59,771 bases of DNA from a virus (Duplodnaviria; Caudoviricetes), in IMG/VR virus record IMGVR_UViG_3300035093_000006, positions 1 to 59,771 of that record, one strand, 5' to 3'. Each line of letters opens with the position of its first letter. The stretch's first letter is position 1. Below, piece by piece: positions 1 to 59,771 of this stretch. The notes beneath the pieces are model-generated. The model was not told the DNA's origin, made no database searches, and was given only the letters and a program-made list of their open reading frames with translations. The translations under genes and the position numbers were made by a program.

Positions 1-327
1 CCCGCCGACCCGCGTGGTGTCAGGGGTACGAACGCGGCGGCGCGTCTCAAAGATCACTTCGGCCTCTGGGAAGAGGAACCGGTAGCGGCTCGTCGTGTGC
101 AGGCCCTGCTCGATCAGCTCCAGGTAGCCGCCCTCGGTCAGCTTCTGGAGACCTCGCCGCGCTGAGGCGGCATCGCACCGGGCCTTCGCGCCGATCGTCG
201 CCATGCTCATCCAGAGCTCGAAGTGGTGCTGATCGTTCGCCGAGTCCGCGAGCGCGAGGTGGACCGAGAACGTCGCGCCTCGGAACGGAGAGTGCCGGTA
301 GACCCAACCGGTGGCCTCTGCGCTCAT
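1..327 (-). CDS. Winged-HTH phage replication initiator-like protein, N-terminal part (runs off the left edge; not in the ORF track)
   Basis: Manual translation from ATG 327: MSAEATGWVYRHSPFRGATFSVHLALADSAND...WMSMATIGAKARCDAASARRGLQKLTEGGYLELIEQG...SRYRF. This is the HTH_36-like pattern typical of actinophage RepA-like N-termini. Open to base 1. Confidence 0.7.
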   Translation of the reverse strand, partial: MSAEATGWVYRHSPFRGATFSVHLALADSANDQHHFELWMSMATIGAKARCDAASARRGLQKLTEGGYLELIEQGLHTTSRYRFLFPEAEVIFETRRRVRTPDTTRVGG

Positions 328-351
328 CGCCGCTCCCGTCGTCCTTGCGGG

Positions 352-445
352 GCAGCCGAGCGGTGGTCGGGTATGGTGCTCCCGAGCCGAGCGGCTGCAT
401 CCGCTCGGTGAAGCGGAACCGGGAGTGCCCCCGGTGTCCCGCTTC
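352..445. promoter_or_regulatory. Structured leader or candidate antisense RNA upstream of the replication initiator
   Basis: Hairpins 387-408 and 410-445; GCCGAGCGG repeated at 355 and 386; + strand -10-like TATGGT at 372-377. Confidence 0.4.
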
Positions 446-522
446 CAGTACGGGGGTCACTCTGAACGATCCGCGCGCAGAAGTGGGGGACCCGAGGTCC
501 GCCGATCGCGCGCCGTCATCGG

Positions 523-771
523 CTATGGGTGCCGCGGGTTCTCGGTCGTCTGCTCGGCGACGCGCCCCCACCGGCAGAGCCAGCACCACACCGTCACCGT
601 GCGCGTCGTCCCGCCGTAGCCGCCGTGGAAGAACAGCGCGCGCTGATCCTCGGTGATGCGGAACGTCGGCGCGCCGCAGTCGGGGCACGACTCGCTCGAC
701 ACCGGAACCAGCGCGGTGCTCGTCCGCTCGCGCCGTGTGCGCGCCGGCGGACTGAACAGGTGCTCGGTCAC
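523..771 (-). CDS. Small zinc-finger protein
   Basis: CPDC...CWLC; GTG start overlaps the upstream stop (GTGA). Confidence 0.6.
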   Translation of the reverse strand: MTEHLFSPPARTRRERTSTALVPVSSESCPDCGAPTFRITEDQRALFFHGGYGGTTRTVTVWCWLCRWGRVAEQTTENPRHP

Positions 772-989
772 GCGCTCGTCAGCTCGAGCCAGACCTGAAT
801 GTGAGCGAGCACCGCGCACCGGTCGTCCGGGTTCTCCACGAGCGCGGTCCACACGTCGATCAGCGCGCACTGGATCGCCGCGCGCGCGGCCGGGTCCGCG
901 AACAGTGGAGGGGCAACCGCGATGACCTCGGCGATCGCGGCGCGGGCCTGGTCGAGTTCGGCCGTGGTCGCGGGGGAGTGCTCAGTCAC
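768..989 (-). CDS. Hypothetical protein
   Basis: 73-aa ORF translationally coupled within the leftward operon. Confidence 0.6.
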   Translation of the reverse strand: MTEHSPATTAELDQARAAIAEVIAVAPPLFADPAARAAIQCALIDVWTALVENPDDRCAVLAHIQVWLELTSA

Positions 990-1341
990 GGTTGTGCTCC
1001 AGGAGTGATCGGGTGTTTGCCATCACGCTTCTCAGCGCGCCGAGCTGCTCGCGAATGTTCCGGCTCGCTTCGATAGCGGCGTGCAGCACTGCTTCGGTCG
1101 TCTCCAACGTGCTCGCTTCCTTCTGCGCGGCGAGGTACGCCTGCGCCTTCTTCTCGTCTACCGTGCCCTCCGCTTTCAGGAGCGCCTCGGCGTGCGCTAC
1201 CTCGTACGCGACCTTGGCCTGAGCGCGTGCACGGCCCCGCCGGTAGACCTTCGTCGTCGCCGACTCCAACAGGCCCACGAACCGCACGATCTCCTTCTCG
1301 ACCGCGACAGGATTGATGTTGGCCGGGTCGAGTTGCGTCAC
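982..1341 (-). CDS. Coiled-coil protein, possible recombination mediator (UvsY-like)
   Basis: All-helical 119 aa (GTVDEKKAQA...IREQLGALRS) directly downstream of the annealing protein; function inferred from context. Confidence 0.5.
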   Translation of the reverse strand: MTQLDPANINPVAVEKEIVRFVGLLESATTKVYRRGRARAQAKVAYEVAHAEALLKAEGTVDEKKAQAYLAAQKEASTLETTEAVLHAAIEASRNIREQLGALRSVMANTRSLLEHNRD

Positions 1342-1892
1342 TGGTTGATCTTCTCAACGAACGCAAGCGCATCGTTCACCTGGTTCGCAGGGAACGCTCC
1401 GAAGTCCTCGGGGAGCCCCGCCTCGCTCCACCCATCGGGCAGCACGTCCGCGAACCCCTTGCCGTCGAGCTTCTTCTTCAGCAGCACGATCTGGCGCTCG
1501 GTCGCGATCCCATCGGCGCGTGGGGCGGACGACTGGCGGGCGTCCTCCCGGTTGCGCACGTCCTCCTGGCTCGCGACCGCGGACGACTCCGAAGCGAGCA
1601 CCGCGACGATCGCCCGGCCCCATGCCGAGGTCTCCGCGTTCTGCACCTCGGAGTCCTTCGTGTACGGGGTCGGCCCCGGGAACGGCTCCCACGCCGTCCC
1701 GATCCCTGGGCGCGGATCTTCGGGGCTGCGGTACGCGGCGGCCGAGTAGCAGACGAACGTCCGCCCGCCGACCTCCTCGATCCAGAACGGCCGGGACGGG
1801 TCCGCCGGCTGCAGTGATCCGTCGGGGTGCTTCTCGCGAAACTCGGCGATGCGCTCGGGCACCGTCTTGTAGCCGGCCAGGTCGAACGCCAT
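1338..1892 (-). CDS. Single-strand annealing protein (Rad52/Sak-like superfamily)
   Basis: YKTVPERIAEFREKHPDG ... EVQNAETSAWGRAI motif; RBS GAGGAAGGGACC upstream. Confidence 0.7.
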   Translation of the reverse strand: MAFDLAGYKTVPERIAEFREKHPDGSLQPADPSRPFWIEEVGGRTFVCYSAAAYRSPEDPRPGIGTAWEPFPGPTPYTKDSEVQNAETSAWGRAIVAVLASESSAVASQEDVRNREDARQSSAPRADGIATERQIVLLKKKLDGKGFADVLPDGWSEAGLPEDFGAFPANQVNDALAFVEKINQ

Positions 1893-1922
1893 GTGCGGGG
1901 GGTCCCTTCCTCAGTGGAGTGC

Positions 1923-1939
1923 GTACCCCCATACGGTAC
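1923..1939 (-). promoter_or_regulatory. Palindromic operator/promoter, copy 1 (GTACCGTATGGGGGTAC)
   Basis: Matches the 7-copy consensus GTACC-GTATNNN-GGTAC; heads the leftward operon. Confidence 0.75.
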
Positions 1940-2005
1940 TACGGCCCTGGGACATCTACCGGGAATCCGTGGTTGATTCTCCGCGTAACGGCGTAGAATG
2001 GCCGC

Positions 2006-2386
2006 ATGGACCTGACGGCCTGCCCATTGGCCCACGGCGACAACATCGACGGCCTCTGCTCCTGGTGCGGGTCGCGACTCCCGCGCGGCCGGGCGCGCTG
2101 GTGCTCGGACGACTGCTCCCACGCCTGGGCCGAGAACCACATCTGGACGACCGCCCGCAAGGCCCGCCTCAAGCGCGACGCCCACCGCTGCTCCATCTGC
2201 GGCTCCACGGACGCGCTCCACGTCCACCACGACCCGCCGGTGAACCCCCGGATCGGGTACCGGCGCTCGTGTGCCCACCACCAGGACCGGCTGCGCACCC
2301 TCTGCGCGGCCCACCACGTCGCCGTCCATGTTGCGATGCGCGCGCCCGCCGGGACCGTGACTCAACTCGCCATGATCGCTGCCTAG
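2006..2386 (+). CDS. HNH endonuclease with N-terminal Cys cluster
   Basis: RDAHRCSICGSTDALHVHH...LRTLCAAHH; TAGAAT -10 ends 6 nt before the ATG (leaderless). Confidence 0.75.
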   Translation: MDLTACPLAHGDNIDGLCSWCGSRLPRGRARWCSDDCSHAWAENHIWTTARKARLKRDAHRCSICGSTDALHVHHDPPVNPRIGYRRSCAHHQDRLRTLCAAHHVAVHVAMRAPAGTVTQLAMIAA

Positions 2387-2424
2387 TCCATCGTTGTGCG
2401 CTTGCCATTATGTAGAATGATGGC

Positions 2425-2991
2425 ATGGCACTGACGATCGAAGACCGGTTCTGGTTGAAGGTCGACAAGGACGGGCCAACCCCCGAGCATTGCCCGGACC
2501 TCGGCCCCTGCTGGCTCTGGACCGGTACCCGCATATTTTCGCAGCCGGAGCGCATCAAGGGCTGGACGAGTGGTGGTTACGGGCAGTGCTGGGGCGGTGT
2601 CGAACGCGGGAAGATGTACGCGCACCGATGGTCGTGGGAGATCGCCAACGGCCCGATCCCCGACGGGCTGAAGGTGCTCCACCGCTGCGATGCCCCGCCA
2701 TGCGTGCGCCCGTCCCATCTGTTCCTCGGCACGGTCAAAGACAACGCCCGGGACATGACCGACAAAGGTCGAGCACGGGGCCGATGGGGCGAGACCCACC
2801 ACACTGCGAAGCTGAGCAACGACCATGTTCGCGAGATCCGTGCCCGCCATGCCCAGGGGGAGACGGGCCGGGATCTGGCCGCCGACTACGGCGTGGCCCA
2901 TTCGACCATTTCACGCATCGTGAACTTCAAGATGCGTAGGTCGCTGGTTGACGATCCCCGGAAAGTCTTCGGGGCTGATCTGTCCGCCTGA
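2425..2991 (+). CDS. HNH homing endonuclease with C-terminal HTH
   Basis: RFWLKVDK..CWLWTG..GYG..AHRWSWE..GPIPDGL.VLHRCD.P.CVRPSHL..GTVKDN; C-terminal RDLAADYGVAHSTISRIV; TAGAAT at 2413. Confidence 0.9.
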   Translation: MALTIEDRFWLKVDKDGPTPEHCPDLGPCWLWTGTRIFSQPERIKGWTSGGYGQCWGGVERGKMYAHRWSWEIANGPIPDGLKVLHRCDAPPCVRPSHLFLGTVKDNARDMTDKGRARGRWGETHHTAKLSNDHVREIRARHAQGETGRDLAADYGVAHSTISRIVNFKMRRSLVDDPRKVFGADLSA

Positions 2992-3006
2992 GGGTCCTTC
3001 CCCTGC

Positions 3007-3023
3007 GTACCGTATGGTGGTAC
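3007..3023 (+). promoter_or_regulatory. Palindromic operator/promoter, copy 2 (GTACCGTATGGTGGTAC)
   Basis: Consensus match; heads the rightward early operon containing the XRE regulator. Confidence 0.75.
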
Positions 3024-3033
3024 GGTGTCGGGC

Positions 3034-3510
3034 ATGACGCAGACCGAGACGTGGATCGACAAGAGCGCCTGGGGTGTCGGGCCGTGGACGGAGGAGCCCG
3101 ACCGGGTGGAGTGGTACTTCCGCGACATCGCGTGCCTCGCGCTACGCCACCCGGACTCGGGCCACTGGTGCGGGTACGCCGCGGTCCATCCCGGTCACCC
3201 GTGGCACGGTCGTGACTTCATGGATCTGGACCTCGACGTTCACGGGGGCCTCACGTTCTCCGCTCCATGCGCGCCACCGAGCGACGAGCGAGCCAAGCGT
3301 GAGCAGGTCTGCCACGTACCGCGCCCCGGGGAGCCTGACGCCGTGTGGTGGCTCGGCTTCGATTGCTCCCACGCCTGGGACATCGCGCCCGCCCGCGCCG
3401 CGCGACACCGCGAGTTCGCTCCCGGTCCCGACGAGGTCTACCGCCGCATCGGCTACGTGAAGATGCAAGCGCAAGCCCTCGCCCACCAGATCCTCGGAGC
3501 CGCCTCGTGA
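3034..3510 (+). CDS. Conserved phage hypothetical protein
   Basis: GHWCGYAAV..VHGGLTFS..WWLGFDCSHAWD motif common in phage early genes. Confidence 0.75.
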   Translation: MTQTETWIDKSAWGVGPWTEEPDRVEWYFRDIACLALRHPDSGHWCGYAAVHPGHPWHGRDFMDLDLDVHGGLTFSAPCAPPSDERAKREQVCHVPRPGEPDAVWWLGFDCSHAWDIAPARAARHREFAPGPDEVYRRIGYVKMQAQALAHQILGAAS

Positions 3511-3749
3511 GCCGCCGCAGTGGACCCAACGAACACTCAGCCGCCGTCGGCGCCGAAGTCCGCCGCCTCCGCACCGAGCGCGGCTGGTCGATGGCCGACC
3601 TGGCGCGCGAGCTCGGCTGGCTCAAGTCGAAGGTGCAGCGCATCGAGGAAGGCACCGGGTTCTTGAGCGTGGACGACCTGATGCCGTTGGCGCGCGCGCT
3701 GAAGGTGCGCGCGCAGAAGCTGCTGGACGCGGGCAAGGTGCCCGCGTAG
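3507..3749 (+). CDS. XRE/Cro-CI family HTH transcriptional regulator
   Basis: VGAEVRRLRTERGWSMADLARELGWLKSKVQRIEEG...LARALKV; GTG overlaps the previous stop. Confidence 0.85.
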   Translation: MSRRSGPNEHSAAVGAEVRRLRTERGWSMADLARELGWLKSKVQRIEEGTGFLSVDDLMPLARALKVRAQKLLDAGKVPA

Positions 3750-3783
3750 ATCGACCGGAACCACCGACTGAAGGGACCCCCGA

Positions 3784-4059
3784 ATGAGCGCCTACACCGT
3801 GGACGACGTACTGGAGATGCTGGACGACATCAGGAACGACCTCGAACCGTCCGCACGGGACGCGTGGTGGCACGCGCTGGAGAAGACCGACCACTTCACG
3901 CTCGCTCGCGACCTGGAGGTTGACCACGGCGCCGCGGTGATCGCGGCATCGGCGTTCTGCCCGAACCGACAGGGTGAGACGGACGGGCTCAACGTCCACG
4001 GCACGCTCTCGCCGTGCGCCGCGTGCACCACCATCGCGATCAAAGCGCTGGCCGCATGA
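3784..4059 (+). CDS. Hypothetical protein
   Basis: 91 aa; GAAGGGACC RBS at 3770; C/H-containing C-terminus. Confidence 0.65.
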   Translation: MSAYTVDDVLEMLDDIRNDLEPSARDAWWHALEKTDHFTLARDLEVDHGAAVIAASAFCPNRQGETDGLNVHGTLSPCAACTTIAIKALAA

Positions 4060-4397
4060 CCTCCGCCCTCCGCGAGATCGTCCCCCAAGCCCTCGTGATC
4101 GCGGGTGTGTTCGGCCTCGTCGCGATCTCGGTCCGTCTCAAGCGCCGCCCCCGCTCCATCCCGCGCATGTTCGTCACCCAGACCTGCTCGCACCGTCTCC
4201 GCTCCCAACAGATCCCCGGTGCGCAGGTGGCCGAGGTGCTCGCCGACCCGTCGATGCGCTGGCGCGAGAACGGTGACCGAATCGCGATCGGCAACGGACT
4301 ACGGATCACGTACCGGAAAGAGAAGCCGGGCTGGTTGGTGATCGCGGTGGAGCGGACTCCGATGCACCCTTCGATGCAGTCCGGGTGGGGGCAGTGA
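4056..4397 (+). CDS. Membrane-anchored protein with DUF4258-like C-terminal domain
   Basis: N-terminal TM segment, then FVTQTCSHRLRSQQIPGAQVAEVLADP...LRITYR...LVIAVE, resembling the DUF4258 pattern. Confidence 0.45.
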   Translation: MTSALREIVPQALVIAGVFGLVAISVRLKRRPRSIPRMFVTQTCSHRLRSQQIPGAQVAEVLADPSMRWRENGDRIAIGNGLRITYRKEKPGWLVIAVERTPMHPSMQSGWGQ

Positions 4398-4508
4398 GCC
4401 GCGGTCGCAACCGCCGGTGGGGCACACCCGGCGACTGGCAACGCCTGATCCGGGTCACTATCCACCGACGCGCGCGCCGTGGAAGCGCAACGTACGAAGG
4501 TACGCGCG

Positions 4509-4661
4509 GTGACCTCCCTCCCGATCGTCCCTCCCCTGCCCGACCAGTTCTCCCTCTTCGACGCGTTCCCCGGCGCGCGCGTCATCACCGAGCCGAAACA
4601 GATCGCAGACGTGGAGCTCGGCCCCGAGTCGGCCGCGTCGTTCACTGAGACGGAGGCGTGA
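4509..4661 (+). CDS. Small hypothetical protein
   Basis: Stop coupled to the next gene; start uncertain. Confidence 0.4.
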   Translation: MTSLPIVPPLPDQFSLFDAFPGARVITEPKQIADVELGPESAASFTETEA

Positions 4662-4867
4662 TGGGCGATCGAACCTTCTCGTTCACGGTGAGCGGACGAG
4701 GCAACGCGCTCCAGGTGGAGCACCGGGCCCGCGAGCGCGCCGCGGCGTTCGTGGGTGGCACCGCCTACAAGATCAAGATTCACGTCACAGAGGAAGCCAT
4801 CCCGGTGACCGGCGGGGACGGGCTCATAGCTGGTGACGCCACGGCTGAGTGCGTGGTGACGTGGTGA
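4658..4867 (+). CDS. Hypothetical protein
   Basis: Coupled ORF with GGAGG RBS. Confidence 0.6.
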   Translation: MMGDRTFSFTVSGRGNALQVEHRARERAAAFVGGTAYKIKIHVTEEAIPVTGGDGLIAGDATAECVVTW

Positions 4868-5088
4868 TCCACTTCTCGCTCAAGGCGACCGGCACCCACG
4901 AGCACATCGCCGCGCTGCTCCGTTCACTCGCGGACGACGTGGACGCGGGCCGGTTCACGGTCGGCCCCTCGTCGCGCTCGGTGGAGATTGCGGACGGGGC
5001 GGGCTACGACCTGCGGGTGACTCAGGCGGACGACGACCGGATGGTCCGGTGGGGCCTCAAGGCTCCCGACCCGGAGGCTGTGACGTGA
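4864..5088 (+). CDS. Hypothetical protein
   Basis: GTGA-coupled ORF. Confidence 0.6.
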   Translation: MIHFSLKATGTHEHIAALLRSLADDVDAGRFTVGPSSRSVEIADGAGYDLRVTQADDDRMVRWGLKAPDPEAVT

Positions 5089-5243
5089 ACGACTACACGG
5101 TGGCGTCCTTGTTCGTCTCGTGTGCCGCGTTCGTCCTCTGTGGTTGGGGAATCGCCACACGAGAGCCGGCGGTCAGTGCCGCCGCGGTCGTGGTCTCCAT
5201 CATCGCGGTCGGGCTAGCCGTCGCTGGGCTAGCCGCCGCATGA
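5085..5243 (+). CDS. Small two-TM membrane protein
   Basis: Two hydrophobic segments; coupled start. Confidence 0.6.
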   Translation: MNDYTVASLFVSCAAFVLCGWGIATREPAVSAAAVVVSIIAVGLAVAGLAAA

Positions 5244-5479
5244 CGCTCATCGACGCGCGCCAACTGCGCTCCGAGTTCCGCAACCCCGAGAACCTCAGCC
5301 ACGCGCTCTGCTGCCTCCTGGGAGTCGGAGACCAGTGCTTCTGCGGTGCGCTCGCGACCGACGCGGACGAACCCGAGCCGGAGGACGTGTGCCCGGCGTG
5401 CGCAGAGATCATGCGCGCGGCGGGGTTCGGTCGCTGTCCCTACGGTGGGGCGCGATGCCCTGCTCCGACGAAAGGCTGA
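5240..5479 (+). CDS. Small Cys-rich protein
   Basis: HALCC..CFCG..CPAC..CP..CP. Confidence 0.6.
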   Translation: MTLIDARQLRSEFRNPENLSHALCCLLGVGDQCFCGALATDADEPEPEDVCPACAEIMRAAGFGRCPYGGARCPAPTKG

Positions 5480-5485
5480 GGAGTC

Positions 5486-5680
5486 ATGGCGTACAAGACG
5501 GTGGTTCAGGAACTGCGGCTCGGCGACCGCGTCATGGTCGAAGACGTGGTCTTCACGGTCACGTCACTCGCGCGCGTGGAGGCAGACGACGACGTGATCC
5601 TGGTCGGGGTGAAGTCGAAGGGCTCGGAGAAGACCGAGTTCCGATGGAAGGCGCTCGCCGAGGTACCGGGTCCGGCCTGA
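5486..5680 (+). CDS. Small beta-rich hypothetical protein
   Basis: VQELRLGDRV... with GAGGAG RBS. Confidence 0.6.
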   Translation: MAYKTVVQELRLGDRVMVEDVVFTVTSLARVEADDDVILVGVKSKGSEKTEFRWKALAEVPGPA

Positions 5681-6336
5681 TGCCCACCGTCCTCGCCCCC
5701 CCACCCCGCGCCGGCGACTGCACCGCGCTGCTCGAGGACTTCATCAACGCGCAGGGCTTCGGCACCACGATCACGTTCCCTCAGACGGCGCGCTACGTCT
5801 GCGAGCAGAACGTGAGAATCCGCGAGAAGGTCGGCCTGGTCGTCCAGGTCATCCCGCTGCGTCGCTACGGCCACCACAAGCGCAAGCCCTCCGGCGCCGA
5901 GGACAACGTGAGGGTGGAGCACCTCACGCTCCAGTCCTGCCTGGGAGTGCGCATCGTGGGCGCGAACATCATCGGCCCCAAACGCCCGGAGACGGGCTAC
6001 ACCGACGCCCAGGAAGGCCAGGCCGCGATCGGGCTGCACGGCTGCGCGCGCTGCTCGGTCGAGAGCTCCGGGCTCCAGCACGTCCACGGCGACTTCATCT
6101 ACCTCGGTAGCCGTGGCGGGACACCCTGCCGGGACATCACGCTGACCGACAACCGCGGCTTCGACGCCGGCAGACACGGGATCTGCGTCACTGCGCTGCA
6201 CGGTGCGCTGATCCGCGGCAACACGATGCGCGACTTCCACCGCGACGGCTACCACACCGAACGCTCCCGCAAGGGGGACGGGTGGTCAGGGATCGTACGA
6301 TCGGGGAACACGTTCGAGAAGGCGAAGAAGGGCTGA
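5680..6336 (+). CDS. Right-handed parallel beta-helix repeat protein
   Basis: HVHGDFIYLG..DITLTDN...GRHGICVT...LIRGN periodicity typical of beta-helix coils. Confidence 0.65.
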   Translation: MPTVLAPPPRAGDCTALLEDFINAQGFGTTITFPQTARYVCEQNVRIREKVGLVVQVIPLRRYGHHKRKPSGAEDNVRVEHLTLQSCLGVRIVGANIIGPKRPETGYTDAQEGQAAIGLHGCARCSVESSGLQHVHGDFIYLGSRGGTPCRDITLTDNRGFDAGRHGICVTALHGALIRGNTMRDFHRDGYHTERSRKGDGWSGIVRSGNTFEKAKKG

Positions 6337-6340
6337 GCCG

Positions 6341-6781
6341 ATGGGAACGATTCTGCGCAACGTCGCACCGCGAGAACGCGGCCACGAAGTCAGGACCGAC
6401 CTCTCGATTCGCCAGTGCTCCGAGTGCTCGATCATCTACGCGATCCCCGAGTGGCTGCACTCCCGCGCCCGCAAGAACCCGGAGGTCTCCTGGTACTGCC
6501 CGAACGGCCACAGCCAGCACTACCCGGGCGACACGCCTGAGCGCCGAGCGCAGCGGGCAATCGAACGGGCAGAGAGCGCCGAGGCGATGGTGACCCACTA
6601 CTCGGACCAACTCGAAGCCGAGCGCCGCTCCAAGGCCGCAGTGAAGGGCCACCTGACCCGAGCCCGTCGTCGCGGGGGTGCCGGACTCTGCCCGGTGGAG
6701 GGCTGCCGGCGCCACTTCCCGAACCTCTCGCGCCACCTGGACGACCAGCACCCGGGCTACGTCGAGAGCCTGAACACGTGA
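6341..6781 (+). CDS. Zinc-binding phage protein with C-terminal C2H2 finger
   Basis: CSEC..WYCPNGH..coiled coil..CPVEGCRRHFPNLSRHLDDQHP. Confidence 0.7.
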   Translation: MGTILRNVAPRERGHEVRTDLSIRQCSECSIIYAIPEWLHSRARKNPEVSWYCPNGHSQHYPGDTPERRAQRAIERAESAEAMVTHYSDQLEAERRSKAAVKGHLTRARRRGGAGLCPVEGCRRHFPNLSRHLDDQHPGYVESLNT

Positions 6782-7422
6782 CCCGCACACTCACGCTCCA
6801 CCAGCCCCACGCCTCACTCGTCGCGGTGGGGGCAAAGACCATTGAGACCCGCGGATGGAAGGCACCGGACGCGGCGATCGGGGAACGACTCCTCATCCAC
6901 GCAGGGAAACGGGCGCCCGAGGATGGTCTAACGCTCGCCGGGTGGACGGTGACCCCAGGCGCTAACTCTCCGTGGCTGATGATCCCGCCACGCGCCGGGA
7001 TGCAGGTCACGGTGCTGCCCCTCGGTGCGATCGTCGCCTCCTGCGTCCTGACCGATTGCGTGCCGACAGAGGAAGTCGCATTCTGCAAGGGCGATTACCT
7101 CCGTGCCGAGGGCGTGCGGTGGGACCGCTCGCAACTGTCCGGCGCGCTCTACGTCGTGGCCGAGGAAGAGGCGTTTGGCGACTACTCCGACAACAGGTGG
7201 GCGTGGCTCCTGTCCGACATCAAGCCGACCACCGAACGCTGCCCGCGTTGCTGGAATCAGTTCGAGGGCCGGATGCCGGGCCACGTCTACGGCTCCAACT
7301 GGGACTTCGTTCCCTGCCAGACGTGCAACGGCGACGGGAAGACCGACCCGATCCCCGCCACCGGCAAGCAAGGACTCTGGCGGTGGGAACCCCACGCCGC
7401 GTCGACCGCTGCGCGAGACTGA
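6778..7422 (+). CDS. ASCH domain protein with inserted Zn-finger
   Basis: LTLHQPHASLVAVGAKTIETRGW..LLIHAGK..LPLGAIVA..FGDYS..R.AW.L..P.PATGKQGLW; CPRC...CQTCNGDG insert. Confidence 0.85.
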   Translation: MTRTLTLHQPHASLVAVGAKTIETRGWKAPDAAIGERLLIHAGKRAPEDGLTLAGWTVTPGANSPWLMIPPRAGMQVTVLPLGAIVASCVLTDCVPTEEVAFCKGDYLRAEGVRWDRSQLSGALYVVAEEEAFGDYSDNRWAWLLSDIKPTTERCPRCWNQFEGRMPGHVYGSNWDFVPCQTCNGDGKTDPIPATGKQGLWRWEPHAASTAARD

Positions 7423-7458
7423 CCCCTACCTCGCAGAGGACCAGCTACCCGGGCTGCA

Positions 7459-7474
7459 ATCGGGACGCAAGGGA
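7459..7474 (+). promoter_or_regulatory. 16-bp leader motif ATCGGGACGCAAGGGA, copy 1
   Basis: Identical to 16967-16982; immediately before the small terminase start. Confidence 0.55.
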
Positions 7475-7477
7475 CAG

Positions 7478-8191
7478 ATGGCGAACGACACGAAGCGCAG
7501 CGCACCTACGACGGAACCCCGACGGGCGACCTCGGTGCCAATGGATCTGGACCTGCCGGCCCCGTGGGAGCGCGCGACCGACGAGACCCCGAAGCAGTTC
7601 GCCGCCTTCTGCACCTACCGCGACCTGCCCCCGTGGTCGCGATCCCTCGCCAAAGCGGCCCGTCTCCACCTCGAGCTCCCCGAGGGTGATCTGACCCAGG
7701 CCCAGGAGCGGTCGATCCGCACGACCCGCAACGAGTGGGGGAAGTGGTCCGCCGAGTACGGCTGGCCCATGCGCGCGAGCGAGCACGACACCTACCTGGA
7801 CAAGGTCCGCCAGTTCGAGGCCATCGAGCAGATCAAGGCCCTGGTGGGCCACCACGCCGACGCCGGCCGTGCTCTGCGCCTGGCGGGCCTCCAGGCCCTC
7901 GCGGCCCGGCTGCAGCCCGCTGAGGGGGTACAGCACACCATCGGGGACGGGAAGCGCAGAGCCGCGGAGGACCGGGTCATCATGCACTTCATCACCGAGG
8001 GAGCGAAGCTGGAGCGGGCCGCCTACGGCCTGCGGGTGGACCCCCAGGACGAGCCGGAGGGCGCGGTGGTGGTGCCCCAGGATCTGGCCCGGGACCTGCT
8101 GAGAACCTCACCTGAGGTCGCTACCGCCGCCGCGGCGTTGGCGTTGGAGATGGCTCGGGCGGAACGAGTGGGGAAGAAGGTGGAGTTGTAG
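7478..8191 (+). CDS. terS: Terminase small subunit
   Basis: WERATDETPKQFAAFCTYRDL..RSLAKAA..WGKWS..W.MRA..HD motif; upstream of terL. Confidence 0.7.
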   Translation: MANDTKRSAPTTEPRRATSVPMDLDLPAPWERATDETPKQFAAFCTYRDLPPWSRSLAKAARLHLELPEGDLTQAQERSIRTTRNEWGKWSAEYGWPMRASEHDTYLDKVRQFEAIEQIKALVGHHADAGRALRLAGLQALAARLQPAEGVQHTIGDGKRRAAEDRVIMHFITEGAKLERAAYGLRVDPQDEPEGAVVVPQDLARDLLRTSPEVATAAAALALEMARAERVGKKVEL

Positions 8192-8383
8192 ATGCCTCAC
8201 GGACTGTGCAACCTCTGTGGTCACCCGCTCGGAGCGGACCACTCGGACTGCCCGGGGCCGCACGGAGTGCCACCCGTGAAGCCTGCCGTGCGGTGTTGCC
8301 CGTTTTGGTGCGTGCTCGATCGCCACCACCTCGGACCGCACGAGCCACCGCCCCCGCCGATCCTCCCGGTGGAGGGGCTGTGA
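8192..8383 (+). CDS. Small Cys/His-rich protein
   Basis: CNLCGH..H..C; C..C.L..HH.G.H. Confidence 0.5.
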   Translation: MPHGLCNLCGHPLGADHSDCPGPHGVPPVKPAVRCCPFWCVLDRHHLGPHEPPPPPILPVEGL

Positions 8384-8745
8384 CCGAGAAACGCGCGCGG
8401 AATCCCCGAGGCGCCGGCCGACACCGGGTGAGCGACGAGCCGACCGTGGTCCTCCCTGCCCTGCGGGTCCCGAAATCCGTAAAAGCAAAGGCCGAGAAGG
8501 CTGCGCGAGCAGCGGGTCAGTCGCTCTCGGACTTCCGCCGGGCGCTCCTGATCCGCGGGACCAGTGCACCGACGACGCGCGCGGAATCACCAGCCAAGCC
8601 TGAACCGCGCGCGAAATCCGCCAAGGCGGTCGCTCGTCTCGCGGAACCATTCCCGCGCGTCGCGTCGAAGAAGTGCGAGTGCGCCCGGCCTCGTCCGCCG
8701 GCGACCGGCTACGGGATCTGCACCGGCTGCGGGAAGAAGCGATGA
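8380..8745 (+). CDS. Ribbon-helix-helix DNA-binding protein with C-terminal zinc ribbon
   Basis: ALRVPKSVKAKAEKAARAAGQSLSDFRRALL; C-terminal CEC...CTGCG. Confidence 0.65.
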   Translation: MTEKRARNPRGAGRHRVSDEPTVVLPALRVPKSVKAKAEKAARAAGQSLSDFRRALLIRGTSAPTTRAESPAKPEPRAKSAKAVARLAEPFPRVASKKCECARPRPPATGYGICTGCGKKR

Positions 8746-10154
8746 CCGCCCGGTATCTCGTCGGCGATGTCCACGAGCAGCTCGACACCCTCGACTGGCG
8801 GATCTGGCCCTACGGCTACGCAGAACGGTTCTACGCCGGGCACTGGATCTCGGCCGAGTACCAGCAGGTGCTCAGCGCGGCGATCGTGCGCGCGGTCTAC
8901 GGCAAGAAGCGCAAGCTGATCGTGAACATGCCGCCGCGCCACGGGAAGTCTGAGCTGCTCGACCTGTGGGGGCCGGTCTGGTATCTCGACCTCAACCCCG
9001 AGATGCGCGTGATGCTCGTGACCTACGGCCAGGACCTCTCCGACGAGTGGGCGGGCAAGGCACGCGACGTGCTGCAGGGCCGCGCCGAGGAGTTCCGGGT
9101 CAGGGTCTCACGCGACTCCACCGCGAAGAAGCGATGGTTCACGACCCGCGGCGGGGGCATGTACGCGGTCGGCATCGACTCCACCATCACCGGCCGCGGC
9201 GGCAACAAGATCATCATCGACGACCCCCACAAGGACTGGCGCGAAGCGCAGAGCCAGGTGCAGCGCGACAACATCTGGGACCAGTACCTCGGCACGATCA
9301 CCCACCGCCTCGAGCCCGGCCCCGACGGCGGACCCGGCGCGGAGATCGTCGTCCAGACGCGGTGGCACGAGGACGACTTCACGGGCCGGCTCACCGCCGC
9401 GGACCCCGACGCGTGGGAGCACCTCGTCATCCCCGCCATCGCGGAGCGCGACGACCCGCTCGGGCGCGCCGAGGGTGAACCGCTCATGCCGGAACGGTTC
9501 CCGATCGAACGCCTGCGCGAGCTCGAAGAACGCCTCGGCCCGCACATCTTCAGCGCGGTGTTCCAGCAGCACCCGTCTGCGCCCCTCGGTGCGATCTTCC
9601 ATCGTTCGTGGTGGCAACGCTACGAGTTCATCCCCCCGGGCATCGAGCAGTGGCTCGGCTCCTGGGACATGGCGTTCAAGGACAACGATGACTCGGACTA
9701 CGTGGTCGGCCAGGTGTGGGCGCGGCAGGGCGCGAACCTGTACCTGATCGACCAGGTGCGCGACCGGATGGACTTCCCCGCGACGAAGAAAGCGGTGAAG
9801 GCCCTCGCCGCGAAGTGGCCGCGCTGTAGCGCTTGGGTGATCGAGGACAAGGCGAACGGGCCGGCGATCATCGCGGAGCTGCGCAACACGGTGGGCGGGC
9901 TCCTGCCGTTCTCCCCGCGCGACTCGAAGGAAGCCCGCGCCCACGCGGTCGCGCCCCACGTCGCGTCCGGGAACTGCTACCTGCCGGGCTTCGCGTGGGT
10001 CCAGGATCTGATCGACGAGGCGGCGAACTTCCCGTTCGGGGTGAACGATGACCAGGTGGACGCCTTCACACAGGCGGCCATCCACATGGGCGTGGCGAGC
10101 CCCATCCTGGTCTCAGAGACGTACCAGGACGCCCGCCTAAAGGGTCGTCGCTAA
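8742..10154 (+). CDS. terL: Terminase large subunit
   Basis: Walker A MPPRHGKS, ITGRG..IIIDDP, VQTRWHEDD, nuclease SWD.A..DY.VG, IEDKANG, DDQVDA. Confidence 0.95.
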   Translation: MTARYLVGDVHEQLDTLDWRIWPYGYAERFYAGHWISAEYQQVLSAAIVRAVYGKKRKLIVNMPPRHGKSELLDLWGPVWYLDLNPEMRVMLVTYGQDLSDEWAGKARDVLQGRAEEFRVRVSRDSTAKKRWFTTRGGGMYAVGIDSTITGRGGNKIIIDDPHKDWREAQSQVQRDNIWDQYLGTITHRLEPGPDGGPGAEIVVQTRWHEDDFTGRLTAADPDAWEHLVIPAIAERDDPLGRAEGEPLMPERFPIERLRELEERLGPHIFSAVFQQHPSAPLGAIFHRSWWQRYEFIPPGIEQWLGSWDMAFKDNDDSDYVVGQVWARQGANLYLIDQVRDRMDFPATKKAVKALAAKWPRCSAWVIEDKANGPAIIAELRNTVGGLLPFSPRDSKEARAHAVAPHVASGNCYLPGFAWVQDLIDEAANFPFGVNDDQVDAFTQAAIHMGVASPILVSETYQDARLKGRR

Positions 10155-10164
10155 CCCCGGCTGA

Positions 10165-10181
10165 GTACCGTATACTGGTAC
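10165..10181 (+). promoter_or_regulatory. Palindromic operator/promoter, copy 3 (GTACCGTATACTGGTAC)
   Basis: TATACT -10, ATG at 10184 (leaderless); 29 bp identical to 15674-15702. Confidence 0.8.
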
Positions 10182-10183
10182 GC

Positions 10184-10333
10184 ATGAGCGATCGCCTCGC
10201 ACTCGCGTCCGGTATCGCGTCCGGTATCGGAGCCGGGTATCTCCTAGTGGATGAGAAAGATTCGGAGCTCGGGCCCGCGACTTCCATCACCCGCACCCCG
10301 ATCACCACAGTGGCACCGATAGAGAGGCCGTGA
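10184..10333 (+). CDS. Leaderless 49-aa peptide
   Basis: Manual translation MSDRLALASGIASGIGAGYLLVDEKD...IERP; contains a 12-bp tandem duplication; stop overlaps the next GTG. Confidence 0.5.
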   Translation: MSDRLALASGIASGIGAGYLLVDEKDSELGPATSITRTPITTVAPIERP

Positions 10334-10653
10334 TGCGAACCGACGAAGGAGAGAGCCCAATGCAAACGACATGGCGAGTGACCGAGGTACACGCAACGGA
10401 GTCCGGCACACAGGCGGTCCTTCAGCGCGTGTATTGGTTCAAGACGAACCCGAAGTACGCGGACGTTGATATCGAGGCGCCCGACTACGAGTGGGTAGGG
10501 GACGAGAGCATCGACGCGGAGCCCGGTGAGCACGACGCCGATTGGATCGAGATGGGCGGCAAGTTGACCATCGAGATCACCGAAGGCCTCGACCTGGCCC
10601 CGAGCGACAACGTGACGATGCTGCTCGATCTGGTGGAGCGCGTACCGGCGTGA
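10330..10653 (+). CDS. Acidic hypothetical protein
   Basis: ORF track; alternative start 10360 has an AAGGAG RBS. Confidence 0.65.
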   Translation: MMRTDEGESPMQTTWRVTEVHATESGTQAVLQRVYWFKTNPKYADVDIEAPDYEWVGDESIDAEPGEHDADWIEMGGKLTIEITEGLDLAPSDNVTMLLDLVERVPA

Positions 10654-10670
10654 CCCCCTTCTCTCCCTGT

Positions 10671-11370
10671 ACCCCACTCAAGACGGAAAGGCAGAGATGA
10701 GCGCAGAAGAAATCGTGCGAGCACTCGCGGCGTCTAACCCGTTCCTCCCTTGGTCGGACAGATCCGGGACGGTCTGCCAGTTGTGCGGAGCGGACGTTGA
10801 TTACGGGAAGTCGCATGACCCGGGCTGCCCCTACCGGCAAGCGGCCGAGTGGGTAGCCGCGAATCCTGGGCGTGGGTCGGGTTCGTGCCCTGGTTGTGGT
10901 GGGTCACTTACCGAGTCTGACGGCACACCAGCGAACCACTTCCATTGCCTGAAATCGACCCCACTCAAGACGCGAACGAAAAGGAACTGAACCAATGCGG
11001 ACGGACCACGATTTGGCGATCAGGTTGACTGAGTGGGACGACGGCTGGCACTGGACCGTGTTCGACGCTAACCCCAAGTACGAGAGTGGGCAGGTCGAGG
11101 GCGTGCTTGTCCCCTGGGAGACGGCCGACGACTCTGGGCGGGAGCCGAGTCAGGGCAAGGCACTGATGACCGCTCTCATCGCGGCGGCGTCAGTGAACGG
11201 CAAGGCGCGGGTCACTGTCCCACTGGCCCCGCTCGCTGCGTGGGCGCTGATCTGCAAGCACGACCACGTCAACCTCATGGGCGAGATGATCGCCGCCGAA
11301 CCAACGGGCACCGTCGAAGTCCGAGACCCGAGAGGCGACGTGTATCTCGTGTCGCGGCCACTCAAGACGG
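10671..11370 (+). repeat. Three gene-boundary repeats CCACTCAAGACG (10674, 10961, 11358)
   Basis: Exact 12-bp copies (15 bp between the first two), each just upstream of the next start codon. Confidence 0.75.
10697..10990 (+). CDS. Cys/His-rich hypothetical protein
   Basis: CQLCG..H.PGCP; CPGCG..H.HC; GAAAGG RBS. Confidence 0.65.
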   Translation: MSAEEIVRALAASNPFLPWSDRSGTVCQLCGADVDYGKSHDPGCPYRQAAEWVAANPGRGSGSCPGCGGSLTESDGTPANHFHCLKSTPLKTRTKRN

Positions 11371-11381
11371 TCGACCCATGA
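10995..11381 (+). CDS. Hypothetical protein
   Basis: 128-aa ORF with AAAGGA RBS. Confidence 0.65.
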   Translation: MRTDHDLAIRLTEWDDGWHWTVFDANPKYESGQVEGVLVPWETADDSGREPSQGKALMTALIAAASVNGKARVTVPLAPLAAWALICKHDHVNLMGEMIAAEPTGTVEVRDPRGDVYLVSRPLKTVDP

Positions 11382-11421
11382 GCAACGAACCGCGCGGGCC
11401 TCTCGACCCTATCGAGTACCC

Positions 11422-11637
11422 ATGAGCGCGACACGGTGGGAGCGCACAATCCCGGCACGGGTCCGCTATCGCCTGTGGTCGTGGCTGCTCCGTCATCCGC
11501 GGGCCTGTCCTGCATCGTCGCACTCGCTGGTGGTGTGGGGCATCTCTGAGCGCCCGTGGATCGACGAGATGTGCAAGTCGGACTGCGCTCGCAATGGCTC
11601 GTGTTGGTGCGGGAAGTTGCGCGAGGAGTCCGCGTAA
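11422..11637 (+). CDS. Small Cys/Trp-rich protein
   Basis: C...C...G.CWCGKL C-terminus. Confidence 0.55.
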   Translation: MSATRWERTIPARVRYRLWSWLLRHPRACPASSHSLVVWGISERPWIDEMCKSDCARNGSCWCGKLREESA

Positions 11638-11640
11638 TGG

Positions 11641-11886
11641 ATGGCCTTCTCGAGTACCGCATCGTCTGCGCGCGCGAAATCTCGTGAGCTGATGGAGCGC
11701 AGCCCCATCGACGAGGCTGCCTTCGAGAAGGCGTACGCGGCCGTCCAGGAGCGAGTGGAACGCGCCACCTACGCCCGAACCGTGGCCGAGGTGCGCAACC
11801 ACCCGACGAACGGGAAGGCGATCGCTCGACTGGCGATCCAGACCTATCTCGAAGCGGTCCACGGCGCGGAGCCTCCCCCGCCGTAG
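11641..11886 (+). CDS. Hypothetical protein
   Basis: 81-aa ORF before the portal. Confidence 0.5.
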   Translation: MAFSSTASSARAKSRELMERSPIDEAAFEKAYAAVQERVERATYARTVAEVRNHPTNGKAIARLAIQTYLEAVHGAEPPPP

Positions 11887-11889
11887 CCT
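11858..11889 (+). promoter_or_regulatory. Candidate late promoter TCCACG-N20-TAGCCT (portal)
   Basis: Same motif and spacing at 17802, 26566 and 51740. Confidence 0.5.
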
Positions 11890-11932
11890 TGCGCCCGATG
11901 CGTCCCGAACCTGCTGCACACCCCGCACTGCC

Positions 11933-13783
11933 GTGAGCACGAACGACCACGTCATCGACACCTGGTCAGTGGTGGGCCACAAGAGCCCCCTCCGTCACGG
12001 CGCCAGTTCGGCCAGCACCTGGCTCGCTCCCTCGTGGGTCGGCATCCACGCCCGCCGGCTCTGCGCCTACAAGGTGTACGACGCCTACCTGAACAACGTG
12101 AGCCGCATGTTCCTCGCCGACGTGGACGAAGAGACCCGCCGCGAGCACCGCGAGTACGGCGAACCTCGCGCGCTCGTCAACGCGATGCGCGGCGCGATCC
12201 TCGGTGACGAGCAGGCCATCGTGGTCGCGGACGCGGACGACGACGTACCCGACGACGAAGCCGAGCAGGGACGCAAGGCCGAGCAGGGACGCAAGGCCGA
12301 GGTCGAAGCCGCCAAGGACCGTCAGGAGTGGCTGCGAGATTGGGCGACGGTCGAGCGGTACATCCGCAAGATGCGCGAGACCGAGGATGACATCATCGGT
12401 CTCGGCGACGGGATCTACCAACTGGGTTGGTCGGGCCGCAAGCAGCGTCCAATCGTGCGCCTGCATCCGCCCGCGTTCTACTTCCCGGTGCTATCGACCC
12501 GCGGCGACGAGGAGTTCCCCGCGACGGTCCATCTGGCGTGGGAGTACGAAGACGCCGACGAGAACAACGAGACCCACCAGTACGTCCATCGGATCACGTT
12601 CCGCCTCGCCCGCATCGGTGACCTCGAGCCGGCCGTCCCGATCGTGCGGAACACGCCGTTGATCCACACCTACATCGAGACCGACACCGACTCGCAGCGG
12701 GTCGGCCAGACGCTCCGCGCCTACCCCTGGAACGACGAACCCACCGATCTGACCTGCTACATGAGCGAGGGGACGTGGCGGCTCGACAACCTGAAGAACC
12801 GGGTCGTGCCGAACCTCGACGAGAGCGCCGCGGTCTGGGAGCGCAACGACGAGAACGTGGAGATCCACAACCTCGACCTGTTGCTCGACTTCATCCCGCT
12901 CGTCCACGTCCCCCACGGCAGCGCGGAGAAGGCCCACTACGGGACCAGCGCGCTCGGGCTCGTGAGCCAGATCCTTGATGACATCGCGTCGACCGACACC
13001 GACCTGGAGAAGGCCGCAGGCACGACCGGTAGCCCGCCCCTGTGGGTGCGTGGCGTCGATCCGGGCAAGACGATCACCTACGGCCCCGGGAAGGTGTTCG
13101 GCCTCCCTGCCGACGGTGAGGCGGGGATGATCGACACTTCCAACTCGCTCGCCGCGCTGCTGGAGTTCTCCCGCGAGCTCATCAAGCGCCTCGCCGCGAT
13201 CAGCCGGGTCGGTGAGCCGCTGCTCGGCCGAGCCGACCCCGCGACCATCGCGAGTGGCGTGCTGCTCGCGCTCACGTTCGGGCCGACGACCCAGATGGTC
13301 GACGAGGCGCGCCTGGTCCGCGAGGAGAAGAACGGGCTGCTGCTCAAGTTCATCCAGCGCCTCGCGATCGCGGGCGGAACCCTGGAGGCCCCGGTGCTCG
13401 ACGCGAACGTGGCGTTCGGCTCCTACTTGCCGACCGACCGCCAAGCCGTCGTGCTCATGGTCCGCGCGCTGCTCGGCAACGGGACCGAACCCGCGATGAT
13501 CTCGCGGGAGACCGCCCTGCGGATGCTCGTCGAAGCCGGGTTCGAGGTCCGCGACGCGCTCGAAGAGCTGGAGAAGATCCGGGCCGAGGACTTCGCCGGC
13601 GCGGTCCGCCTGCTGGAGGCGACCGGAGACGAAGCCGCAGTGTTCGAGTTCCTGGGCCGCGACGTGCCCGACGCGGTGAAGGCCCGAGCCGAGGCTGCGG
13701 CGCGGGGCGCGCTCGAGCCGCCCACACCCAACCTGCCGACACCGACCCCGGAGCCCGGCCCCGGCACTGAGGGCACCCCGTGA
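11933..13783 (+). CDS. Portal protein
   Basis: 616 aa after terL; GLGDG.Y, DFIPLVHVP..HYG.S, SG..L.L.F, ISRETA motifs of SPP1 gp6-like portals. Confidence 0.85.
   Translation: MSTNDHVIDTWSVVGHKSPLRHGASSASTWLAPSWVGIHARRLCAYKVYDAYLNNVSRMFLADVDEETRREHREYGEPRALVNAMRGAILGDEQAIVVADADDDVPDDEAEQGRKAEQGRKAEVEAAKDRQEWLRDWATVERYIRKMRETEDDIIGLGDGIYQLGWSGRKQRPIVRLHPPAFYFPVLSTRGDEEFPATVHLAWEYEDADENNETHQYVHRITFRLARIGDLEPAVPIVRNTPLIHTYIETDTDSQRVGQTLRAYPWNDEPTDLTCYMSEGTWRLDNLKNRVVPNLDESAAVWERNDENVEIHNLDLLLDFIPLVHVPHGSAEKAHYGTSALGLVSQILDDIASTDTDLEKAAGTTGSPPLWVRGVDPGKTITYGPGKVFGLPADGEAGMIDTSNSLAALLEFSRELIKRLAAISRVGEPLLGRADPATIASGVLLALTFGPTTQMVDEARLVREEKNGLLLKFIQRLAIAGGTLEAPVLDANVAFGSYLPTDRQAVVLMVRALLGNGTEPAMISRETALRMLVEAGFEVRDALEELEKIRAEDFAGAVRLLEATGDEAAVFEFLGRDVPDAVKARAEAAARGALEPPTPNLPTPTPEPGPGTEGTP
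12260..12301 (+). repeat. In-frame 18-bp tandem duplication in the portal (AEQGRK x2)
   Basis: GCCGAGCAGGGACGCAAG twice plus a partial third copy. Confidence 0.9.
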
Positions 13784-15108
13784 CCCAGTTCGACCCGACC
13801 CCGGTAGGGGGCGACCTCACCGGTACGTGGCTCGGCGGTCCCGACGGGACCCGCGACCTCGCCGCGCTCGGCATCCCGGACCCGACCACCACCGCGACCG
13901 GTTCCTTGGGCTACGAGCTCGACCTGATCGTGCAGCGCGCGCTTGCGGAGATGGAGCTGCTGTCGGCTGGTGGGGGCGGAGGTGGGCCGGGCGTCCAGTT
14001 CGGCAACCCGGCCGCGATTCGCGTCGCGTCGTCAGTCGCACACCCGAACCAGAAGGACGGCAGCGACTACGTCTGTGACGGGACGAACGACCACGAGGAG
14101 ATCCTCGCCGCACTCTCAGTCGCCGCTCTCGCGGGCGGCTCGGTCGTCGAGCTCGGCCACGGCCCGTTCTTCTGTCTCCCCGACGCGCTCAACGTCCCCG
14201 CGAACACGACGCTACGCGGGCAGGGCGGTACGGCGAACGGTGGGGGCGCGACCCGGATCGTCAACGCGGGCGGTACCGGGGCGCTGCTCCGCCACCAGGG
14301 CGTCGCGTCGCTGAACCGGGTGGGGGGCGGCAAGATTCAGAACCTCGTGCTCGACGGCAACACCCAGGTGTGTGACGGGCTGCTCATCAAGTACGCGAAC
14401 TCCTGGCACGTCGACAACGTGACGACCTACGACTGCCTCGGCCACGGGATGCACCTCTACGGCGGCTCGGACTCGAGCGTCACCCGTTCACGCCTCGACT
14501 GGTGCGGGTCGAACAACATCGTGGGCGCGGGCGCGCGGGCCGCGATGCTCATCGAGGACGATGACGGCGGATGGGCGAACGACAACGTCCGGGTCCACGG
14601 CGTCATCTGGGAGAACAACCCCGACCGCGCGCTGGAAGTCACGATCGGCGCCGGCGCGAACGGCCCCTACGAGATCACCTTCGACACCATCAAGATCGAA
14701 ACCCACGAGGCGCGCGGTGGACCGTTGAACGACTACATCCTCTGGCAGAACGCGAACCACTGCCGGATGCTCAACAGCTACTTCTTCTGTGACGCGCCGA
14801 CCGGCGCCGGGATGCGCTCATGGTTCCGCCTCGCCGGGTGTACGTCCGCGTGGGTGAAGGGCAACAACTTCTCGGCGAACTACCCGAGCACCGACCCGTT
14901 CGCGCACTGGCTCTCGCTGGAGGGCAACACGGGCCTCTGGGTGACCGAGAACGTCTTCCAGCACGGCGGCGCGGGTGTACCGGCCGGATGCTTGAACTGG
15001 GTGGGCACGAACAACCAGGTCGCACCGCGCCGGCAGAACTACATCCAGAACACGTCGACCACGTTGGAGGTCGGCAGCCCGACGACGGACATGGTGGAGG
15101 TCACCTGA
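13780..15108 (+). CDS. Pectate-lyase-like beta-helix protein (possible depolymerase or head fibre)
   Basis: DYVCDGTNDHEEILAAL..GG.VV.LG.G.F..NTTLRGQG..IQNLVLDGN pattern. Confidence 0.75.
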   Translation: MTQFDPTPVGGDLTGTWLGGPDGTRDLAALGIPDPTTTATGSLGYELDLIVQRALAEMELLSAGGGGGGPGVQFGNPAAIRVASSVAHPNQKDGSDYVCDGTNDHEEILAALSVAALAGGSVVELGHGPFFCLPDALNVPANTTLRGQGGTANGGGATRIVNAGGTGALLRHQGVASLNRVGGGKIQNLVLDGNTQVCDGLLIKYANSWHVDNVTTYDCLGHGMHLYGGSDSSVTRSRLDWCGSNNIVGAGARAAMLIEDDDGGWANDNVRVHGVIWENNPDRALEVTIGAGANGPYEITFDTIKIETHEARGGPLNDYILWQNANHCRMLNSYFFCDAPTGAGMRSWFRLAGCTSAWVKGNNFSANYPSTDPFAHWLSLEGNTGLWVTENVFQHGGAGVPAGCLNWVGTNNQVAPRRQNYIQNTSTTLEVGSPTTDMVEVT

Positions 15109-15371
15109 TGGGATGCTGCGTGTGCGCGGGCTCGTGCAACCACGTCGGCCCGCACGGTTACTGCGCTGCTCACGGCGGTGGTGCTCCGTTACCGCTCGCG
15201 GCGCCTGGCACATGGCAGGGGTTCACGATCCATTCGGGCTCGACGACAGGCATCGACTCGTGGCTCTGTCCCGACCTGCTGACCATCGACCGCATCGGTG
15301 CCGCCGACGGATGGCGCGGGCGTCTCGTGCGCGCGTTCTTCCGGGTGCTGAAGGTCGTCACCGGGGTATGA
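15108..15371 (+). CDS. Hypothetical protein with Cys/His N-terminus
   Basis: MGCCVCAGSCNHVGPHGYCAAH; coupled start. Confidence 0.5.
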   Translation: MGCCVCAGSCNHVGPHGYCAAHGGGAPLPLAAPGTWQGFTIHSGSTTGIDSWLCPDLLTIDRIGAADGWRGRLVRAFFRVLKVVTGV

Positions 15372-15679
15372 CCGAGCACCGGATGGACGACGCGCAACGT
15401 CAGGCCCGCGCCGAGCAGGCCGCGGTCGCGCACGCCTCCCCCGCCGAGCAAGCCCTACGCGCGGAACGGACCGCGCTCGTCAAGGCGTGGCTGCGTCGGT
15501 GCGGGATCACCCACGCCGATGTCATCAAGGAGCTGGTGAGCGGCGACACCGCGGTCGGGGTCAAGGCAGGGAACGGGATCCACTGGATTCCGGTGTCTGA
15601 GCCGAAGTTTCCGTGGGATCTGTGGTCCGAACTTCGTGATCGGCTCATGGCCGAAGAAGAAGCGCGCTCGACTGGCTGA
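15368..15679 (+). CDS. Hypothetical protein
   Basis: ATGA-coupled ORF. Confidence 0.55.
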   Translation: MTEHRMDDAQRQARAEQAAVAHASPAEQALRAERTALVKAWLRRCGITHADVIKELVSGDTAVGVKAGNGIHWIPVSEPKFPWDLWSELRDRLMAEEEARSTG

Positions 15680-15696
15680 GTACCGTATACTGGTAC
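15680..15696 (+). promoter_or_regulatory. Palindromic operator/promoter, copy 4
   Basis: GTACCGTATACTGGTAC followed by GC-ATG at 15699. Confidence 0.8.
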
Positions 15697-15698
15697 GC

Positions 15699-16145
15699 AT
15701 GATGCGCCACGAGCAGTCGATCATCGGCAAGGGCGAGGATGCGATCAAGCGCGGTGAGGAACCGGGCGACTGCATCCGTGCATGTGTCGCTTCGATCCTG
15801 GAACTCCCGATGGAGATGGTGCCCAACTTCGTCCACACGGGTGAGGACCCCTACGGCCTCTGGAAGTACGCGCTGATCGGATGGCTCACGGTGCGCGGCG
15901 TCGGTCTCGACTGCTACTTGTACGACGACGAGCCGCCCGGGCGATGGTGCATCATCGGCGGGCCAGGCCCACGCGGCCACCAGCATTGCGTTGTCGGCTT
16001 CAACCGCGAGATGGTCTGGGACCCACACCCGTCAGGCGAGGGGCTCGTCACCGCGCAAGACGTTTGGTACCTTGTGCCGACCAGTGTTCGTCCGCCCGGC
16101 TCGGGAGCGAACGCGGCTCGCGCTCTGATGAAGGTGCCCTCGTGA
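15699..16145 (+). CDS. Papain-fold-like (Cys-His-Asp) phage protein
   Basis: GDCIRACVASILELP...HCVV....VWDPHPS. Confidence 0.6.
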   Translation: MMRHEQSIIGKGEDAIKRGEEPGDCIRACVASILELPMEMVPNFVHTGEDPYGLWKYALIGWLTVRGVGLDCYLYDDEPPGRWCIIGGPGPRGHQHCVVGFNREMVWDPHPSGEGLVTAQDVWYLVPTSVRPPGSGANAARALMKVPS

Positions 16146-16699
16146 GCGCCGAACTCGACCGCACCCTGGAGATCATCGAGCGGGGCCTCGCGACCGCGGA
16201 GACGACCGAGCCCGCCTACGGGACGGACATCGGCTCCCACGTCTGCTGGCGCTGCCAGGTGAACGCGCCGGGTGAAGGCGCGTCGGGAGTGTGCGAGGGG
16301 TGCCGCGAGACCCTGCTGGACGAGACGAAGGAACCGGAGCCGAGTATCACGGATGGAGTCTGGACCGCGGTCGGGGAGGCTCCGATCTGGGGCTCGACCT
16401 CGCGCTACTTCCGTCGCGGTGTCGCCCGCGTGTACGTGAGCCGTGAGGGCATCCAAGGCGACATTCAGGGACGCAGGGCCGATCTGGACGATCCGTCCGT
16501 TGCGCTGCATCACATCGACGGGAACCCGGCCAACAACACCCCCGAGAACCTGGAAGCCGTGCTCCCGCGGGAGAACCGCCTGCTCGCCTCGCGAGATCAG
16601 ATCGAAGCCTGCGCCGAGATCGTTGCTCGCGAGATGGGAGTCAGCGCCGAGGCCGCACGGGAGCAGCTCCAGCGCGTGTTCAACGCCTATGCCGATTGA
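16142..16699 (+). CDS. Hypothetical protein with Zn-finger and minimal HNH motif
   Basis: CWRC..CEGC; LHHIDGNPANNTPENLEAV..EN. Confidence 0.6.
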   Translation: MSAELDRTLEIIERGLATAETTEPAYGTDIGSHVCWRCQVNAPGEGASGVCEGCRETLLDETKEPEPSITDGVWTAVGEAPIWGSTSRYFRRGVARVYVSREGIQGDIQGRRADLDDPSVALHHIDGNPANNTPENLEAVLPRENRLLASRDQIEACAEIVAREMGVSAEAAREQLQRVFNAYAD

Positions 16700-16925
16700 C
16701 CGCCGCGCGTTCGTCCACGCCTGGAAGGACTGGGACGACGTGTGCCTGAAGATGCCCCGCCACCCGAACGGCCGCTACGGCGCCGACCAGGCCGCCGCGT
16801 ACGACTCGCAGTGTCGTGCCCTCGCCGCCGAGGTCGGCCTGACCACGAACGAGCTGCGGGAACGGCTCATCGCGTTGCGTCGCTACGGCTTGACGCGATC
16901 CGACGCCCTGGCGCGCGTAGCCTGA
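16689..16925 (+). CDS. Hypothetical protein
   Basis: 78 aa, overlapping start. Confidence 0.5.
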   Translation: MPIDRRAFVHAWKDWDDVCLKMPRHPNGRYGADQAAAYDSQCRALAAEVGLTTNELRERLIALRRYGLTRSDALARVA

Positions 16926-16933
16926 CCTCCACA

Positions 16934-16982
16934 CCCGCTGGAGCGGGACGCCTCACCCGAAGGCTGATCGGGACGCAAGGGA
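16934..16982 (+). promoter_or_regulatory. Twin CCCG..CGGG-ACG hairpins plus 16-bp leader motif (copy 2) before the scaffold gene
   Basis: CCCGCTGGAGCGGGACG and CCCGAAGGCTGATCGGGACGCAAGGGA; TAGCCT -10 at 16918. Confidence 0.5.
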
Positions 16983-16989
16983 GCCCACG

Positions 16990-17799
16990 TTGAACCGAAT
17001 GCTGCGACGCCACCCCGGTCTGTACCTCGCTGCGACAGGACCCGGAGGAGGCGGTCAAGGCGGCATCATCCCGGTCGCATCGGGAGGCCAGGGCGCGACG
17101 CCACCGCCCGCTCCCGCGGCACCCGCGCCGGCGCCGACCCCCACTCCCGCGCCGGCAGCACCAGCCGCGCCCGCGACCCCGGACCCGTCGAACCCGCTCG
17201 GCCTCACCCCCGAGCAGCAGAAGCACTTCACGGGCATGGCGACGAAGCAGAAGGACGAGGGCCGCCAAGCCGAGATCAACCGCCTCGCCGAAGCGACCGG
17301 CGTCGAGCCCGAGCAGATCGAAGCCGCGCTGAAGGCCCACAAGGAAGGCCAGGACGCCGCGCTCACCGAAGCGCAGCGCGCCCAGAAAGCCGCGGAGGCC
17401 GCCGAAGCGAAGGCGAACGCTGCGCTCGCGGCCGCGTCACTCGACCGTCTCGACGCTGCGATCCTGCGCACCCTCACCGCCGCGCAGTGCATCGACCCGA
17501 ACGTCCAGGCCGACATGGCGCTGCTCGTCCGGCTCGAGCCGGACACCACCGACGCGGACATCGCGGCGCGGATCACCACCAGCGTCGAAGGGCTGAAGGG
17601 CCGCTACCCCGAGTCGTTCAAGGGCACCCTCCCCGCGCCGGGCACGCTCCCGTCGCACACCGCGCCGGGCGCCCCCGCACCCCCCGCGCAGCAGGCTGGC
17701 ATCTCCGGCGGACTGGAGAAGGGGAAGCTGAAAGCCGAGGAGCAGACGAAGGCCAACGCGCCGAGCGGTGACCCCTACGAGGGTCTCCTGACGCCGTAG
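16990..17799 (+). CDS. Capsid scaffolding protein
   Basis: Pro/Ala-rich N-terminus, coiled coil, LTEAQRA..., RYPESF motif; upstream of the head genes. Confidence 0.8.
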   Translation: MNRMLRRHPGLYLAATGPGGGGQGGIIPVASGGQGATPPPAPAAPAPAPTPTPAPAAPAAPATPDPSNPLGLTPEQQKHFTGMATKQKDEGRQAEINRLAEATGVEPEQIEAALKAHKEGQDAALTEAQRAQKAAEAAEAKANAALAAASLDRLDAAILRTLTAAQCIDPNVQADMALLVRLEPDTTDADIAARITTSVEGLKGRYPESFKGTLPAPGTLPSHTAPGAPAPPAQQAGISGGLEKGKLKAEEQTKANAPSGDPYEGLLTP

Positions 17800-17801
17800 G
17801 G

Positions 17802-17833
17802 TCCGCGCTTCACGTTCCGCCGCGTTCTACCCT
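17802..17833 (+). promoter_or_regulatory. Candidate late promoter TCCGCG-N20-TACCCT (decoration/capsid)
   Basis: Intergenic; near-identical to 26566-26597. Confidence 0.6.
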
Positions 17834-17863
17834 GCCGCTATTCGGTAGCCAGGAGGAACGCAC

Positions 17864-18586
17864 GTGAGCGACATCGCGGTTGTACGGGAGACGTTCGCCG
17901 ACGACGACCAGCGGTGGCTTGGTTCCGCCCACGGCGTCGAGAACGGCCGGACGATCACGCTGGACGGCTCCACGTTCACCGGCGTGTGGACTGACGGGCG
18001 CGTCCCCTCGGGGGTCTGCCTCGGCAAGATCACCGCGGCCGGCGCAGATCAGGGCAAGTACGGGCTCTACGACTCGGGCTCCAGCGAGGTCCAGTCGATC
18101 ATCGCGACGGGCGGCACCGTCGGTACGTTCACGATCACTGTCGCGGGTGAGACCACCGCCGCGATCGAGTTCGACGCCACCGCCGCCGAGGTCCAGGCCG
18201 CGCTCGAAGCTCTCTCGAACGTCAACGTGGGAGACATCGTCGTCGCGGGCGGTCCGCTCCCGGAAACCGCGGTCACGCTGACCTACCAGGGCCAGTTCGC
18301 TGGCGAGAACGTTCCCGCCGCGACGATCGCCGACTCGATCACCAACGGCAGCGCGACGCTCACCACCACGACCGAAGGCGCCGCGGGCGCGGCGACGAAC
18401 GGCCTGGAGACGTTCGTCGGTCACCTGCTCACCCCGGCCCGGGTCATCAACTCGGCCGCGGCCACCCACGACGTGACGGGCGCTCTCTTCCTGCACGGCA
18501 CCGTCGTCGAGTCGTTCCTGCCGACCGGCCACGGCCTCGACGCCGCAGCCAAGGAAGACGCCAAGGGCCGGATCATCTACCTCTAG
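17864..18586 (+). CDS. Head decoration protein with inserted EVQ...VQAALEAL domain
   Basis: DQRWLGSAHG..TITLD..PSG..LGKITA..KYG.YD..[insert]..G.L..GAL..HG.V....LP; between scaffold and capsid. Confidence 0.8.
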   Translation: MSDIAVVRETFADDDQRWLGSAHGVENGRTITLDGSTFTGVWTDGRVPSGVCLGKITAAGADQGKYGLYDSGSSEVQSIIATGGTVGTFTITVAGETTAAIEFDATAAEVQAALEALSNVNVGDIVVAGGPLPETAVTLTYQGQFAGENVPAATIADSITNGSATLTTTTEGAAGAATNGLETFVGHLLTPARVINSAAATHDVTGALFLHGTVVESFLPTGHGLDAAAKEDAKGRIIYL

Positions 18587-18630
18587 GCCACTAGGCCAGA
18601 GGCGCGCGAACCCATCAAGGAGACTGAGCG

Positions 18631-19677
18631 GTGACAGCACAAAACACGGAGATCGTGGACACCGTCGAACTGACGGGTTACGTGCGCAACCTTCCCTTCG
18701 ACGACCACATCCTGTCCCGCTTCCTTCCCCCCAAGCAGGTCGAAGGACTCGATTTCAAGTTCGCGGTCGGTGGGCTCACCGACGTGGACTCGGCCCAGTA
18801 CCGGGCACTCGACGCCGAGCTGCCCCTGGGTCGGCGCCCGGGTGTGGCGCGGGTGAAGGGCCAGCTCCTGCCGCTCGGCGAGAAGTACCTCGTCGGCGAG
18901 GAGCTCGCGCTGCGCCTCGACGAGATCCGCGAGGGCGACAACGCCGCGCTCGTCTCCCAGATCTACGACGACGCCGCGACGGGGACGCGCAACATCCAGA
19001 ACCGGCTCGAGCACTGCCGGGCCGAGCTGATGGACACCGGGAAGGTGACGATCACCGAGAACGGGATCGTCGGCGCCGAAGCCGACTACGGCCGCGACGT
19101 GAGCCTCGACGACGTGCTCACCGGCACCGAGCTGTGGTCGGACCTGGACGACTCGGACCCGATCACGAACATGCTGACGTGGGTGGACACCTACACGGAC
19201 ATCAACGGTGTTCCGCCGGGCGCGATCGCGATGGGCCGCACGGTGCGCTCCACGCTGCTGCGCAACGACGCGGTGAAGGCTGCGATCCTCTCGGTGTTCG
19301 GCGTGAACACGACGATCGCGACCCAGGGCCAGCTCGCCGGGGTGCTCGACGGGTTCGGGCTCCCCCCGATCCTGCCGATGGACCAGCGCGCCGGCCTCGG
19401 TGGGACGCGCACCCGCATCCTGCCCGAGCACCGGGTGTGGATGCTCCCGCCCGCCTCCGAGGTCTCGAAGCTGGGCGCGACGCTCTGGTCGACGACGATC
19501 GAGTCGTTGCGCCTGGTCCGCACCTACCGCATCGTTCGGAGTGAGGCGCCGGGCATCGTCGCGATGGCTCACGAGGAGTTCGACTCGGGTCAGTCGTGGA
19601 CGAAGGTCTCCGCGTTGGCGATCCCCGCGATGGCGAACCCGAACCTCGTTTCCACCGCGACGGTCCTCACCCCGTAA
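18631..19677 (+). CDS. Major capsid protein (lambda gpE-like HK97 fold)
   Basis: 348 aa; LSRFLP..A.YRA.DAE, I.NRLE..R.E.M.TGK.TI.ENG..DYG, WSD..DPI motifs. Confidence 0.9.
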   Translation: MTAQNTEIVDTVELTGYVRNLPFDDHILSRFLPPKQVEGLDFKFAVGGLTDVDSAQYRALDAELPLGRRPGVARVKGQLLPLGEKYLVGEELALRLDEIREGDNAALVSQIYDDAATGTRNIQNRLEHCRAELMDTGKVTITENGIVGAEADYGRDVSLDDVLTGTELWSDLDDSDPITNMLTWVDTYTDINGVPPGAIAMGRTVRSTLLRNDAVKAAILSVFGVNTTIATQGQLAGVLDGFGLPPILPMDQRAGLGGTRTRILPEHRVWMLPPASEVSKLGATLWSTTIESLRLVRTYRIVRSEAPGIVAMAHEEFDSGQSWTKVSALAIPAMANPNLVSTATVLTP

Positions 19678-19682
19678 GCCCT

Positions 19683-19728
19683 GAAGCCCTGGCGGCCGTC
19701 GGTTGGTCCCTTCCGGTCGCCGGGCTTC
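19683..19728 (+). terminator. GC-rich stem-loop after the capsid gene (terminator-like, no U tract)
   Basis: GAAGCCC(T)GGCGGCCG / CGGTCGCCGGGCTTC; the 15-nt loop contains GGTCCCTTC. Confidence 0.6.
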
Positions 19729-19746
19729 GGATCGAAGAGGAGACGC

Positions 19747-20034
19747 ATGTCCTGGATTCAGGATCGGATCGACCAGGAGCGCCGGAGCGCCGAACGTCGC
19801 GCGGCCGCGCGTGCGGCACGGTCTGGTCCGGTGGAGGACACCGGCGAGCCGTCATCGGTCGAATCCACCGGGCCGGGATCTCCCGCCGACGCGGCACGGT
19901 TCAACGCCGAGGACTACGACACCGCATTCGACCGCGCCGGGATGGTCGCGCTCGCGAAGGAACGGGGCGTGAAGGCGTCCGGCTCGAAGGCCGCGATCAT
20001 CGAGCGTCTCGTCGAGAACGACGCGCAGGGCTAG
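19747..20034 (+). CDS. Small protein with SAP/HeH-like C-terminal motif
   Basis: MVALAKERGVKASGSKAAIIERLVEND. Confidence 0.7.
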   Translation: MSWIQDRIDQERRSAERRAAARAARSGPVEDTGEPSSVESTGPGSPADAARFNAEDYDTAFDRAGMVALAKERGVKASGSKAAIIERLVENDAQG

Positions 20035-20382
20035 ATGGCCGGCCCGTTCCCGGCCGCGGCTCTCGCGGAGATCCGTTCGTGGGTCGGTCAGACCCCGAGC
20101 GACTCGGACCTCGCGGAACGGTGGCACCGCAACGGCGAGGACGTGCTCGCCACCGCGCGCGAGGTACTGCGCGAACGACTCGCGGACCGGCTCGCGTCGA
20201 CGAGCCCGGCGAAGGGTTCGATCGAAGGCGACGTCTCGTGGGACGACACTGAGTCCCTGAAGGCCCTCGAGCGGAACCTCTCGCGGTTGGGCACGGTGAT
20301 CGACCCGCCCCCCGCTGAAGGCGCGCTACCCGAGATGCTGGTAGGCCAGTTGACCCGCCCCGATCGGAGTAGATCACGATGA
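20035..20382 (+). CDS. Head-tail adaptor-like protein
   Basis: 115 aa helical protein in the adaptor position after the capsid. Confidence 0.6.
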   Translation: MAGPFPAAALAEIRSWVGQTPSDSDLAERWHRNGEDVLATAREVLRERLADRLASTSPAKGSIEGDVSWDDTESLKALERNLSRLGTVIDPPPAEGALPEMLVGQLTRPDRSRSR

Positions 20383-20456
20383 GCGTCTGGACGTTGGTAG
20401 GTGCGGTGCTGCTCGTGATCCTCGTGGTCGTCCTGATCGCGATGTTGGGCGGCTGA
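20379..20456 (+). CDS. 25-aa single-TM peptide
   Basis: MSVWTLVGAVLLVILVVVLIAMLGG; ATGA coupling; GGAG RBS. Confidence 0.6.
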   Translation: MSVWTLVGAVLLVILVVVLIAMLGG

Positions 20457-20536
20457 GTCCCCGGGCGCGGCCCTCCGGTGTGGTCTCCTCCAGGACCCGG
20501 GCACCGGCAGGGCTGGCCCGGTGTCTAGGATGGGTT

Positions 20537-20610
20537 CGCGCGGTGGAGCAGTCTGGCAGCTCGCAGGGCTCATAACCCTGAGGCCGTGGGTTCAAATCCC
20601 ACTCGCGCAA
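20537..20610 (+). tRNA. Initiator tRNA-fMet (CAT), no encoded CCA
   Basis: Full cloverleaf; C1:A72 mismatch; three G:C pairs closing the anticodon stem (CAGGG/CCCTG); anticodon CAT 20571-20573; TTCAAAT T-loop; TAGGAT -10 at 20526. Confidence 0.95.
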
Positions 20611-20712
20611 CGAAGCCCCAGCGGTACAACCATCTCTCCTGATTGCCCCTACTCCGCCCGGTGATCGGTGTGCTGGACCCGCTGGGGCTCGCTCGCGTCG
20701 TAGCCTGACCGC

Positions 20713-22437
20713 GTGCCCCCCGTTGCTGCTCGCGACCGCGTCGCCGACGAACTCGCCCGCACCTACGCGACCGCCTACCAGCGCCTGAAGCGCGAAGAGG
20801 ACTCGCTGCTGAACGAGCCCCTCGCCTGGCGTCGCCGCGCTCGCCTGCGCGAGCTGGAGACCGAGGTGCTCGGGCTGATCGGGCGTCTCGACACCAAAGC
20901 CCGCACCTGGGTAGAAGACCGGCTCCCGACCGTCTGGGCCGCCGGCGCCACCAGCCTCGCGCGCAAGCTCCCTGATCCGGCCGGGTTCACCTGGACGACC
21001 CCCCACGTCGAAGGGCTGCAGCAGGCCGCGGCGACGACCTACGACTACCTGCTGAACGCGACCCGGTACCTGAGCCAGTCCACGAAGGCGCTCGTGCGCT
21101 CGATCGTCCACGAGGAGACCCTCCAGAAGCTCGTCAGCGGCGCTACAGCCACCCAGGAGGGCCGGATCATCATGGAACGGCTGGTGGCCGCCAACGGGCT
21201 CTCACGGGTCCCGTACGCCAATGGGGCGATGCACCCGCTCAACGCGTATACACAGATGGTCGCGAGGAGCCAGAGCGCCCTTGCGTACAACTACGGCTCG
21301 ATCGTCCAGGCCGCGGACGAGGGTGTCGCGATGATGGAGGTGCTCGACGGGCCGTCATGCGGCTGGAGCACCCATGCGAGCGGCGAGATCGCCAACGGAA
21401 AGATCGTCACCCTCGCCGAGGCGGCTGAGTTCCCGTTCAGCCACCCCAACTGCGTCCGCGCATTCGCGCCCCGCCCGGACCTCAAGCCGCGACGAAACCG
21501 CCGCGAGTCCGCGGCTGACGTGGCGGAGGCGTCAGCGGCGGGTCAGCGAGCGGTGAGCCCCGCGGGCCGCACGTTCGCGAAGCAGGTCTCCCTTTCACCG
21601 CGGGAACGGATGCTGGCGAAGCGTTCGGAACGGGTGGCAGGGAAGGTGCCACGACGCGCGCCGGCACCACGGGCACCCGAGCCGCCACCGGAACCGAAGT
21701 GGCGTGACGTGAAGAACGCGAAGCAGGCCGAGGCCCAACTGGCGGAGAGGTTCGGCGAGATCGACGGGACCGGGAAGTGGAAGGCCGGAGTCAGCCGCCG
21801 GTTCGGCCTCGATGGGATGAGTGGCACCGTCGCGAACAAGGTGGGCAAGGCGGTCGCGGATCTGATCGAAGCGCACCCGAAGACCGCGGCCGACATTCGT
21901 GGCATCGGTTCGTCCACGTCGATGAACCGCCATCTCGGTCCGCTGGCGAAGCGGATGGGACCTAACCACATCGGGGACGCCTCGGGGGGCCTCGGTACCA
22001 TTCGGCTGAACTCGTCATGGTTCAAGGGCGATGGATCGAAGCTGGCAAACCAGCTCGCCAAGGACGTGGCGCCCGATGCCGACGGGGTGACCTGGCACCC
22101 GCGTGGGACCGGGGATATCACGTCCATCGTCAACCACGAGTTCGGCCACTTCATCGACTTCCGGGCTACGCAAAACGGTGGCGGCGCGTACACCGCCAAG
22201 ATTCAGAAGATCCTTCGGGACCCCGCAATGGGGAAGCGGGACCTCAAGGACGTGATGAATGCTGCCCCTGAGCCGAACGTGGACCTCGGCGTAGAGTTGT
22301 CCCGGTACGCGAAGACCAACTACAAGGAACTGATGGCCGAGGCCACTGCGGAGGTCTTGACCAGCGCCAACCCTCGGCCGCTCGCGAAGGCGCTCTACGA
22401 ACTGGCACTTGACTACTCGGAACGGTGGACCGGATGA
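20713..22437 (+). CDS. MuF/minor capsid protein with C-terminal zincin-like metallopeptidase (toxin-like) domain
   Basis: Y..MVARS..AYN.G..C..HPNC.R.F.P (MuF-type), then HEFGH ... SRYAKTNYKELMAEA; leaderless GTG after TAGCCT. Confidence 0.8.
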   Translation: MPPVAARDRVADELARTYATAYQRLKREEDSLLNEPLAWRRRARLRELETEVLGLIGRLDTKARTWVEDRLPTVWAAGATSLARKLPDPAGFTWTTPHVEGLQQAAATTYDYLLNATRYLSQSTKALVRSIVHEETLQKLVSGATATQEGRIIMERLVAANGLSRVPYANGAMHPLNAYTQMVARSQSALAYNYGSIVQAADEGVAMMEVLDGPSCGWSTHASGEIANGKIVTLAEAAEFPFSHPNCVRAFAPRPDLKPRRNRRESAADVAEASAAGQRAVSPAGRTFAKQVSLSPRERMLAKRSERVAGKVPRRAPAPRAPEPPPEPKWRDVKNAKQAEAQLAERFGEIDGTGKWKAGVSRRFGLDGMSGTVANKVGKAVADLIEAHPKTAADIRGIGSSTSMNRHLGPLAKRMGPNHIGDASGGLGTIRLNSSWFKGDGSKLANQLAKDVAPDADGVTWHPRGTGDITSIVNHEFGHFIDFRATQNGGGAYTAKIQKILRDPAMGKRDLKDVMNAAPEPNVDLGVELSRYAKTNYKELMAEATAEVLTSANPRPLAKALYELALDYSERWTG

Positions 22438-22658
22438 AGGATCAACCGCCCCCCATCTGTATCGCCTGCGCGCACATCCAGACCGACGACTTCGGGATCA
22501 TCACGGGCTGCGAGGCGTTCCCGGACGGCATCCCGGACGCGATCTACGTGGAGGGTTTCGACCACCGTGAGCCGTACCCCGGCGATGGTGGCATCCGGTT
22601 CGAGCTGGAGTCGGAGACGGCACTGGAGCGGTACGAGGCGACGCGAGCAGGGTCCTAG
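22434..22658 (+). CDS. Small Cys-rich partner of the MuF toxin (candidate immunity protein)
   Basis: CIACAH..CEAFPDGIP..I....DH..PYPGDGGIRFE; coupled to the MuF stop. Confidence 0.7.
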   Translation: MKDQPPPICIACAHIQTDDFGIITGCEAFPDGIPDAIYVEGFDHREPYPGDGGIRFELESETALERYEATRAGS

Positions 22659-22672
22659 CCGCGCGTTGATCG

Positions 22673-22689
22673 GTACCGTATAGTGGTAC
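22673..22689 (+). promoter_or_regulatory. Palindromic operator/promoter, copy 5 (GTACCGTATAGTGGTAC)
   Basis: Consensus match; GAAGGGACC RBS at 22699. Confidence 0.8.
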
Positions 22690-22714
22690 GACCACGACGA
22701 AGGGACCGCCTGCG

Positions 22715-22936
22715 ATGGAGATGACCGACACCGTGCGGAACGTCGGAGAACTTCGGGCTGCGCTCGATGGCATTGACGACCTCGTGCCGATCTGCCTCGG
22801 CCCGCTGGTACACCCCGGCGAAGCCCACGACCAGCGATCCCGAGGCGTCCACCCGCGCGACGACATGCACCTGCACCTTTCCAACGCCCACGGCGAGATC
22901 ATCGTGATGGGCGTTTCTCGCTGGTGGGACGCGTAG
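22715..22936 (+). CDS. Hypothetical moron-type protein
   Basis: VRNVGELRAALDGIDDLVPI; downstream of operator 5. Confidence 0.6.
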   Translation: MEMTDTVRNVGELRAALDGIDDLVPICLGPLVHPGEAHDQRSRGVHPRDDMHLHLSNAHGEIIVMGVSRWWDA

Positions 22937-22947
22937 CCTTGTCCTCC

Positions 22948-23283
22948 GTGGAGATCACCCCCGAACTACGCGCCGCGATCCGCGAAGAGATCGCGAACGT
23001 GGTGATGCCGAGCGTGCGCGGTGTCGGTGGCGCCGCGTCCTTCCCCGGCCCGATGGGTGGCGGCCAAGGCGCGCTCATGGTCCTTCCGCCCGGTGGTATC
23101 GGACCGTGGCCCGAGCCGACCGAGTGGTGGGTCGAAGCCGCCGCGTTCCTCGCGTCCCTTGATCCCGAAGAGGTCGAACGCGAAGCCCTGATGGTCGCGG
23201 ACCTGTCGCTGGGTGGGACGCGGGCGATCCTCGGTTACTTGGTGGGGCTGCTGCAGGGGCAGCGCGAGGCGGTGGGGGCGTGA
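22948..23283 (+). CDS. Hypothetical protein
   Basis: GTG shortly after a TAGCCT -10. Confidence 0.55.
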   Translation: MEITPELRAAIREEIANVVMPSVRGVGGAASFPGPMGGGQGALMVLPPGGIGPWPEPTEWWVEAAAFLASLDPEEVEREALMVADLSLGGTRAILGYLVGLLQGQREAVGA

Positions 23284-24275
23284 GCGTCAACGTCCGCACC
23301 TACGGAGTCAAAGGCGACGGGATCACCGACGACACGGTCGCGCTGCAGAAGGCGCTGCTCGGTTCAGGCTCCGGCAACCGCCGCGACGTGATCGCGACCA
23401 AGGGCGACTACCTCGTGTCCGCGCCGATCCAGGTCGGGCCGGCCACCGCGTTCATCGGCGAAGGTGGTCCGGGGACGAACGCGTGCGTGAAGATCATCGC
23501 CAAGGCCGACGTACCGTGGCCCGCGCATCGTGGGGTGCTCGAGACTTCCAACTACAACGACTTTTCGGGTACGGCCCCGTTCGCGCACGGCACCCGGTTC
23601 GAGGGCATCCAGATCGACTGCCAGGACCGCAAGTCCCCGACCCGCCCGGAGTACGGGCTGGTGTTCTGGGCGGGTGGCGAGCAGTCGTTGATCCGGCGGG
23701 TGAGCGCTCACAACTTCCGCACCGCGGCCATCTTCTGTCCCGGCTCCCATGCGGTGCTCCAGATCGAAGACAGCTCGGGCTGGCAGTCCGACGGCTACGG
23801 GCTCAAGTTCGCGCGTCACCCTGACCCGGCCATGCCTCAGGGCACCCAGGCCCGCGGCGACGCGCGCTCCGGCTCGGTGCGGATCTTCGGGTTCTCCGGC
23901 GACGCGAACAAGCAGGGACTCGTGTACGCGGACGGCGCGGGCGTGTACGAGGCAGCGGGGCTGAAGAGTGAGTACAACAACCCGATGGTCCACATCGCGG
24001 GCGAGGGACGGAGCGGCCCGCGCCAACGGTGGAGCATCACCGGTTACCGGTCCCAGCAGTCGGGGATGCCGGGTGCTCACGATCTCGTCCGCGTCACCGG
24101 CTCGGCGCGCCCCCAGGTCCACATCGGCGCCGGTGCCGCGTACTTCTGCGACCAGCTCATCGAGTGTGTGTCCGACCCGACCTTGAGTGTGCGTGATACT
24201 CACGACGGCAACTTCGTGTTCTGGGACCCCGAGTCCGACATGCACGTACTCACCAAGAACGTGAGGCTGCCGTGA
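23280..24275 (+). CDS. Pectate_lyase_3-like beta-helix protein
   Basis: VNVRTYGVKGDGITDDTVALQKAL...GDYLVSAPI. Confidence 0.85.
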   Translation: MSVNVRTYGVKGDGITDDTVALQKALLGSGSGNRRDVIATKGDYLVSAPIQVGPATAFIGEGGPGTNACVKIIAKADVPWPAHRGVLETSNYNDFSGTAPFAHGTRFEGIQIDCQDRKSPTRPEYGLVFWAGGEQSLIRRVSAHNFRTAAIFCPGSHAVLQIEDSSGWQSDGYGLKFARHPDPAMPQGTQARGDARSGSVRIFGFSGDANKQGLVYADGAGVYEAAGLKSEYNNPMVHIAGEGRSGPRQRWSITGYRSQQSGMPGAHDLVRVTGSARPQVHIGAGAAYFCDQLIECVSDPTLSVRDTHDGNFVFWDPESDMHVLTKNVRLP

Positions 24276-24673
24276 AGCCCGACCTGGCCCGCGTCCGCGC
24301 GATGGTCGCCGAGCACACCAACGCGACCGTCCACGTCGAAACCCGCGACCGCGGGACCGGCACAGTGAACCCGACCACCCTGGAGCTCGACCCCGACGTG
24401 ACCCCCGCCTGGGACGGGCGGGTGCTGATCTCCACCGGCCTGCGCCCCGCCCTGGACGACACCGCGGGCCTGGTGAGCGCCGAGCAGCGCGCGACGGTCC
24501 GCTTTCCGATCGGCCCGGTGTTCGCGATCGGCCAGTGGGTGATCGTCACCGCGCACGACTCCGACCCCGACCTGGTCGCGAACGAGTACCAGATCGAAGC
24601 ACTGGATCACCGGACCTACCGGTCATCGCAGATGCTGACCTGTTGCGAGCAGCTCCCGAAGGTGGCCCCGTGA
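24272..24673 (+). CDS. Head-closure/stopper-like protein (DUF6093-like)
   Basis: WDGRV.., VRFPI..GQWVIVTA..DPDLV..YQI pattern; gene position. Confidence 0.65.
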   Translation: MKPDLARVRAMVAEHTNATVHVETRDRGTGTVNPTTLELDPDVTPAWDGRVLISTGLRPALDDTAGLVSAEQRATVRFPIGPVFAIGQWVIVTAHDSDPDLVANEYQIEALDHRTYRSSQMLTCCEQLPKVAP

Positions 24674-24692
24674 TCTCGGTCAGGGGAATCTG

Positions 24693-25163
24693 ATGGCTGG
24701 TCCCGGCCGGTTGCTGGACAACATCGACCTCATGCCGCACCGCTTCTGGCTTCAGGTCGAGTCGGGCAAGGGTGATGACGAGTGCTGGCTCTGGGAAGGG
24801 TGTATTCAGCAGGGCTACGGCCGGGTTCGCGGCAGCCTCGGGGGAAGGGTTGAGCAGGCGCACCGCGTCGCCTACGAGCTGGAGGTCGGCCCGATTCCTG
24901 ACGGGCTGGACCTCGACCACACCTGCCACAACGACACGGAATGCCCAGGCGGGTTCTCGTGCTTGCACCGTCGCTGTGTGAACCCGGCGCACCTGGAGCC
25001 GGTGACGCGCGTCGAGAACGTCTACAGGTCCCATGTCTCACCCGGAGGCGTGAACGCCCGGAAGACCCACTGCATCCACGGCCACCCGTTTGACGAGGCG
25101 AACACGATTGAGCGGCCACGAGGCCATCGAGGGTGTCGGACGTGCAAGGAACTGAGCAGATGA
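24693..25163 (+). CDS. HNH homing endonuclease
   Basis: RFW..CWLW.G..GYG..AHRVAYE..GPIPDGL.LDH.C..HRRCVNPAHLEPVT..EN..KTHCIHGHPF..CRTC. Confidence 0.9.
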   Translation: MAGPGRLLDNIDLMPHRFWLQVESGKGDDECWLWEGCIQQGYGRVRGSLGGRVEQAHRVAYELEVGPIPDGLDLDHTCHNDTECPGGFSCLHRRCVNPAHLEPVTRVENVYRSHVSPGGVNARKTHCIHGHPFDEANTIERPRGHRGCRTCKELSR

Positions 25164-25597
25164 TCGGCGTCAGGCTCAGCGCCCCCGGCGTGAGCCGCCT
25201 CGCCATCCAGCTCAACCGCGCGCCGATCTCATCGGGTGTGAAGATGCGCAGCCTGGTGACGCACTGGACGGCGATGATGGAGTTGAACGCCAAGAAGCGC
25301 GCGCGGGCCCTGTTTGCTCAAGGTGTGACGGCGGGTGGGCACCCGCTCTCCCGCCCACACACGGGTGACTACATCAGGTCAATCGGTCGAGAGGTGACGA
25401 GTGGGGGGATAGGCCGAGCCGAGGGGCGGGTCTGGACGAACCTCGACCAGAACTACCGGCTCGAGTTTGGATTCGTCGGCAAGGACTCGCTCGGCCGGAA
25501 CTACAACCAGCCGCCGTATCCCCACATGCGGCCGGCAGCGGACGAGATCGAACCCGAGTTCTTCGCGGCGGCCGCGGCAGCGTTCGGGGACCTGTGA
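25160..25597 (+). CDS. HK97 gp10-like neck/tail completion protein
   Basis: TGDYIRSI..RLEFGF.GKDSLGRNYNQPPYPHMRPA. Confidence 0.8.
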   Translation: MIGVRLSAPGVSRLAIQLNRAPISSGVKMRSLVTHWTAMMELNAKKRARALFAQGVTAGGHPLSRPHTGDYIRSIGREVTSGGIGRAEGRVWTNLDQNYRLEFGFVGKDSLGRNYNQPPYPHMRPAADEIEPEFFAAAAAAFGDL

Positions 25598-26016
25598 CGC
25601 CACCGAGGGCACCGGAGACGGCCCGCTTCGTCTCCCATCTGGAGACCGTCACCGGCCTGGAAGTGCGCGTGAACGACACACCCAAGGACGTGACCGTGCC
25701 CCTCACGGTCCCGCACCTGGTCGTCTGGTCGCTGCCGTCGAACGAGATTTACGCGGCGATGCTCGGTGACGGGCACTACGGCCACACGTTCTCCTGGGAC
25801 GTCTGGGCGGTTGGCTCGCGCGCCGATCAGTGCGAGATGGCGATGGACAAGGTCGTGACCGCGGTGGTGGGGATGACCGACGGCGCCTTCGACCATCCGT
25901 GGCCCAGCGGGGAGCCTTCGCAGCGCCGCTACCTGGGCACCGGGCCGGGCGGGCAGACCGAGAACCGGTCGCTCGTCTGGTCGAACGGGGAGTTCCAGGT
26001 CGTGATCCTGGGGTAG
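25594..26016 (+). CDS. Tail terminator-like protein
   Basis: 140 aa; P.LVVW.., W.VWAVG.RADQC pattern; position before the tail tube. Confidence 0.6.
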   Translation: MTPPRAPETARFVSHLETVTGLEVRVNDTPKDVTVPLTVPHLVVWSLPSNEIYAAMLGDGHYGHTFSWDVWAVGSRADQCEMAMDKVVTAVVGMTDGAFDHPWPSGEPSQRRYLGTGPGGQTENRSLVWSNGEFQVVILG

Positions 26017-26045
26017 TTGTCCCACCCGCTGCGTATGGTCAGCAG

Positions 26046-26561
26046 ATGCCCCTTGGGATCATCAGGCGAGAGCCCAACGAAAAGTTGATGCCCGCCCGCT
26101 TCTGGTTCAACGTCGCCCCCGGCCGGACCGATGACGAGTGCTGGCCGTGGGAAGGCACGATCGAGTCGCATGGGTACGGGCGGATCAAACTCCACAGCCG
26201 CGGCCACATGGTTCACCGTGTCGCCTACGAGCTTGAGGTCGGACCGATCCCCGATGGCCTGACGGTCGACCATGAGTGTCACAACGTGGACCCGACCTGC
26301 TCAGGCGGTCCGACGTGCTTACATCGCCGCTGCGTCAACCCCGCTCACCTGGTGGCGCGCACCACGGCAGAGAACACCCTTCGGTCTCCGACTAACACTG
26401 CGACGATCAACGGGCTGAAGACGCACTGTTTGCGGGGCCACCCTTTCGAGGGCGACAACCTCTATATCGTGCCGTCGACCGGGCAGCGGGCTTGCCGAAC
26501 GTGTCATAGGGGTTGGCACCAAGACTGGAAGGCCCGTCACCGAGTGACGATGCTCGGCTAG
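26046..26561 (+). CDS. HNH homing endonuclease
   Basis: Paralog of 24693; TATGGT ends 6 nt before the ATG (leaderless). Confidence 0.9.
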   Translation: MPLGIIRREPNEKLMPARFWFNVAPGRTDDECWPWEGTIESHGYGRIKLHSRGHMVHRVAYELEVGPIPDGLTVDHECHNVDPTCSGGPTCLHRRCVNPAHLVARTTAENTLRSPTNTATINGLKTHCLRGHPFEGDNLYIVPSTGQRACRTCHRGWHQDWKARHRVTMLG

Positions 26562-26565
26562 AGGG

Positions 26566-26597
26566 TCCGCGATTCGCGCCTGCTCAGCATTTACCCT
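26566..26597 (+). promoter_or_regulatory. Candidate late promoter TCCGCG-N20-TACCCT (tail tube operon)
   Basis: Intergenic; ATG 26605 follows. Confidence 0.6.
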
Positions 26598-26604
26598 GCG
26601 GCGC

Positions 26605-26853
26605 ATGAGTGGACGACGTGAGTACGGCACCTCGACCGGTTCCGCGCTGAGCGCGAAGGACTGCGCCGACACCCGAGGCATCGTCACGATGCACAACTCG
26701 GAAGGGTCGAACGTCCGCGTCCACTGGAAGGCGTTCGAGGACACCTACCGGGACCAGGGTTGGGAACTGACGGAGCCCACCACTGCCCCCGCGCCGGCCC
26801 TCGACGAACCCGCGGCTCCGGTCGCCGAGCACACCCACGATTCAGGGGAGTAG
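26605..26853 (+). CDS. Small hypothetical protein preceding the tail tube
   Basis: 82 aa; YRDQGWEL motif. Confidence 0.55.
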   Translation: MSGRREYGTSTGSALSAKDCADTRGIVTMHNSEGSNVRVHWKAFEDTYRDQGWELTEPTTAPAPALDEPAAPVAEHTHDSGE

Positions 26854-26859
26854 AGACTC

Positions 26860-27333
26860 ATGGCGAAGTTCTTCCGTCGCGGCCACACCCAGGTCTGGTA
26901 CGTCGCCGCGATCGCCGCGCCGGCCGTACCGACGATCGCCGTGCTGAACGCCGGTACCCAGCTCACCGCGAGCATCGGTGACATGGAGGGCTGGTCGTTC
27001 GCGAACGAGCCGATCGACACGCCGTCCCTCGACTCGCCGTGGGTCTCGAAGATCCCCGGCCCCGACGCGGCGGAGGACTCGGCGCTCGTCTTCTACGAGG
27101 ACGACACGACCAACACGCTGCGCACCACGCTGGCGAAGGGAACCGACGGGTTCATCGTCATCAAGAGCAACGGGTCGGGAGTGGCCGCGCTGATCGCGAC
27201 GGACATCGTGGACGTGTTCAAGGTCGAGGTCTCCGCGACTCCCCGGGCGTACTCGCTCGGCAACGAGGCGGCGACCTGGAAGGCGCAGTTCACGATCACC
27301 GACCCGCCGAACATCGACGTGGCGACGGTCTAG
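26860..27333 (+). CDS. Major tail (tube) protein
   Basis: FFRRG.T.VWYV..IA....PT...LNAGT.LT..I..MEGW..IDTP..SKIPG..GFIVI..VDVF.V.V. Confidence 0.85.
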   Translation: MAKFFRRGHTQVWYVAAIAAPAVPTIAVLNAGTQLTASIGDMEGWSFANEPIDTPSLDSPWVSKIPGPDAAEDSALVFYEDDTTNTLRTTLAKGTDGFIVIKSNGSGVAALIATDIVDVFKVEVSATPRAYSLGNEAATWKAQFTITDPPNIDVATV

Positions 27334-27335
27334 TC

Positions 27336-27971
27336 GTGGCCTCACAACCTGCTGCAGAAGAGTCCGGTGCGGGAAAGGCAACGGGCGACACGGACGGCCC
27401 TCCTACCCCGAAGGGCCGTCCGGTCACGTCCGACCACCAGCGCAAGAAGCAACCCGCCACCCGAGAGACGTGGGTCGTCCTCGAGCCGGAGGCGTCCGAA
27501 GCGTTGGAGACCGCGACGCTCGAGCTGTTCGTCGCCGAGCAAGTCCTGCGCCAGAACGACACGACCGAGCACCGCAAGGCCCGCGACGACGCCCAGGCCA
27601 AGCAGGACGCCGCACGCGACGAGGCGCGGGAGTGCTCGGAGCGGTTCGTGTTCCGCTCGATCGGCCGGACCCGCTTCGATGCGCTGGTGGAGCAGCACCC
27701 ACCCTCCGAGGAGCAGGTGGCGAAGAACGAGCGCGAGCAGAAGGACCGGCCCGCCTGGAACTGGGACACGTTCCCCGAGTCGTTGGTCGCCGCGTCGATC
27801 CAGGTCCCGAAGCACACCGCCCAGGACATCAAGGAGATGTTCGCCTCCGACGACTGGTCCGGCGCCGAGCTCGACGACCTCTTCGCCACGGCCTTGGCCG
27901 CAAACCAGTCGAGCCAGGTGTTCCAACTGGGAAAAGAATCTGGGGTGACGCGCGCTTCCGCGAAGACCTGA
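27336..27971 (+). CDS. Tail assembly chaperone (G)
   Basis: F.FRSIGR..FDALVEQHPP..WN.DTFP..LVAAS; ends ...QLGKESG. Confidence 0.8.
   Translation: MASQPAAEESGAGKATGDTDGPPTPKGRPVTSDHQRKKQPATRETWVVLEPEASEALETATLELFVAEQVLRQNDTTEHRKARDDAQAKQDAARDEARECSERFVFRSIGRTRFDALVEQHPPSEEQVAKNEREQKDRPAWNWDTFPESLVAASIQVPKHTAQDIKEMFASDDWSGAELDDLFATALAANQSSQVFQLGKESGVTRASAKT
27929..27935 (+). other. Programmed -1 ribosomal frameshift site G GGA AAA
   Basis: Slippery heptamer in the correct phase; the -1 frame is open to 28300. Confidence 0.85.
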
Positions 27972-28300
27972 GCTACGCGGTCCCGCATGGCATCCCGTAC
28001 AGCGAGTTCAAGCGGTGGCGGGAGTTCGACCAGGAAGCCGCCCGAGCCTTCGTGCGCGCGCAGGCCGAGGTGTGCCCGTCGTGCGGTACCCGCGAGGTCG
28101 ATTGGGTGGACCCGGCGACCGGCAAACCGTGGAACCCGCCGAAGTTCGAGCCGGCGACGCGCATCGACCACGGCTGCGAGCAGCTCGGCCGTCTGCGCGC
28201 GTCGCTGCCGAACGACACCCAGCAACGTCCCGGCCTCCAGGTCATCGCGGTTCCGTTCACCCCGCCGACGGTCCCTGAGAGCAACGGCGATGCTCCGTAA
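27936..28300 (+). CDS. Tail assembly chaperone frameshifted extension (GT)
   Basis: RIWGDARFREDLSYAVPHGIPYSEFKRW...D...A.A....EVCPSCGT. Confidence 0.8.
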
Positions 28301-28395
28301 CCTGAGGCGCGCATGAGCGCCTTGGCGAGTAGAATCGTGGAGCCGGGAGTGATGAGACCCCCGGCCCCGCTCCGACCCCTGTGTGGAGGGATCAG

Positions 28396-28956
28396 ATGGC
28401 TCCGAAGCCTAGGCCGTTGGCAGAACGCCTTGAGCAGCACTCCGACCGAAGTGGCGGACCAAACGCCTGTTGGCCGTGGCTGTGCTTTGTCCATGAGAAC
28501 GGTTACGGCGTCATCACGGTCTCTCAGCGAACCATGCTCGTGCATCGCATCGCGTACACCGAGTACGTCGGTCCGATCGCCGAGGGGTTCACGGTCGACC
28601 ATCTGTGCCACGACCCCGAGCAGTGCCCAGGCGGGAAGACGTGCCCGCACCGACGCTGCACGAACCCGAGCCACCTCGGGCTCAAGACGCGCGGCGACAA
28701 CGCGCGACGGGCGAACAACGCGAACGCGCGCAAGACACACTGCAAACAAGGCCACAAGTTCACGCCGGAGAACACAAGATTCACTCCAGCCGGGAAGCGG
28801 ATATGCGCTACCTGCAAGCGGGGTTGGGATCAAGCATTGCGGGACCGTGCCGGGGACGAGATCAACGCGCGGCGCCGCAATCGGACGCGCGCTGAGAAGG
28901 ATCTGGCCAACGCGCGTAAACGCAAGTACCGGCGCCGGCGCGCTCTTTCTGGGTAG
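28396..28956 (+). CDS. HNH homing endonuclease
   Basis: CWPW..GYG..VHRIAY..GPI..VDHLC..HRRCTNPSHL..DN..KTHCKQGH.F; TAGAAT at 28330 and a hairpin leader. Confidence 0.9.
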   Translation: MAPKPRPLAERLEQHSDRSGGPNACWPWLCFVHENGYGVITVSQRTMLVHRIAYTEYVGPIAEGFTVDHLCHDPEQCPGGKTCPHRRCTNPSHLGLKTRGDNARRANNANARKTHCKQGHKFTPENTRFTPAGKRICATCKRGWDQALRDRAGDEINARRRNRTRAEKDLANARKRKYRRRRALSG

Positions 28957-28974
28957 ACCACGAGGGGAGTCCTA

Positions 28975-31900
28975 GTGGCTTCTCGCGTGTTGGAAGTCCG
29001 GCTGATCGGTGACGCGGGCAACTACGCCGCGACCCTGCGCAAGGCCGCGTCCGATACCCAACGCTTCGGCGACCGGGTCAACGCGACGAGCAAGAGCACC
29101 GCGACCGCAGGCACCCACGCCCAGCGCGCCGCGACCTCGTTCGGCCGCTACGGGACGGCGGCGAGCATGGCCGCGGGGCACACGAACGCGGCGGGCAAGG
29201 CGACCTCCTACCTCGGCTCCGTGCTCCAGACCGCGACCGGGACCATGATCGGCTTCGTCGCCGCGTCCGCGCTGATCTCGGGGGTCGGGCGCGCGTTCTC
29301 TGCGGTGTCGGATGCGGTGATCGACTTCGACCGCAACATGCGAAACGTCCAGTCGATCACCCTCCAGTCCGACCGGTCCCTGTCGCGGATGGGCGACACG
29401 ATCCTCGGCTTGTCGAACCGGCTCCCGCAGTCCGCGTCCGAACTCTCGGCCGGCCTCTACGACATCGCGTCCTCAGGGTTCAAGGGTGCGGCTGGGGTGC
29501 GGGTGCTGGAGACCGCAGCGGTAGCCGCGTCCGCGGGGCTCTCGTCCACCGCGACCTCGGCCAAGGGAATCGTCGCGGTCCTCAACGCGTACGGCCTCGG
29601 CGCGGACAAGGCGAAGCAGGTCAGCGACGAGCTGTTCCAGACCGTGAACGTCGGCATCGTCACCTTCGACGAGCTCGCGTCCCAGGTTGGTGACTTCGTC
29701 GGCACCGCCGCCGCGCTGGGGGTCCCGTTCAAGGATCTCGGCTCCGCGTTCGCGGCCATCACTCTCGGCGGGGTCAACTCGGCCGAGGCGGCTACTTCGC
29801 TGAACCGCGTGCTCATCACCATGATCTCTCCCGGCGAAGAACTCGCGGCCACGTTCCGGTCGTGGGGCTTCGAGTCGGGGTCGGCCGCGGTGCAGGCGCT
29901 CGGGCTGCGCGGTGTGATGGAGCGCATCCGCACCGAGACGGGCGGGACCGCGGCGGCGATGCAAGCCCTGTTCCCGGAGATGCGCGCCGCTCGGGGCGCG
30001 TTCATGCTCGTGGCCGCGGAAGGCCGCAACTACGCGCGGGCCGCGGGGGAGATGGCGAAGGCGTCCCTCGGTCTGGGCGCGAGCCAGCGGGCACTGAACG
30101 AGCAGAGCAAGGGGCTCGGCTTCCAGCTCGAGATTATGAAGAACAACATCGTGAACGCGGGGGTGGCGCTCGGGTCCGACATGGCGCCGGGCCTCGCGAA
30201 GGGGATCGCGGGGATGCGCGACCTCGGGCGCGAGGCGATGTCCGTGGGTCGCGAGTTCGGGGAGGCCATCGCTCCGGGGGTGGACGCGGCAGGCCGCGCG
30301 CTCGCGGATCTGGGGGACATCGCCGAGGCCGCGTGGGAGGCCCTCTCGCCGATCCTGGAGTTCGGCGGGGCGGTTGGGCTCCAGGCCGCCGCGGTGACGT
30401 TCAACGCCATCGCGGCCAGCGTCGAGGAGCTCACCGGGTTCCTCTCGGATCACGACGAGATCGTGAAGGCCGTCGCCATCGCCTACTCGGCGCATCTGGT
30501 GATCGGGCTCACCCGGGCCGCGGCCGGGTTCGCGGCGCTGCAGCGCGTCCGGGTCGGCATCTGGCTCCTCGGCATCCAGTCCGGGTTCGCGGGACTCACG
30601 GCCCGGCTCGCCATGTTCAACTCCCTCCTGGCCGGCGGGGTGCCGATCGCGTCCGCGTGGCGCGGCGCGATGGCCGGGATGCTCACCGGTACGGCGGTGC
30701 TCACCGCGGGCCTCGCGGTCGCGATCGGGATGCTGGTCGCCTACAAGGCCGCTCGGGACAAGGCATTCGCCGAGGGTGACGCGGCGGCGAAGGAGATCAC
30801 CGCCGGGTTCAACCTCGACACGCTCAAGTCCTACGAGCGGGCCATCGCTGCGAACCAGCGCGCGGGGGACACCGCCAGGAAGGCGGGCAAGGAGTACGAG
30901 GGTCTGGGTGGTGCGCTGCGTACCGCGGCCGAGGCCCTGAGTCCGTTCAACGAGAACAAGGGCGAAGAGAACCTCGGCGTCATTCGTGGGAGCCGAAAGG
31001 AGGTCGAACGCCTCTCGGGCGAGTACCTGCGCCTCGGGCGCAACATCTCGAAGGTCATCGACAGTGCCGGGCTCGTCGGCAAGCGGCCTCTGCTGATGGG
31101 TTCCACCCCCGAGGCACTCGCGGCGGCGACCACCGCGGTACGCAAGTGGGAGCAGACATCATCGCGGGCGGCGCGCAACGTAGCGATCTTCGCCGACGTG
31201 ATGGGTGTCGACCTGCGCCAGGGCGGAGAGAAGGGCGAGCGCGCGGTGCGCCGGGTGACCCGCGCGCTGATGGAGACAGGCAAGGGCGCCGGGTTCTCCG
31301 CGGAACAGGTCGCGCGCATGAGCGCGAGCCAGATTGCGTCGCTCGGTGACGCCGAGGAAGCCGCCACGAAGTACCGCCAGGGCGTGTTCGACGCGTTCTC
31401 GAAGACGGGCGACATCATCGGCAAGTTGGGCGCCGATCCGTCGAAGCTGAGCCGCGGCGCGATCGAAGCGTTCTACAACGACACGATCGCCCAGAACGAC
31501 AAGTTCCTCGCGAACATCCAGGCCGCCTACCGCACGAAGATCCCGACGAGCCTGATCGCCAAGATGCTCGTCGCCGGCCCGGAAGCCGCGGGCCCGTTGC
31601 TCCAGACGATCCTCGACAACTACGACGACGCCTTCGGTGACTTCCTCACCAAGCAGGAGGCCAGGCTGGCGAAGATGGCGTCGTTCGCCGCGCAGATCGC
31701 GTCGCTCCAACAGATCGCGCTGACTGGTGGCCCGGCGACGGCTGCGCTGCTCCCCGACGCGATCGCGATCCTGCAGGAGTTCCAGGCCGAGATCGACGCG
31801 GGCGCACCCGCGACCATCCAGTCGATCGCGGAGTCGCTCAAGATGCCCGAGTCGGTGGTCGCCACGATCGCCGCGACGTACTCGATCCCGGTACCTGACG

Positions 31901-34900
31901 TGAAGGTGCGGGTCCTGGTCGACCAGGTGACGATGGGGATGACGCAGGAAGAGCTGCGCGCGTTCGTGACGGGTATCGACGCCCTGCCGACCGAGATCCT
32001 CGTCGAGCCGAGGATCGACGACCCGGAGGCGCTGAGCACCTGGGCCGACAAGGCGCGCGTCGCGCTGGTCGAGGTGGAAGGCATCGACCCGACGATCGTT
32101 GCGGGCCTCAAGGACGACCAGGATCTGCTCGCGTTCTTCCGGGCACTGCGGGAACGGCAGGACGCGATCCGGCTCTACCTCGGCCTCAGTGTCGACGTGA
32201 ACGACATGGCGACCCCGAAGCTGCAACTGGTGCAGACGATGATGGACCGGCTGCGCGCCAGTCCGAACGCCTTCCTGAACGTGACCACGACACGTTTCGA
32301 GCGGGTCATCACCGGAGGGGGCTCGCCGTTCGGTGGGAGCGGGAACCGCAAGAACCCGGCCATCGGAGGGATCATCGAGTTCGCCGACGGGGGCATCCAC
32401 CAGGCCCGCCCCGCGAATGTTCGGAACGCTTCGACCACGGCCCGCCCGCGCAACCTCGCCCAGCGGATCGCGTCCCGCGTGCGGTCCTTCGCCCAGGGCG
32501 GTATCGTCGGCCAGCCTGCCAGGGGCGCGGTGCGACGGCCGGTGTCGGGAGGGGCCGGGGGCTGGACCCCGGAGGTTCCAAGCCTTCCCGGCCCGGCCGT
32601 CCGCACGTTCCGCGACGGGGGCACGACCGAGCACCACGTCGCCGGAGCCCGCTGGATCTCACGCGGTGGGCGCGTGCTCTCGTTCAGCCAGGGCGGAATC
32701 ACCGAGTCCCACACGACCGGAGCCACCCGGCGCGCGGTCGCGCGCGGTGGTCTGAGCGACTCCCGCTCCACTGGCCCCACGATCCGCGCGTTCGCGCGGG
32801 GCGGTCTCCACGAGTCCCACGAGCGGGGCTCGGTCTCTCGGCGCTCCGCCACCGGTGGCCTGACCGAGGGGCGTCACGAAGGAGCCCGCCGGCTCCTGTC
32901 GTTCGCGCGCGGGGGACTGATCGAACGGCACACGACCAGCCCGACCATCCGGGCCTTCGCCACTGGCGGGATCGTGGAGACCCACCGCGCCGCGCCGATC
33001 CTGCGCCGCACCACGAACATGCGCGACACCGAGGAGCACCGCACCGGAGGCGTCGCGCGCTCCTTCGCCGCGGGGGGCCTGACGGAGCACCACATCGGCG
33101 CAGATCGGTCGGTCGTCACCAGCGGGGGCCGTGTGCTCGCCTTCGCTCACGGCGGGCTCACCGAGTCCCGGACGACGGGGCCGCGCGTTCGCGCGTTCGC
33201 TGATGGAGGCGTGAGCGAGTCGCTGTTCACCGGTACGCGCTCGGTGCGCTCCGATGGAGCCACCGAATCGACCAGCACCGGCCCGACCGTCCGCACGTAC
33301 GAGCTCGGTGGGCTGCACGAATCGCACCGCGCCGATCGGAGCACGCAGCAGAGCGAGACGCTCGGCCGTCGGGTGCTCGCGTTCGCGGACGGGGGCCTAA
33401 CCGAGTCTCGCGTGGGTGGAGCAGTCGTCCGCTCAATCACCGACGCTCGCACCGAGGCGCACACCGGTACGACCGTGCACGCGCTGAGCCACGGCGGGTT
33501 CGTCGAGTCCCGGGTCATCGGGGGCCGGACGCTGACCTTCGCCCGCGGTGGAGTGGTCGAGTCCCACACCGGAGCACCAGTCACCCGCACGTTCAGTACC
33601 GGGGGAGTCTCCGGGCACCACCAGCGCGGCCCGGTGGTGCGGTCGTTCGCCGACGGCGGCGTCCTCACGCACGCCGAGAGCAACGCCACGCGTTCCCGCT
33701 CCACCTCGGAGCACCTGACCGAGGCCCACGCGCGCTCGCGGGTCCGGTCGTTCTCGGACGGCGCGGTCACGACCTCGACCCAGAACACGGCCCACGTCGC
33801 CGAGCAGACCGAGCGGTTCACCACCCTCGTCCGCGCGTTCGCGCACGGCGGGATCACCGTCTCCCCGGCCACGGCCGGCGCGCTCGCGGGAGCCGACCCC
33901 ACGGTGCAGCGGGCGGTCACTTCGCACTTCACGAATCACGAAGCGCGCACCACGACGAACGAGGTCCGCACCTTCGCCAAGGGCGGGATGAGCGACGACC
34001 CCCACACCGCGACGATCGCGAAGGCAGGCGACTGGCGGGTCTGGGCCGAACCGGAGACCGGCGGCGAGGCGTACATCCCCCTGGCCGCGGCGAAGCGCAA
34101 GCGGTCGACCGCGATCCTCGAGGAGGTGGCCCAGCGGTTCGGGCTCCAGCTCGTGTCCCAGAGCGCGACCCCGTTCGCGCAGGGCGGCACGACGACGACC
34201 AGCACCAGCACCTCGAGCTCGAGCCGGTCGACCTCCGTGGTGGAGCGCCTGGTGCGCCAGGTCACCGACCGGATCAGCCGAGCGGCCCGGACGTGGAGTG
34301 AGACGGGCCAGCGGGTCGTGGACGTGCTCCAGCGCACCCAGACGGTACGGAGCACCCAGGAGACGACGAACCGGACATCGACCGACACGCAGGTCGCCCG
34401 GCTCCTGGCCTCTCAGGGCCGCTCTACCACCTCGACCGCTCAGACCTCCACCTCGACCCGTTCAGCCTCGCAGCGGTCCACCACGGCCGAGAGACGCCAG
34501 ATCGTGAGCACGACCAGCCTGCGGGAGTCCAGGGAACGGCGGGTGGTCGGTCGGGTCGCCACGGAGCGTCTGATCCAGGAGTCCTCCGCGGTGCGCAGAG
34601 TGGCCGACGAGCGGACGCGGGTGGAGACGCTCGCCTTCCGCCGGATGGGCACCCTCGCCGGTCGCGAGGCCACGAGCACCCGAGCTGCACCGAAGCCGGG
34701 CGAGGCCGTCCCCGACTTCGAGCGGGCCGCGCGCGCCCGAGCTCGCACAGAGGACACCGCGGCGGAGGTCCGGCTGCGTCACGACCGCTCGCTGATCGAC
34801 GAGTTCACCCGGTCCTGGTCCGAGACGATGGTCCAGCCCAACCGGGGGACCCCGAAGCCGCCAGCACCCGAGCGCGAGATCACCGAAGTGCTCCGCTCCC

Positions 34901-35238
34901 TCAGCCGCGAACAGTCCGAGAGCGCGGTGGTGCTGCGCCGCGTCGCGCAGACCGCGTCCACCGTCCATCGCAGCGCGGAGACGACCCTCACCCGCGCGAC
35001 CCACCAGACGCTCCCCGCCCAGCAGCCCGCGCCGGCACCGACCCGCTCCGGGCACCCGAACCTCGCGCCGGCCAGCGGGGGTGGCGGGACCGTGGTCAAC
35101 GCGCCGGTCACGATCCAGTGGAACGGCCCGGTCTACGGCGACGAAGCCCTGAAGGCCACCGCGCAGTCGATCGCGCAGCGGGTCGTGTCGGACTCGGCGG
35201 AGGATCAGGCCCAGCGGATCAGGCAACGGAGCAACTGA
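28975..35238 (+). CDS. Tape measure protein (TP901-family core) with expanded C-terminal FAxGG repeat array
   Basis: 2087 aa; FDRNMRNV..LY.IASSG..D.LFQTV..G.VTF.ELA core; TM-like segment; WRVWAEPETGGEAYIPL domain; follows the chaperones. Confidence 0.95.
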   Translation: MASRVLEVRLIGDAGNYAATLRKAASDTQRFGDRVNATSKSTATAGTHAQRAATSFGRYGTAASMAAGHTNAAGKATSYLGSVLQTATGTMIGFVAASALISGVGRAFSAVSDAVIDFDRNMRNVQSITLQSDRSLSRMGDTILGLSNRLPQSASELSAGLYDIASSGFKGAAGVRVLETAAVAASAGLSSTATSAKGIVAVLNAYGLGADKAKQVSDELFQTVNVGIVTFDELASQVGDFVGTAAALGVPFKDLGSAFAAITLGGVNSAEAATSLNRVLITMISPGEELAATFRSWGFESGSAAVQALGLRGVMERIRTETGGTAAAMQALFPEMRAARGAFMLVAAEGRNYARAAGEMAKASLGLGASQRALNEQSKGLGFQLEIMKNNIVNAGVALGSDMAPGLAKGIAGMRDLGREAMSVGREFGEAIAPGVDAAGRALADLGDIAEAAWEALSPILEFGGAVGLQAAAVTFNAIAASVEELTGFLSDHDEIVKAVAIAYSAHLVIGLTRAAAGFAALQRVRVGIWLLGIQSGFAGLTARLAMFNSLLAGGVPIASAWRGAMAGMLTGTAVLTAGLAVAIGMLVAYKAARDKAFAEGDAAAKEITAGFNLDTLKSYERAIAANQRAGDTARKAGKEYEGLGGALRTAAEALSPFNENKGEENLGVIRGSRKEVERLSGEYLRLGRNISKVIDSAGLVGKRPLLMGSTPEALAAATTAVRKWEQTSSRAARNVAIFADVMGVDLRQGGEKGERAVRRVTRALMETGKGAGFSAEQVARMSASQIASLGDAEEAATKYRQGVFDAFSKTGDIIGKLGADPSKLSRGAIEAFYNDTIAQNDKFLANIQAAYRTKIPTSLIAKMLVAGPEAAGPLLQTILDNYDDAFGDFLTKQEARLAKMASFAAQIASLQQIALTGGPATAALLPDAIAILQEFQAEIDAGAPATIQSIAESLKMPESVVATIAATYSIPVPDVKVRVLVDQVTMGMTQEELRAFVTGIDALPTEILVEPRIDDPEALSTWADKARVALVEVEGIDPTIVAGLKDDQDLLAFFRALRERQDAIRLYLGLSVDVNDMATPKLQLVQTMMDRLRASPNAFLNVTTTRFERVITGGGSPFGGSGNRKNPAIGGIIEFADGGIHQARPANVRNASTTARPRNLAQRIASRVRSFAQGGIVGQPARGAVRRPVSGGAGGWTPEVPSLPGPAVRTFRDGGTTEHHVAGARWISRGGRVLSFSQGGITESHTTGATRRAVARGGLSDSRSTGPTIRAFARGGLHESHERGSVSRRSATGGLTEGRHEGARRLLSFARGGLIERHTTSPTIRAFATGGIVETHRAAPILRRTTNMRDTEEHRTGGVARSFAAGGLTEHHIGADRSVVTSGGRVLAFAHGGLTESRTTGPRVRAFADGGVSESLFTGTRSVRSDGATESTSTGPTVRTYELGGLHESHRADRSTQQSETLGRRVLAFADGGLTESRVGGAVVRSITDARTEAHTGTTVHALSHGGFVESRVIGGRTLTFARGGVVESHTGAPVTRTFSTGGVSGHHQRGPVVRSFADGGVLTHAESNATRSRSTSEHLTEAHARSRVRSFSDGAVTTSTQNTAHVAEQTERFTTLVRAFAHGGITVSPATAGALAGADPTVQRAVTSHFTNHEARTTTNEVRTFAKGGMSDDPHTATIAKAGDWRVWAEPETGGEAYIPLAAAKRKRSTAILEEVAQRFGLQLVSQSATPFAQGGTTTTSTSTSSSSRSTSVVERLVRQVTDRISRAARTWSETGQRVVDVLQRTQTVRSTQETTNRTSTDTQVARLLASQGRSTTSTAQTSTSTRSASQRSTTAERRQIVSTTSLRESRERRVVGRVATERLIQESSAVRRVADERTRVETLAFRRMGTLAGREATSTRAAPKPGEAVPDFERAARARARTEDTAAEVRLRHDRSLIDEFTRSWSETMVQPNRGTPKPPAPEREITEVLRSLSREQSESAVVLRRVAQTASTVHRSAETTLTRATHQTLPAQQPAPAPTRSGHPNLAPASGGGGTVVNAPVTIQWNGPVYGDEALKATAQSIAQRVVSDSAEDQAQRIRQRSN
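32380..34188 (+). repeat. About 22 degenerate R-x-F-A-x-G-G-h-x-E-x-H peptide repeats
   Basis: Counted by eye in the translation (FADGG, FAQGG, FRDGG, FSQGG, FARGG x3, FATGG, FAAGG, FAHGG x2, FSTGG, FAKGG and looser copies). Confidence 0.9.
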
Positions 35239-37481
35239 TGGCCCCCACCGCGCACCGAATCGCGTTCAACCCGAACGACCACGACCAGTCGCTGACCCTC
35301 TGGACCGACGGGACGATCCGCGCCCACGGCGGCGCGCTGAACCCGATGCTCGTCGACACGCCACCCTTCACCGCGTTCCCGGGAGACGACACCGGCCCGG
35401 TCGTCGCGTTCCAGGTGATCGACTGGAACGACCCGAGCGGGTACAGCCTCGACTTCTTCGGCGGTATCCACCCCTGGGGGCCGTCGGGTCAGATCCCCGC
35501 CGCACCGAGCCCTCCCCCGACCTACTACGGGCCGGGGCTGCCCCGCATCGTTGTCGATTTCTGGATGGACCCCTCCGGGTCGGGCGCGGGATACAACCTG
35601 CTCGTCACCGGCACCATCAACGCGGGGGGTGGCGCGCCGGCGCTCAGCCAGGGCGGCCCGGCACTCGACCCCGACATTGCGCGCCGGCTCGTCATGCGCC
35701 CCGGCGCGCTCGGCGCAGGTCGCGACTACTACGTCATGGACGCGTTCGGAGCCCGGCACAACCGCAACGGCGCGGTCGCGATCGGGGGCTCCCCCTACTT
35801 CCCGGGTGTCTCGATCGCGCGCGCGCTGGTCATCACCGACTGGGTCAACGGCGACGGGTACCTGATGGACGGGTACGGCAACGTCTACGCGCTCGGCGAC
35901 GCGCAACCGGCCCAGGGCGGCCAGGAGTGGCCGGGCTGGGACATCGCCCGCGACATGGCGGTGGTGGACAACGGCGACGACCCGCTCTTCCCGCTGCGCG
36001 TGTCGAAGCTCGACGGCAACGGCGGACGGAACATCTTCGTCGTGAGCAAGCCCCCGAACGTCATCGCGGGCGGGATCGGCAGCGCGTTCCCCGCCGACCC
36101 GACCACCACCACGACGCGTCCCCGGTTGACCTGGGCGTACAAGGACCCGGAGAACGACGCGCAACGCCGCTTCGAGTTCCTCGTCTTCGCCGAGTCCTAC
36201 GTCACAGCGAACTTCCAGAGCGAGGTGCAGACCCTCGTGCGCGACACCACCGACGCTGGAGGGACGTTCAAGCTCCGCTTCGGCGGCGCGCTCACCCCGG
36301 CCATCGCCCAGAACGCCAACGCCGCGACCGTCCAGGCCGCGCTCGACGCGCTCTGGGGCGTACCCGCGGGCGCGATCGTCGCGTCGGGGACCCTGTCGGG
36401 CACGAACACGATGACCCTCACCTACAACGGCCACGTCCGCGTGAACCGGGTCCGCCAACCGGTGATCGTCCCCCAGAACATGACGGGCGGTACCCGGATC
36501 ATCGCGACCCGCACCCAGGCCGGCACCGACCCGTGGGCGCACCGGGACAACGCGATCATGGACCGGGTCGGCAACGAGTCGGACCGGCGCTTCTACGACC
36601 CGACCTTCGACCTCGCCAACGGCGGGTACCGCATGGTGATCCGGGTCAAGGACACGAGCGACCAGTGGTCCCCGACCTCGGGCCACGTCTGGCTCCAGTC
36701 CGTCACCCGCCCCACCGCGCCCACCCTCACCGCGACCGACATGGGCGGGGCCGGCGGGATCGAGCTCGCGATCGGCTACGGCTCCCCACCCGCCAACTCG
36801 CAGCTCCTGGTCGAGTTCTCCGACGACGCGGGCGTGACATGGGAGGAGATCCGCTACTTCGATCCGGTCACCCTCGAGCCCCCGACCGTCGCCCTCCCCA
36901 CCGCGCTGATCGACACCGAGGCACCGTTCCACCGTCTGCGGTCGTACCGGGCGTTCACCTACATCGCCGACCCGTTCCTCGCGTCGAACCCGAGCACCAC
37001 CGCAACCGCGACGCTCAGCGCGGGCACTCCGCCGGTCGCGTACCTGCTCCACCCGATCGACCGGCCCGACCTGGTCATGGAGATCGACGCGGTCCCGCCC
37101 TACGACTTCTCCCGCGGCGCGGGTGGCGGGAGCTTCCAGGGTGCGGGCCAGCGGTTCCCGGTCAACGTCCGCGACGGCGCACCGCGAGGACCGAAGGGGC
37201 CGCTGAAGGTCCGGCTCGACGGGGAGGTCGTGATCGAGGCGTTCGACGCGGTCATCGCTACCGCGCAGACGTTGCTCTGTCGGGACACGCACGGTCGGGT
37301 GACGTACTTCTCGATCATGGGTGACATCGACTACACCCAGCCGCTCGCGCCCGCGCCCGCCTCCGAGCAGGCCAACGGTCACCCGGTGCGCTACTGGTAT
37401 GACCCGGTGACGATCCCCTACGTCTCCGAGGCCCGCCCGCCGTCGGTGCTGCCCGCTCCGTTCGTGACCCCGGCCGTCTAG
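35238..37481 (+). CDS. Minor tail (distal-tail-like) protein with propeller-type repeats, FN3-like segments and an EVQ insert
   Basis: Repeats GY.LD.FGGIHPWG / YFPGVSIARAL / GY.MDGYGNVYALG / WPGWDIARDM; TTRPRLTWAYKDPENDAQ; first gene after the tape measure. Confidence 0.75.
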   Translation: MAPTAHRIAFNPNDHDQSLTLWTDGTIRAHGGALNPMLVDTPPFTAFPGDDTGPVVAFQVIDWNDPSGYSLDFFGGIHPWGPSGQIPAAPSPPPTYYGPGLPRIVVDFWMDPSGSGAGYNLLVTGTINAGGGAPALSQGGPALDPDIARRLVMRPGALGAGRDYYVMDAFGARHNRNGAVAIGGSPYFPGVSIARALVITDWVNGDGYLMDGYGNVYALGDAQPAQGGQEWPGWDIARDMAVVDNGDDPLFPLRVSKLDGNGGRNIFVVSKPPNVIAGGIGSAFPADPTTTTTRPRLTWAYKDPENDAQRRFEFLVFAESYVTANFQSEVQTLVRDTTDAGGTFKLRFGGALTPAIAQNANAATVQAALDALWGVPAGAIVASGTLSGTNTMTLTYNGHVRVNRVRQPVIVPQNMTGGTRIIATRTQAGTDPWAHRDNAIMDRVGNESDRRFYDPTFDLANGGYRMVIRVKDTSDQWSPTSGHVWLQSVTRPTAPTLTATDMGGAGGIELAIGYGSPPANSQLLVEFSDDAGVTWEEIRYFDPVTLEPPTVALPTALIDTEAPFHRLRSYRAFTYIADPFLASNPSTTATATLSAGTPPVAYLLHPIDRPDLVMEIDAVPPYDFSRGAGGGSFQGAGQRFPVNVRDGAPRGPKGPLKVRLDGEVVIEAFDAVIATAQTLLCRDTHGRVTYFSIMGDIDYTQPLAPAPASEQANGHPVRYWYDPVTIPYVSEARPPSVLPAPFVTPAV

Positions 37482-38678
37482 ATGTACGCCACGAGTTCTC
37501 GCTTCCTCCAGGAGCCGAAGCGGTCCCACACCGCGCTCACCTACTGCGAGGTCTGGGAAGCGGGAGCCCGCGTCCGTGGCCGCGCCGGCCAGCCCCTCAC
37601 GATCTACCCGGTCGCCGGGTCGATCACCGTCGAAGCGACCGCGCCGATCCGCCGTTCGATCAACGTCGACTTCGGACCGCGCGCCGAGGACGCGACGGAC
37701 CTGATCCCCGACGACAACGGCAACGGCCCGATCGGCCCCTACGGCACCGAACTCCGCGTGTACCGCGGGTTCGTCTACCCGACCGTGAACGCCGAGACGG
37801 GCTCCGCCACCGAGGTCGTCCCGATCGGCGCGTTCCGGCTCACGAAGCCGGTCATCGGCGAACGAGACGGCGCCATGACGATCCGTTGCCGGGGCTTCGA
37901 CTTCGCCTGGCTGCTCCAAACCCCGCTGCGCGTCCCGCACATCATCCCCGCCGGCACCGAGGTCGGCGCCGCGTTCCGCTCGCTCGTGAACGCGAAGGCG
38001 CCGTTCCTGCGGGTGGAGGCGACCGAGACGCGCTTCACCGTCCCCTCCGACGTGGTGGTCGGCCGGGACAACGACCCGTGGGAGATCGCCCGCGAGCTCG
38101 CCGCGTCCGCGGGGTGCAACGCGTACGCGGACGTGGAAGGCCGCATCGTCATGGCGCCCACGAGCCTGAAGGTGTCGCGCCAGTACGTCTGGGATTTCAA
38201 CGCCGACGCACCGCCCGAGGACCCGAGCGTGCCGGTCATCGACCTCGAGCGTTCCTACGACAACGACCGCTCCCCGAACGTCTGGACCGTGATCGGCAAC
38301 AACGGGGGCGCAGCCGGGGACGTGGAAGCCACCGCAGTGGATGACGACCCGCACTCCCCGACGTTCGTGGGCGGCAAGTACGGGGAGGTCACCGAGCAGG
38401 TCCGCACTGAGCTGGTCCGCACGAACGACCAGGCCGACGAGATGGCCCACGCCTTGTTGGCGAACTCGATCGGCGCGCACGAGCAACTGCGTCTCTCGTC
38501 GGTGCCGATCCCGAACCTCGCCGAGTGGGACCCTGTCCGGGTGACGCGTGCGGCGCTCGGGGTGAACGGGCGCATCGCGGTGATCGACACCATGAGCATC
38601 CCGTTGACCGCCGAGGAGACGATGGGCCTCTCGCTGCGGCGGATGCCCCTCACTGACATCGGACTGCCGACCGAATGA
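37482..38678 (+). CDS. Minor tail/baseplate hub protein (DUF5047-like)
   Basis: GSITV.ATAPIRRS..PYGTELRVYRG..EVVPIG.FR..YAD.EG..N...V.G..YGEV. Confidence 0.8.
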   Translation: MYATSSRFLQEPKRSHTALTYCEVWEAGARVRGRAGQPLTIYPVAGSITVEATAPIRRSINVDFGPRAEDATDLIPDDNGNGPIGPYGTELRVYRGFVYPTVNAETGSATEVVPIGAFRLTKPVIGERDGAMTIRCRGFDFAWLLQTPLRVPHIIPAGTEVGAAFRSLVNAKAPFLRVEATETRFTVPSDVVVGRDNDPWEIARELAASAGCNAYADVEGRIVMAPTSLKVSRQYVWDFNADAPPEDPSVPVIDLERSYDNDRSPNVWTVIGNNGGAAGDVEATAVDDDPHSPTFVGGKYGEVTEQVRTELVRTNDQADEMAHALLANSIGAHEQLRLSSVPIPNLAEWDPVRVTRAALGVNGRIAVIDTMSIPLTAEETMGLSLRRMPLTDIGLPTE

Positions 38679-41600
38679 CCGACCTCGCCACCGTCCAGGC
38701 CGCTTCGGATCTCGCGAGAGCGATCACCCGCCAGTCTCGCGACAAGCGGCAGCCGATCGTCTACCTCCAGGTGCTCGCGGTCAACGCGACGACGAAGACG
38801 GTCACGGTCAACTTCGACGGTCAGCCGTACACCGTCCCGGCCGACCAGTGCTTCGGGGGTGTCCCGTCCCCGGGCGACGTGGTCGCGGTCCACGTCAACG
38901 GCACCGAGCTGAACATCCTCTCGGTCCCGGGCTGGGCGCGCGTCGGCGTCGGCGCGGCGTGGCGCGACCCGAACGTGGCGTGGCGCTCCCCGACCGTCGC
39001 GTGGCGCGCCGGCGGTACCCCGTACGCCCTGTTCACCGACATGGTGCGCCGCATCGCCGAGGCACTGCTGCGCGCGGGGATCTACACGAACGAGAAGATG
39101 GCCGAAGCCATCTACACCTCGGCGCTCTACACGAACCAGAAGTTCGCCGAGGCGCTGCTCACCGCGGCGACCTACACCAACGACAAGTTCGCCGAAGCCC
39201 TCACGCTCGCGGCGATCTATGCGAACGAGCAGGACGCGATCATGCTCCTGCGCGCGGCGCTCTACACGAACGACCGGATCGCGGCGCTCGACAACGAGAC
39301 GTTGACGATCGACTTCACCACCGACCCCGGACTGTTCGGGCCGCACGTCCTCACTCGACCGGACGGACAGTCTGACCACGACCTGTCGATCGTCGCGGGC
39401 CGGCAGCGGTTCACGGTCGACGCCTCGCACAACGGCAACCTCCGCGAAATCTGGGGTATCCCGGGCACGGGGAAGATCACCGACAGCGAGATGAGAGCGA
39501 CGTGGTTCGACGCGTCCGCCGACCTCTCGGACGCGAACGCGGACTGGCAACCTGGCAACGCGCACCGCCTCACGTACACGAGACAGGACTTCGCGACCGG
39601 CCCGAACGCGACGAGCGGCACGACGACGACGCTCACCGACACGACCCGGACGTGGAACGTGAACGCGTTCGTTGGCGCACTCGGCGACCCGTTCCTGTTC
39701 GAGTGGTACGTCACGGTCACCGCGGGGACCGGCGCCGGGCAGACCCGCCGCATCCGAAGCAACACCGCGAGCACGTTGACCGTCACGCCCGCCTGGACGA
39801 CCGCGCCGGACGCGACCTCCGAGTACGACATCTGGAGTTGGGAAAACCGCGCGATCGTGTGGTCGCTCAACGTCTTCTTCAACGCGCACTTCATCATCAA
39901 CTGCCATGTGTGGGACACGTCGGACCTCACGCAACTCAACACGCCTGGGGTCGGCGACTTCGACGCGTATCTGAGACCCGGCGGGGTGTACCGGCAGTTC
40001 CCGTGGCATGTGAAGTCCCGCGTCGTGGGGATGCAATCCGACTTCGCGATCTGGGTGGACGGCGACCCGGAACCCGCGTACGGGACACCGGGGCAATCGG
40101 CGAGCGTGACGATCCCGGCCGGTTACGAGGGTCCGGGCGAGTGCGGCGTCTACATGGCCCACATCCCGCAGAGCGGATGGCTCGAGGTCGATGACGTAAC
40201 GATCACCTGGCCGAAACCCAAGCGGGACGGCTTCCAGATCATCAACCCCGCATTCGGCGAAGAGGTCATCATCGATCGCTCGCTCGGTTCCACGGTGATG
40301 ATCCTGCTCACCGACTCGTGCGCGATCGGCGATCCGATCCCGGCGACTGACCCGACCGAAGCACCCGAGCTGAACATCGTGTTCGTTCAGGACGAGCAGG
40401 GGCTGAACGGCGTGATCTGGGGGCCGATGTGGGAACACAACAAGTCGAGCCCGCTGGTGGACACCGCGCCGGGCTCAGTCACGACGATGACGTTCCGTCA
40501 CGCCGGGCTCGCCTGGCTGCGCTGGGATTCGACCGACACCGAGGAGGCAACTTCTCGACCCGCTCTCAGTTGCACGTTCCTGCCGGACTTCTCCGACGGG
40601 CGCGCATCGTGGAACTGCATCGGCAACTATGGGCAGGACGACGCCACCCTCGGCCCGGATTACGGCGATGCGCGCCAGCTCAAGATCTGGCATCGCGCAG
40701 GCGACTTCTTCGGTACGGGAGCCGGCGACTACGACATCGACCACCGGGCCGTCATCGCGTACAGAGAGAACACGTTCGGGCCGTTCACCGCGTGGTGGCC
40801 GATGAAGTCCGACGCCTGGTACAACGAGATGGGCAGCTCGGGTTACAACCCTGAGACGAACCTGCTCGGCGAGCGGATCTGGCGGGTCGGTGCCGCCGCG
40901 GCCGGACCGGACGCTCACAACGGGTGGGCGATCGCGTGTAGTACCGACGGGTTTGTCTGGGTGTGCGGCAACCACCACTCCGATCCCCTGCACTTCATCC
41001 GTTCCGCGATTCCCCTCGACGAGTGGGACACCGAAGGGATGGTCGACCCCGGTTGGGTCGCGCCGGGGCTCATCGCCGCGCGTGGCGCGGGTGGCGTCCG
41101 CCCATCGCAGGCCGCGCTCACTGCTGCACACGAGTGGGAGGTCTCGTACCCGGCGTTCGTGCGCCTGCGGAAGCCGCCCTACACGCTGCTGCTCTTCTAC
41201 CGGTCGGGCTACTCCGGCAACGGGTACGGCTACGTCTGTGACCGCTACGTGCCGAGCGGCACGCCCGGTGTCGCGGGGACGTGGGAGCGGGTCGGGAAGG
41301 GTGCCTCGACGCTCTTCGTAGAGACCGTCCGCGACCTCACATTCCCGTGGGACCCGAACATTCACTCCTGGTATCCGCACCAGTTCCTCGCGCTCCCGTC
41401 CGAGGACTCGGTCTACATGGCGGGCACCTGGCGGTACGGGAACACCAACGGCGCGGGCGCGTCGAACGACAACCGGCACTTCGACTTCGCCAAACTCACG
41501 AACCTCGACGGCCCCGGCCCGATGAGCGCCGAGAAGATGGACGGCACCCCCATCGGCGGCAACGCGTTAACGGTCACCAACATGGAGCGCATCCGCGCAA

Positions 41601-42889
41601 CCGGCCAGTACGCGATGAGCAACAGCGGCGCCGGCACGATCGACCACCTCAGCCGACCGCACTGGATGATGCACGCGATCCCCGACGGCATCCCGACGCC
41701 CTACGGTGCCCAGTCGCACCAGATCGCAGACATCCACTGGGACGGGTCCACCTGGCGTACCGACCTCGTGACTCGTACTCCGAACCGGATCCAAGGGATG
41801 GGCTCCGACGAGCAGACGTTCACGAGCGGTGGAGAGGCGGGCGGGATCGTCACTCTCAACATGGCGCCGCACCCGTTCGTCGTCGGCAACAAGGTCATCG
41901 TCAAGTCAAGTACCAATACGGCGTTCAACACCCCCACCGCCGAGCGCGTCGAGCTGATCTCCGTCACGCCGACCCAGGTCCAGTACGCCGCACCGGTGAA
42001 CCTCGATGGCACCGGCGCCATCACGGGCGGCGGCAGCATCACTCGCTCGGACGGCTGGATGTATCTGCGGACCGCGATGTTCGCGGTCGGTGGCCGGATC
42101 TACATCACGTACATAACGCCGTTGGCAGGCAAAGCCGAGACGTTGCGGCTCCTTGACATCACCGACCCGGACAACACATTCGAGACTGTGCTCATGCACG
42201 ACGTGCCGTTTGGTGAACATGAGCTTGACTCGCGCTCGTTGTATGAACGTGGCGAAGTCCACATCGGCATCCACCCGTCGGGCGGCGGATACGCTGACGC
42301 CTGGAACTTCCAAGCCGCCACGATGCTCTCCATCGACACGAAGCAGATAGACAAGCTCATGTCGGGCGGAGGCGCGGTACCAAAGATGCGTGTGATCGGC
42401 ACCGCGCGCCTCGACGTCACGAGCCCGAACTACATCACGAACGTCGGGGTCCGTCAGCGCGGGACACGCAAGCAACAGATCCTCGGACCTGTACCCATCC
42501 ACAAGGAGTACGCCGGGCGGCTCGTGTTCGCCCGGCTCCGCGCGCAGATTCAGAACCTCAACGGTTCGTACCGAGGTCGGATGCGTTGCGCGTACCTGTT
42601 CGGCGGGTACACGAACGACGCCCCGTACAACTTTCTTGGTCCGTCGACCATCACGAACCTCGGCACGACCGAGTTTCAACCGATGTCCACCCCCTGGGTG
42701 CCGATCCCTCACACGGCGCTCTTCGACGGTTCGCTCGCCGAGGACGCGAACGGTCTAGTGATCGGCACGCTCTACATGCACGACGCGGACGAGGACCGCA
42801 CCTGTATCGCCCGTGTCGCGACACTGGAACTCGCGGTGTACGACAACGTCACGGGCACAGTGGCCGAGTATGTCGGGAGGGTCGAGTGA
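38675..42889 (+). CDS. Large tail spike/fibre protein with coiled-coil repeats and BNR_4-like beta-propeller
   Basis: AEA...A.YTN.K repeats (about 39055-39290); AGTGAGQTRRI.SNT domain; DAHN..DG..WV.GNHHS.PL..RS and SYP.F..LLFYRSG.SGNG. Confidence 0.7.
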   Translation: MTDLATVQAASDLARAITRQSRDKRQPIVYLQVLAVNATTKTVTVNFDGQPYTVPADQCFGGVPSPGDVVAVHVNGTELNILSVPGWARVGVGAAWRDPNVAWRSPTVAWRAGGTPYALFTDMVRRIAEALLRAGIYTNEKMAEAIYTSALYTNQKFAEALLTAATYTNDKFAEALTLAAIYANEQDAIMLLRAALYTNDRIAALDNETLTIDFTTDPGLFGPHVLTRPDGQSDHDLSIVAGRQRFTVDASHNGNLREIWGIPGTGKITDSEMRATWFDASADLSDANADWQPGNAHRLTYTRQDFATGPNATSGTTTTLTDTTRTWNVNAFVGALGDPFLFEWYVTVTAGTGAGQTRRIRSNTASTLTVTPAWTTAPDATSEYDIWSWENRAIVWSLNVFFNAHFIINCHVWDTSDLTQLNTPGVGDFDAYLRPGGVYRQFPWHVKSRVVGMQSDFAIWVDGDPEPAYGTPGQSASVTIPAGYEGPGECGVYMAHIPQSGWLEVDDVTITWPKPKRDGFQIINPAFGEEVIIDRSLGSTVMILLTDSCAIGDPIPATDPTEAPELNIVFVQDEQGLNGVIWGPMWEHNKSSPLVDTAPGSVTTMTFRHAGLAWLRWDSTDTEEATSRPALSCTFLPDFSDGRASWNCIGNYGQDDATLGPDYGDARQLKIWHRAGDFFGTGAGDYDIDHRAVIAYRENTFGPFTAWWPMKSDAWYNEMGSSGYNPETNLLGERIWRVGAAAAGPDAHNGWAIACSTDGFVWVCGNHHSDPLHFIRSAIPLDEWDTEGMVDPGWVAPGLIAARGAGGVRPSQAALTAAHEWEVSYPAFVRLRKPPYTLLLFYRSGYSGNGYGYVCDRYVPSGTPGVAGTWERVGKGASTLFVETVRDLTFPWDPNIHSWYPHQFLALPSEDSVYMAGTWRYGNTNGAGASNDNRHFDFAKLTNLDGPGPMSAEKMDGTPIGGNALTVTNMERIRATGQYAMSNSGAGTIDHLSRPHWMMHAIPDGIPTPYGAQSHQIADIHWDGSTWRTDLVTRTPNRIQGMGSDEQTFTSGGEAGGIVTLNMAPHPFVVGNKVIVKSSTNTAFNTPTAERVELISVTPTQVQYAAPVNLDGTGAITGGGSITRSDGWMYLRTAMFAVGGRIYITYITPLAGKAETLRLLDITDPDNTFETVLMHDVPFGEHELDSRSLYERGEVHIGIHPSGGGYADAWNFQAATMLSIDTKQIDKLMSGGGAVPKMRVIGTARLDVTSPNYITNVGVRQRGTRKQQILGPVPIHKEYAGRLVFARLRAQIQNLNGSYRGRMRCAYLFGGYTNDAPYNFLGPSTITNLGTTEFQPMSTPWVPIPHTALFDGSLAEDANGLVIGTLYMHDADEDRTCIARVATLELAVYDNVTGTVAEYVGRVE

Positions 42890-44235
42890 CGTTCTCGGAG
42901 GAATGGTGGGGGACGAAGGGCATCGGCGGCGCGCAGCGTGACGTCGACCAGTTTGTCGCCGGGACAGTCCTGCACTACTTCGGCGCGAACCACGGCCTCG
43001 CCCTCCGCAACGACAAGCGCGACATCGCAACGACGACCGCGGGTGCGGGTTCACCCACGTCGCTGTACCCGAACCGCGTCGCGCTGATCCACCACCTCGA
43101 AGCGCGCATCCGCGCCGCGGCGCGAACTGCTGAATACCAGCTCGGCATGGTCATCGGCGGGATGAGCGAGGGATCACCGTGGAACCCGAACGTCGACCGC
43201 GGCCACGTCGTACTGGACTGGATGACCCCCAACATCGCGGAGTACGGCGACCCCGGCGGCTTCTCCGACCCGAACTCCTACGCATTCAACGGCTACGTCG
43301 AATGCCTCCTCTCGGCCGCCCGCTGGCTGCTCGCCGCGCCCGGCGGGGTGAACCTCGGCATCCACGACATCACCGCGGGAACCTCAGGCGTCTGGACTCC
43401 CGTGCCTGCCTCGATCGCGAACCGTGGCTCCTACCGCGGCGGCGCGCTCCAGACGATCGCGGCCGGCGCGTATCGCGACATCAACTTCGCCGACGATGCG
43501 CTGCTCCTCTGGAACCGCCGCTACCGGACCGGCTACACGACCATCGGCGGCGAGCTCGAGGTGGTCTACGACCCGGCCTCGCCGGGTAACCCGGCTACCG
43601 GCAACGAGCAGGTCATCAAGCGAATCCCGTGCCACTCCAACCCGGTTGCCGGTCCGATCCCGGGCTGGCCCACTGGCATCCCCGGCGGGTTCTTCGCCAA
43701 CACGACGGGGACGTTCTATAACCAGACCGTCTCGCCACTCGACTATTACCTGCACTCCACGCACCTGACGAGCGCCGACGTGGCCGCGGTGTTCCCCGGT
43801 CAAGGATTCGCGCCGTCCGGCAATGTGGTGCGGGTCCGCAAGCGCGCGGGTGATGTGCAGCCGGTTGTCCTCGAAGCGTGGGCGACTCCCGGGCCGTCCA
43901 CGTCAGCGCCGTTCACCGCGCCCCCGCGCCTGTACCTGATGCAGTCCGGCTACCTCTCCGACGACAGCCCCCAACCGCTCCCCGCGCCGACCCGGATGCA
44001 CGACGCCTACGACGCGTACCGGGCCGCGCAGTCGGTGGTCGCGACCCGACCCGAGTTCACCCCACTGCGCCCCTCCACGATCGACCTGCCCGACTGGCTC
44101 CCGAACCAGATGATCGACAACAACCCGCCCTACATCCAGTGGGCCGACCGGGGCCACGAGTACGCGGCCGAGCAGCTCGGCGCGAATCTCCACTGGCGGA
44201 CCAACACCTGGGATCGCGGAGTGCAAGTCCTATGA
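42886..44235 (+). CDS. Tail-associated protein, possible SGNH-like fold
   Basis: Within the tail module; FGANH and terminal WADRGHEYAAE segments; fold call is weak. Confidence 0.5.
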   Translation: MTFSEEWWGTKGIGGAQRDVDQFVAGTVLHYFGANHGLALRNDKRDIATTTAGAGSPTSLYPNRVALIHHLEARIRAAARTAEYQLGMVIGGMSEGSPWNPNVDRGHVVLDWMTPNIAEYGDPGGFSDPNSYAFNGYVECLLSAARWLLAAPGGVNLGIHDITAGTSGVWTPVPASIANRGSYRGGALQTIAAGAYRDINFADDALLLWNRRYRTGYTTIGGELEVVYDPASPGNPATGNEQVIKRIPCHSNPVAGPIPGWPTGIPGGFFANTTGTFYNQTVSPLDYYLHSTHLTSADVAAVFPGQGFAPSGNVVRVRKRAGDVQPVVLEAWATPGPSTSAPFTAPPRLYLMQSGYLSDDSPQPLPAPTRMHDAYDAYRAAQSVVATRPEFTPLRPSTIDLPDWLPNQMIDNNPPYIQWADRGHEYAAEQLGANLHWRTNTWDRGVQVL

Positions 44236-45191
44236 GGACCCCCTACGACCTGCCCGGCGCCTACTCCGAAGCGACCATCTTCACGATCGCGAACGGGCTC
44301 ACCGAGTGGGCGCGCCCCGATTGTCAGTTCGTGCGGTTCCAGGCCATCGCCGGTGGGGGAGCGGGGGCGTCAGGTGGCGCGAGCGCGGCGAGCACGACCC
44401 GGGGCGGTGGGGGGGGCGGCGGCGCGGGGTCGATCGCGGACCTCTGGCTGCCCGCCTCCTACGTCGACCCGCTCCTGACGGTCGCGGTCGGTCCAGGCGG
44501 GGTCGGGCCGGCCGGCATCAGCGGGATCGGGGTGAGCGGGTTCGGCACCGACGGCCCGAACGGGACCGCGACGCGCTGCACCGGAACGGCGACGGGCCTC
44601 ATCTTCTGCCGCACCGCGGGAGGGATCGGCGGACGGGCCGGGACCGGCACCGCGGGCGGGCTCGGCGGGAACCTCTACTCGACCAGCGCGGGCGGGGCGT
44701 CGGGGCTCGATGCCGATGACCGGCCTTGGGGACCCGTCCCCGCGGGCGGCAACGGGGGGTTCGGCTCGACGCTCGCGCAGCGGGGCCGCGCCTACCTCTG
44801 GGGTCCGGGTTCGGGTGGGGGCGGGGGCGGTCACCTGGCGCCGGGCGGGTTCAGCGCGGCCAGCGCGGGCGGCAACGGCAACGTCGGGGCGGCGACCTCG
44901 ATCGGCCTCGGCCTCGCTGCGGCGCTCGGCGGGGCCGTCGACGGCGCGGACGGCCAGAACGGCATCAGCATCGGGACGTGGCTCGGCATCATCGACGTCT
45001 GCCTCGGCGGTCACGGTGGCGGTGGTGGTGCGGCCTCGCACGTCGGGGGGACCGACGCCGGCGACGGGGGCGACGGCGGACTCTTCGGCGCCGGTGCTGG
45101 CGGTGGGGGCTGGCACGACATGGGCTCAGCGTCGTCGGGCAAGGGCGGCGACGGGGCCGACGGCATCATGGTCATCACCGCGATCGGGTAG
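44232..45191 (+). CDS. Glycine-rich tail fibre-like protein
   Basis: W.RP....VRF.AI.GGG.G..GGGGG.G..V.VG.GG..GG.G.DG...IT. Confidence 0.8.
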   Translation: MRTPYDLPGAYSEATIFTIANGLTEWARPDCQFVRFQAIAGGGAGASGGASAASTTRGGGGGGGAGSIADLWLPASYVDPLLTVAVGPGGVGPAGISGIGVSGFGTDGPNGTATRCTGTATGLIFCRTAGGIGGRAGTGTAGGLGGNLYSTSAGGASGLDADDRPWGPVPAGGNGGFGSTLAQRGRAYLWGPGSGGGGGGHLAPGGFSAASAGGNGNVGAATSIGLGLAAALGGAVDGADGQNGISIGTWLGIIDVCLGGHGGGGGAASHVGGTDAGDGGDGGLFGAGAGGGGWHDMGSASSGKGGDGADGIMVITAIG

Positions 45192-45216
45192 CCGCGCTTC
45201 TACGATCGGAACCCTC

Positions 45217-45608
45217 ATGGCCCCTCAGCTCATCGACATTCCCGCGCTGCTCGTCGCGAACGGGCGACCCGCGAACGAGAAGAACTTCTACCGCGGTGAC
45301 GGTGGGGACCGCTGGTATCTGAGCCTCGGGTTCACCCGCGACGTTTCGCAGTACGACTTCAAGATGCGGGTCCGCCACAACGACGACCTGCTCTTCGTCG
45401 CGACGATCGGCGGGTCGGACGGCGCCTACATCGACATGACCAACGCGGCAGTCGATCCCGCCTTCGAGATCGTGATTGTCGTGGAAGCGGCAGTGGTCGC
45501 GGAGATCGCCGACCACGAGGTCTCCTGCACCCTAGAGGCGGACCTCGACCAAACGTGGCTGACTTGGGTGCTACCGGTGGAGGGGCCGTTCAACCAGGTG
45601 GGCTCGGA

Positions 45609-45612
<4 letters not shown>
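45217..45612 (+). CDS. Small tail/baseplate adaptor-like protein
   Basis: FYRGD..., beta-rich 131 aa preceding the collagen fibre. Confidence 0.55.
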
Positions 45613-46993
<1,381 letters not shown>

Positions 46994-46997
<4 letters not shown>

Positions 46998-47107
46998 CCC
47001 CCGGCCCACGATCCCGGCGCCAACAAGATCACCGCGCTCGCGATCGCGAGTACCACGCCGACTATCAGCCACTCGCCCCAACCCGGCCACTCGCTGCTCG
47101 GCTCCAT
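46994..47107 (-). CDS. Small membrane peptide
   Basis: [32 protein letters not shown]; coupled to the SGNH gene stop. Confidence 0.5.
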
Positions 47108-47739
47108 CACCCGACCACCGCGACGACCTGCGCAGCCAACCGATCCTGGCCCGCCTGGGAGAGATGCAGCCCGTCGGCAACGTGGGTCGCATCCGAGTAC
47201 GGCCACGCCGCGTTCAGCGTCGGCCCGAGGCTCCGGTAGATCGCGTTCACCGCGGGGATGGTCAGGTTGTACCCGAGCCGGATCGCGAGCGGCGCTTCTA
47301 CCCAGACCACGCGAGCACCCTTGACCGCGAACACGCGAGCAGCTCTCCGGGCTTCGACCTTCCACGCCTTGTAAAACTCAGCGGAGCGGGGCGCGTACAC
47401 CGGACCGGCGCACGGCAGATGACCGTTCGCGAGGTAGTTCCCCACGTACTCGATGACCACCACGTCCGGCCGCCCCTTCGCGAGCACCTTCGCTCGCGCC
47501 GCGCGGCAGTGGTCCGCGTCGAGCAGTCCCGTCCCGCCTAGCCCCGCACCCGTGACCTGATACCCCTTCGCCCGCAGCGCGAGCGCGGCTTCGTCCTGGT
47601 AGCTCACGGTCAACGAGTCCCCCATGAGCAGCACCCGCACCGGTCCGGGCGGTCGAGCCTTCGCCGCGTGCGCGGGCGCGACGCCGAACGCGACCGCGAT
47701 AACAGTGGCGAGGGTGATGGCGGTGAGTGCTCGGCGCAT
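47107..47739 (-). CDS. Secreted SGNH/GDSL hydrolase (esterase/deacetylase)
   Basis: Signal peptide ending AHA; blocks GDSL, G, GN, DGLH. Confidence 0.9.
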   Translation of the reverse strand: MRRALTAITLATVIAVAFGVAPAHAAKARPPGPVRVLLMGDSLTVSYQDEAALALRAKGYQVTGAGLGGTGLLDADHCRAARAKVLAKGRPDVVVIEYVGNYLANGHLPCAGPVYAPRSAEFYKAWKVEARRAARVFAVKGARVVWVEAPLAIRLGYNLTIPAVNAIYRSLGPTLNAAWPYSDATHVADGLHLSQAGQDRLAAQVVAVVG

Positions 47740-47812
47740 GGGGTCCCTTCAGATCAGGCCCCGCCCGCCAAGGTCGAGAGGCGAGTCACCGAACCCTGGT
47801 CGGGCGAGGCAC

Positions 47813-47829
47813 GTACCACCATACGGTAC
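47813..47829 (-). promoter_or_regulatory. Palindromic operator/promoter, copy 6 (GTACCGTATGGTGGTAC)
   Basis: Identical to copy 2; followed by a hairpin leader and GAAGGGACC RBS. Confidence 0.8.
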
Positions 47830-47880
47830 GGGTCGGGGGATACGCAAGAACGGCCAGCGCCCCACGTAGCGTAGAGGTGC

Positions 47881-48630
47881 ATGGCCGTGCGCGAGTACCC
47901 GAACACCGGATTCGCCCGGCGGCCGTCCTCCTGCCAGCCCGGCTCCAAGCGGCTGCTCGACTACCTGACCGCCAAGTTCCGCCTGTCGAACTCCGGGTGC
48001 TTCAACGCCGGCTCACGGCTCACCAGCGGCAAGCTCAGCTTCCACGCCTACGGCAAGGCGATCGACCTCGGCTGCAATTGGCACGACCTCGGCCAACGGG
48101 CGCGCGGGAACCAGTGCTTCGACTGGCTGCTCGCCAACCGCGAAGCCCTCGGCTTGCAGCAGGTCATCTGGGGTGACCGGATCTGGGACATCTCCTACGG
48201 CGTGCGTGCTTACCGGCGCGACGACCACAAGAACCACGTCCACGTCAGCCTCGGCTACCACGCATCCCAGCACTGGACCTCGACCGGCCAGCCCGCCCCC
48301 GCTCCCGCGCCGGCACCCCCGCCCCTCATCCCTGTAGGAGACAACGTGGCCGTCTACGAGTTCGACAACGTCCTGAACGCCGCGTGGGTGGACAAGGAAG
48401 GCCGACTCCAGCACGACTACCTCAAGGCACCCGGCGCCGCGGGGCAGGGCTGGATCGGCGAGACCCTCGCCACCGGATGCAAGCCCGGCGCCCCCGTCGC
48501 GGTCCTCGCGGTGAACACCGGTCTGAACCGCCGCCACATCCTCCAGGCCGACGGCGCGAACGGACTGGAGACGATCGTCGTCGAGCTCACCACGAAGCTG
48601 AAAGTCCACCGCCTCGCGACGCAGGGCTGA
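47881..48630 (+). CDS. Endolysin candidate (M15-like/LAS-type zinc peptidase)
   Basis: SFHAYGKAIDL ... QVIW.DRIW ... DDH.NHVHVS; Pro/Ala linker; C-terminal putative binding domain. Confidence 0.75.
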   Translation: MAVREYPNTGFARRPSSCQPGSKRLLDYLTAKFRLSNSGCFNAGSRLTSGKLSFHAYGKAIDLGCNWHDLGQRARGNQCFDWLLANREALGLQQVIWGDRIWDISYGVRAYRRDDHKNHVHVSLGYHASQHWTSTGQPAPAPAPAPPPLIPVGDNVAVYEFDNVLNAAWVDKEGRLQHDYLKAPGAAGQGWIGETLATGCKPGAPVAVLAVNTGLNRRHILQADGANGLETIVVELTTKLKVHRLATQG

Positions 48631-49004
48631 TGCCCCTCCCGGTACCCCCGAACCCGAACCACCCCTTCACGCGCGCCGGCCGAGCCGTCCACCACGACCC
48701 CGCACAGCAACTCGCCCAAGCGCCGAGAGACACCCAGCTCGAAGCCATCGCCGGCGGGATGCAGCTCGCGACCGGCCAGTTCATCGTCGACCTCTGGCAC
48801 GACCTCGAGGAATCCCGGGAGACGAACCCCGCCTCGGTGGACGCGGTGCGCCGGCTCCAGGCCGAGGTGGACGACCTGCGGGTACGGCTGAAGGGCAAGG
48901 ACGACCTGGTTCGTGGTCTGCGGCTGAAGCTCGACCGGGCGCTGAACGGACGCCCACCGGACCGGCCGCGGAAGGTCCCCGGCTCGCGAGGGCCGCGGCC
49001 GTAG
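48630..49004 (+). CDS. Coiled-coil hypothetical protein
   Basis: TGATG coupling to the lysin. Confidence 0.55.
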   Translation: MPLPVPPNPNHPFTRAGRAVHHDPAQQLAQAPRDTQLEAIAGGMQLATGQFIVDLWHDLEESRETNPASVDAVRRLQAEVDDLRVRLKGKDDLVRGLRLKLDRALNGRPPDRPRKVPGSRGPRP

Positions 49005-49020
49005 CCTGACCTCTCGTGGA

Positions 49021-49551
49021 TCAGATCCGACCGTCGTACAGAGCGACGATCTCCCGCGCCCACGCCAACTGGTCGGCTGCGCGCTGCCCGGGGGGTTGCT
49101 TCTTGATCCACAACTCCAGGTTCTCGGGCCTGTTGTCGTCGCGGATGCCGTTCAAGTGATGGACGTTCTCGAAGGGCAGGAGCGGGCGACCCAGCACCTC
49201 GGCCATAACCAGGCGATGCTGGAAGTGAACCCGGCCACCGATACGGACCTCGATGTAACCCTTCGTGTTCCGGTGCCCGGTTCCAGAAACGCGCCTCGCG
49301 AGCGCGGCCTCGCCGACCTCCCCGTACTTACGCCACCGCTGGACGTGCATCGAGCAGTAGCCCTGTTGCTTGTGGGGCCGACCGCAACCGTCGACAGAGC
49401 AGGTCGGCGCGTATCGCTTCTTGGGTCGACCGAGCAACGGACGCCCCGCCTTCCACCGCTGGTAGTGCATCGAGCACATGCCACGAGCGACGTAAGGCCG
49501 ATCGCAGTCCGTGCGGGTGCAGGTGCGCTGAGTCTGTGCGGCCGTAGGCAT
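49021..49551 (-). CDS. HNH endonuclease with two N-terminal C3H zinc fingers
   Basis: C...C......G.CSMH.QRW x2; [30 protein letters not shown]; TACAAT ends 6 nt before the ATG. Confidence 0.9.
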
Positions 49552-49625
49552 TTGTCGATTGTATTCGATCGGGTACCGCGCCGTCCTGGGCGGCTTTCAT
49601 CCACGACGCACAAGGAGACGGAACG

Positions 49626-50015
49626 ATGACGAACTACATGCGCGGCCTCTACGGGCTCGTGCTCGCCGCGATCGTCGCCGGGATTCCCGTCCTGGCCCAG
49701 ACCGACGTGATCCACTGGACGGACGGCCAGGTCGTCGTCGCCACGACGTTCGCAGGCGTGGCCCTCACCCTCGGGTTCGCCATCGCCGCGCACCTGAACC
49801 AGGGCACGAAGAAAGAACCGGTCGCCATCGCCGGCGCCGTGACCGCGTTCACTGCCTCGCTGATCCAGGTCGCGATCGCGTTCGCGTGGGTCGACTGGAC
49901 CCAGGCCGCGCAGCGTTCGGTGCAGGCCCTGGTCGTCTCGCTCGTAGCGATCGCCTCGTTCGTGGCCGCTCGCGGTTCGGTCACCGCGGACACCACGCCT
50001 CCGCTGAACGGATGA
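49626..50015 (+). CDS. Holin-like four-TM protein
   Basis: Hydrophobic segments, EPVAI, ARGSVT; AAGGAG RBS; near the lysin. Confidence 0.7.
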   Translation: MTNYMRGLYGLVLAAIVAGIPVLAQTDVIHWTDGQVVVATTFAGVALTLGFAIAAHLNQGTKKEPVAIAGAVTAFTASLIQVAIAFAWVDWTQAAQRSVQALVVSLVAIASFVAARGSVTADTTPPLNG

Positions 50016-50081
50016 GCGACGAGGCTAAGCGCGCCCACCAGATCGAATGGTGGGAGGTCGACGCCAAGGTCGAGAAGGTCG

Positions 50082-50219
50082 ATGCTCCCTGAGGCGCTCA
50101 CCATCGCGCTCGGCATCCTCGGCGGGCTCGGTCTGCTGGGCTGGGCGGTCTGGCACGGTCTCTGCGTCCGGGTGAGTGACGCTCTGCGGTGGGGGAAGCC
50201 GGAAGAGGCTCGGCGTTGA
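50082..50219 (+). CDS. Small membrane peptide
   Basis: Manual translation MLPEALTIALGILGGLGLLGWAVWHGLC... Confidence 0.4.
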   Translation: MLPEALTIALGILGGLGLLGWAVWHGLCVRVSDALRWGKPEEARR

Positions 50220-50302
50220 GCAGCGCGGCGGTAGAATGTGATCGGCCGGGCGGCGCGTTAACGCCCCCGACCGTGCCCGCTTCCTGGATGAGAGGAACCG
50301 AG

Positions 50303-50782
50303 ATGCCGAAGCGTAGACCCGCGTGGGATCGGTTCTGGGAGAAGGTCGATTTCAACGGCCCCGCACCCGAGTACCGGCCCGACCTCGGGCCTTGTTGGCT
50401 CTGGACCGCGCAGACGAATCAGGCGGGATACGGGCGGTTCCATGTTTCGCGGAGCGGGCCTGGACCGATCACGCACCAGGCCCATCGTGTCGCGTACCGG
50501 TGGCTGATCGGAGAACCGCCGAAAGGGCTGGTGCTAGACCATCTCTGCCGAGTAAGGAACTGCGTCAACCCTCGCCACCTGGAGCCCGTGACGGACCACG
50601 AGAACAGTCTGCGCGGAGTGAACCCGAAGATGGTTGCCCACCTAGAGGACCGGTGCACGCGCGGCCATCCGTTTGACGGGGCGAACACCCTCTGGCGGAA
50701 GAACGGATACCGGGAGTGCCGGGCGTGTCGCAAGGAAGCGAAGCGCCGTTGGATGGACAGGCAGAAAGCGAGCTCCGCGTGA
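50303..50782 (+). CDS. HNH homing endonuclease
   Basis: RFWEKVD..PDLGPCWLWT..AHRVAY..LDHLCRVRNCVNPRHLEPVT..EN..C.RGHPF..CRAC; TAGAAT at 50232. Confidence 0.9.
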   Translation: MPKRRPAWDRFWEKVDFNGPAPEYRPDLGPCWLWTAQTNQAGYGRFHVSRSGPGPITHQAHRVAYRWLIGEPPKGLVLDHLCRVRNCVNPRHLEPVTDHENSLRGVNPKMVAHLEDRCTRGHPFDGANTLWRKNGYRECRACRKEAKRRWMDRQKASSA

Positions 50783-51735
50783 AGCCGTTCTACGGCCATT
50801 CGCTCATTGGGTTGGAGCAGTCATACGACACCGAGCCAGACACGCTCCGACTAGCGAAAAATTGCGGAGCGCGCATCTACAGAGTCGCCTGCGATATGTC
50901 GTCGCCGACCGCCGGCCTCGAGCTAGAGGTCGCAGTCGACCGTGTGCGGAACCTGGGCATGGACGTACTCGTGACCGCGACGTACTCGCCCCCCGACTTG
51001 GGCGAGTACCACCAGGTACCGCTGACCACCGAGCAGCGAACCGAGTGGGCCGAACGCGTCGGTGCAGTCATCAAGCGCAACGTGGGTCGCGTGCGCGCGG
51101 TCGAAGTGTGGAATGAGCCGAACCATCGGCCGTTCAACGATCAGCCCAACCTTGAGCGTTGGATACCGCGCTACGTCGACCTGTTGAACAAGACCTATCG
51201 CGAAATCAAGAAGGCAGATCGCAACATCATCGTCACCACCGGCGGCACGTCACCGCGTGGCACCGACGCCAACGGGTTCTCGCCCATCGAGTGGACGAAG
51301 GGTCTGTACGCGAGGACGCCACCGCGTTTCGACGCCCTCGCGCATCATCCGTACTCGTTCCCGTATCCAGCGTCGACGGCCAAAGATTGGAATTCTTGCT
51401 GGCAGACGCTCACGATCGCCGCGGTGGTGCGCTGGAACGAGGCGCTCCGCTCGATGCCCATGAAGCCGATCTACGCGACCGAGGTGAACTTCCCCTCCTA
51501 CCCGCCGGATCACGCGCCGATCGAACGCGCGGTGGACGAACGGACCCAGGTCGACCGGTTCCTCGACCTCGCGCACCTGTGGCGCTCGTGGGAGTGGACC
51601 GGCCCGCTGATCTGGTTCGGCGTTCGCGATGGCAAGGACGGGGACCTCGCGAAGACGCACGGCGGGCTCCACCGCGCGGACGGAACGCCGAAGCCGATCG
51701 TGCCCTACTTCCGTGAGGTCGCGAGGCAGGGTTGA
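50779..51735 (+). CDS. Clan GH-A glycoside hydrolase (GH5/GH39-like)
   Basis: EVWNEPN acid/base, FDALAHHPY, IYATE nucleophile, GL.RADGTPKP. Confidence 0.85.
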   Translation: MKPFYGHSLIGLEQSYDTEPDTLRLAKNCGARIYRVACDMSSPTAGLELEVAVDRVRNLGMDVLVTATYSPPDLGEYHQVPLTTEQRTEWAERVGAVIKRNVGRVRAVEVWNEPNHRPFNDQPNLERWIPRYVDLLNKTYREIKKADRNIIVTTGGTSPRGTDANGFSPIEWTKGLYARTPPRFDALAHHPYSFPYPASTAKDWNSCWQTLTIAAVVRWNEALRSMPMKPIYATEVNFPSYPPDHAPIERAVDERTQVDRFLDLAHLWRSWEWTGPLIWFGVRDGKDGDLAKTHGGLHRADGTPKPIVPYFREVARQG

Positions 51736-51739
51736 GCAC

Positions 51740-51771
51740 TCCGCGGCAATCGCGACCGCGTCCCGTAATCT
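51740..51771 (+). promoter_or_regulatory. Candidate late promoter TCCGCG-N20-TAATCT
   Basis: Intergenic; same spacing as the other three copies. Confidence 0.5.
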
Positions 51772-51807
51772 CGTGCCGTGACTGACGACGAAACAGGACC
51801 GTGACGC

Positions 51808-52386
51808 ATGGCCCGAACGTCCGAAGGGCCGGCTACCGATCGCAAGAACGATCCCGTGATCGACCCGAGCGCGAACGTCCTCGATCTCGTCGAAGCCGCG
51901 GTGAGGCGGCTCGATGACCTCGCGGAACGCGACCGAACCCACGGCAAGGAGATGGCTGATCTCCGGGCTGACCACGCTAGGGAGATGCGCGTCAAGGAAG
52001 AAGAGCGGCTCGACGCGATCCGCAAGGTCGATCAGGAGACCTCTCAGGCGAACGCGACCAACGCCCAGATCACGGCCCAGGCGCTCGCCAAGACCGTCGT
52101 GGACACCGCCGACGCGGCCCGCGCCGCTATGACCCTGGCTGCGAGCGCGACGGCCGAGACGCTCGACAACCGGCTCAAGCCGATCCTCGAGGGTATGGCC
52201 GTCCTGCAGCAGCGGATGTTCGAGCAGGCCGGTGCCGGACAGCAGCAGAGCGAGACCAAGCAAGAGACCCGGTCGGGGATCAACACCTGGGTCATCGTCC
52301 TCGGCGCGGTCGCCGGGGTCGGTGGATTGTTCCTCGCTCTCATCATGGCGGTCGTCACCGTGCTCGCCCTCACCGGAAACATCTAG
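51808..52386 (+). CDS. Coiled-coil protein with C-terminal TM anchor
   Basis: DPSANVLDLV.AAV.RLDDL...; hydrophobic C-terminus. Confidence 0.7.
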   Translation: MARTSEGPATDRKNDPVIDPSANVLDLVEAAVRRLDDLAERDRTHGKEMADLRADHAREMRVKEEERLDAIRKVDQETSQANATNAQITAQALAKTVVDTADAARAAMTLAASATAETLDNRLKPILEGMAVLQQRMFEQAGAGQQQSETKQETRSGINTWVIVLGAVAGVGGLFLALIMAVVTVLALTGNI

Positions 52387-52424
52387 GCTGCCCCGGTCAG
52401 CCCAGACTCGCTGAGGGAGCCACC

Positions 52425-53021
52425 ATGATCCGTCGCCTCGTCCCGCTCGCCCTCGGAGCCGCGATCCTGCTCGGCGCGTTCAGTGTCGATGCGGCCGGCG
52501 CGACGATCGGCAACCTCGACGCGGACCAGTCGTGTGGCGGCGGCTACGTCACCGCGTCCGTCGGGCTGCTGCGCGCGAGCGACACCGTCCAGATCGTGAG
52601 CACCATCCCCGGCATCGCGGGTCTGACGCAGTCGGGCTACACGATCGGCGACGAGCTCCAAGAGGTCTGGGCGCACGAGTGGCGCGGCAACGACCGGGCT
52701 GGGACCGTGACCCTCCGCCTCTTCCACGAAGGCCAGGAGACCCCCGCGTTCAGCGACTCGGTGACCGTCGCCCCGGTGCTGGACTGCCCGCCACCGCCCA
52801 CGACGACCACGACCTCCACGAGCACGACGACGAGCACCACGTCCACGACCCTGCCGCCCGCTGAGCCCCCGTCAGAGCCCCCTGAGCCGCCCCTGCCGAA
52901 CACCGAGGAGCCCCCGCCCCTACCGGACACCGGAGGCAACGGCGTGCTCTACGTGGGCCTGGTGGGCGCGCTGCTGATGGTCGCGGGCGGGCACCTGATG
53001 GCGGCGCGGCGTACCGCCTGA
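52425..53021 (+). CDS. LPXTG sortase-anchored surface protein
   Basis: Signal peptide, disulfide-capable Cys pair, Thr/Pro-rich stalk, LPDTG, TM helix, ARR tail. Confidence 0.85.
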   Translation: MIRRLVPLALGAAILLGAFSVDAAGATIGNLDADQSCGGGYVTASVGLLRASDTVQIVSTIPGIAGLTQSGYTIGDELQEVWAHEWRGNDRAGTVTLRLFHEGQETPAFSDSVTVAPVLDCPPPPTTTTTSTSTTTSTTSTTLPPAEPPSEPPEPPLPNTEEPPPLPDTGGNGVLYVGLVGALLMVAGGHLMAARRTA

Positions 53022-53046
53022 TCCTTGCGGTCCCGGCTCCCGTGGT

Positions 53047-53063
53047 GTACCGTATACAGGTAC
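53047..53063 (+). promoter_or_regulatory. Palindromic operator/promoter, copy 7 (GTACCGTATACAGGTAC)
   Basis: Consensus match; GGGAGC/GCTCCC hairpin and GAAGGGACC RBS at 53088. Confidence 0.8.
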
Positions 53064-53103
53064 AGGGAGCAACCGGCTCCCACCGAGGAAGGGACCGCGA
53101 AGC

Positions 53104-53355
53104 ATGGGGAACATCTCGGAGACGCTCTACCTCCACGGCAGCGATGGTCGGTACGGCAAGGTCGTCGCGCGGCACCGCAACACCGAGGGCGAACTGACCA
53201 CGATCGAAGGACCGATGGCCGGACGCTTCGACGGCCAGTTCTTACTCTGCTTCTACGACGAGGACTCCACGGTGGTCGCGCCCACGCTGCTCGACCCCGA
53301 GACGGTGACGTGGCTGCTCGGTGAACTCACCCGGATCGAACGGGGCATCGCATGA
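53104..53355 (+). CDS. Hypothetical protein
   Basis: First gene after operator 7. Confidence 0.6.
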   Translation: MGNISETLYLHGSDGRYGKVVARHRNTEGELTTIEGPMAGRFDGQFLLCFYDEDSTVVAPTLLDPETVTWLLGELTRIERGIA

Positions 53356-53603
53356 ACGAACACGAGGACTACAACCGCGGCATCAAGGTGGGCAAGTTGG
53401 TCGCGGTCCTGAACCAGTCGGGCGCGACCGCGGATCAGGTCGAGAACCTCGACGACGAAGGCAAGCGCACCGCGGAACGCCTCGCGGGCACCACCGAGGG
53501 CTCGGAGCGAACGTGGTCCGCGGTGGTCGGGACGCTGCGCGGGCAGGAGCAGGCCGCCGCAGCACCGGACCCGTTCGCGGGACTGCCGAAGGGGAACGTC
53601 TGA
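53352..53603 (+). CDS. Hypothetical protein
   Basis: Coupled ORF; SERTWSAVVG..DPFAGLP. Confidence 0.6.
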   Translation: MNEHEDYNRGIKVGKLVAVLNQSGATADQVENLDDEGKRTAERLAGTTEGSERTWSAVVGTLRGQEQAAAAPDPFAGLPKGNV

Positions 53604-53866
53604 TGGCCCGCCTCGACCGAGACCCGATGGACATGCGCACCGACGAAGAAGTCGAAGCCGCGGAGATGGTGGCCGAGTGGGAAGCCCGCCTCACCTCAGG
53701 AGACGGGGGCTACACCGGCCCGCGCCTGCACGACCCGAGCCCGCTATTCGCGCGTTCGTCGCATCGCGTCCCGCGTGATCCGGCGGTCATCGAGGCGAAC
53801 CAGCGCGCGGTGGCCGAAGCTCAGGCGCGCATTGACGCGGCGCGGTACGAGCGAGGGGAGGGGTGA
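53603..53866 (+). CDS. Hypothetical protein
   Basis: TGATG coupling. Confidence 0.55.
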   Translation: MARLDRDPMDMRTDEEVEAAEMVAEWEARLTSGDGGYTGPRLHDPSPLFARSSHRVPRDPAVIEANQRAVAEAQARIDAARYERGEG

Positions 53867-54114
53867 TGGGTGTCGCTGAGCGCAGGATCGTCCCGAAGTG
53901 GTGGCGAACCGAAACCGGCAAGGTGTGGCGGAAGGTCCAGATCGACTCGCCCCGATGCGCTGCGCAAATCGGAAGCGGGCGCCAGTGCGCGCGGGTCCTC
54001 GATACCGGTCAAGGTGGCTCGTGGATTCAGACGCCAGACGAACCCGAGGGGGTGTGGGTCTGCACGCAGCACGCCCACTATGCAGGCGTTGGCGAAGGAG
54101 TGAGCTCCCGATGA
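53863..54114 (+). CDS. Hypothetical protein
   Basis: C..C..WVCTQHA. Confidence 0.55.
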   Translation: MMGVAERRIVPKWWRTETGKVWRKVQIDSPRCAAQIGSGRQCARVLDTGQGGSWIQTPDEPEGVWVCTQHAHYAGVGEGVSSR

Positions 54115-54530
54115 CCGACCACTACGGCGACCCCAACCCCGCGACCGACTGGCGCGAGGCAAGCGGCGCGATCGAGGGCGCCGTCACCGCCGACGTGGAC
54201 GCTCCCATCAGACGGTCGATCAGCGTGTTCGACGACGAGACGCCCGAACCTCCGACCCCGCACCCGGTCAACCGGTCGAAGCCGGTCCACCACTGGCAGA
54301 ACATCGGCCGAACCTACTTCAGCCTCTTCGGCCTCGGCCCCGTCGTGGTCCGCCTGACCGTGCGCTGGGACGGCAGGGGCGAGGGGTTCTGGGACTGGCG
54401 CTACGAAGTCCGGGACCCGCTCGGCGACCTCGTAGCCGCCGGCGCGGCGTCCACCCACCTGACCCGCACCGACGCCCAGGTGTACGCGGAGACCGAAGCG
54501 CGCGAGGCGATCCGCCGATTGGCCGCGTGA
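54111..54530 (+). CDS. Hypothetical protein
   Basis: AAGGAG RBS; ATGA coupling. Confidence 0.6.
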   Translation: MTDHYGDPNPATDWREASGAIEGAVTADVDAPIRRSISVFDDETPEPPTPHPVNRSKPVHHWQNIGRTYFSLFGLGPVVVRLTVRWDGRGEGFWDWRYEVRDPLGDLVAAGAASTHLTRTDAQVYAETEAREAIRRLAA

Positions 54531-54673
54531 TGCGCCGCTGGCAAGTCGACGTGTTTCGCGACGATGGCACATGGTCGAAGCCCGCCGGCGCGGAGTACGT
54601 CGGGTTCGTCGTACTCGTCGGTGCCCCAGACACCGTGCTCGTTTTCACGCTCATCGACCAGAATGCCGCCTGA
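54530..54673 (+). CDS. Small hypothetical protein
   Basis: Manual translation MRRWQVDVFRDDGTWSKP...DQNAA. Confidence 0.45.
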   Translation: MRRWQVDVFRDDGTWSKPAGAEYVGFVVLVGAPDTVLVFTLIDQNAA

Positions 54674-54678
54674 GATCG

Positions 54679-54815
54679 CCGAGCACCCCAGGAGCTAGCC
54701 CCGTCCTAACCTTTCGGGAGCGAACGATCGTCCTGCCCTTCGGGGTCAACGTCTGCAAAGCCAGTGCCCAGGCATGGAGCCGCAGCGAAGGGCGACCCGC
54801 TCCTGGGAACCTCGG
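54679..54815 (+). ncRNA. Candidate structured RNA leader
   Basis: Nested stems, UUCG tetraloop hairpin, alternative pairing of 54799-54807; TAACCT -10 at 54707. Confidence 0.4.
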
Positions 54816-54841
54816 CCCGACGAACGAAGGGACCACCCCGC

Positions 54842-55621
54842 ATGACCGCGATTGAATGGACCGACACCACCTGGAACCCCGTGACCGGCTGCGACCGGGT
54901 CAGTCCCGGTTGTGACAACTGCTACGCGATGACACTGGCGAAGCGACTGAAGGGCATGGGGCAGGCCAACTACCAGCACGACGGCGACCCGCGCACGAGC
55001 GGTCCGGGCTTCGGACTCACGCTGCACCCCGATGCGCTGGACAAGCCGTTGCACTGGCGTAAGCCGCGGCGCGTGTTCGTCAACAGCATGAGCGACCTGT
55101 TCCACCCGGACGTACCCGTCGACTTCATCGCCGACGTGTGGGCAGTGATGCAGGCCACACCGCAGCACACCTACCAGATCCTCACCAAGCGGCCGCAGCG
55201 GATGGCGCGAGTCGTTGCGAACAACATCGAGTGGAACCCGTTGCCGAACGTCTGGCTCGGTACCAGTGTCGAGAACCAGCGGTACGCCGACCTCCGCATC
55301 CCGCACCTGCTCGCGACTCCCGCCGCGGTCCGATTCCTCTCGATCGAACCGTTGCTCGGTTCGGTCAACCTGCACGATGTCTTTGCACCGCTCGACATCC
55401 ATGCTCGCTGGTCGCTCCACGACATCGACTGGTGCATCGTCGGTGGCGAGTCCGGTCGAGGAGCGCGTCCGATGGACCCCGAGTGGGCGCGCAGTCTCCG
55501 CGACCAGTGCGAAGCCGCGGCGGTTCCGTTCTTCTTCAAGCAGTGGGGTGGGCGAACACCGAAGGCCGGCGGCCGCGACCTCGATGGGCGCACCTGGAGC
55601 GAGTACCCGGCTACCGTCTGA
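54842..55621 (+). CDS. Phage Gp37/Gp68 (DUF5131) three-Cys-motif protein
   Basis: [73 protein letters not shown]. Confidence 0.95.
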
Positions 55622-55692
55622 CCCGCCCCGGCTCCCGCTCTGCCGGTCACCCAACGAGCGAGGAAACCCTTCTCCGACCCGGAGCCCGCCCC

Positions 55693-56286
55693 TTGCCCGC
55701 ACTGAAGCGCGCCTCCGTCGCCCTGGCCGTCACCGCGGCCACCCTGATCGCCCTCCCCGCTCTGCCCGCTCGAGCCCCCGTTGCCGAACCGGAGCCTGCG
55801 CCCCGGATCTGTGCCGCCGGCTCCGCGACCCCCTCGAATCGGCCGCTCACCTGCTCTGACGGTGCCCCCGGATCAGTCTGGGAGGGGATGGCCTCCCCGT
55901 TGCGAGCTCGAAGGAACGTCGCGCTGGGCCTGGTGGCTCATGCCGCACAGGTAGCCGCCACTCGGCGCACGGCGGACCCTCCGGGCTCCGACGACGGTTC
56001 GGGGACGGATGGGGCGGGAGAACGGGAGACGGGCGCACAGGGCGGTTTCCCGGGAGACTGCATCGCGGCCCACGAATCTGCCGAAGCCGGGCTATACACC
56101 GCAGAGAACCCAACCAGCACCGCGAGCGGGAAGTACCAGATCCTCGACTCCACCTGGAACGGGTACGGCGGCTACGGCCACGCAGCAGACGCGCCACCGG
56201 CCGTTCAGGAGGCTCGAGCGGCGCAGCTCTGGGACGGAGGGCGCGGTGGTGGGCACTGGTCTGGGACGGGGTGTCCCGGCACGTAG
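55693..56286 (+). CDS. Secreted Rpf-like transglycosylase
   Basis: TTG start with GGAG RBS; signal peptide; [39 protein letters not shown]. Confidence 0.85.
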
Positions 56287-56288
56287 CT

Positions 56289-57023
56289 CTAGCTCTTCGC
56301 CGCGAGGAACGCCTGAACGATCGTCCGCGCCGCGGGGAAGTGCTTCGCGTAGTGCTCCTCGATTGGCTTCGCCCAACCCCACGCCCGCCAGTCGACCCCG
56401 CCGCCCGTCATCGACCAGAGCACCTTGGCTGCCTCGGCCGGGTCGTCGCACTGCGCGTCATCGAAGCGGAAGTGAAACCGGGTGTTGATCTGGTAGAGCC
56501 CCCGGTCGGAGTGGCCCTGCTGGGTGTGGTCGTGGTTCCACGCCGCGGCCGGCCCCTCGACGCCGATCACCGTGCCGGCCGGGCGGAACCCCGAGCTGGG
56601 CAGCCAGTTCCGCGCGCGCACGAAGTAGCCCGACTCCCCCGCCGCGATGGCGAGCCCGTTGGTCAGGTGCGCCTCGGTGCGAAACCCTGCCGCCCAGAGA
56701 TGGGGCACGAGGTCGGCCGGCGCGATCTTCTCGGTGCCGAACGTCGAGGGCGGGTCGTCCACCCAGAACTCGGAGCGGAGCGCGGGGGCCTGGACCCGGT
56801 ACTGGATCGCGACCGCGTGGGTTCCGAACGACGCGCCCGGCCAGCCCCACCCCCCGTCGGTGTGCTGGTAGAGATGTCCGTACCCCGTCTCGATGAAGCG
56901 CCCCGGTTGGGTCACCTCGTCGATCAGCAGGCGGTGCAAGGTGTCGCCGCGGCCGACCTCGAGCGAGACGACGAGCCGCCCAGTCTTCTCGATGTGCTGC
57001 AGGTGTGCGATGCGTGAGGTCAC
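56289..57023 (-). CDS. Lytic transglycosylase (SLT/lysozyme-like)
   Basis: LAIAAGESG..A.N..SDRGLYQIN..DP.EAA..DWRAW. Confidence 0.8.
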   Translation of the reverse strand: MTSRIAHLQHIEKTGRLVVSLEVGRGDTLHRLLIDEVTQPGRFIETGYGHLYQHTDGGWGWPGASFGTHAVAIQYRVQAPALRSEFWVDDPPSTFGTEKIAPADLVPHLWAAGFRTEAHLTNGLAIAAGESGYFVRARNWLPSSGFRPAGTVIGVEGPAAAWNHDHTQQGHSDRGLYQINTRFHFRFDDAQCDDPAEAAKVLWSMTGGGVDWRAWGWAKPIEEHYAKHFPAARTIVQAFLAAKS

Positions 57024-57247
57024 GGGGTCTCCCGACAGGTAGGCGCGGCGGTCTGAACGGTGGTGCACGCGGGCCCGAGGTCGCTCCCGTTGCGCGCGGG
57101 TTCGGAGGACACCGCGCCGAGCGAGAACCCGACGAGCAGGCAGAGCAGGGCTACGAGCGCGACGACGATCGCGATGGTGCGCAGGGATCGCGAGTCGCGG
57201 GCGCGTCGGCGGCGGCGGTTGGTGCGCTCGTGGAGGGGGTCGGTCAC
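57020..57247 (-). CDS. Small membrane protein
   Basis: Arg-rich N-terminus plus a TM helix; GTGA coupling. Confidence 0.6.
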   Translation of the reverse strand: MTDPLHERTNRRRRRARDSRSLRTIAIVVALVALLCLLVGFSLGAVSSEPARNGSDLGPACTTVQTAAPTCRETP

Positions 57248-57384
57248 TTCGGTGTCTCCCCAAACTTCGTGGCGCGGCGGAACCGGCACGCGGGATGCTG
57301 GCACCGGTAGTCCGGCACCGTGTGCGTCGAGCGCGACCAGCGACGGAGCACCGACGCGATCGTGTCGTAAATCCGATCCTTCAC
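57244..57384 (-). CDS. 46-aa hypothetical protein
   Basis: Manual translation MKDRIYDTIASVLRRW...FGETPK; coupled at both ends. Confidence 0.5.
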   Translation of the reverse strand: MKDRIYDTIASVLRRWSRSTHTVPDYRCQHPACRFRRATKFGETPK

Positions 57385-57779
57385 TTCGGTGCCTCCCATG
57401 ACCTACGAAGCCAGCCGTTCGCGTACGACTCGGCCGGGTTGGCGTGGATGTGCGCGTGGCAAGGGTGGCAGACCGCGAGCAGGTTGTGCTCGGCGTCCTC
57501 GCCGCCTTGTGACCGGAGCCTGATGTGGTGGGCGTGCTCAGCGGCTCCGGTGCAGACTCCGGGCACGCGAGCCTCGCAGCGGTGGCCGGCGCGGCCCATG
57601 ACGTAGGCGCGGACCTTGCGCCACCAGGCGTCGCGTGCGGCGTCGGGGCGGTACTTACGCTGCTTCTCGCGTCGGGGTTCTCCGGGCTCGCGCGGCTTGC
57701 GCTTGATCGCGCTGCGCTTCAGCGGCTTCGTGGAGCGCAGCAGGGGCGTCTTCCTGGGCGGGAGCGGTGAGCGTTTCAC
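57381..57779 (-). CDS. HNH endonuclease with basic N-terminus
   Basis: KRSPL..KTPL..RCEAR..VCTG....HHIRLRSQGG....NLLAVCHPCHAHIH.NP. Confidence 0.85.
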   Translation of the reverse strand: MKRSPLPPRKTPLLRSTKPLKRSAIKRKPREPGEPRREKQRKYRPDAARDAWWRKVRAYVMGRAGHRCEARVPGVCTGAAEHAHHIRLRSQGGEDAEHNLLAVCHPCHAHIHANPAESYANGWLRRSWEAPK

Positions 57780-58102
57780 TGGTTCGCCATTTCCAGCAGT
57801 ACGTCCGCGTGGCATGGTTGGTCGAGCGGGCACCAACACGCGAGGTCGTGGCCGCGTAGAGGTTCCAGGTCGTCGCGCGTGGGAGCCGGGAGCAGCAGCA
57901 GTCCGTGACAGAGATCCTCAAACATCTCAGCAACGTCCATGCGTGTGGCAGGGTGCTGGAGTTCGGGCGGGTCACCGTCGGGGTACGGCGCACCAACCAG
58001 GAACGGGTTGCCCCAGCGCGACGGACGACCGACGTAGATCGCGCCCTCCGGCATCCGCCAGCCCTTCACCCGTCGCATCTGAATGCGTTTCGGCGCGCTC
58101 AT
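57776..58102 (-). CDS. DUF4326 protein
   Basis: RIQ.RR.KGWRMP.GAIYVGRPSRWGNPF..LRGHDLACWCP..PCHADVLLE.AN. Confidence 0.9.
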   Translation of the reverse strand: MSAPKRIQMRRVKGWRMPEGAIYVGRPSRWGNPFLVGAPYPDGDPPELQHPATRMDVAEMFEDLCHGLLLLPAPTRDDLEPLRGHDLACWCPLDQPCHADVLLEMANQ

Positions 58103-58245
58103 TCGTCCTCCACCACGTACCCCGTCCCCGCACAGTTCACGCACTGCACCTGAACCGGGCACGTCGCTTCGCAGGAACGGAACCCTCCGCAGTCAGGCGC
58201 GTGCGCGGGGTAGGAGCCGGTGCCGTGGCACTGGAGGCACTTCAC
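58099..58245 (-). CDS. Small DnaJ-type zinc-finger protein
   Basis: CLQCHGTG...CVNCAGTG. Confidence 0.65.
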   Translation of the reverse strand: MKCLQCHGTGSYPAHAPDCGGFRSCEATCPVQVQCVNCAGTGYVVEDE

Positions 58246-58544
58246 GAGCGGGCTCCCGTCACGTCGTGGGGGAGTTGCGCGCAGCACTCGAGTGGCAACT
58301 GGTCGCCGTCCTGGTGCTCGACCACCCAAGCCGCACCACCGCTCTCGTCGCGGTCGACCGCAACCAGTCCGCCGACCGCCCACAGTCCCGGGCCGTCTCC
58401 CGGAGTGCCATCAGGATTGGCGGCGACCATCATCCGCGAGAGGTCGTTGTCCTCCAGCATCGCGCCACACCATGAGCATCGTTGCCGCAGTTGCGAGCCG
58501 ACCTGTACCTGCTGGCCCGCGATGTGAACCACGTAGTCGCTCAC
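58242..58544 (-). CDS. Hypothetical protein
   Basis: HIAG..QRCSWCG; coupled. Confidence 0.6.
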   Translation of the reverse strand: MSDYVVHIAGQQVQVGSQLRQRCSWCGAMLEDNDLSRMMVAANPDGTPGDGPGLWAVGGLVAVDRDESGGAAWVVEHQDGDQLPLECCAQLPHDVTGARS

Positions 58545-58699
58545 CGCGGGACCATCTTGATCCGCCGCGGTTCAACGTGAGCGCAGCACGGGCAACGACC
58601 GAGCAACGGCATCGCGCGATGCCCGCACACCTTCACGCGGATGTCCATGCCGACCCCGTAGCCGCCCTCCACGCCCGTCTCCGCCTCGCACGTCTTCAC
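58541..58699 (-). CDS. Small Cys-containing protein
   Basis: GTGA-coupled ORF. Confidence 0.5.
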   Translation of the reverse strand: MKTCEAETGVEGGYGVGMDIRVKVCGHRAMPLLGRCPCCAHVEPRRIKMVPR

Positions 58700-58926
58700 G
58701 CCCTCACCCCCGCGCACCGATGCGGCTCCCCGAGCGCGTCGCACCACCGCGGGAACAGACCCGCCCACCGCAGCTCGACCGGATCACCGCACGTCTCACA
58801 CGTCCCCGGCAACGAGAGCGGCGCGTCGATCGACTGGTCCTCGTGGCTGATGCAGAACCGCTCGCCGATCAACGTCGGTCGCGCGCACGCCCGGCCGGAG
58901 ACGGTGATCCCTTCGCAGTCGCTCAT
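58696..58926 (-). CDS. Small zinc-binding protein
   Basis: CEGIT.SG..C..FC.SH; CETCG..H.C. Confidence 0.55.
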   Translation of the reverse strand: MSDCEGITVSGRACARPTLIGERFCISHEDQSIDAPLSLPGTCETCGDPVELRWAGLFPRWCDALGEPHRCAGVRA

Positions 58927-58940
58927 CTGCTCATCCTCCC

Positions 58941-59144
58941 CTAGTGGTGAAGAACCCGGCAAGGGCGCGCCCGGTTCGCTTTCTTGCGTGCCGCGTGCGC
59001 GAGGTCGTGGACGCGCCGGCCCGTCTCGAGCCAGTCGATCCACGCGGGCAGATCACCGACGACGATCACGTCCGAGAGGTCGATGGTGTCGGTGACGCGG
59101 ACGTTGCGGTCGTGGGCTCCCTCGTACCACCAGTGGCCGATCAC
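58941..59144 (-). CDS. Hypothetical protein
   Basis: GTGA-coupled to the upstream HNH gene. Confidence 0.45.
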   Translation of the reverse strand: MIGHWWYEGAHDRNVRVTDTIDLSDVIVVGDLPAWIDWLETGRRVHDLAHAARKKANRARPCRVLHH

Positions 59145-59545
59145 GCGGACTTCTTCCGGCGCTCGGCCTTGATGCGGGCGAACAGCTCGGCCCGTTCGTG
59201 CTCGGCGCGGTGGTGGGCCAGGTGGTGTCGGCGGCAGAGCCAGCGCACGTCGAGGGGCTTGTTGTAGTCGTCGTGGTGCATCTCGGCGCGCCGGCCGCAC
59301 TCCTCGCAGGACTGGCGGGTCAGCGCCCCCCGCTCCACCGCGTGGCGGGCCTTCAGCCGTGCGAGCTCCTTGAACCGCTGCTCTGCGTTCAGCTTGTGGG
59401 TCTTGCGCCACTCCCGCATGTAGGCGGCGTGGCAGTCCCTGCAGTAGCGACCGTTGCGGGTGTGCTGGCGGTGGCACTTGGAGCACGGGCGGGGTGACCT
59501 GCGTGTTCTACGCGGCGAGGAACGTTCCACGATTGACACGGCCAT
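59141..59545 (-). CDS. HNH-type endonuclease
   Basis: CSKC..CRDC; AVERG.L....CEECG..AEMHHDDYNKPLDVRWLCRRHH. Confidence 0.8.
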   Translation of the reverse strand: MAVSIVERSSPRRTRRSPRPCSKCHRQHTRNGRYCRDCHAAYMREWRKTHKLNAEQRFKELARLKARHAVERGALTRQSCEECGRRAEMHHDDYNKPLDVRWLCRRHHLAHHRAEHERAELFARIKAERRKKSA

Positions 59546-59771
59546 CAGACTGCCTCCGATTCGACGTCGGTACTCGGTTGCTCGGACCCTGCGTGTCGCC
59601 TCGCCTTGATCGCGGCGAGCGCTTCCAGTCCCGCGGCTCGGTCATCGTCGGTGACGGGATCAGGGGCCAGGTCGGCTCCGGTGCGCTCGCGGGCGTAGAG
59701 CTCGGTCGATGGAACCGCAGCAGGCGCGTCGCCATCCTCCGTGACTGCTGCCGCGGTCTTGTTCATCTTGG
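59545..59771 (-). CDS. C-terminal part of a gene entering from the right edge
   Basis: Frame is open to the window end; stop overlaps the next ATG. Confidence 0.5.
   Translation of the reverse strand, partial: KMNKTAAAVTEDGDAPAAVPSTELYARERTGADLAPDPVTDDDRAAGLEALAAIKARRHAGSEQPSTDVESEAV

Follow-up and report, generated by a model that had tools for sequence, protein, structure and literature searches.

What does a tape measure protein (TMP) do with some 20 copies of one short motif, and from what did these copies arise? The window analyzed here is the whole 59,771-nucleotide stretch of IMG/VR record IMGVR_UViG_3300035093_000006, which comes from an uncultured siphophage-like virus of a peat metagenome, probably with an actinobacterial host. 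The distal third of its TMP carries a tandem array of FAxGG units, which the original prediction read as a possible cassette of peptides released by cleavage at each motif.

Architecture of the tape measure protein

The TMP gene and the parts of its product are as follows.

28975..35238 (+), tape measure protein ORF, 2,087 aa with a GTG start; the database copy has 2,082 aa and starts 5 aa later
29281..30264 (+), TP901-type TMP N-terminal domain, aa 103-430 (TIGR01760 at aa 103-430, PF10145 at aa 141-333)
32362..32403 (+), lead-in double GG unit, aa 1130-1143 (IGGIIEFADGG...), the counterpart of the ADGG-h-h-x-F..ADGG lead-in of relatives
32470..33873 (+), array, aa 1166-1633, comprising 24 segments of unit length (about 18 aa) and 4 short fragments
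33874..33954 (+), non-repeat spacer, aa 1634-1660, predicted to be helical with moderate confidence
33955..34206 (+), conserved C-terminal module, aa 1661-1744
34207..35079 (+), second lineage-specific insertion, aa 1745-2035, basic and Thr/Ser/Arg-rich, pI 11.7
35080..35235 (+), C-terminal anchor-like piece, aa 2036-2087, with a Gly run, a short beta-like stretch, and a helix

The ORF matched PF10145 with 91 bits (cut-off 33.2) and TIGR01760 with 117.7 bits (cut-off 28.8), and 14 of the 16 PHROG families matching it carry a tape measure annotation; these matches bear out the identity that had been assigned to it from the letters alone. GC3 ranged from 0.80 to 0.97 across all 300-nt bins, indicating a single coding frame throughout. 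As expected of a TP901-family TMP, the gene is the longest of the tail module and stands between the head and tail-tube genes and the distal tail genes, with a portal-like ORF at 11933-13783, a tail protein downstream of the TMP gene at 37482-38678 (phrog_1887, 153.6 bits), and BNR-repeat and collagen-like ORFs still further downstream. Chaperone-like ORFs occupy 27987-28975, and distal tail proteins are encoded at 35238-38678. The ruler part of the protein (aa 1-1100) is Ala-rich (18% A) and free of the motif.

The repeat stretch that first drew attention, 32380-34188, opens with the F of the initial FADGG, at aa 1136, and closes with the final G of FAQGG, at aa 1738. Within it, the array has a basic period of 18 aa and the unit consensus G-P-x-V-R-[AST]-F-A-x-G-G-[LIV]-T-E-S-H-T-T, the unit-length segments measuring 16-22 aa and the fragments 8-11 aa. 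Between aa 1130 and 1640, the strict motif F[AS]xGG occurs 14 times, whereas 10,000 composition-preserving shuffles gave 0.087 copies on average and never more than 3. The loose motif [FYLI][ASREQT]xGG occurs 18 times in the same region, with 0.72 copies on average and at most 5 in the shuffles. The whole TMP has 16 strict copies, and the loose copies at aa 1136-1734 number 20. A unit HMM seeded with 12 strict copies matched 22 stretches (10 of them non-seeds, 5 of which scored below 3 bits) and recognized 19 of the 24 unit-length segments. The proposed 22-fold expansion is reached only if weak copies are counted, whereas the strict copies number 14-16. Likewise, the spacing of 15-40 aa given at first arises because strong copies alternate with degenerate ones, the basic period being 18 aa. 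Intervals between strict motifs are 18, 18, 18, 18, 26, 36, 36, 36, 37, 45, 52, 62, 64, 65, and 67 aa; they consist mostly of the motif-bearing unit itself, without cargo, and no Pfam domain was found within them. The region at aa 1130-1660 has a pI of 11.7, 28 His residues, and 14% Gly, and only about 4 of the 18 unit positions are hydrophobic (GRAVY −0.44).

The array region closes with FAKGG...WRVWAEPETGGEAYIPL...FAQGG at aa 1667-1738, in the order last unit (VRTFAKGG), core WRVWAEPETGGEAYIPL, helix KRKRSTAILEEVAQRFG, and closing FAQGG. Residues E1692, E1694, T1695, G1697, E1698, P1702, K1707, R1708, R1710, and S1711 are invariant in 57 module sequences. The approximately 290 aa following FAQGG contain 14.9% R, 13.4% T, and 11.7% S, in agreement with the earlier description of one intact domain followed by about 300 aa of Thr/Ser/Arg-rich sequence. 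The anchor-like piece resembles the ends of other TMPs (the relatives described below, those designated L016, L018, and L020, and lambda gpH), and of the T5 and lambda TMPs it is this last stretch that has been resolved in the tail tip (PMC10038345, PMC12617516).

Origin and age of the repeat unit

The five best non-self matches of the TMP, P0005 to P0009, are proteins of 1,216-1,252 aa. Four of them (P0005, P0006, P0007, and P0009) share 36-38% identity with the TMP over 93-99% of aa 1-1125, and P0008 shares 46% identity over 46% of this region. The same four end with a lead-in, one unit, the core, the helix, and a short anchor; they have neither the 470-520-aa array nor the 290-aa basic insertion (aa 1745-2035), the latter being absent from the nearest relatives, and with both additions the studied TMP is about 840-870 aa longer than these relatives. 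Ahead of the core, the nearest relatives carry the strict motif [FYW][ASG]xGG zero to two times, with degenerate GG units alongside, and 56 non-redundant relatives have ...R-x-[RK]-A-F-A-x-G-x-E-x-H-[VI]-A-Q-I-A... directly before it. The array is a tandem amplification of this pre-core element, R-x-F-A-x-G-G-h-x-E-x-H, in about 20 recognizable copies; in relatives, the element occurs one to three times ahead of the invariant ExETGGEAYIPL core.

For the module itself (unit, core, and KRxRS helix), 483 IMG/VR stretches encode a relative, and identity to the best 80 of these is 47-73%. In a tblastn search, 94 phage records matched the TMP, the similarity being confined to the C-terminal module among the matches listed. 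The same module is found in the TMPs of the actinophages Microbacterium AvGardian, Streptomyces Gilgamesh, Corynebacterium Stiles, and Gordonia Birdsong, and TP901-type TMPs of actinobacteriophages share the PF10145 N-terminal domain with the studied TMP. As had been anticipated, the motif is scarce in relatives, with 0-5 copies (median 2) in 80 module-bearing TMPs compared to 16 in the studied protein, and none of the actinophage-type relatives has the array. Two whole modules are present in 6 of these 80 TMPs (L047, L070, L100, L103, L105, and L107).

Searches for the array as such gave little beyond the protein itself. A phmmer search with aa 1130-1640 against 1.84 billion representatives returned no array homologue, its three matches at an E value of at most 0.001 being a self-match and two low-complexity proteins of eukaryotes that were dismissed after reading. 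In a word-indexed search of 5.8 billion proteins, the studied TMP was the sole match in a set of 8,000 scored candidates of 1,147-3,653 aa, megablast of the array against phages gave no match, and the best scores in the ESM Atlas (0.77-0.80) were under the meaningful level. No description of FAxGG, YAxGG, FATGG, or YATGG motifs was found among the literature matches listed. To the question raised at the outset, whether arrays of this size are common in TMPs, the answer is the 0-5 motifs of the 80 module-bearing TMPs and a single unrelated family that also reaches 16; in the studied TMP, with 16 strict motifs in all, the array is a rare extension at the end that exits the tail first.

The amplification is old. 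Tandem Repeats Finder detected no array in the DNA, and the 190 unit pairs have a mean identity of 0.38 at the protein level and 0.53 at the DNA level (DNA maximum, 74%). Where residues are identical, the same codon is used at a frequency of 0.465, compared to 0.477 expected from the codon usage of the gene. Nevertheless, G10 is kept in 20 of 20 units with four codons and F7 in 16 of 20, and selection holds R5, F7, A8, G10, G11, h12, E14, and H16; the claim that the DNA has diverged while the motif is kept by selection is upheld by these data. Nearly all of the 18 unit positions show a residue preference, which leaves no free linker in the array.

The same features bear on whether the array could be an artefact of assembly or gene calling. 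It was recovered on one metagenomic contig, and the sole sequencing run found to contain it may be the contig's own source. However, a separate 31.6-kb Logan contig, possibly from the same sample, made by an independent assembler, reproduces 31500-35500 with 0 differences, and the only joint across the array in the Logan assembly is a 179-nt low-depth fragment. Copies that average 53% DNA identity are too different for an assembler to collapse or inflate them, and the one frame with its even GC3 speaks against faulty gene calling. An artefact, which the original prediction had named as grounds for abandoning it, is therefore extremely unlikely.

FAxGG units in other tape measure proteins

Lambda gpH has two motif copies only, FATGG at residue 733 and YATGG at residue 778, which flank a short Gly/Glu-containing segment before the C-terminal anchor; the order of parts is that of the studied TMP, in which FAKGG 1667 and FAQGG 1734 flank the core as the lambda pair does. 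The likeness is at the motif level only; with either of the two module profiles described below, the score of lambda gpH is about 0 bits. PF09718, which is present in lambda gpH at aa 627-701 (79.5 bits) and in the TMP L015 (62.9 bits), is absent from the studied TMP. The motif pair is thus where it had been said to be, but the C-terminal fragment, originally taken to be removed, is cut yet retained in the virion, and neither the cut site nor the protease is mapped in the available portion of the report (PMC12617516).

T5 pb2 is cut after R1127 into pb2* and pb2C (PMC10038345). This site lies in ...VPR/AEGG..., a few residues before a GE-x-G-x-E-h-h-x-P core. A profile of the FAxGG unit and core, built from 35 modules, matched T5 aa 1117-1152 weakly (4.7 bits), a score that none of 1,000 shuffles reached, and placed R1127/A1128 on the F/A of the last unit. 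The same profile matched the studied module at aa 1652-1705 with 16.6 bits and the array units with 6-11 bits, and the actinophage module profile gave about 1 bit against T5, away from the cut region. T5 pb2 differs from the studied protein in having R in place of F and a single unit rather than about 20. The T5 core has an HxxE, discussed as a peptidase motif, which the studied TMP lacks, and PF24165 (TMP_C) is found in T5 pb2 but not in the studied TMP. In JBD30, the authors placed a speculative cut after the module and not at FASGG.

FAxGG units are tandemly amplified in several other TMPs of uncultured viruses, i.e., approximately 12-14 units of 20 aa in L019, L018, and L023, 5-7 units of about 34 aa in L024 and L204, 4 units of 14 aa in L133, and units at a 9-aa period in L014. 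L019 has 16 [FYW][ASG]xGG motifs in total, equal to the studied TMP. The arrays with periods of 14-34 aa have in common with the studied one a [PR]-x-F-A-x-G-G-h unit repeated in the distal TMP; unit sequence, period, and position differ, the L019 array lying after the core, and no homology to the studied array was detectable. The 20-aa array of L019 passes the threshold of the Pfam Haemagglutinin (beta-helix) repeat with 30 bits (cut-off 21.5), unlike the studied array, which is below it. A pattern of triplets at short spacing occurs in 88 IMG/VR stretches, triplets about 14 aa apart before the core being common. In pattern scans of genome and metagenome contigs, the matches listed were mostly non-TMP Gly-rich simple repeats, and 2 of the 159 ORFs with at least three motifs had the core motif among the matches listed; these scans carry little information on TMP arrays. 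A lead toward cell wall-binding repeats, based on the resemblance of YYFASGGAMQTGW in L209 to TLFKFASGG...TG units, was rejected, as it had no Pfam support in any TMP tested.

Possible roles of the array

The structure of aa 1130-1760 was predicted with AF2, along the lines first suggested for aa 1130-1740. Confidence was low overall, with a mean pLDDT of 48 and most of the array below 50, but two local islands of three-stranded beta-meanders appeared at aa 1217-1237 and 1499-1522, with block pLDDT values of 69-80 and without alignment depth there. Helices were predicted at model residues 474-530, i.e., aa 1603-1659, with block pLDDT values of 53-84. The C-terminus of a compact relative, module included, gave a mean pLDDT of 54. 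A homotrimer prediction of aa 1428-1760 (3 × 333 aa, with its own alignment) returned scores of 0.00 and 0.00 in a run without controls, and is neutral on oligomerization. No Pfam repeat family matched the array, nor did Fil_haemagg (PF05594), CW_binding_1 (PF01473), or RTX-type models at E values up to 10. A PDB search with the single sequence gave chance matches only, and the module profile had one weak match there, the phiCD508 TMP in 9G8S (E value 0.45, 11 bits). In the available portion of its report, only a short C-terminal section of the phiCD508 TMP is modeled (PMC11948020), so that 9G8S offers no structure of the module.

We favor, at a probability of about 0.4, the reading that this old and selected array prolongs the tip-proximal end of the TMP as a basic, beta-hairpin-like stretch. 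Each 18-aa unit has two turn markers exactly 9 residues apart (GG and G-P) that flank two short strand-like stretches, and a hairpin register would bring R, F, L, E, and H, all of them conserved, to one face. The array may then form a chain of hairpin-like units, a meander or a coil, perhaps ordered only in the tail or in an oligomer, in which each unit would repeat the contact surface given by the single copy of relatives. In the systems covered by PMC10038345 and PMC12617516, the tail tip houses the C-terminus of the TMP; the tip-proximal end would lie in the baseplate channel and be the first out on infection, and a strongly basic extension could lengthen the ruler, the ejected conduit, or both. 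If the protein is matured like T5 pb2, the likeliest event would be a single cut near F1667/A1668, at the copy adjoining the core, and not at all copies. Given the low AF2 confidence for both the array and the relative's module, the hairpin picture derives from the sequence pattern and the two islands. The irregular units, short fragments, and few hydrophobic residues would also suit a flexible or disordered chain, and the varied periods of the other arrays (9, 14, 20, and 34 aa), some with Gly/Ser linkers, are more in keeping with a short linear motif than with a fixed fold.

That last observation leads to the idea that the array is a multivalent set of short linear motifs, its avidity raised on a flexible basic chain, which we consider rather unlikely. 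The recurrence of FAxGG units at 20, 34, 14, and 9 aa in unrelated TMPs and the common pre-core triplets are in its favor, as is the AF2 monomer, which leaves the units unfolded even with 34-57 aligned relatives, as is typical of segments that order upon binding; the constraint on all 18 positions, with no free linker, is against it. Each unit would dock one partner, for which the tail assembly chaperone, the lumen of the tube or hub, or a component of the host envelope would be candidates. TMP length sets tail length (Katsura; Pedersen; Mahony). For lambda, gpH dictates tube length (PMC12617516, available portion), and the 840-870 additional residues of the studied TMP could accordingly be a plain length expansion, in which the array and the Thr/Ser/Arg-rich insertion only lengthen the ruler and the unit was duplicated by chance. 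This is unlikely: a need for length alone would not preserve F, A, GG, E, and H once synonymous sites had been randomized, and typical ruler segments, such as aa 1-1100, are Ala-rich and without the motif.

Processing at every FAxGG copy would yield about 15 peptides of 18-67 aa, rich in Arg, His, and Thr, which the tail would carry and eject into the host envelope; we consider this reading unlikely. The alignment of the T5 R1127 cut with the unit F/A, by a profile that also matches the studied module and units, agrees with it, as does the selection on the motif itself; moreover, the approximately 14-kDa piece cut from a "glycine-rich region" of lambda gpH (PMC12617516, available portion) would fit a cut close to FATGG 733, the stretch 733-853 measuring about 120 aa. 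Yet T5 has R and not F at P1 and only one site, beside the core; for lambda, neither site nor protease is mapped in that portion of the report, and the speculative JBD30 cut lies after the module. Furthermore, the released peptides would consist largely of the conserved unit, 10 neighboring ORFs yielded no peptidase or protease domain, and lambda and T5 score near 0 bits against the actinophage module profile. The wider proposal that the FAxGG unit is a general TMP maturation site, with the lambda and T5 cuts as instances, multiplied here into a ladder of about 15 peptides, is more doubtful still; if true, strongly basic, His-rich peptides would enter the host cell wall before the DNA does.

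A selected unit multiplied about 20-fold shows that the FAxGG unit is a self-contained functional element. Variants of this region occur in lambda, T5-like, JBD30, phiCD508, and actinophage TMPs, where it is situated at the place where TMPs get cut and is not resolved in the cryo-EM work consulted. The array is a natural high-copy substrate for examining the role of the unit, whether this is cutting, docking, or hairpin stacking. Should it prove to be cutting, the gpH*/gpHC junction of lambda would become predictable; if the array is a structural extension, as we favor, it would be a non-helical way to lengthen the tip end of the tail ruler.

The tape measure gene and its compact relatives

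The window is the contig of a single IMG/VR virus (59,771 bp, G+C ~69%, CheckV completeness ~69%), in which the tape measure protein (TMP) gene follows a portal-like ORF and precedes genes for a tail protein (phrog_1887), a BNR-repeat protein and a collagen-like protein. The TMP matched PF10145 (91 bits), TIGR01760 (117.7 bits) and 16 PHROG families, 14 of them annotated as tail length tape measure. Because GC3 was 0.80-0.97 in each 300-nt bin across the ORF, the whole of it represents one coding frame.

28975-35238, + strand, TMP ORF, 2,087 aa
34207-35079 (aa 1745-2035), second lineage-specific insertion, ~290 aa, Arg/Thr/Ser-rich, pI 11.7, between the conserved C-terminal module (aa 1661-1744) and the anchor

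Apart from the TMP itself, the five proteins that match aa 1-1125 best, P0005-P0009, are 1,216-1,252 aa long; P0005, P0006, P0007 and P0009 share 36-38% identity across 93-99% of this region, and P0008 46% across 46% of it. The C-termini of the former four consist of a lead-in, one unit, core, helix and an anchor of ~40-70 aa, and the aa 1745-2035 insertion is missing from them. Since these collinear short relatives end in one unit, the window TMP is such a relative with two lineage-specific additions, the FAxGG array (~470-520 aa) and the basic segment (~290 aa).

When aa 1112-1747 were searched by tblastn against 50,697 phage records, 94 records matched; among the 40 matches listed, all but one were confined to the last 66-84 residues, i.e., the terminal module, the exception being Gordonia phage Birdsong (187 residues at 29%). 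A module relative was encoded in 483 IMG/VR stretches. In 56 non-redundant relatives, the lead-in A-D-G-G-h-h-x-[FY] is followed by 1-3 [FY]-A-x-G-G units, the last often R-x-[RK]-A-F-A-x-G-x-E-x-H, then by [VI]-A-Q-I-A-x-A-G-x-W-R-V-W-A-E-P-E-T-G-G-E-A-Y-I-P-L, a K-R-x-R-S helix and often a closing [FY]-A-x-G-G. Judging from these sequences, the repeat of the window is the last pre-core unit of its relatives.

Layout, age and rarity of the array

The first FADGG (aa 1136) and the last FAQGG (aa 1734-1738) of the TMP bound the region in which the original prediction had seen a ~22-fold FAxGG expansion. The strict motif F[AS]xGG occurs 16 times over the entire TMP and 14 times in aa 1130-1640, whereas 10,000 shuffles of the latter averaged 0.087 and never exceeded 3, and a repeat profile built from 12 strict copies recovered 22 stretches in the TMP (10 non-seed), in keeping with the predicted number provided that weak copies are included. 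We divided aa 1166-1633 into 24 segments (16-22 aa each) plus 4 shorter fragments (8-11 aa), with the unit consensus G-P-x-V-R-[AST]-F-A-x-G-G-[LIV]-T-E-S-H-T-T; strong copies frequently alternate with degenerate ones, which have lost F-A-x-G-G and retain the T-E-x-H half. The array is basic (pI 11.7; K+R 66 versus D+E 42, His 28) and hydrophilic (GRAVY -0.44). By direct reading, there are five occurrences of a Leu-at-position-5 variant, R-V-L-[AS]-F (aa 1231, 1304, 1384, 1464 and 1516), suggestive of the duplication of blocks of about four units.

The amplification of this conserved TMP element is real, old, selected and rare. Tandem Repeats Finder detected no array at the DNA level, and over the 190 pairs of 20 units mean identity was 0.38 in protein and 0.53 in DNA, where no pair exceeded 0.74. 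The same codon was used at residues shared between units with a frequency of 0.465, compared to 0.477 predicted from the codon usage of the gene; therefore, no memory of duplication is left at synonymous sites. Conserved among the 20 units are G10 (20/20), G11 (19/20), F7 (16/20), A8 and R5 (14/20 each) and E14 (13/20). Conservation of these positions together with randomised synonymous sites reflects purifying selection on the unit, supporting the earlier proposal that the motif was selected while the DNA diverged. An assembly artefact was rejected, as copies with such low DNA identity are too divergent for an assembler to create or collapse. A 31.6-kb contig from a separate assembly of run X1, a peat metagenome, spans 31500-35500 of the window with 0 differences, and it is not an independent sample because X1 may be the source of the window.

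No array homologue was found among 1.84 billion representative proteins, or among 5.8 billion clustered proteins in the length band 1,147-3,653 aa. In 80 module-bearing IMG/VR TMPs, the relaxed motif [FYW][ASG]xGG was counted 0 times in 3, once in 22, twice in 27, 3 times in 22, 4 times in 5 and 5 times in 1, and the unit profile reached at least 5 bits at most twice (none in 62, one in 16, two in 2); the corresponding values for the window TMP are 16 and 17, 12 of the latter being seeds. In IMG/VR, scans for trios of FAxGG codon patterns spaced ~7-17, 17-27 and 27-37 aa returned 88, 14 and 8 stretches, respectively, counts that are lower bounds because TTC-GCN codons and fixed spacing bands were required. 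Most matches were FAxGG triplets directly before a G-L-M-G-E-A-G-P-E-A-I-M-P-L core, evidently a standard TMP architecture. The short- and long-spacing scans added 89 loci with 84 ORFs carrying at least three motifs (3 in 56, 4 in 19, 5 in 4, 6 in 2, 7 in 2 and 8 in 1), some of them wrong-frame simple repeats. Larger TMP arrays were few, namely the L019/L018/L023 family of loci, with ~12-14 units of 20 aa (16 motifs in L019), and loci L024/L204, with 5-7 units of ~34 aa. Unlike the window TMP, to which it is unrelated, L019 (1-1200, - strand; also L018 and L023) encodes a giant TMP of >2,867 aa with the unit F-Q-S-P-R-L-F-A-x-G-G-M-V and its array placed after its core. Arrays this large are thus uncommon, yet the window array is not the only one of its kind; the possibility raised originally, that such arrays are common in TMPs, did not hold.

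The very common triplet ending (L153, L118, L173, L113, L176 and many more) has three units ~14 aa apart and continues from the core into a Gly run and a V-x-V-N-V anchor; in L015 it directly follows a Tape_meas_lam_C domain. Six of the 80 TMPs (L047, L070, L100, L103, L105 and L107) carry two whole C-terminal modules up to ~570 aa apart. The window array has no cargo between units. The FAxGG pattern also retrieved the cell-wall-binding-repeat protein of a Lachnospiraceae genome locus (L209), whose repeat Y-Y-F-A-S-G-G-A-M-Q-T-G-W resembles TMP units of the form T-L-F-K-F-A-S-G-G...T-G; kinship between the two had no Pfam support.

Fold of the units and the question of cleavage

A solenoid had been among the original proposals. 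AF2 modelling of aa 1130-1760, from 57 rows aligned to the module only, gave two islands of three-stranded beta-meander (aa 1217-1237 and 1499-1522, block pLDDT 69-80), and the overall mean pLDDT was 48. The module helix (aa 1705-1721) reached a pLDDT of 92, and the stretch from F-A-K-G-G to the core 44-77; for the C-terminus of a compact relative (34 rows) the mean was 54, with values >70 in two helices only. We found no solved structure covering the module and no Pfam repeat family matching the window array, whereas the unrelated 20-aa array of L019 lies above the Pfam Haemagglutinin-repeat (beta-helix) threshold (30 bits). Within each unit, G-G and G-P mark two turns spaced by nine residues, and polarity alternates; the hairpin register we infer would group R5, F7, L12, E14 and H16 on one face, opposite A6, T13, V4 and S15. 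Based on the turn markers, the alternating polarity and the basic hydrophilic composition, we prefer a chain of hairpin-like units, which may order only in an oligomer or inside the tail, over a disordered chain or an array of docking motifs, although other FAxGG arrays differ in period and some have Gly/Ser linkers, which favours the docking view.

It had also been proposed that the FAxGG copies are cut sites, releasing ~20 short peptides from the TMP, which we consider improbable. According to the available text of PMC12617516, cleavage is known for no TMPs other than those of T5 and lambda. The lambda gpH pair, FATGG at 733 and YATGG at 778, is as originally described; the C-terminal fragment, said there to be removed, is reported in that text to stay in the virion as three copies on gpI, with residues ~690-817 unresolved and neither cut site nor protease assigned. 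T5 pb2 is cleaved after R1127 (PMC10038345, main text), within V-P-R-A-E-G-G between R and A, 13 residues ahead of G-E-H-G-T-E-V-V-T-P. A profile built from 35 non-redundant FAxGG-core modules, which gave 16.6 bits on the window's module and 6-11 bits on its units, placed R1127/A1128 against the last unit's F/A (4.7 bits), and 0/1,000 pb2 shuffles reached the scores observed. However, T5 carries Arg at the place of the unit's Phe, the same profile gave -2 bits on lambda, and an actinophage module profile gave ~0 bits on lambda and T5 each; by analogy, the T5 precedent would support at most one cut, in the core-adjoining unit. In the TMP of Pseudomonas phage JBD30 (gp46, L440), FASGG 1019 is followed by the core variant D-S-I-P-I-L-A-S-N-D-E-F-M-T and later by H-A-T-G-G; the speculative cut at R1066 in the available JBD30 text falls between the two, placed by its authors after the module rather than at FASGG 1019. 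Further against a peptide ladder, the strict-motif intervals in the window (18-67 aa) are mostly the unit itself with no domain found inside, and no peptidase domain was found in the 10 ORFs neighbouring the TMP gene.

Placement in the tail and neighbouring genes

In the T5 and lambda TMPs, the last ~35 residues sit in the tip (PMC12617516 and PMC10038345, available text), and the JBD30 text presents the segment preceding the module as an unstructured chain that could span the channel of the baseplate. By position, the array would be an expanded tip-proximal segment at the distal end of the lumen, exiting first, or second after any cut-off C-terminal fragment; candidate roles are tail lengthening, crossing of a thick actinobacterial wall or partner binding. 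The array draws attention to the FAxGG unit as a functional element in its own right, in the region of TMPs that is least understood, and it gives a testable prediction for lambda and actinophage cut sites.

Three further ORFs in the window carry recognisable domains.

25830-26561, + strand, HNH endonuclease domain (PF13392, 37.4 bits), amid structural genes
38675-42889, + strand, 1,404-aa ORF downstream of the tail genes, BNR_4 repeat domain (62.5 bits)
45555-46997, + strand, 480-aa ORF, collagen triple-helix repeats (PF01391, 90.8 bits)

The BNR_4 ORF possibly encodes a receptor-binding or glycan-binding tail protein, and the collagen-repeat ORF is probably a tail fibre gene.
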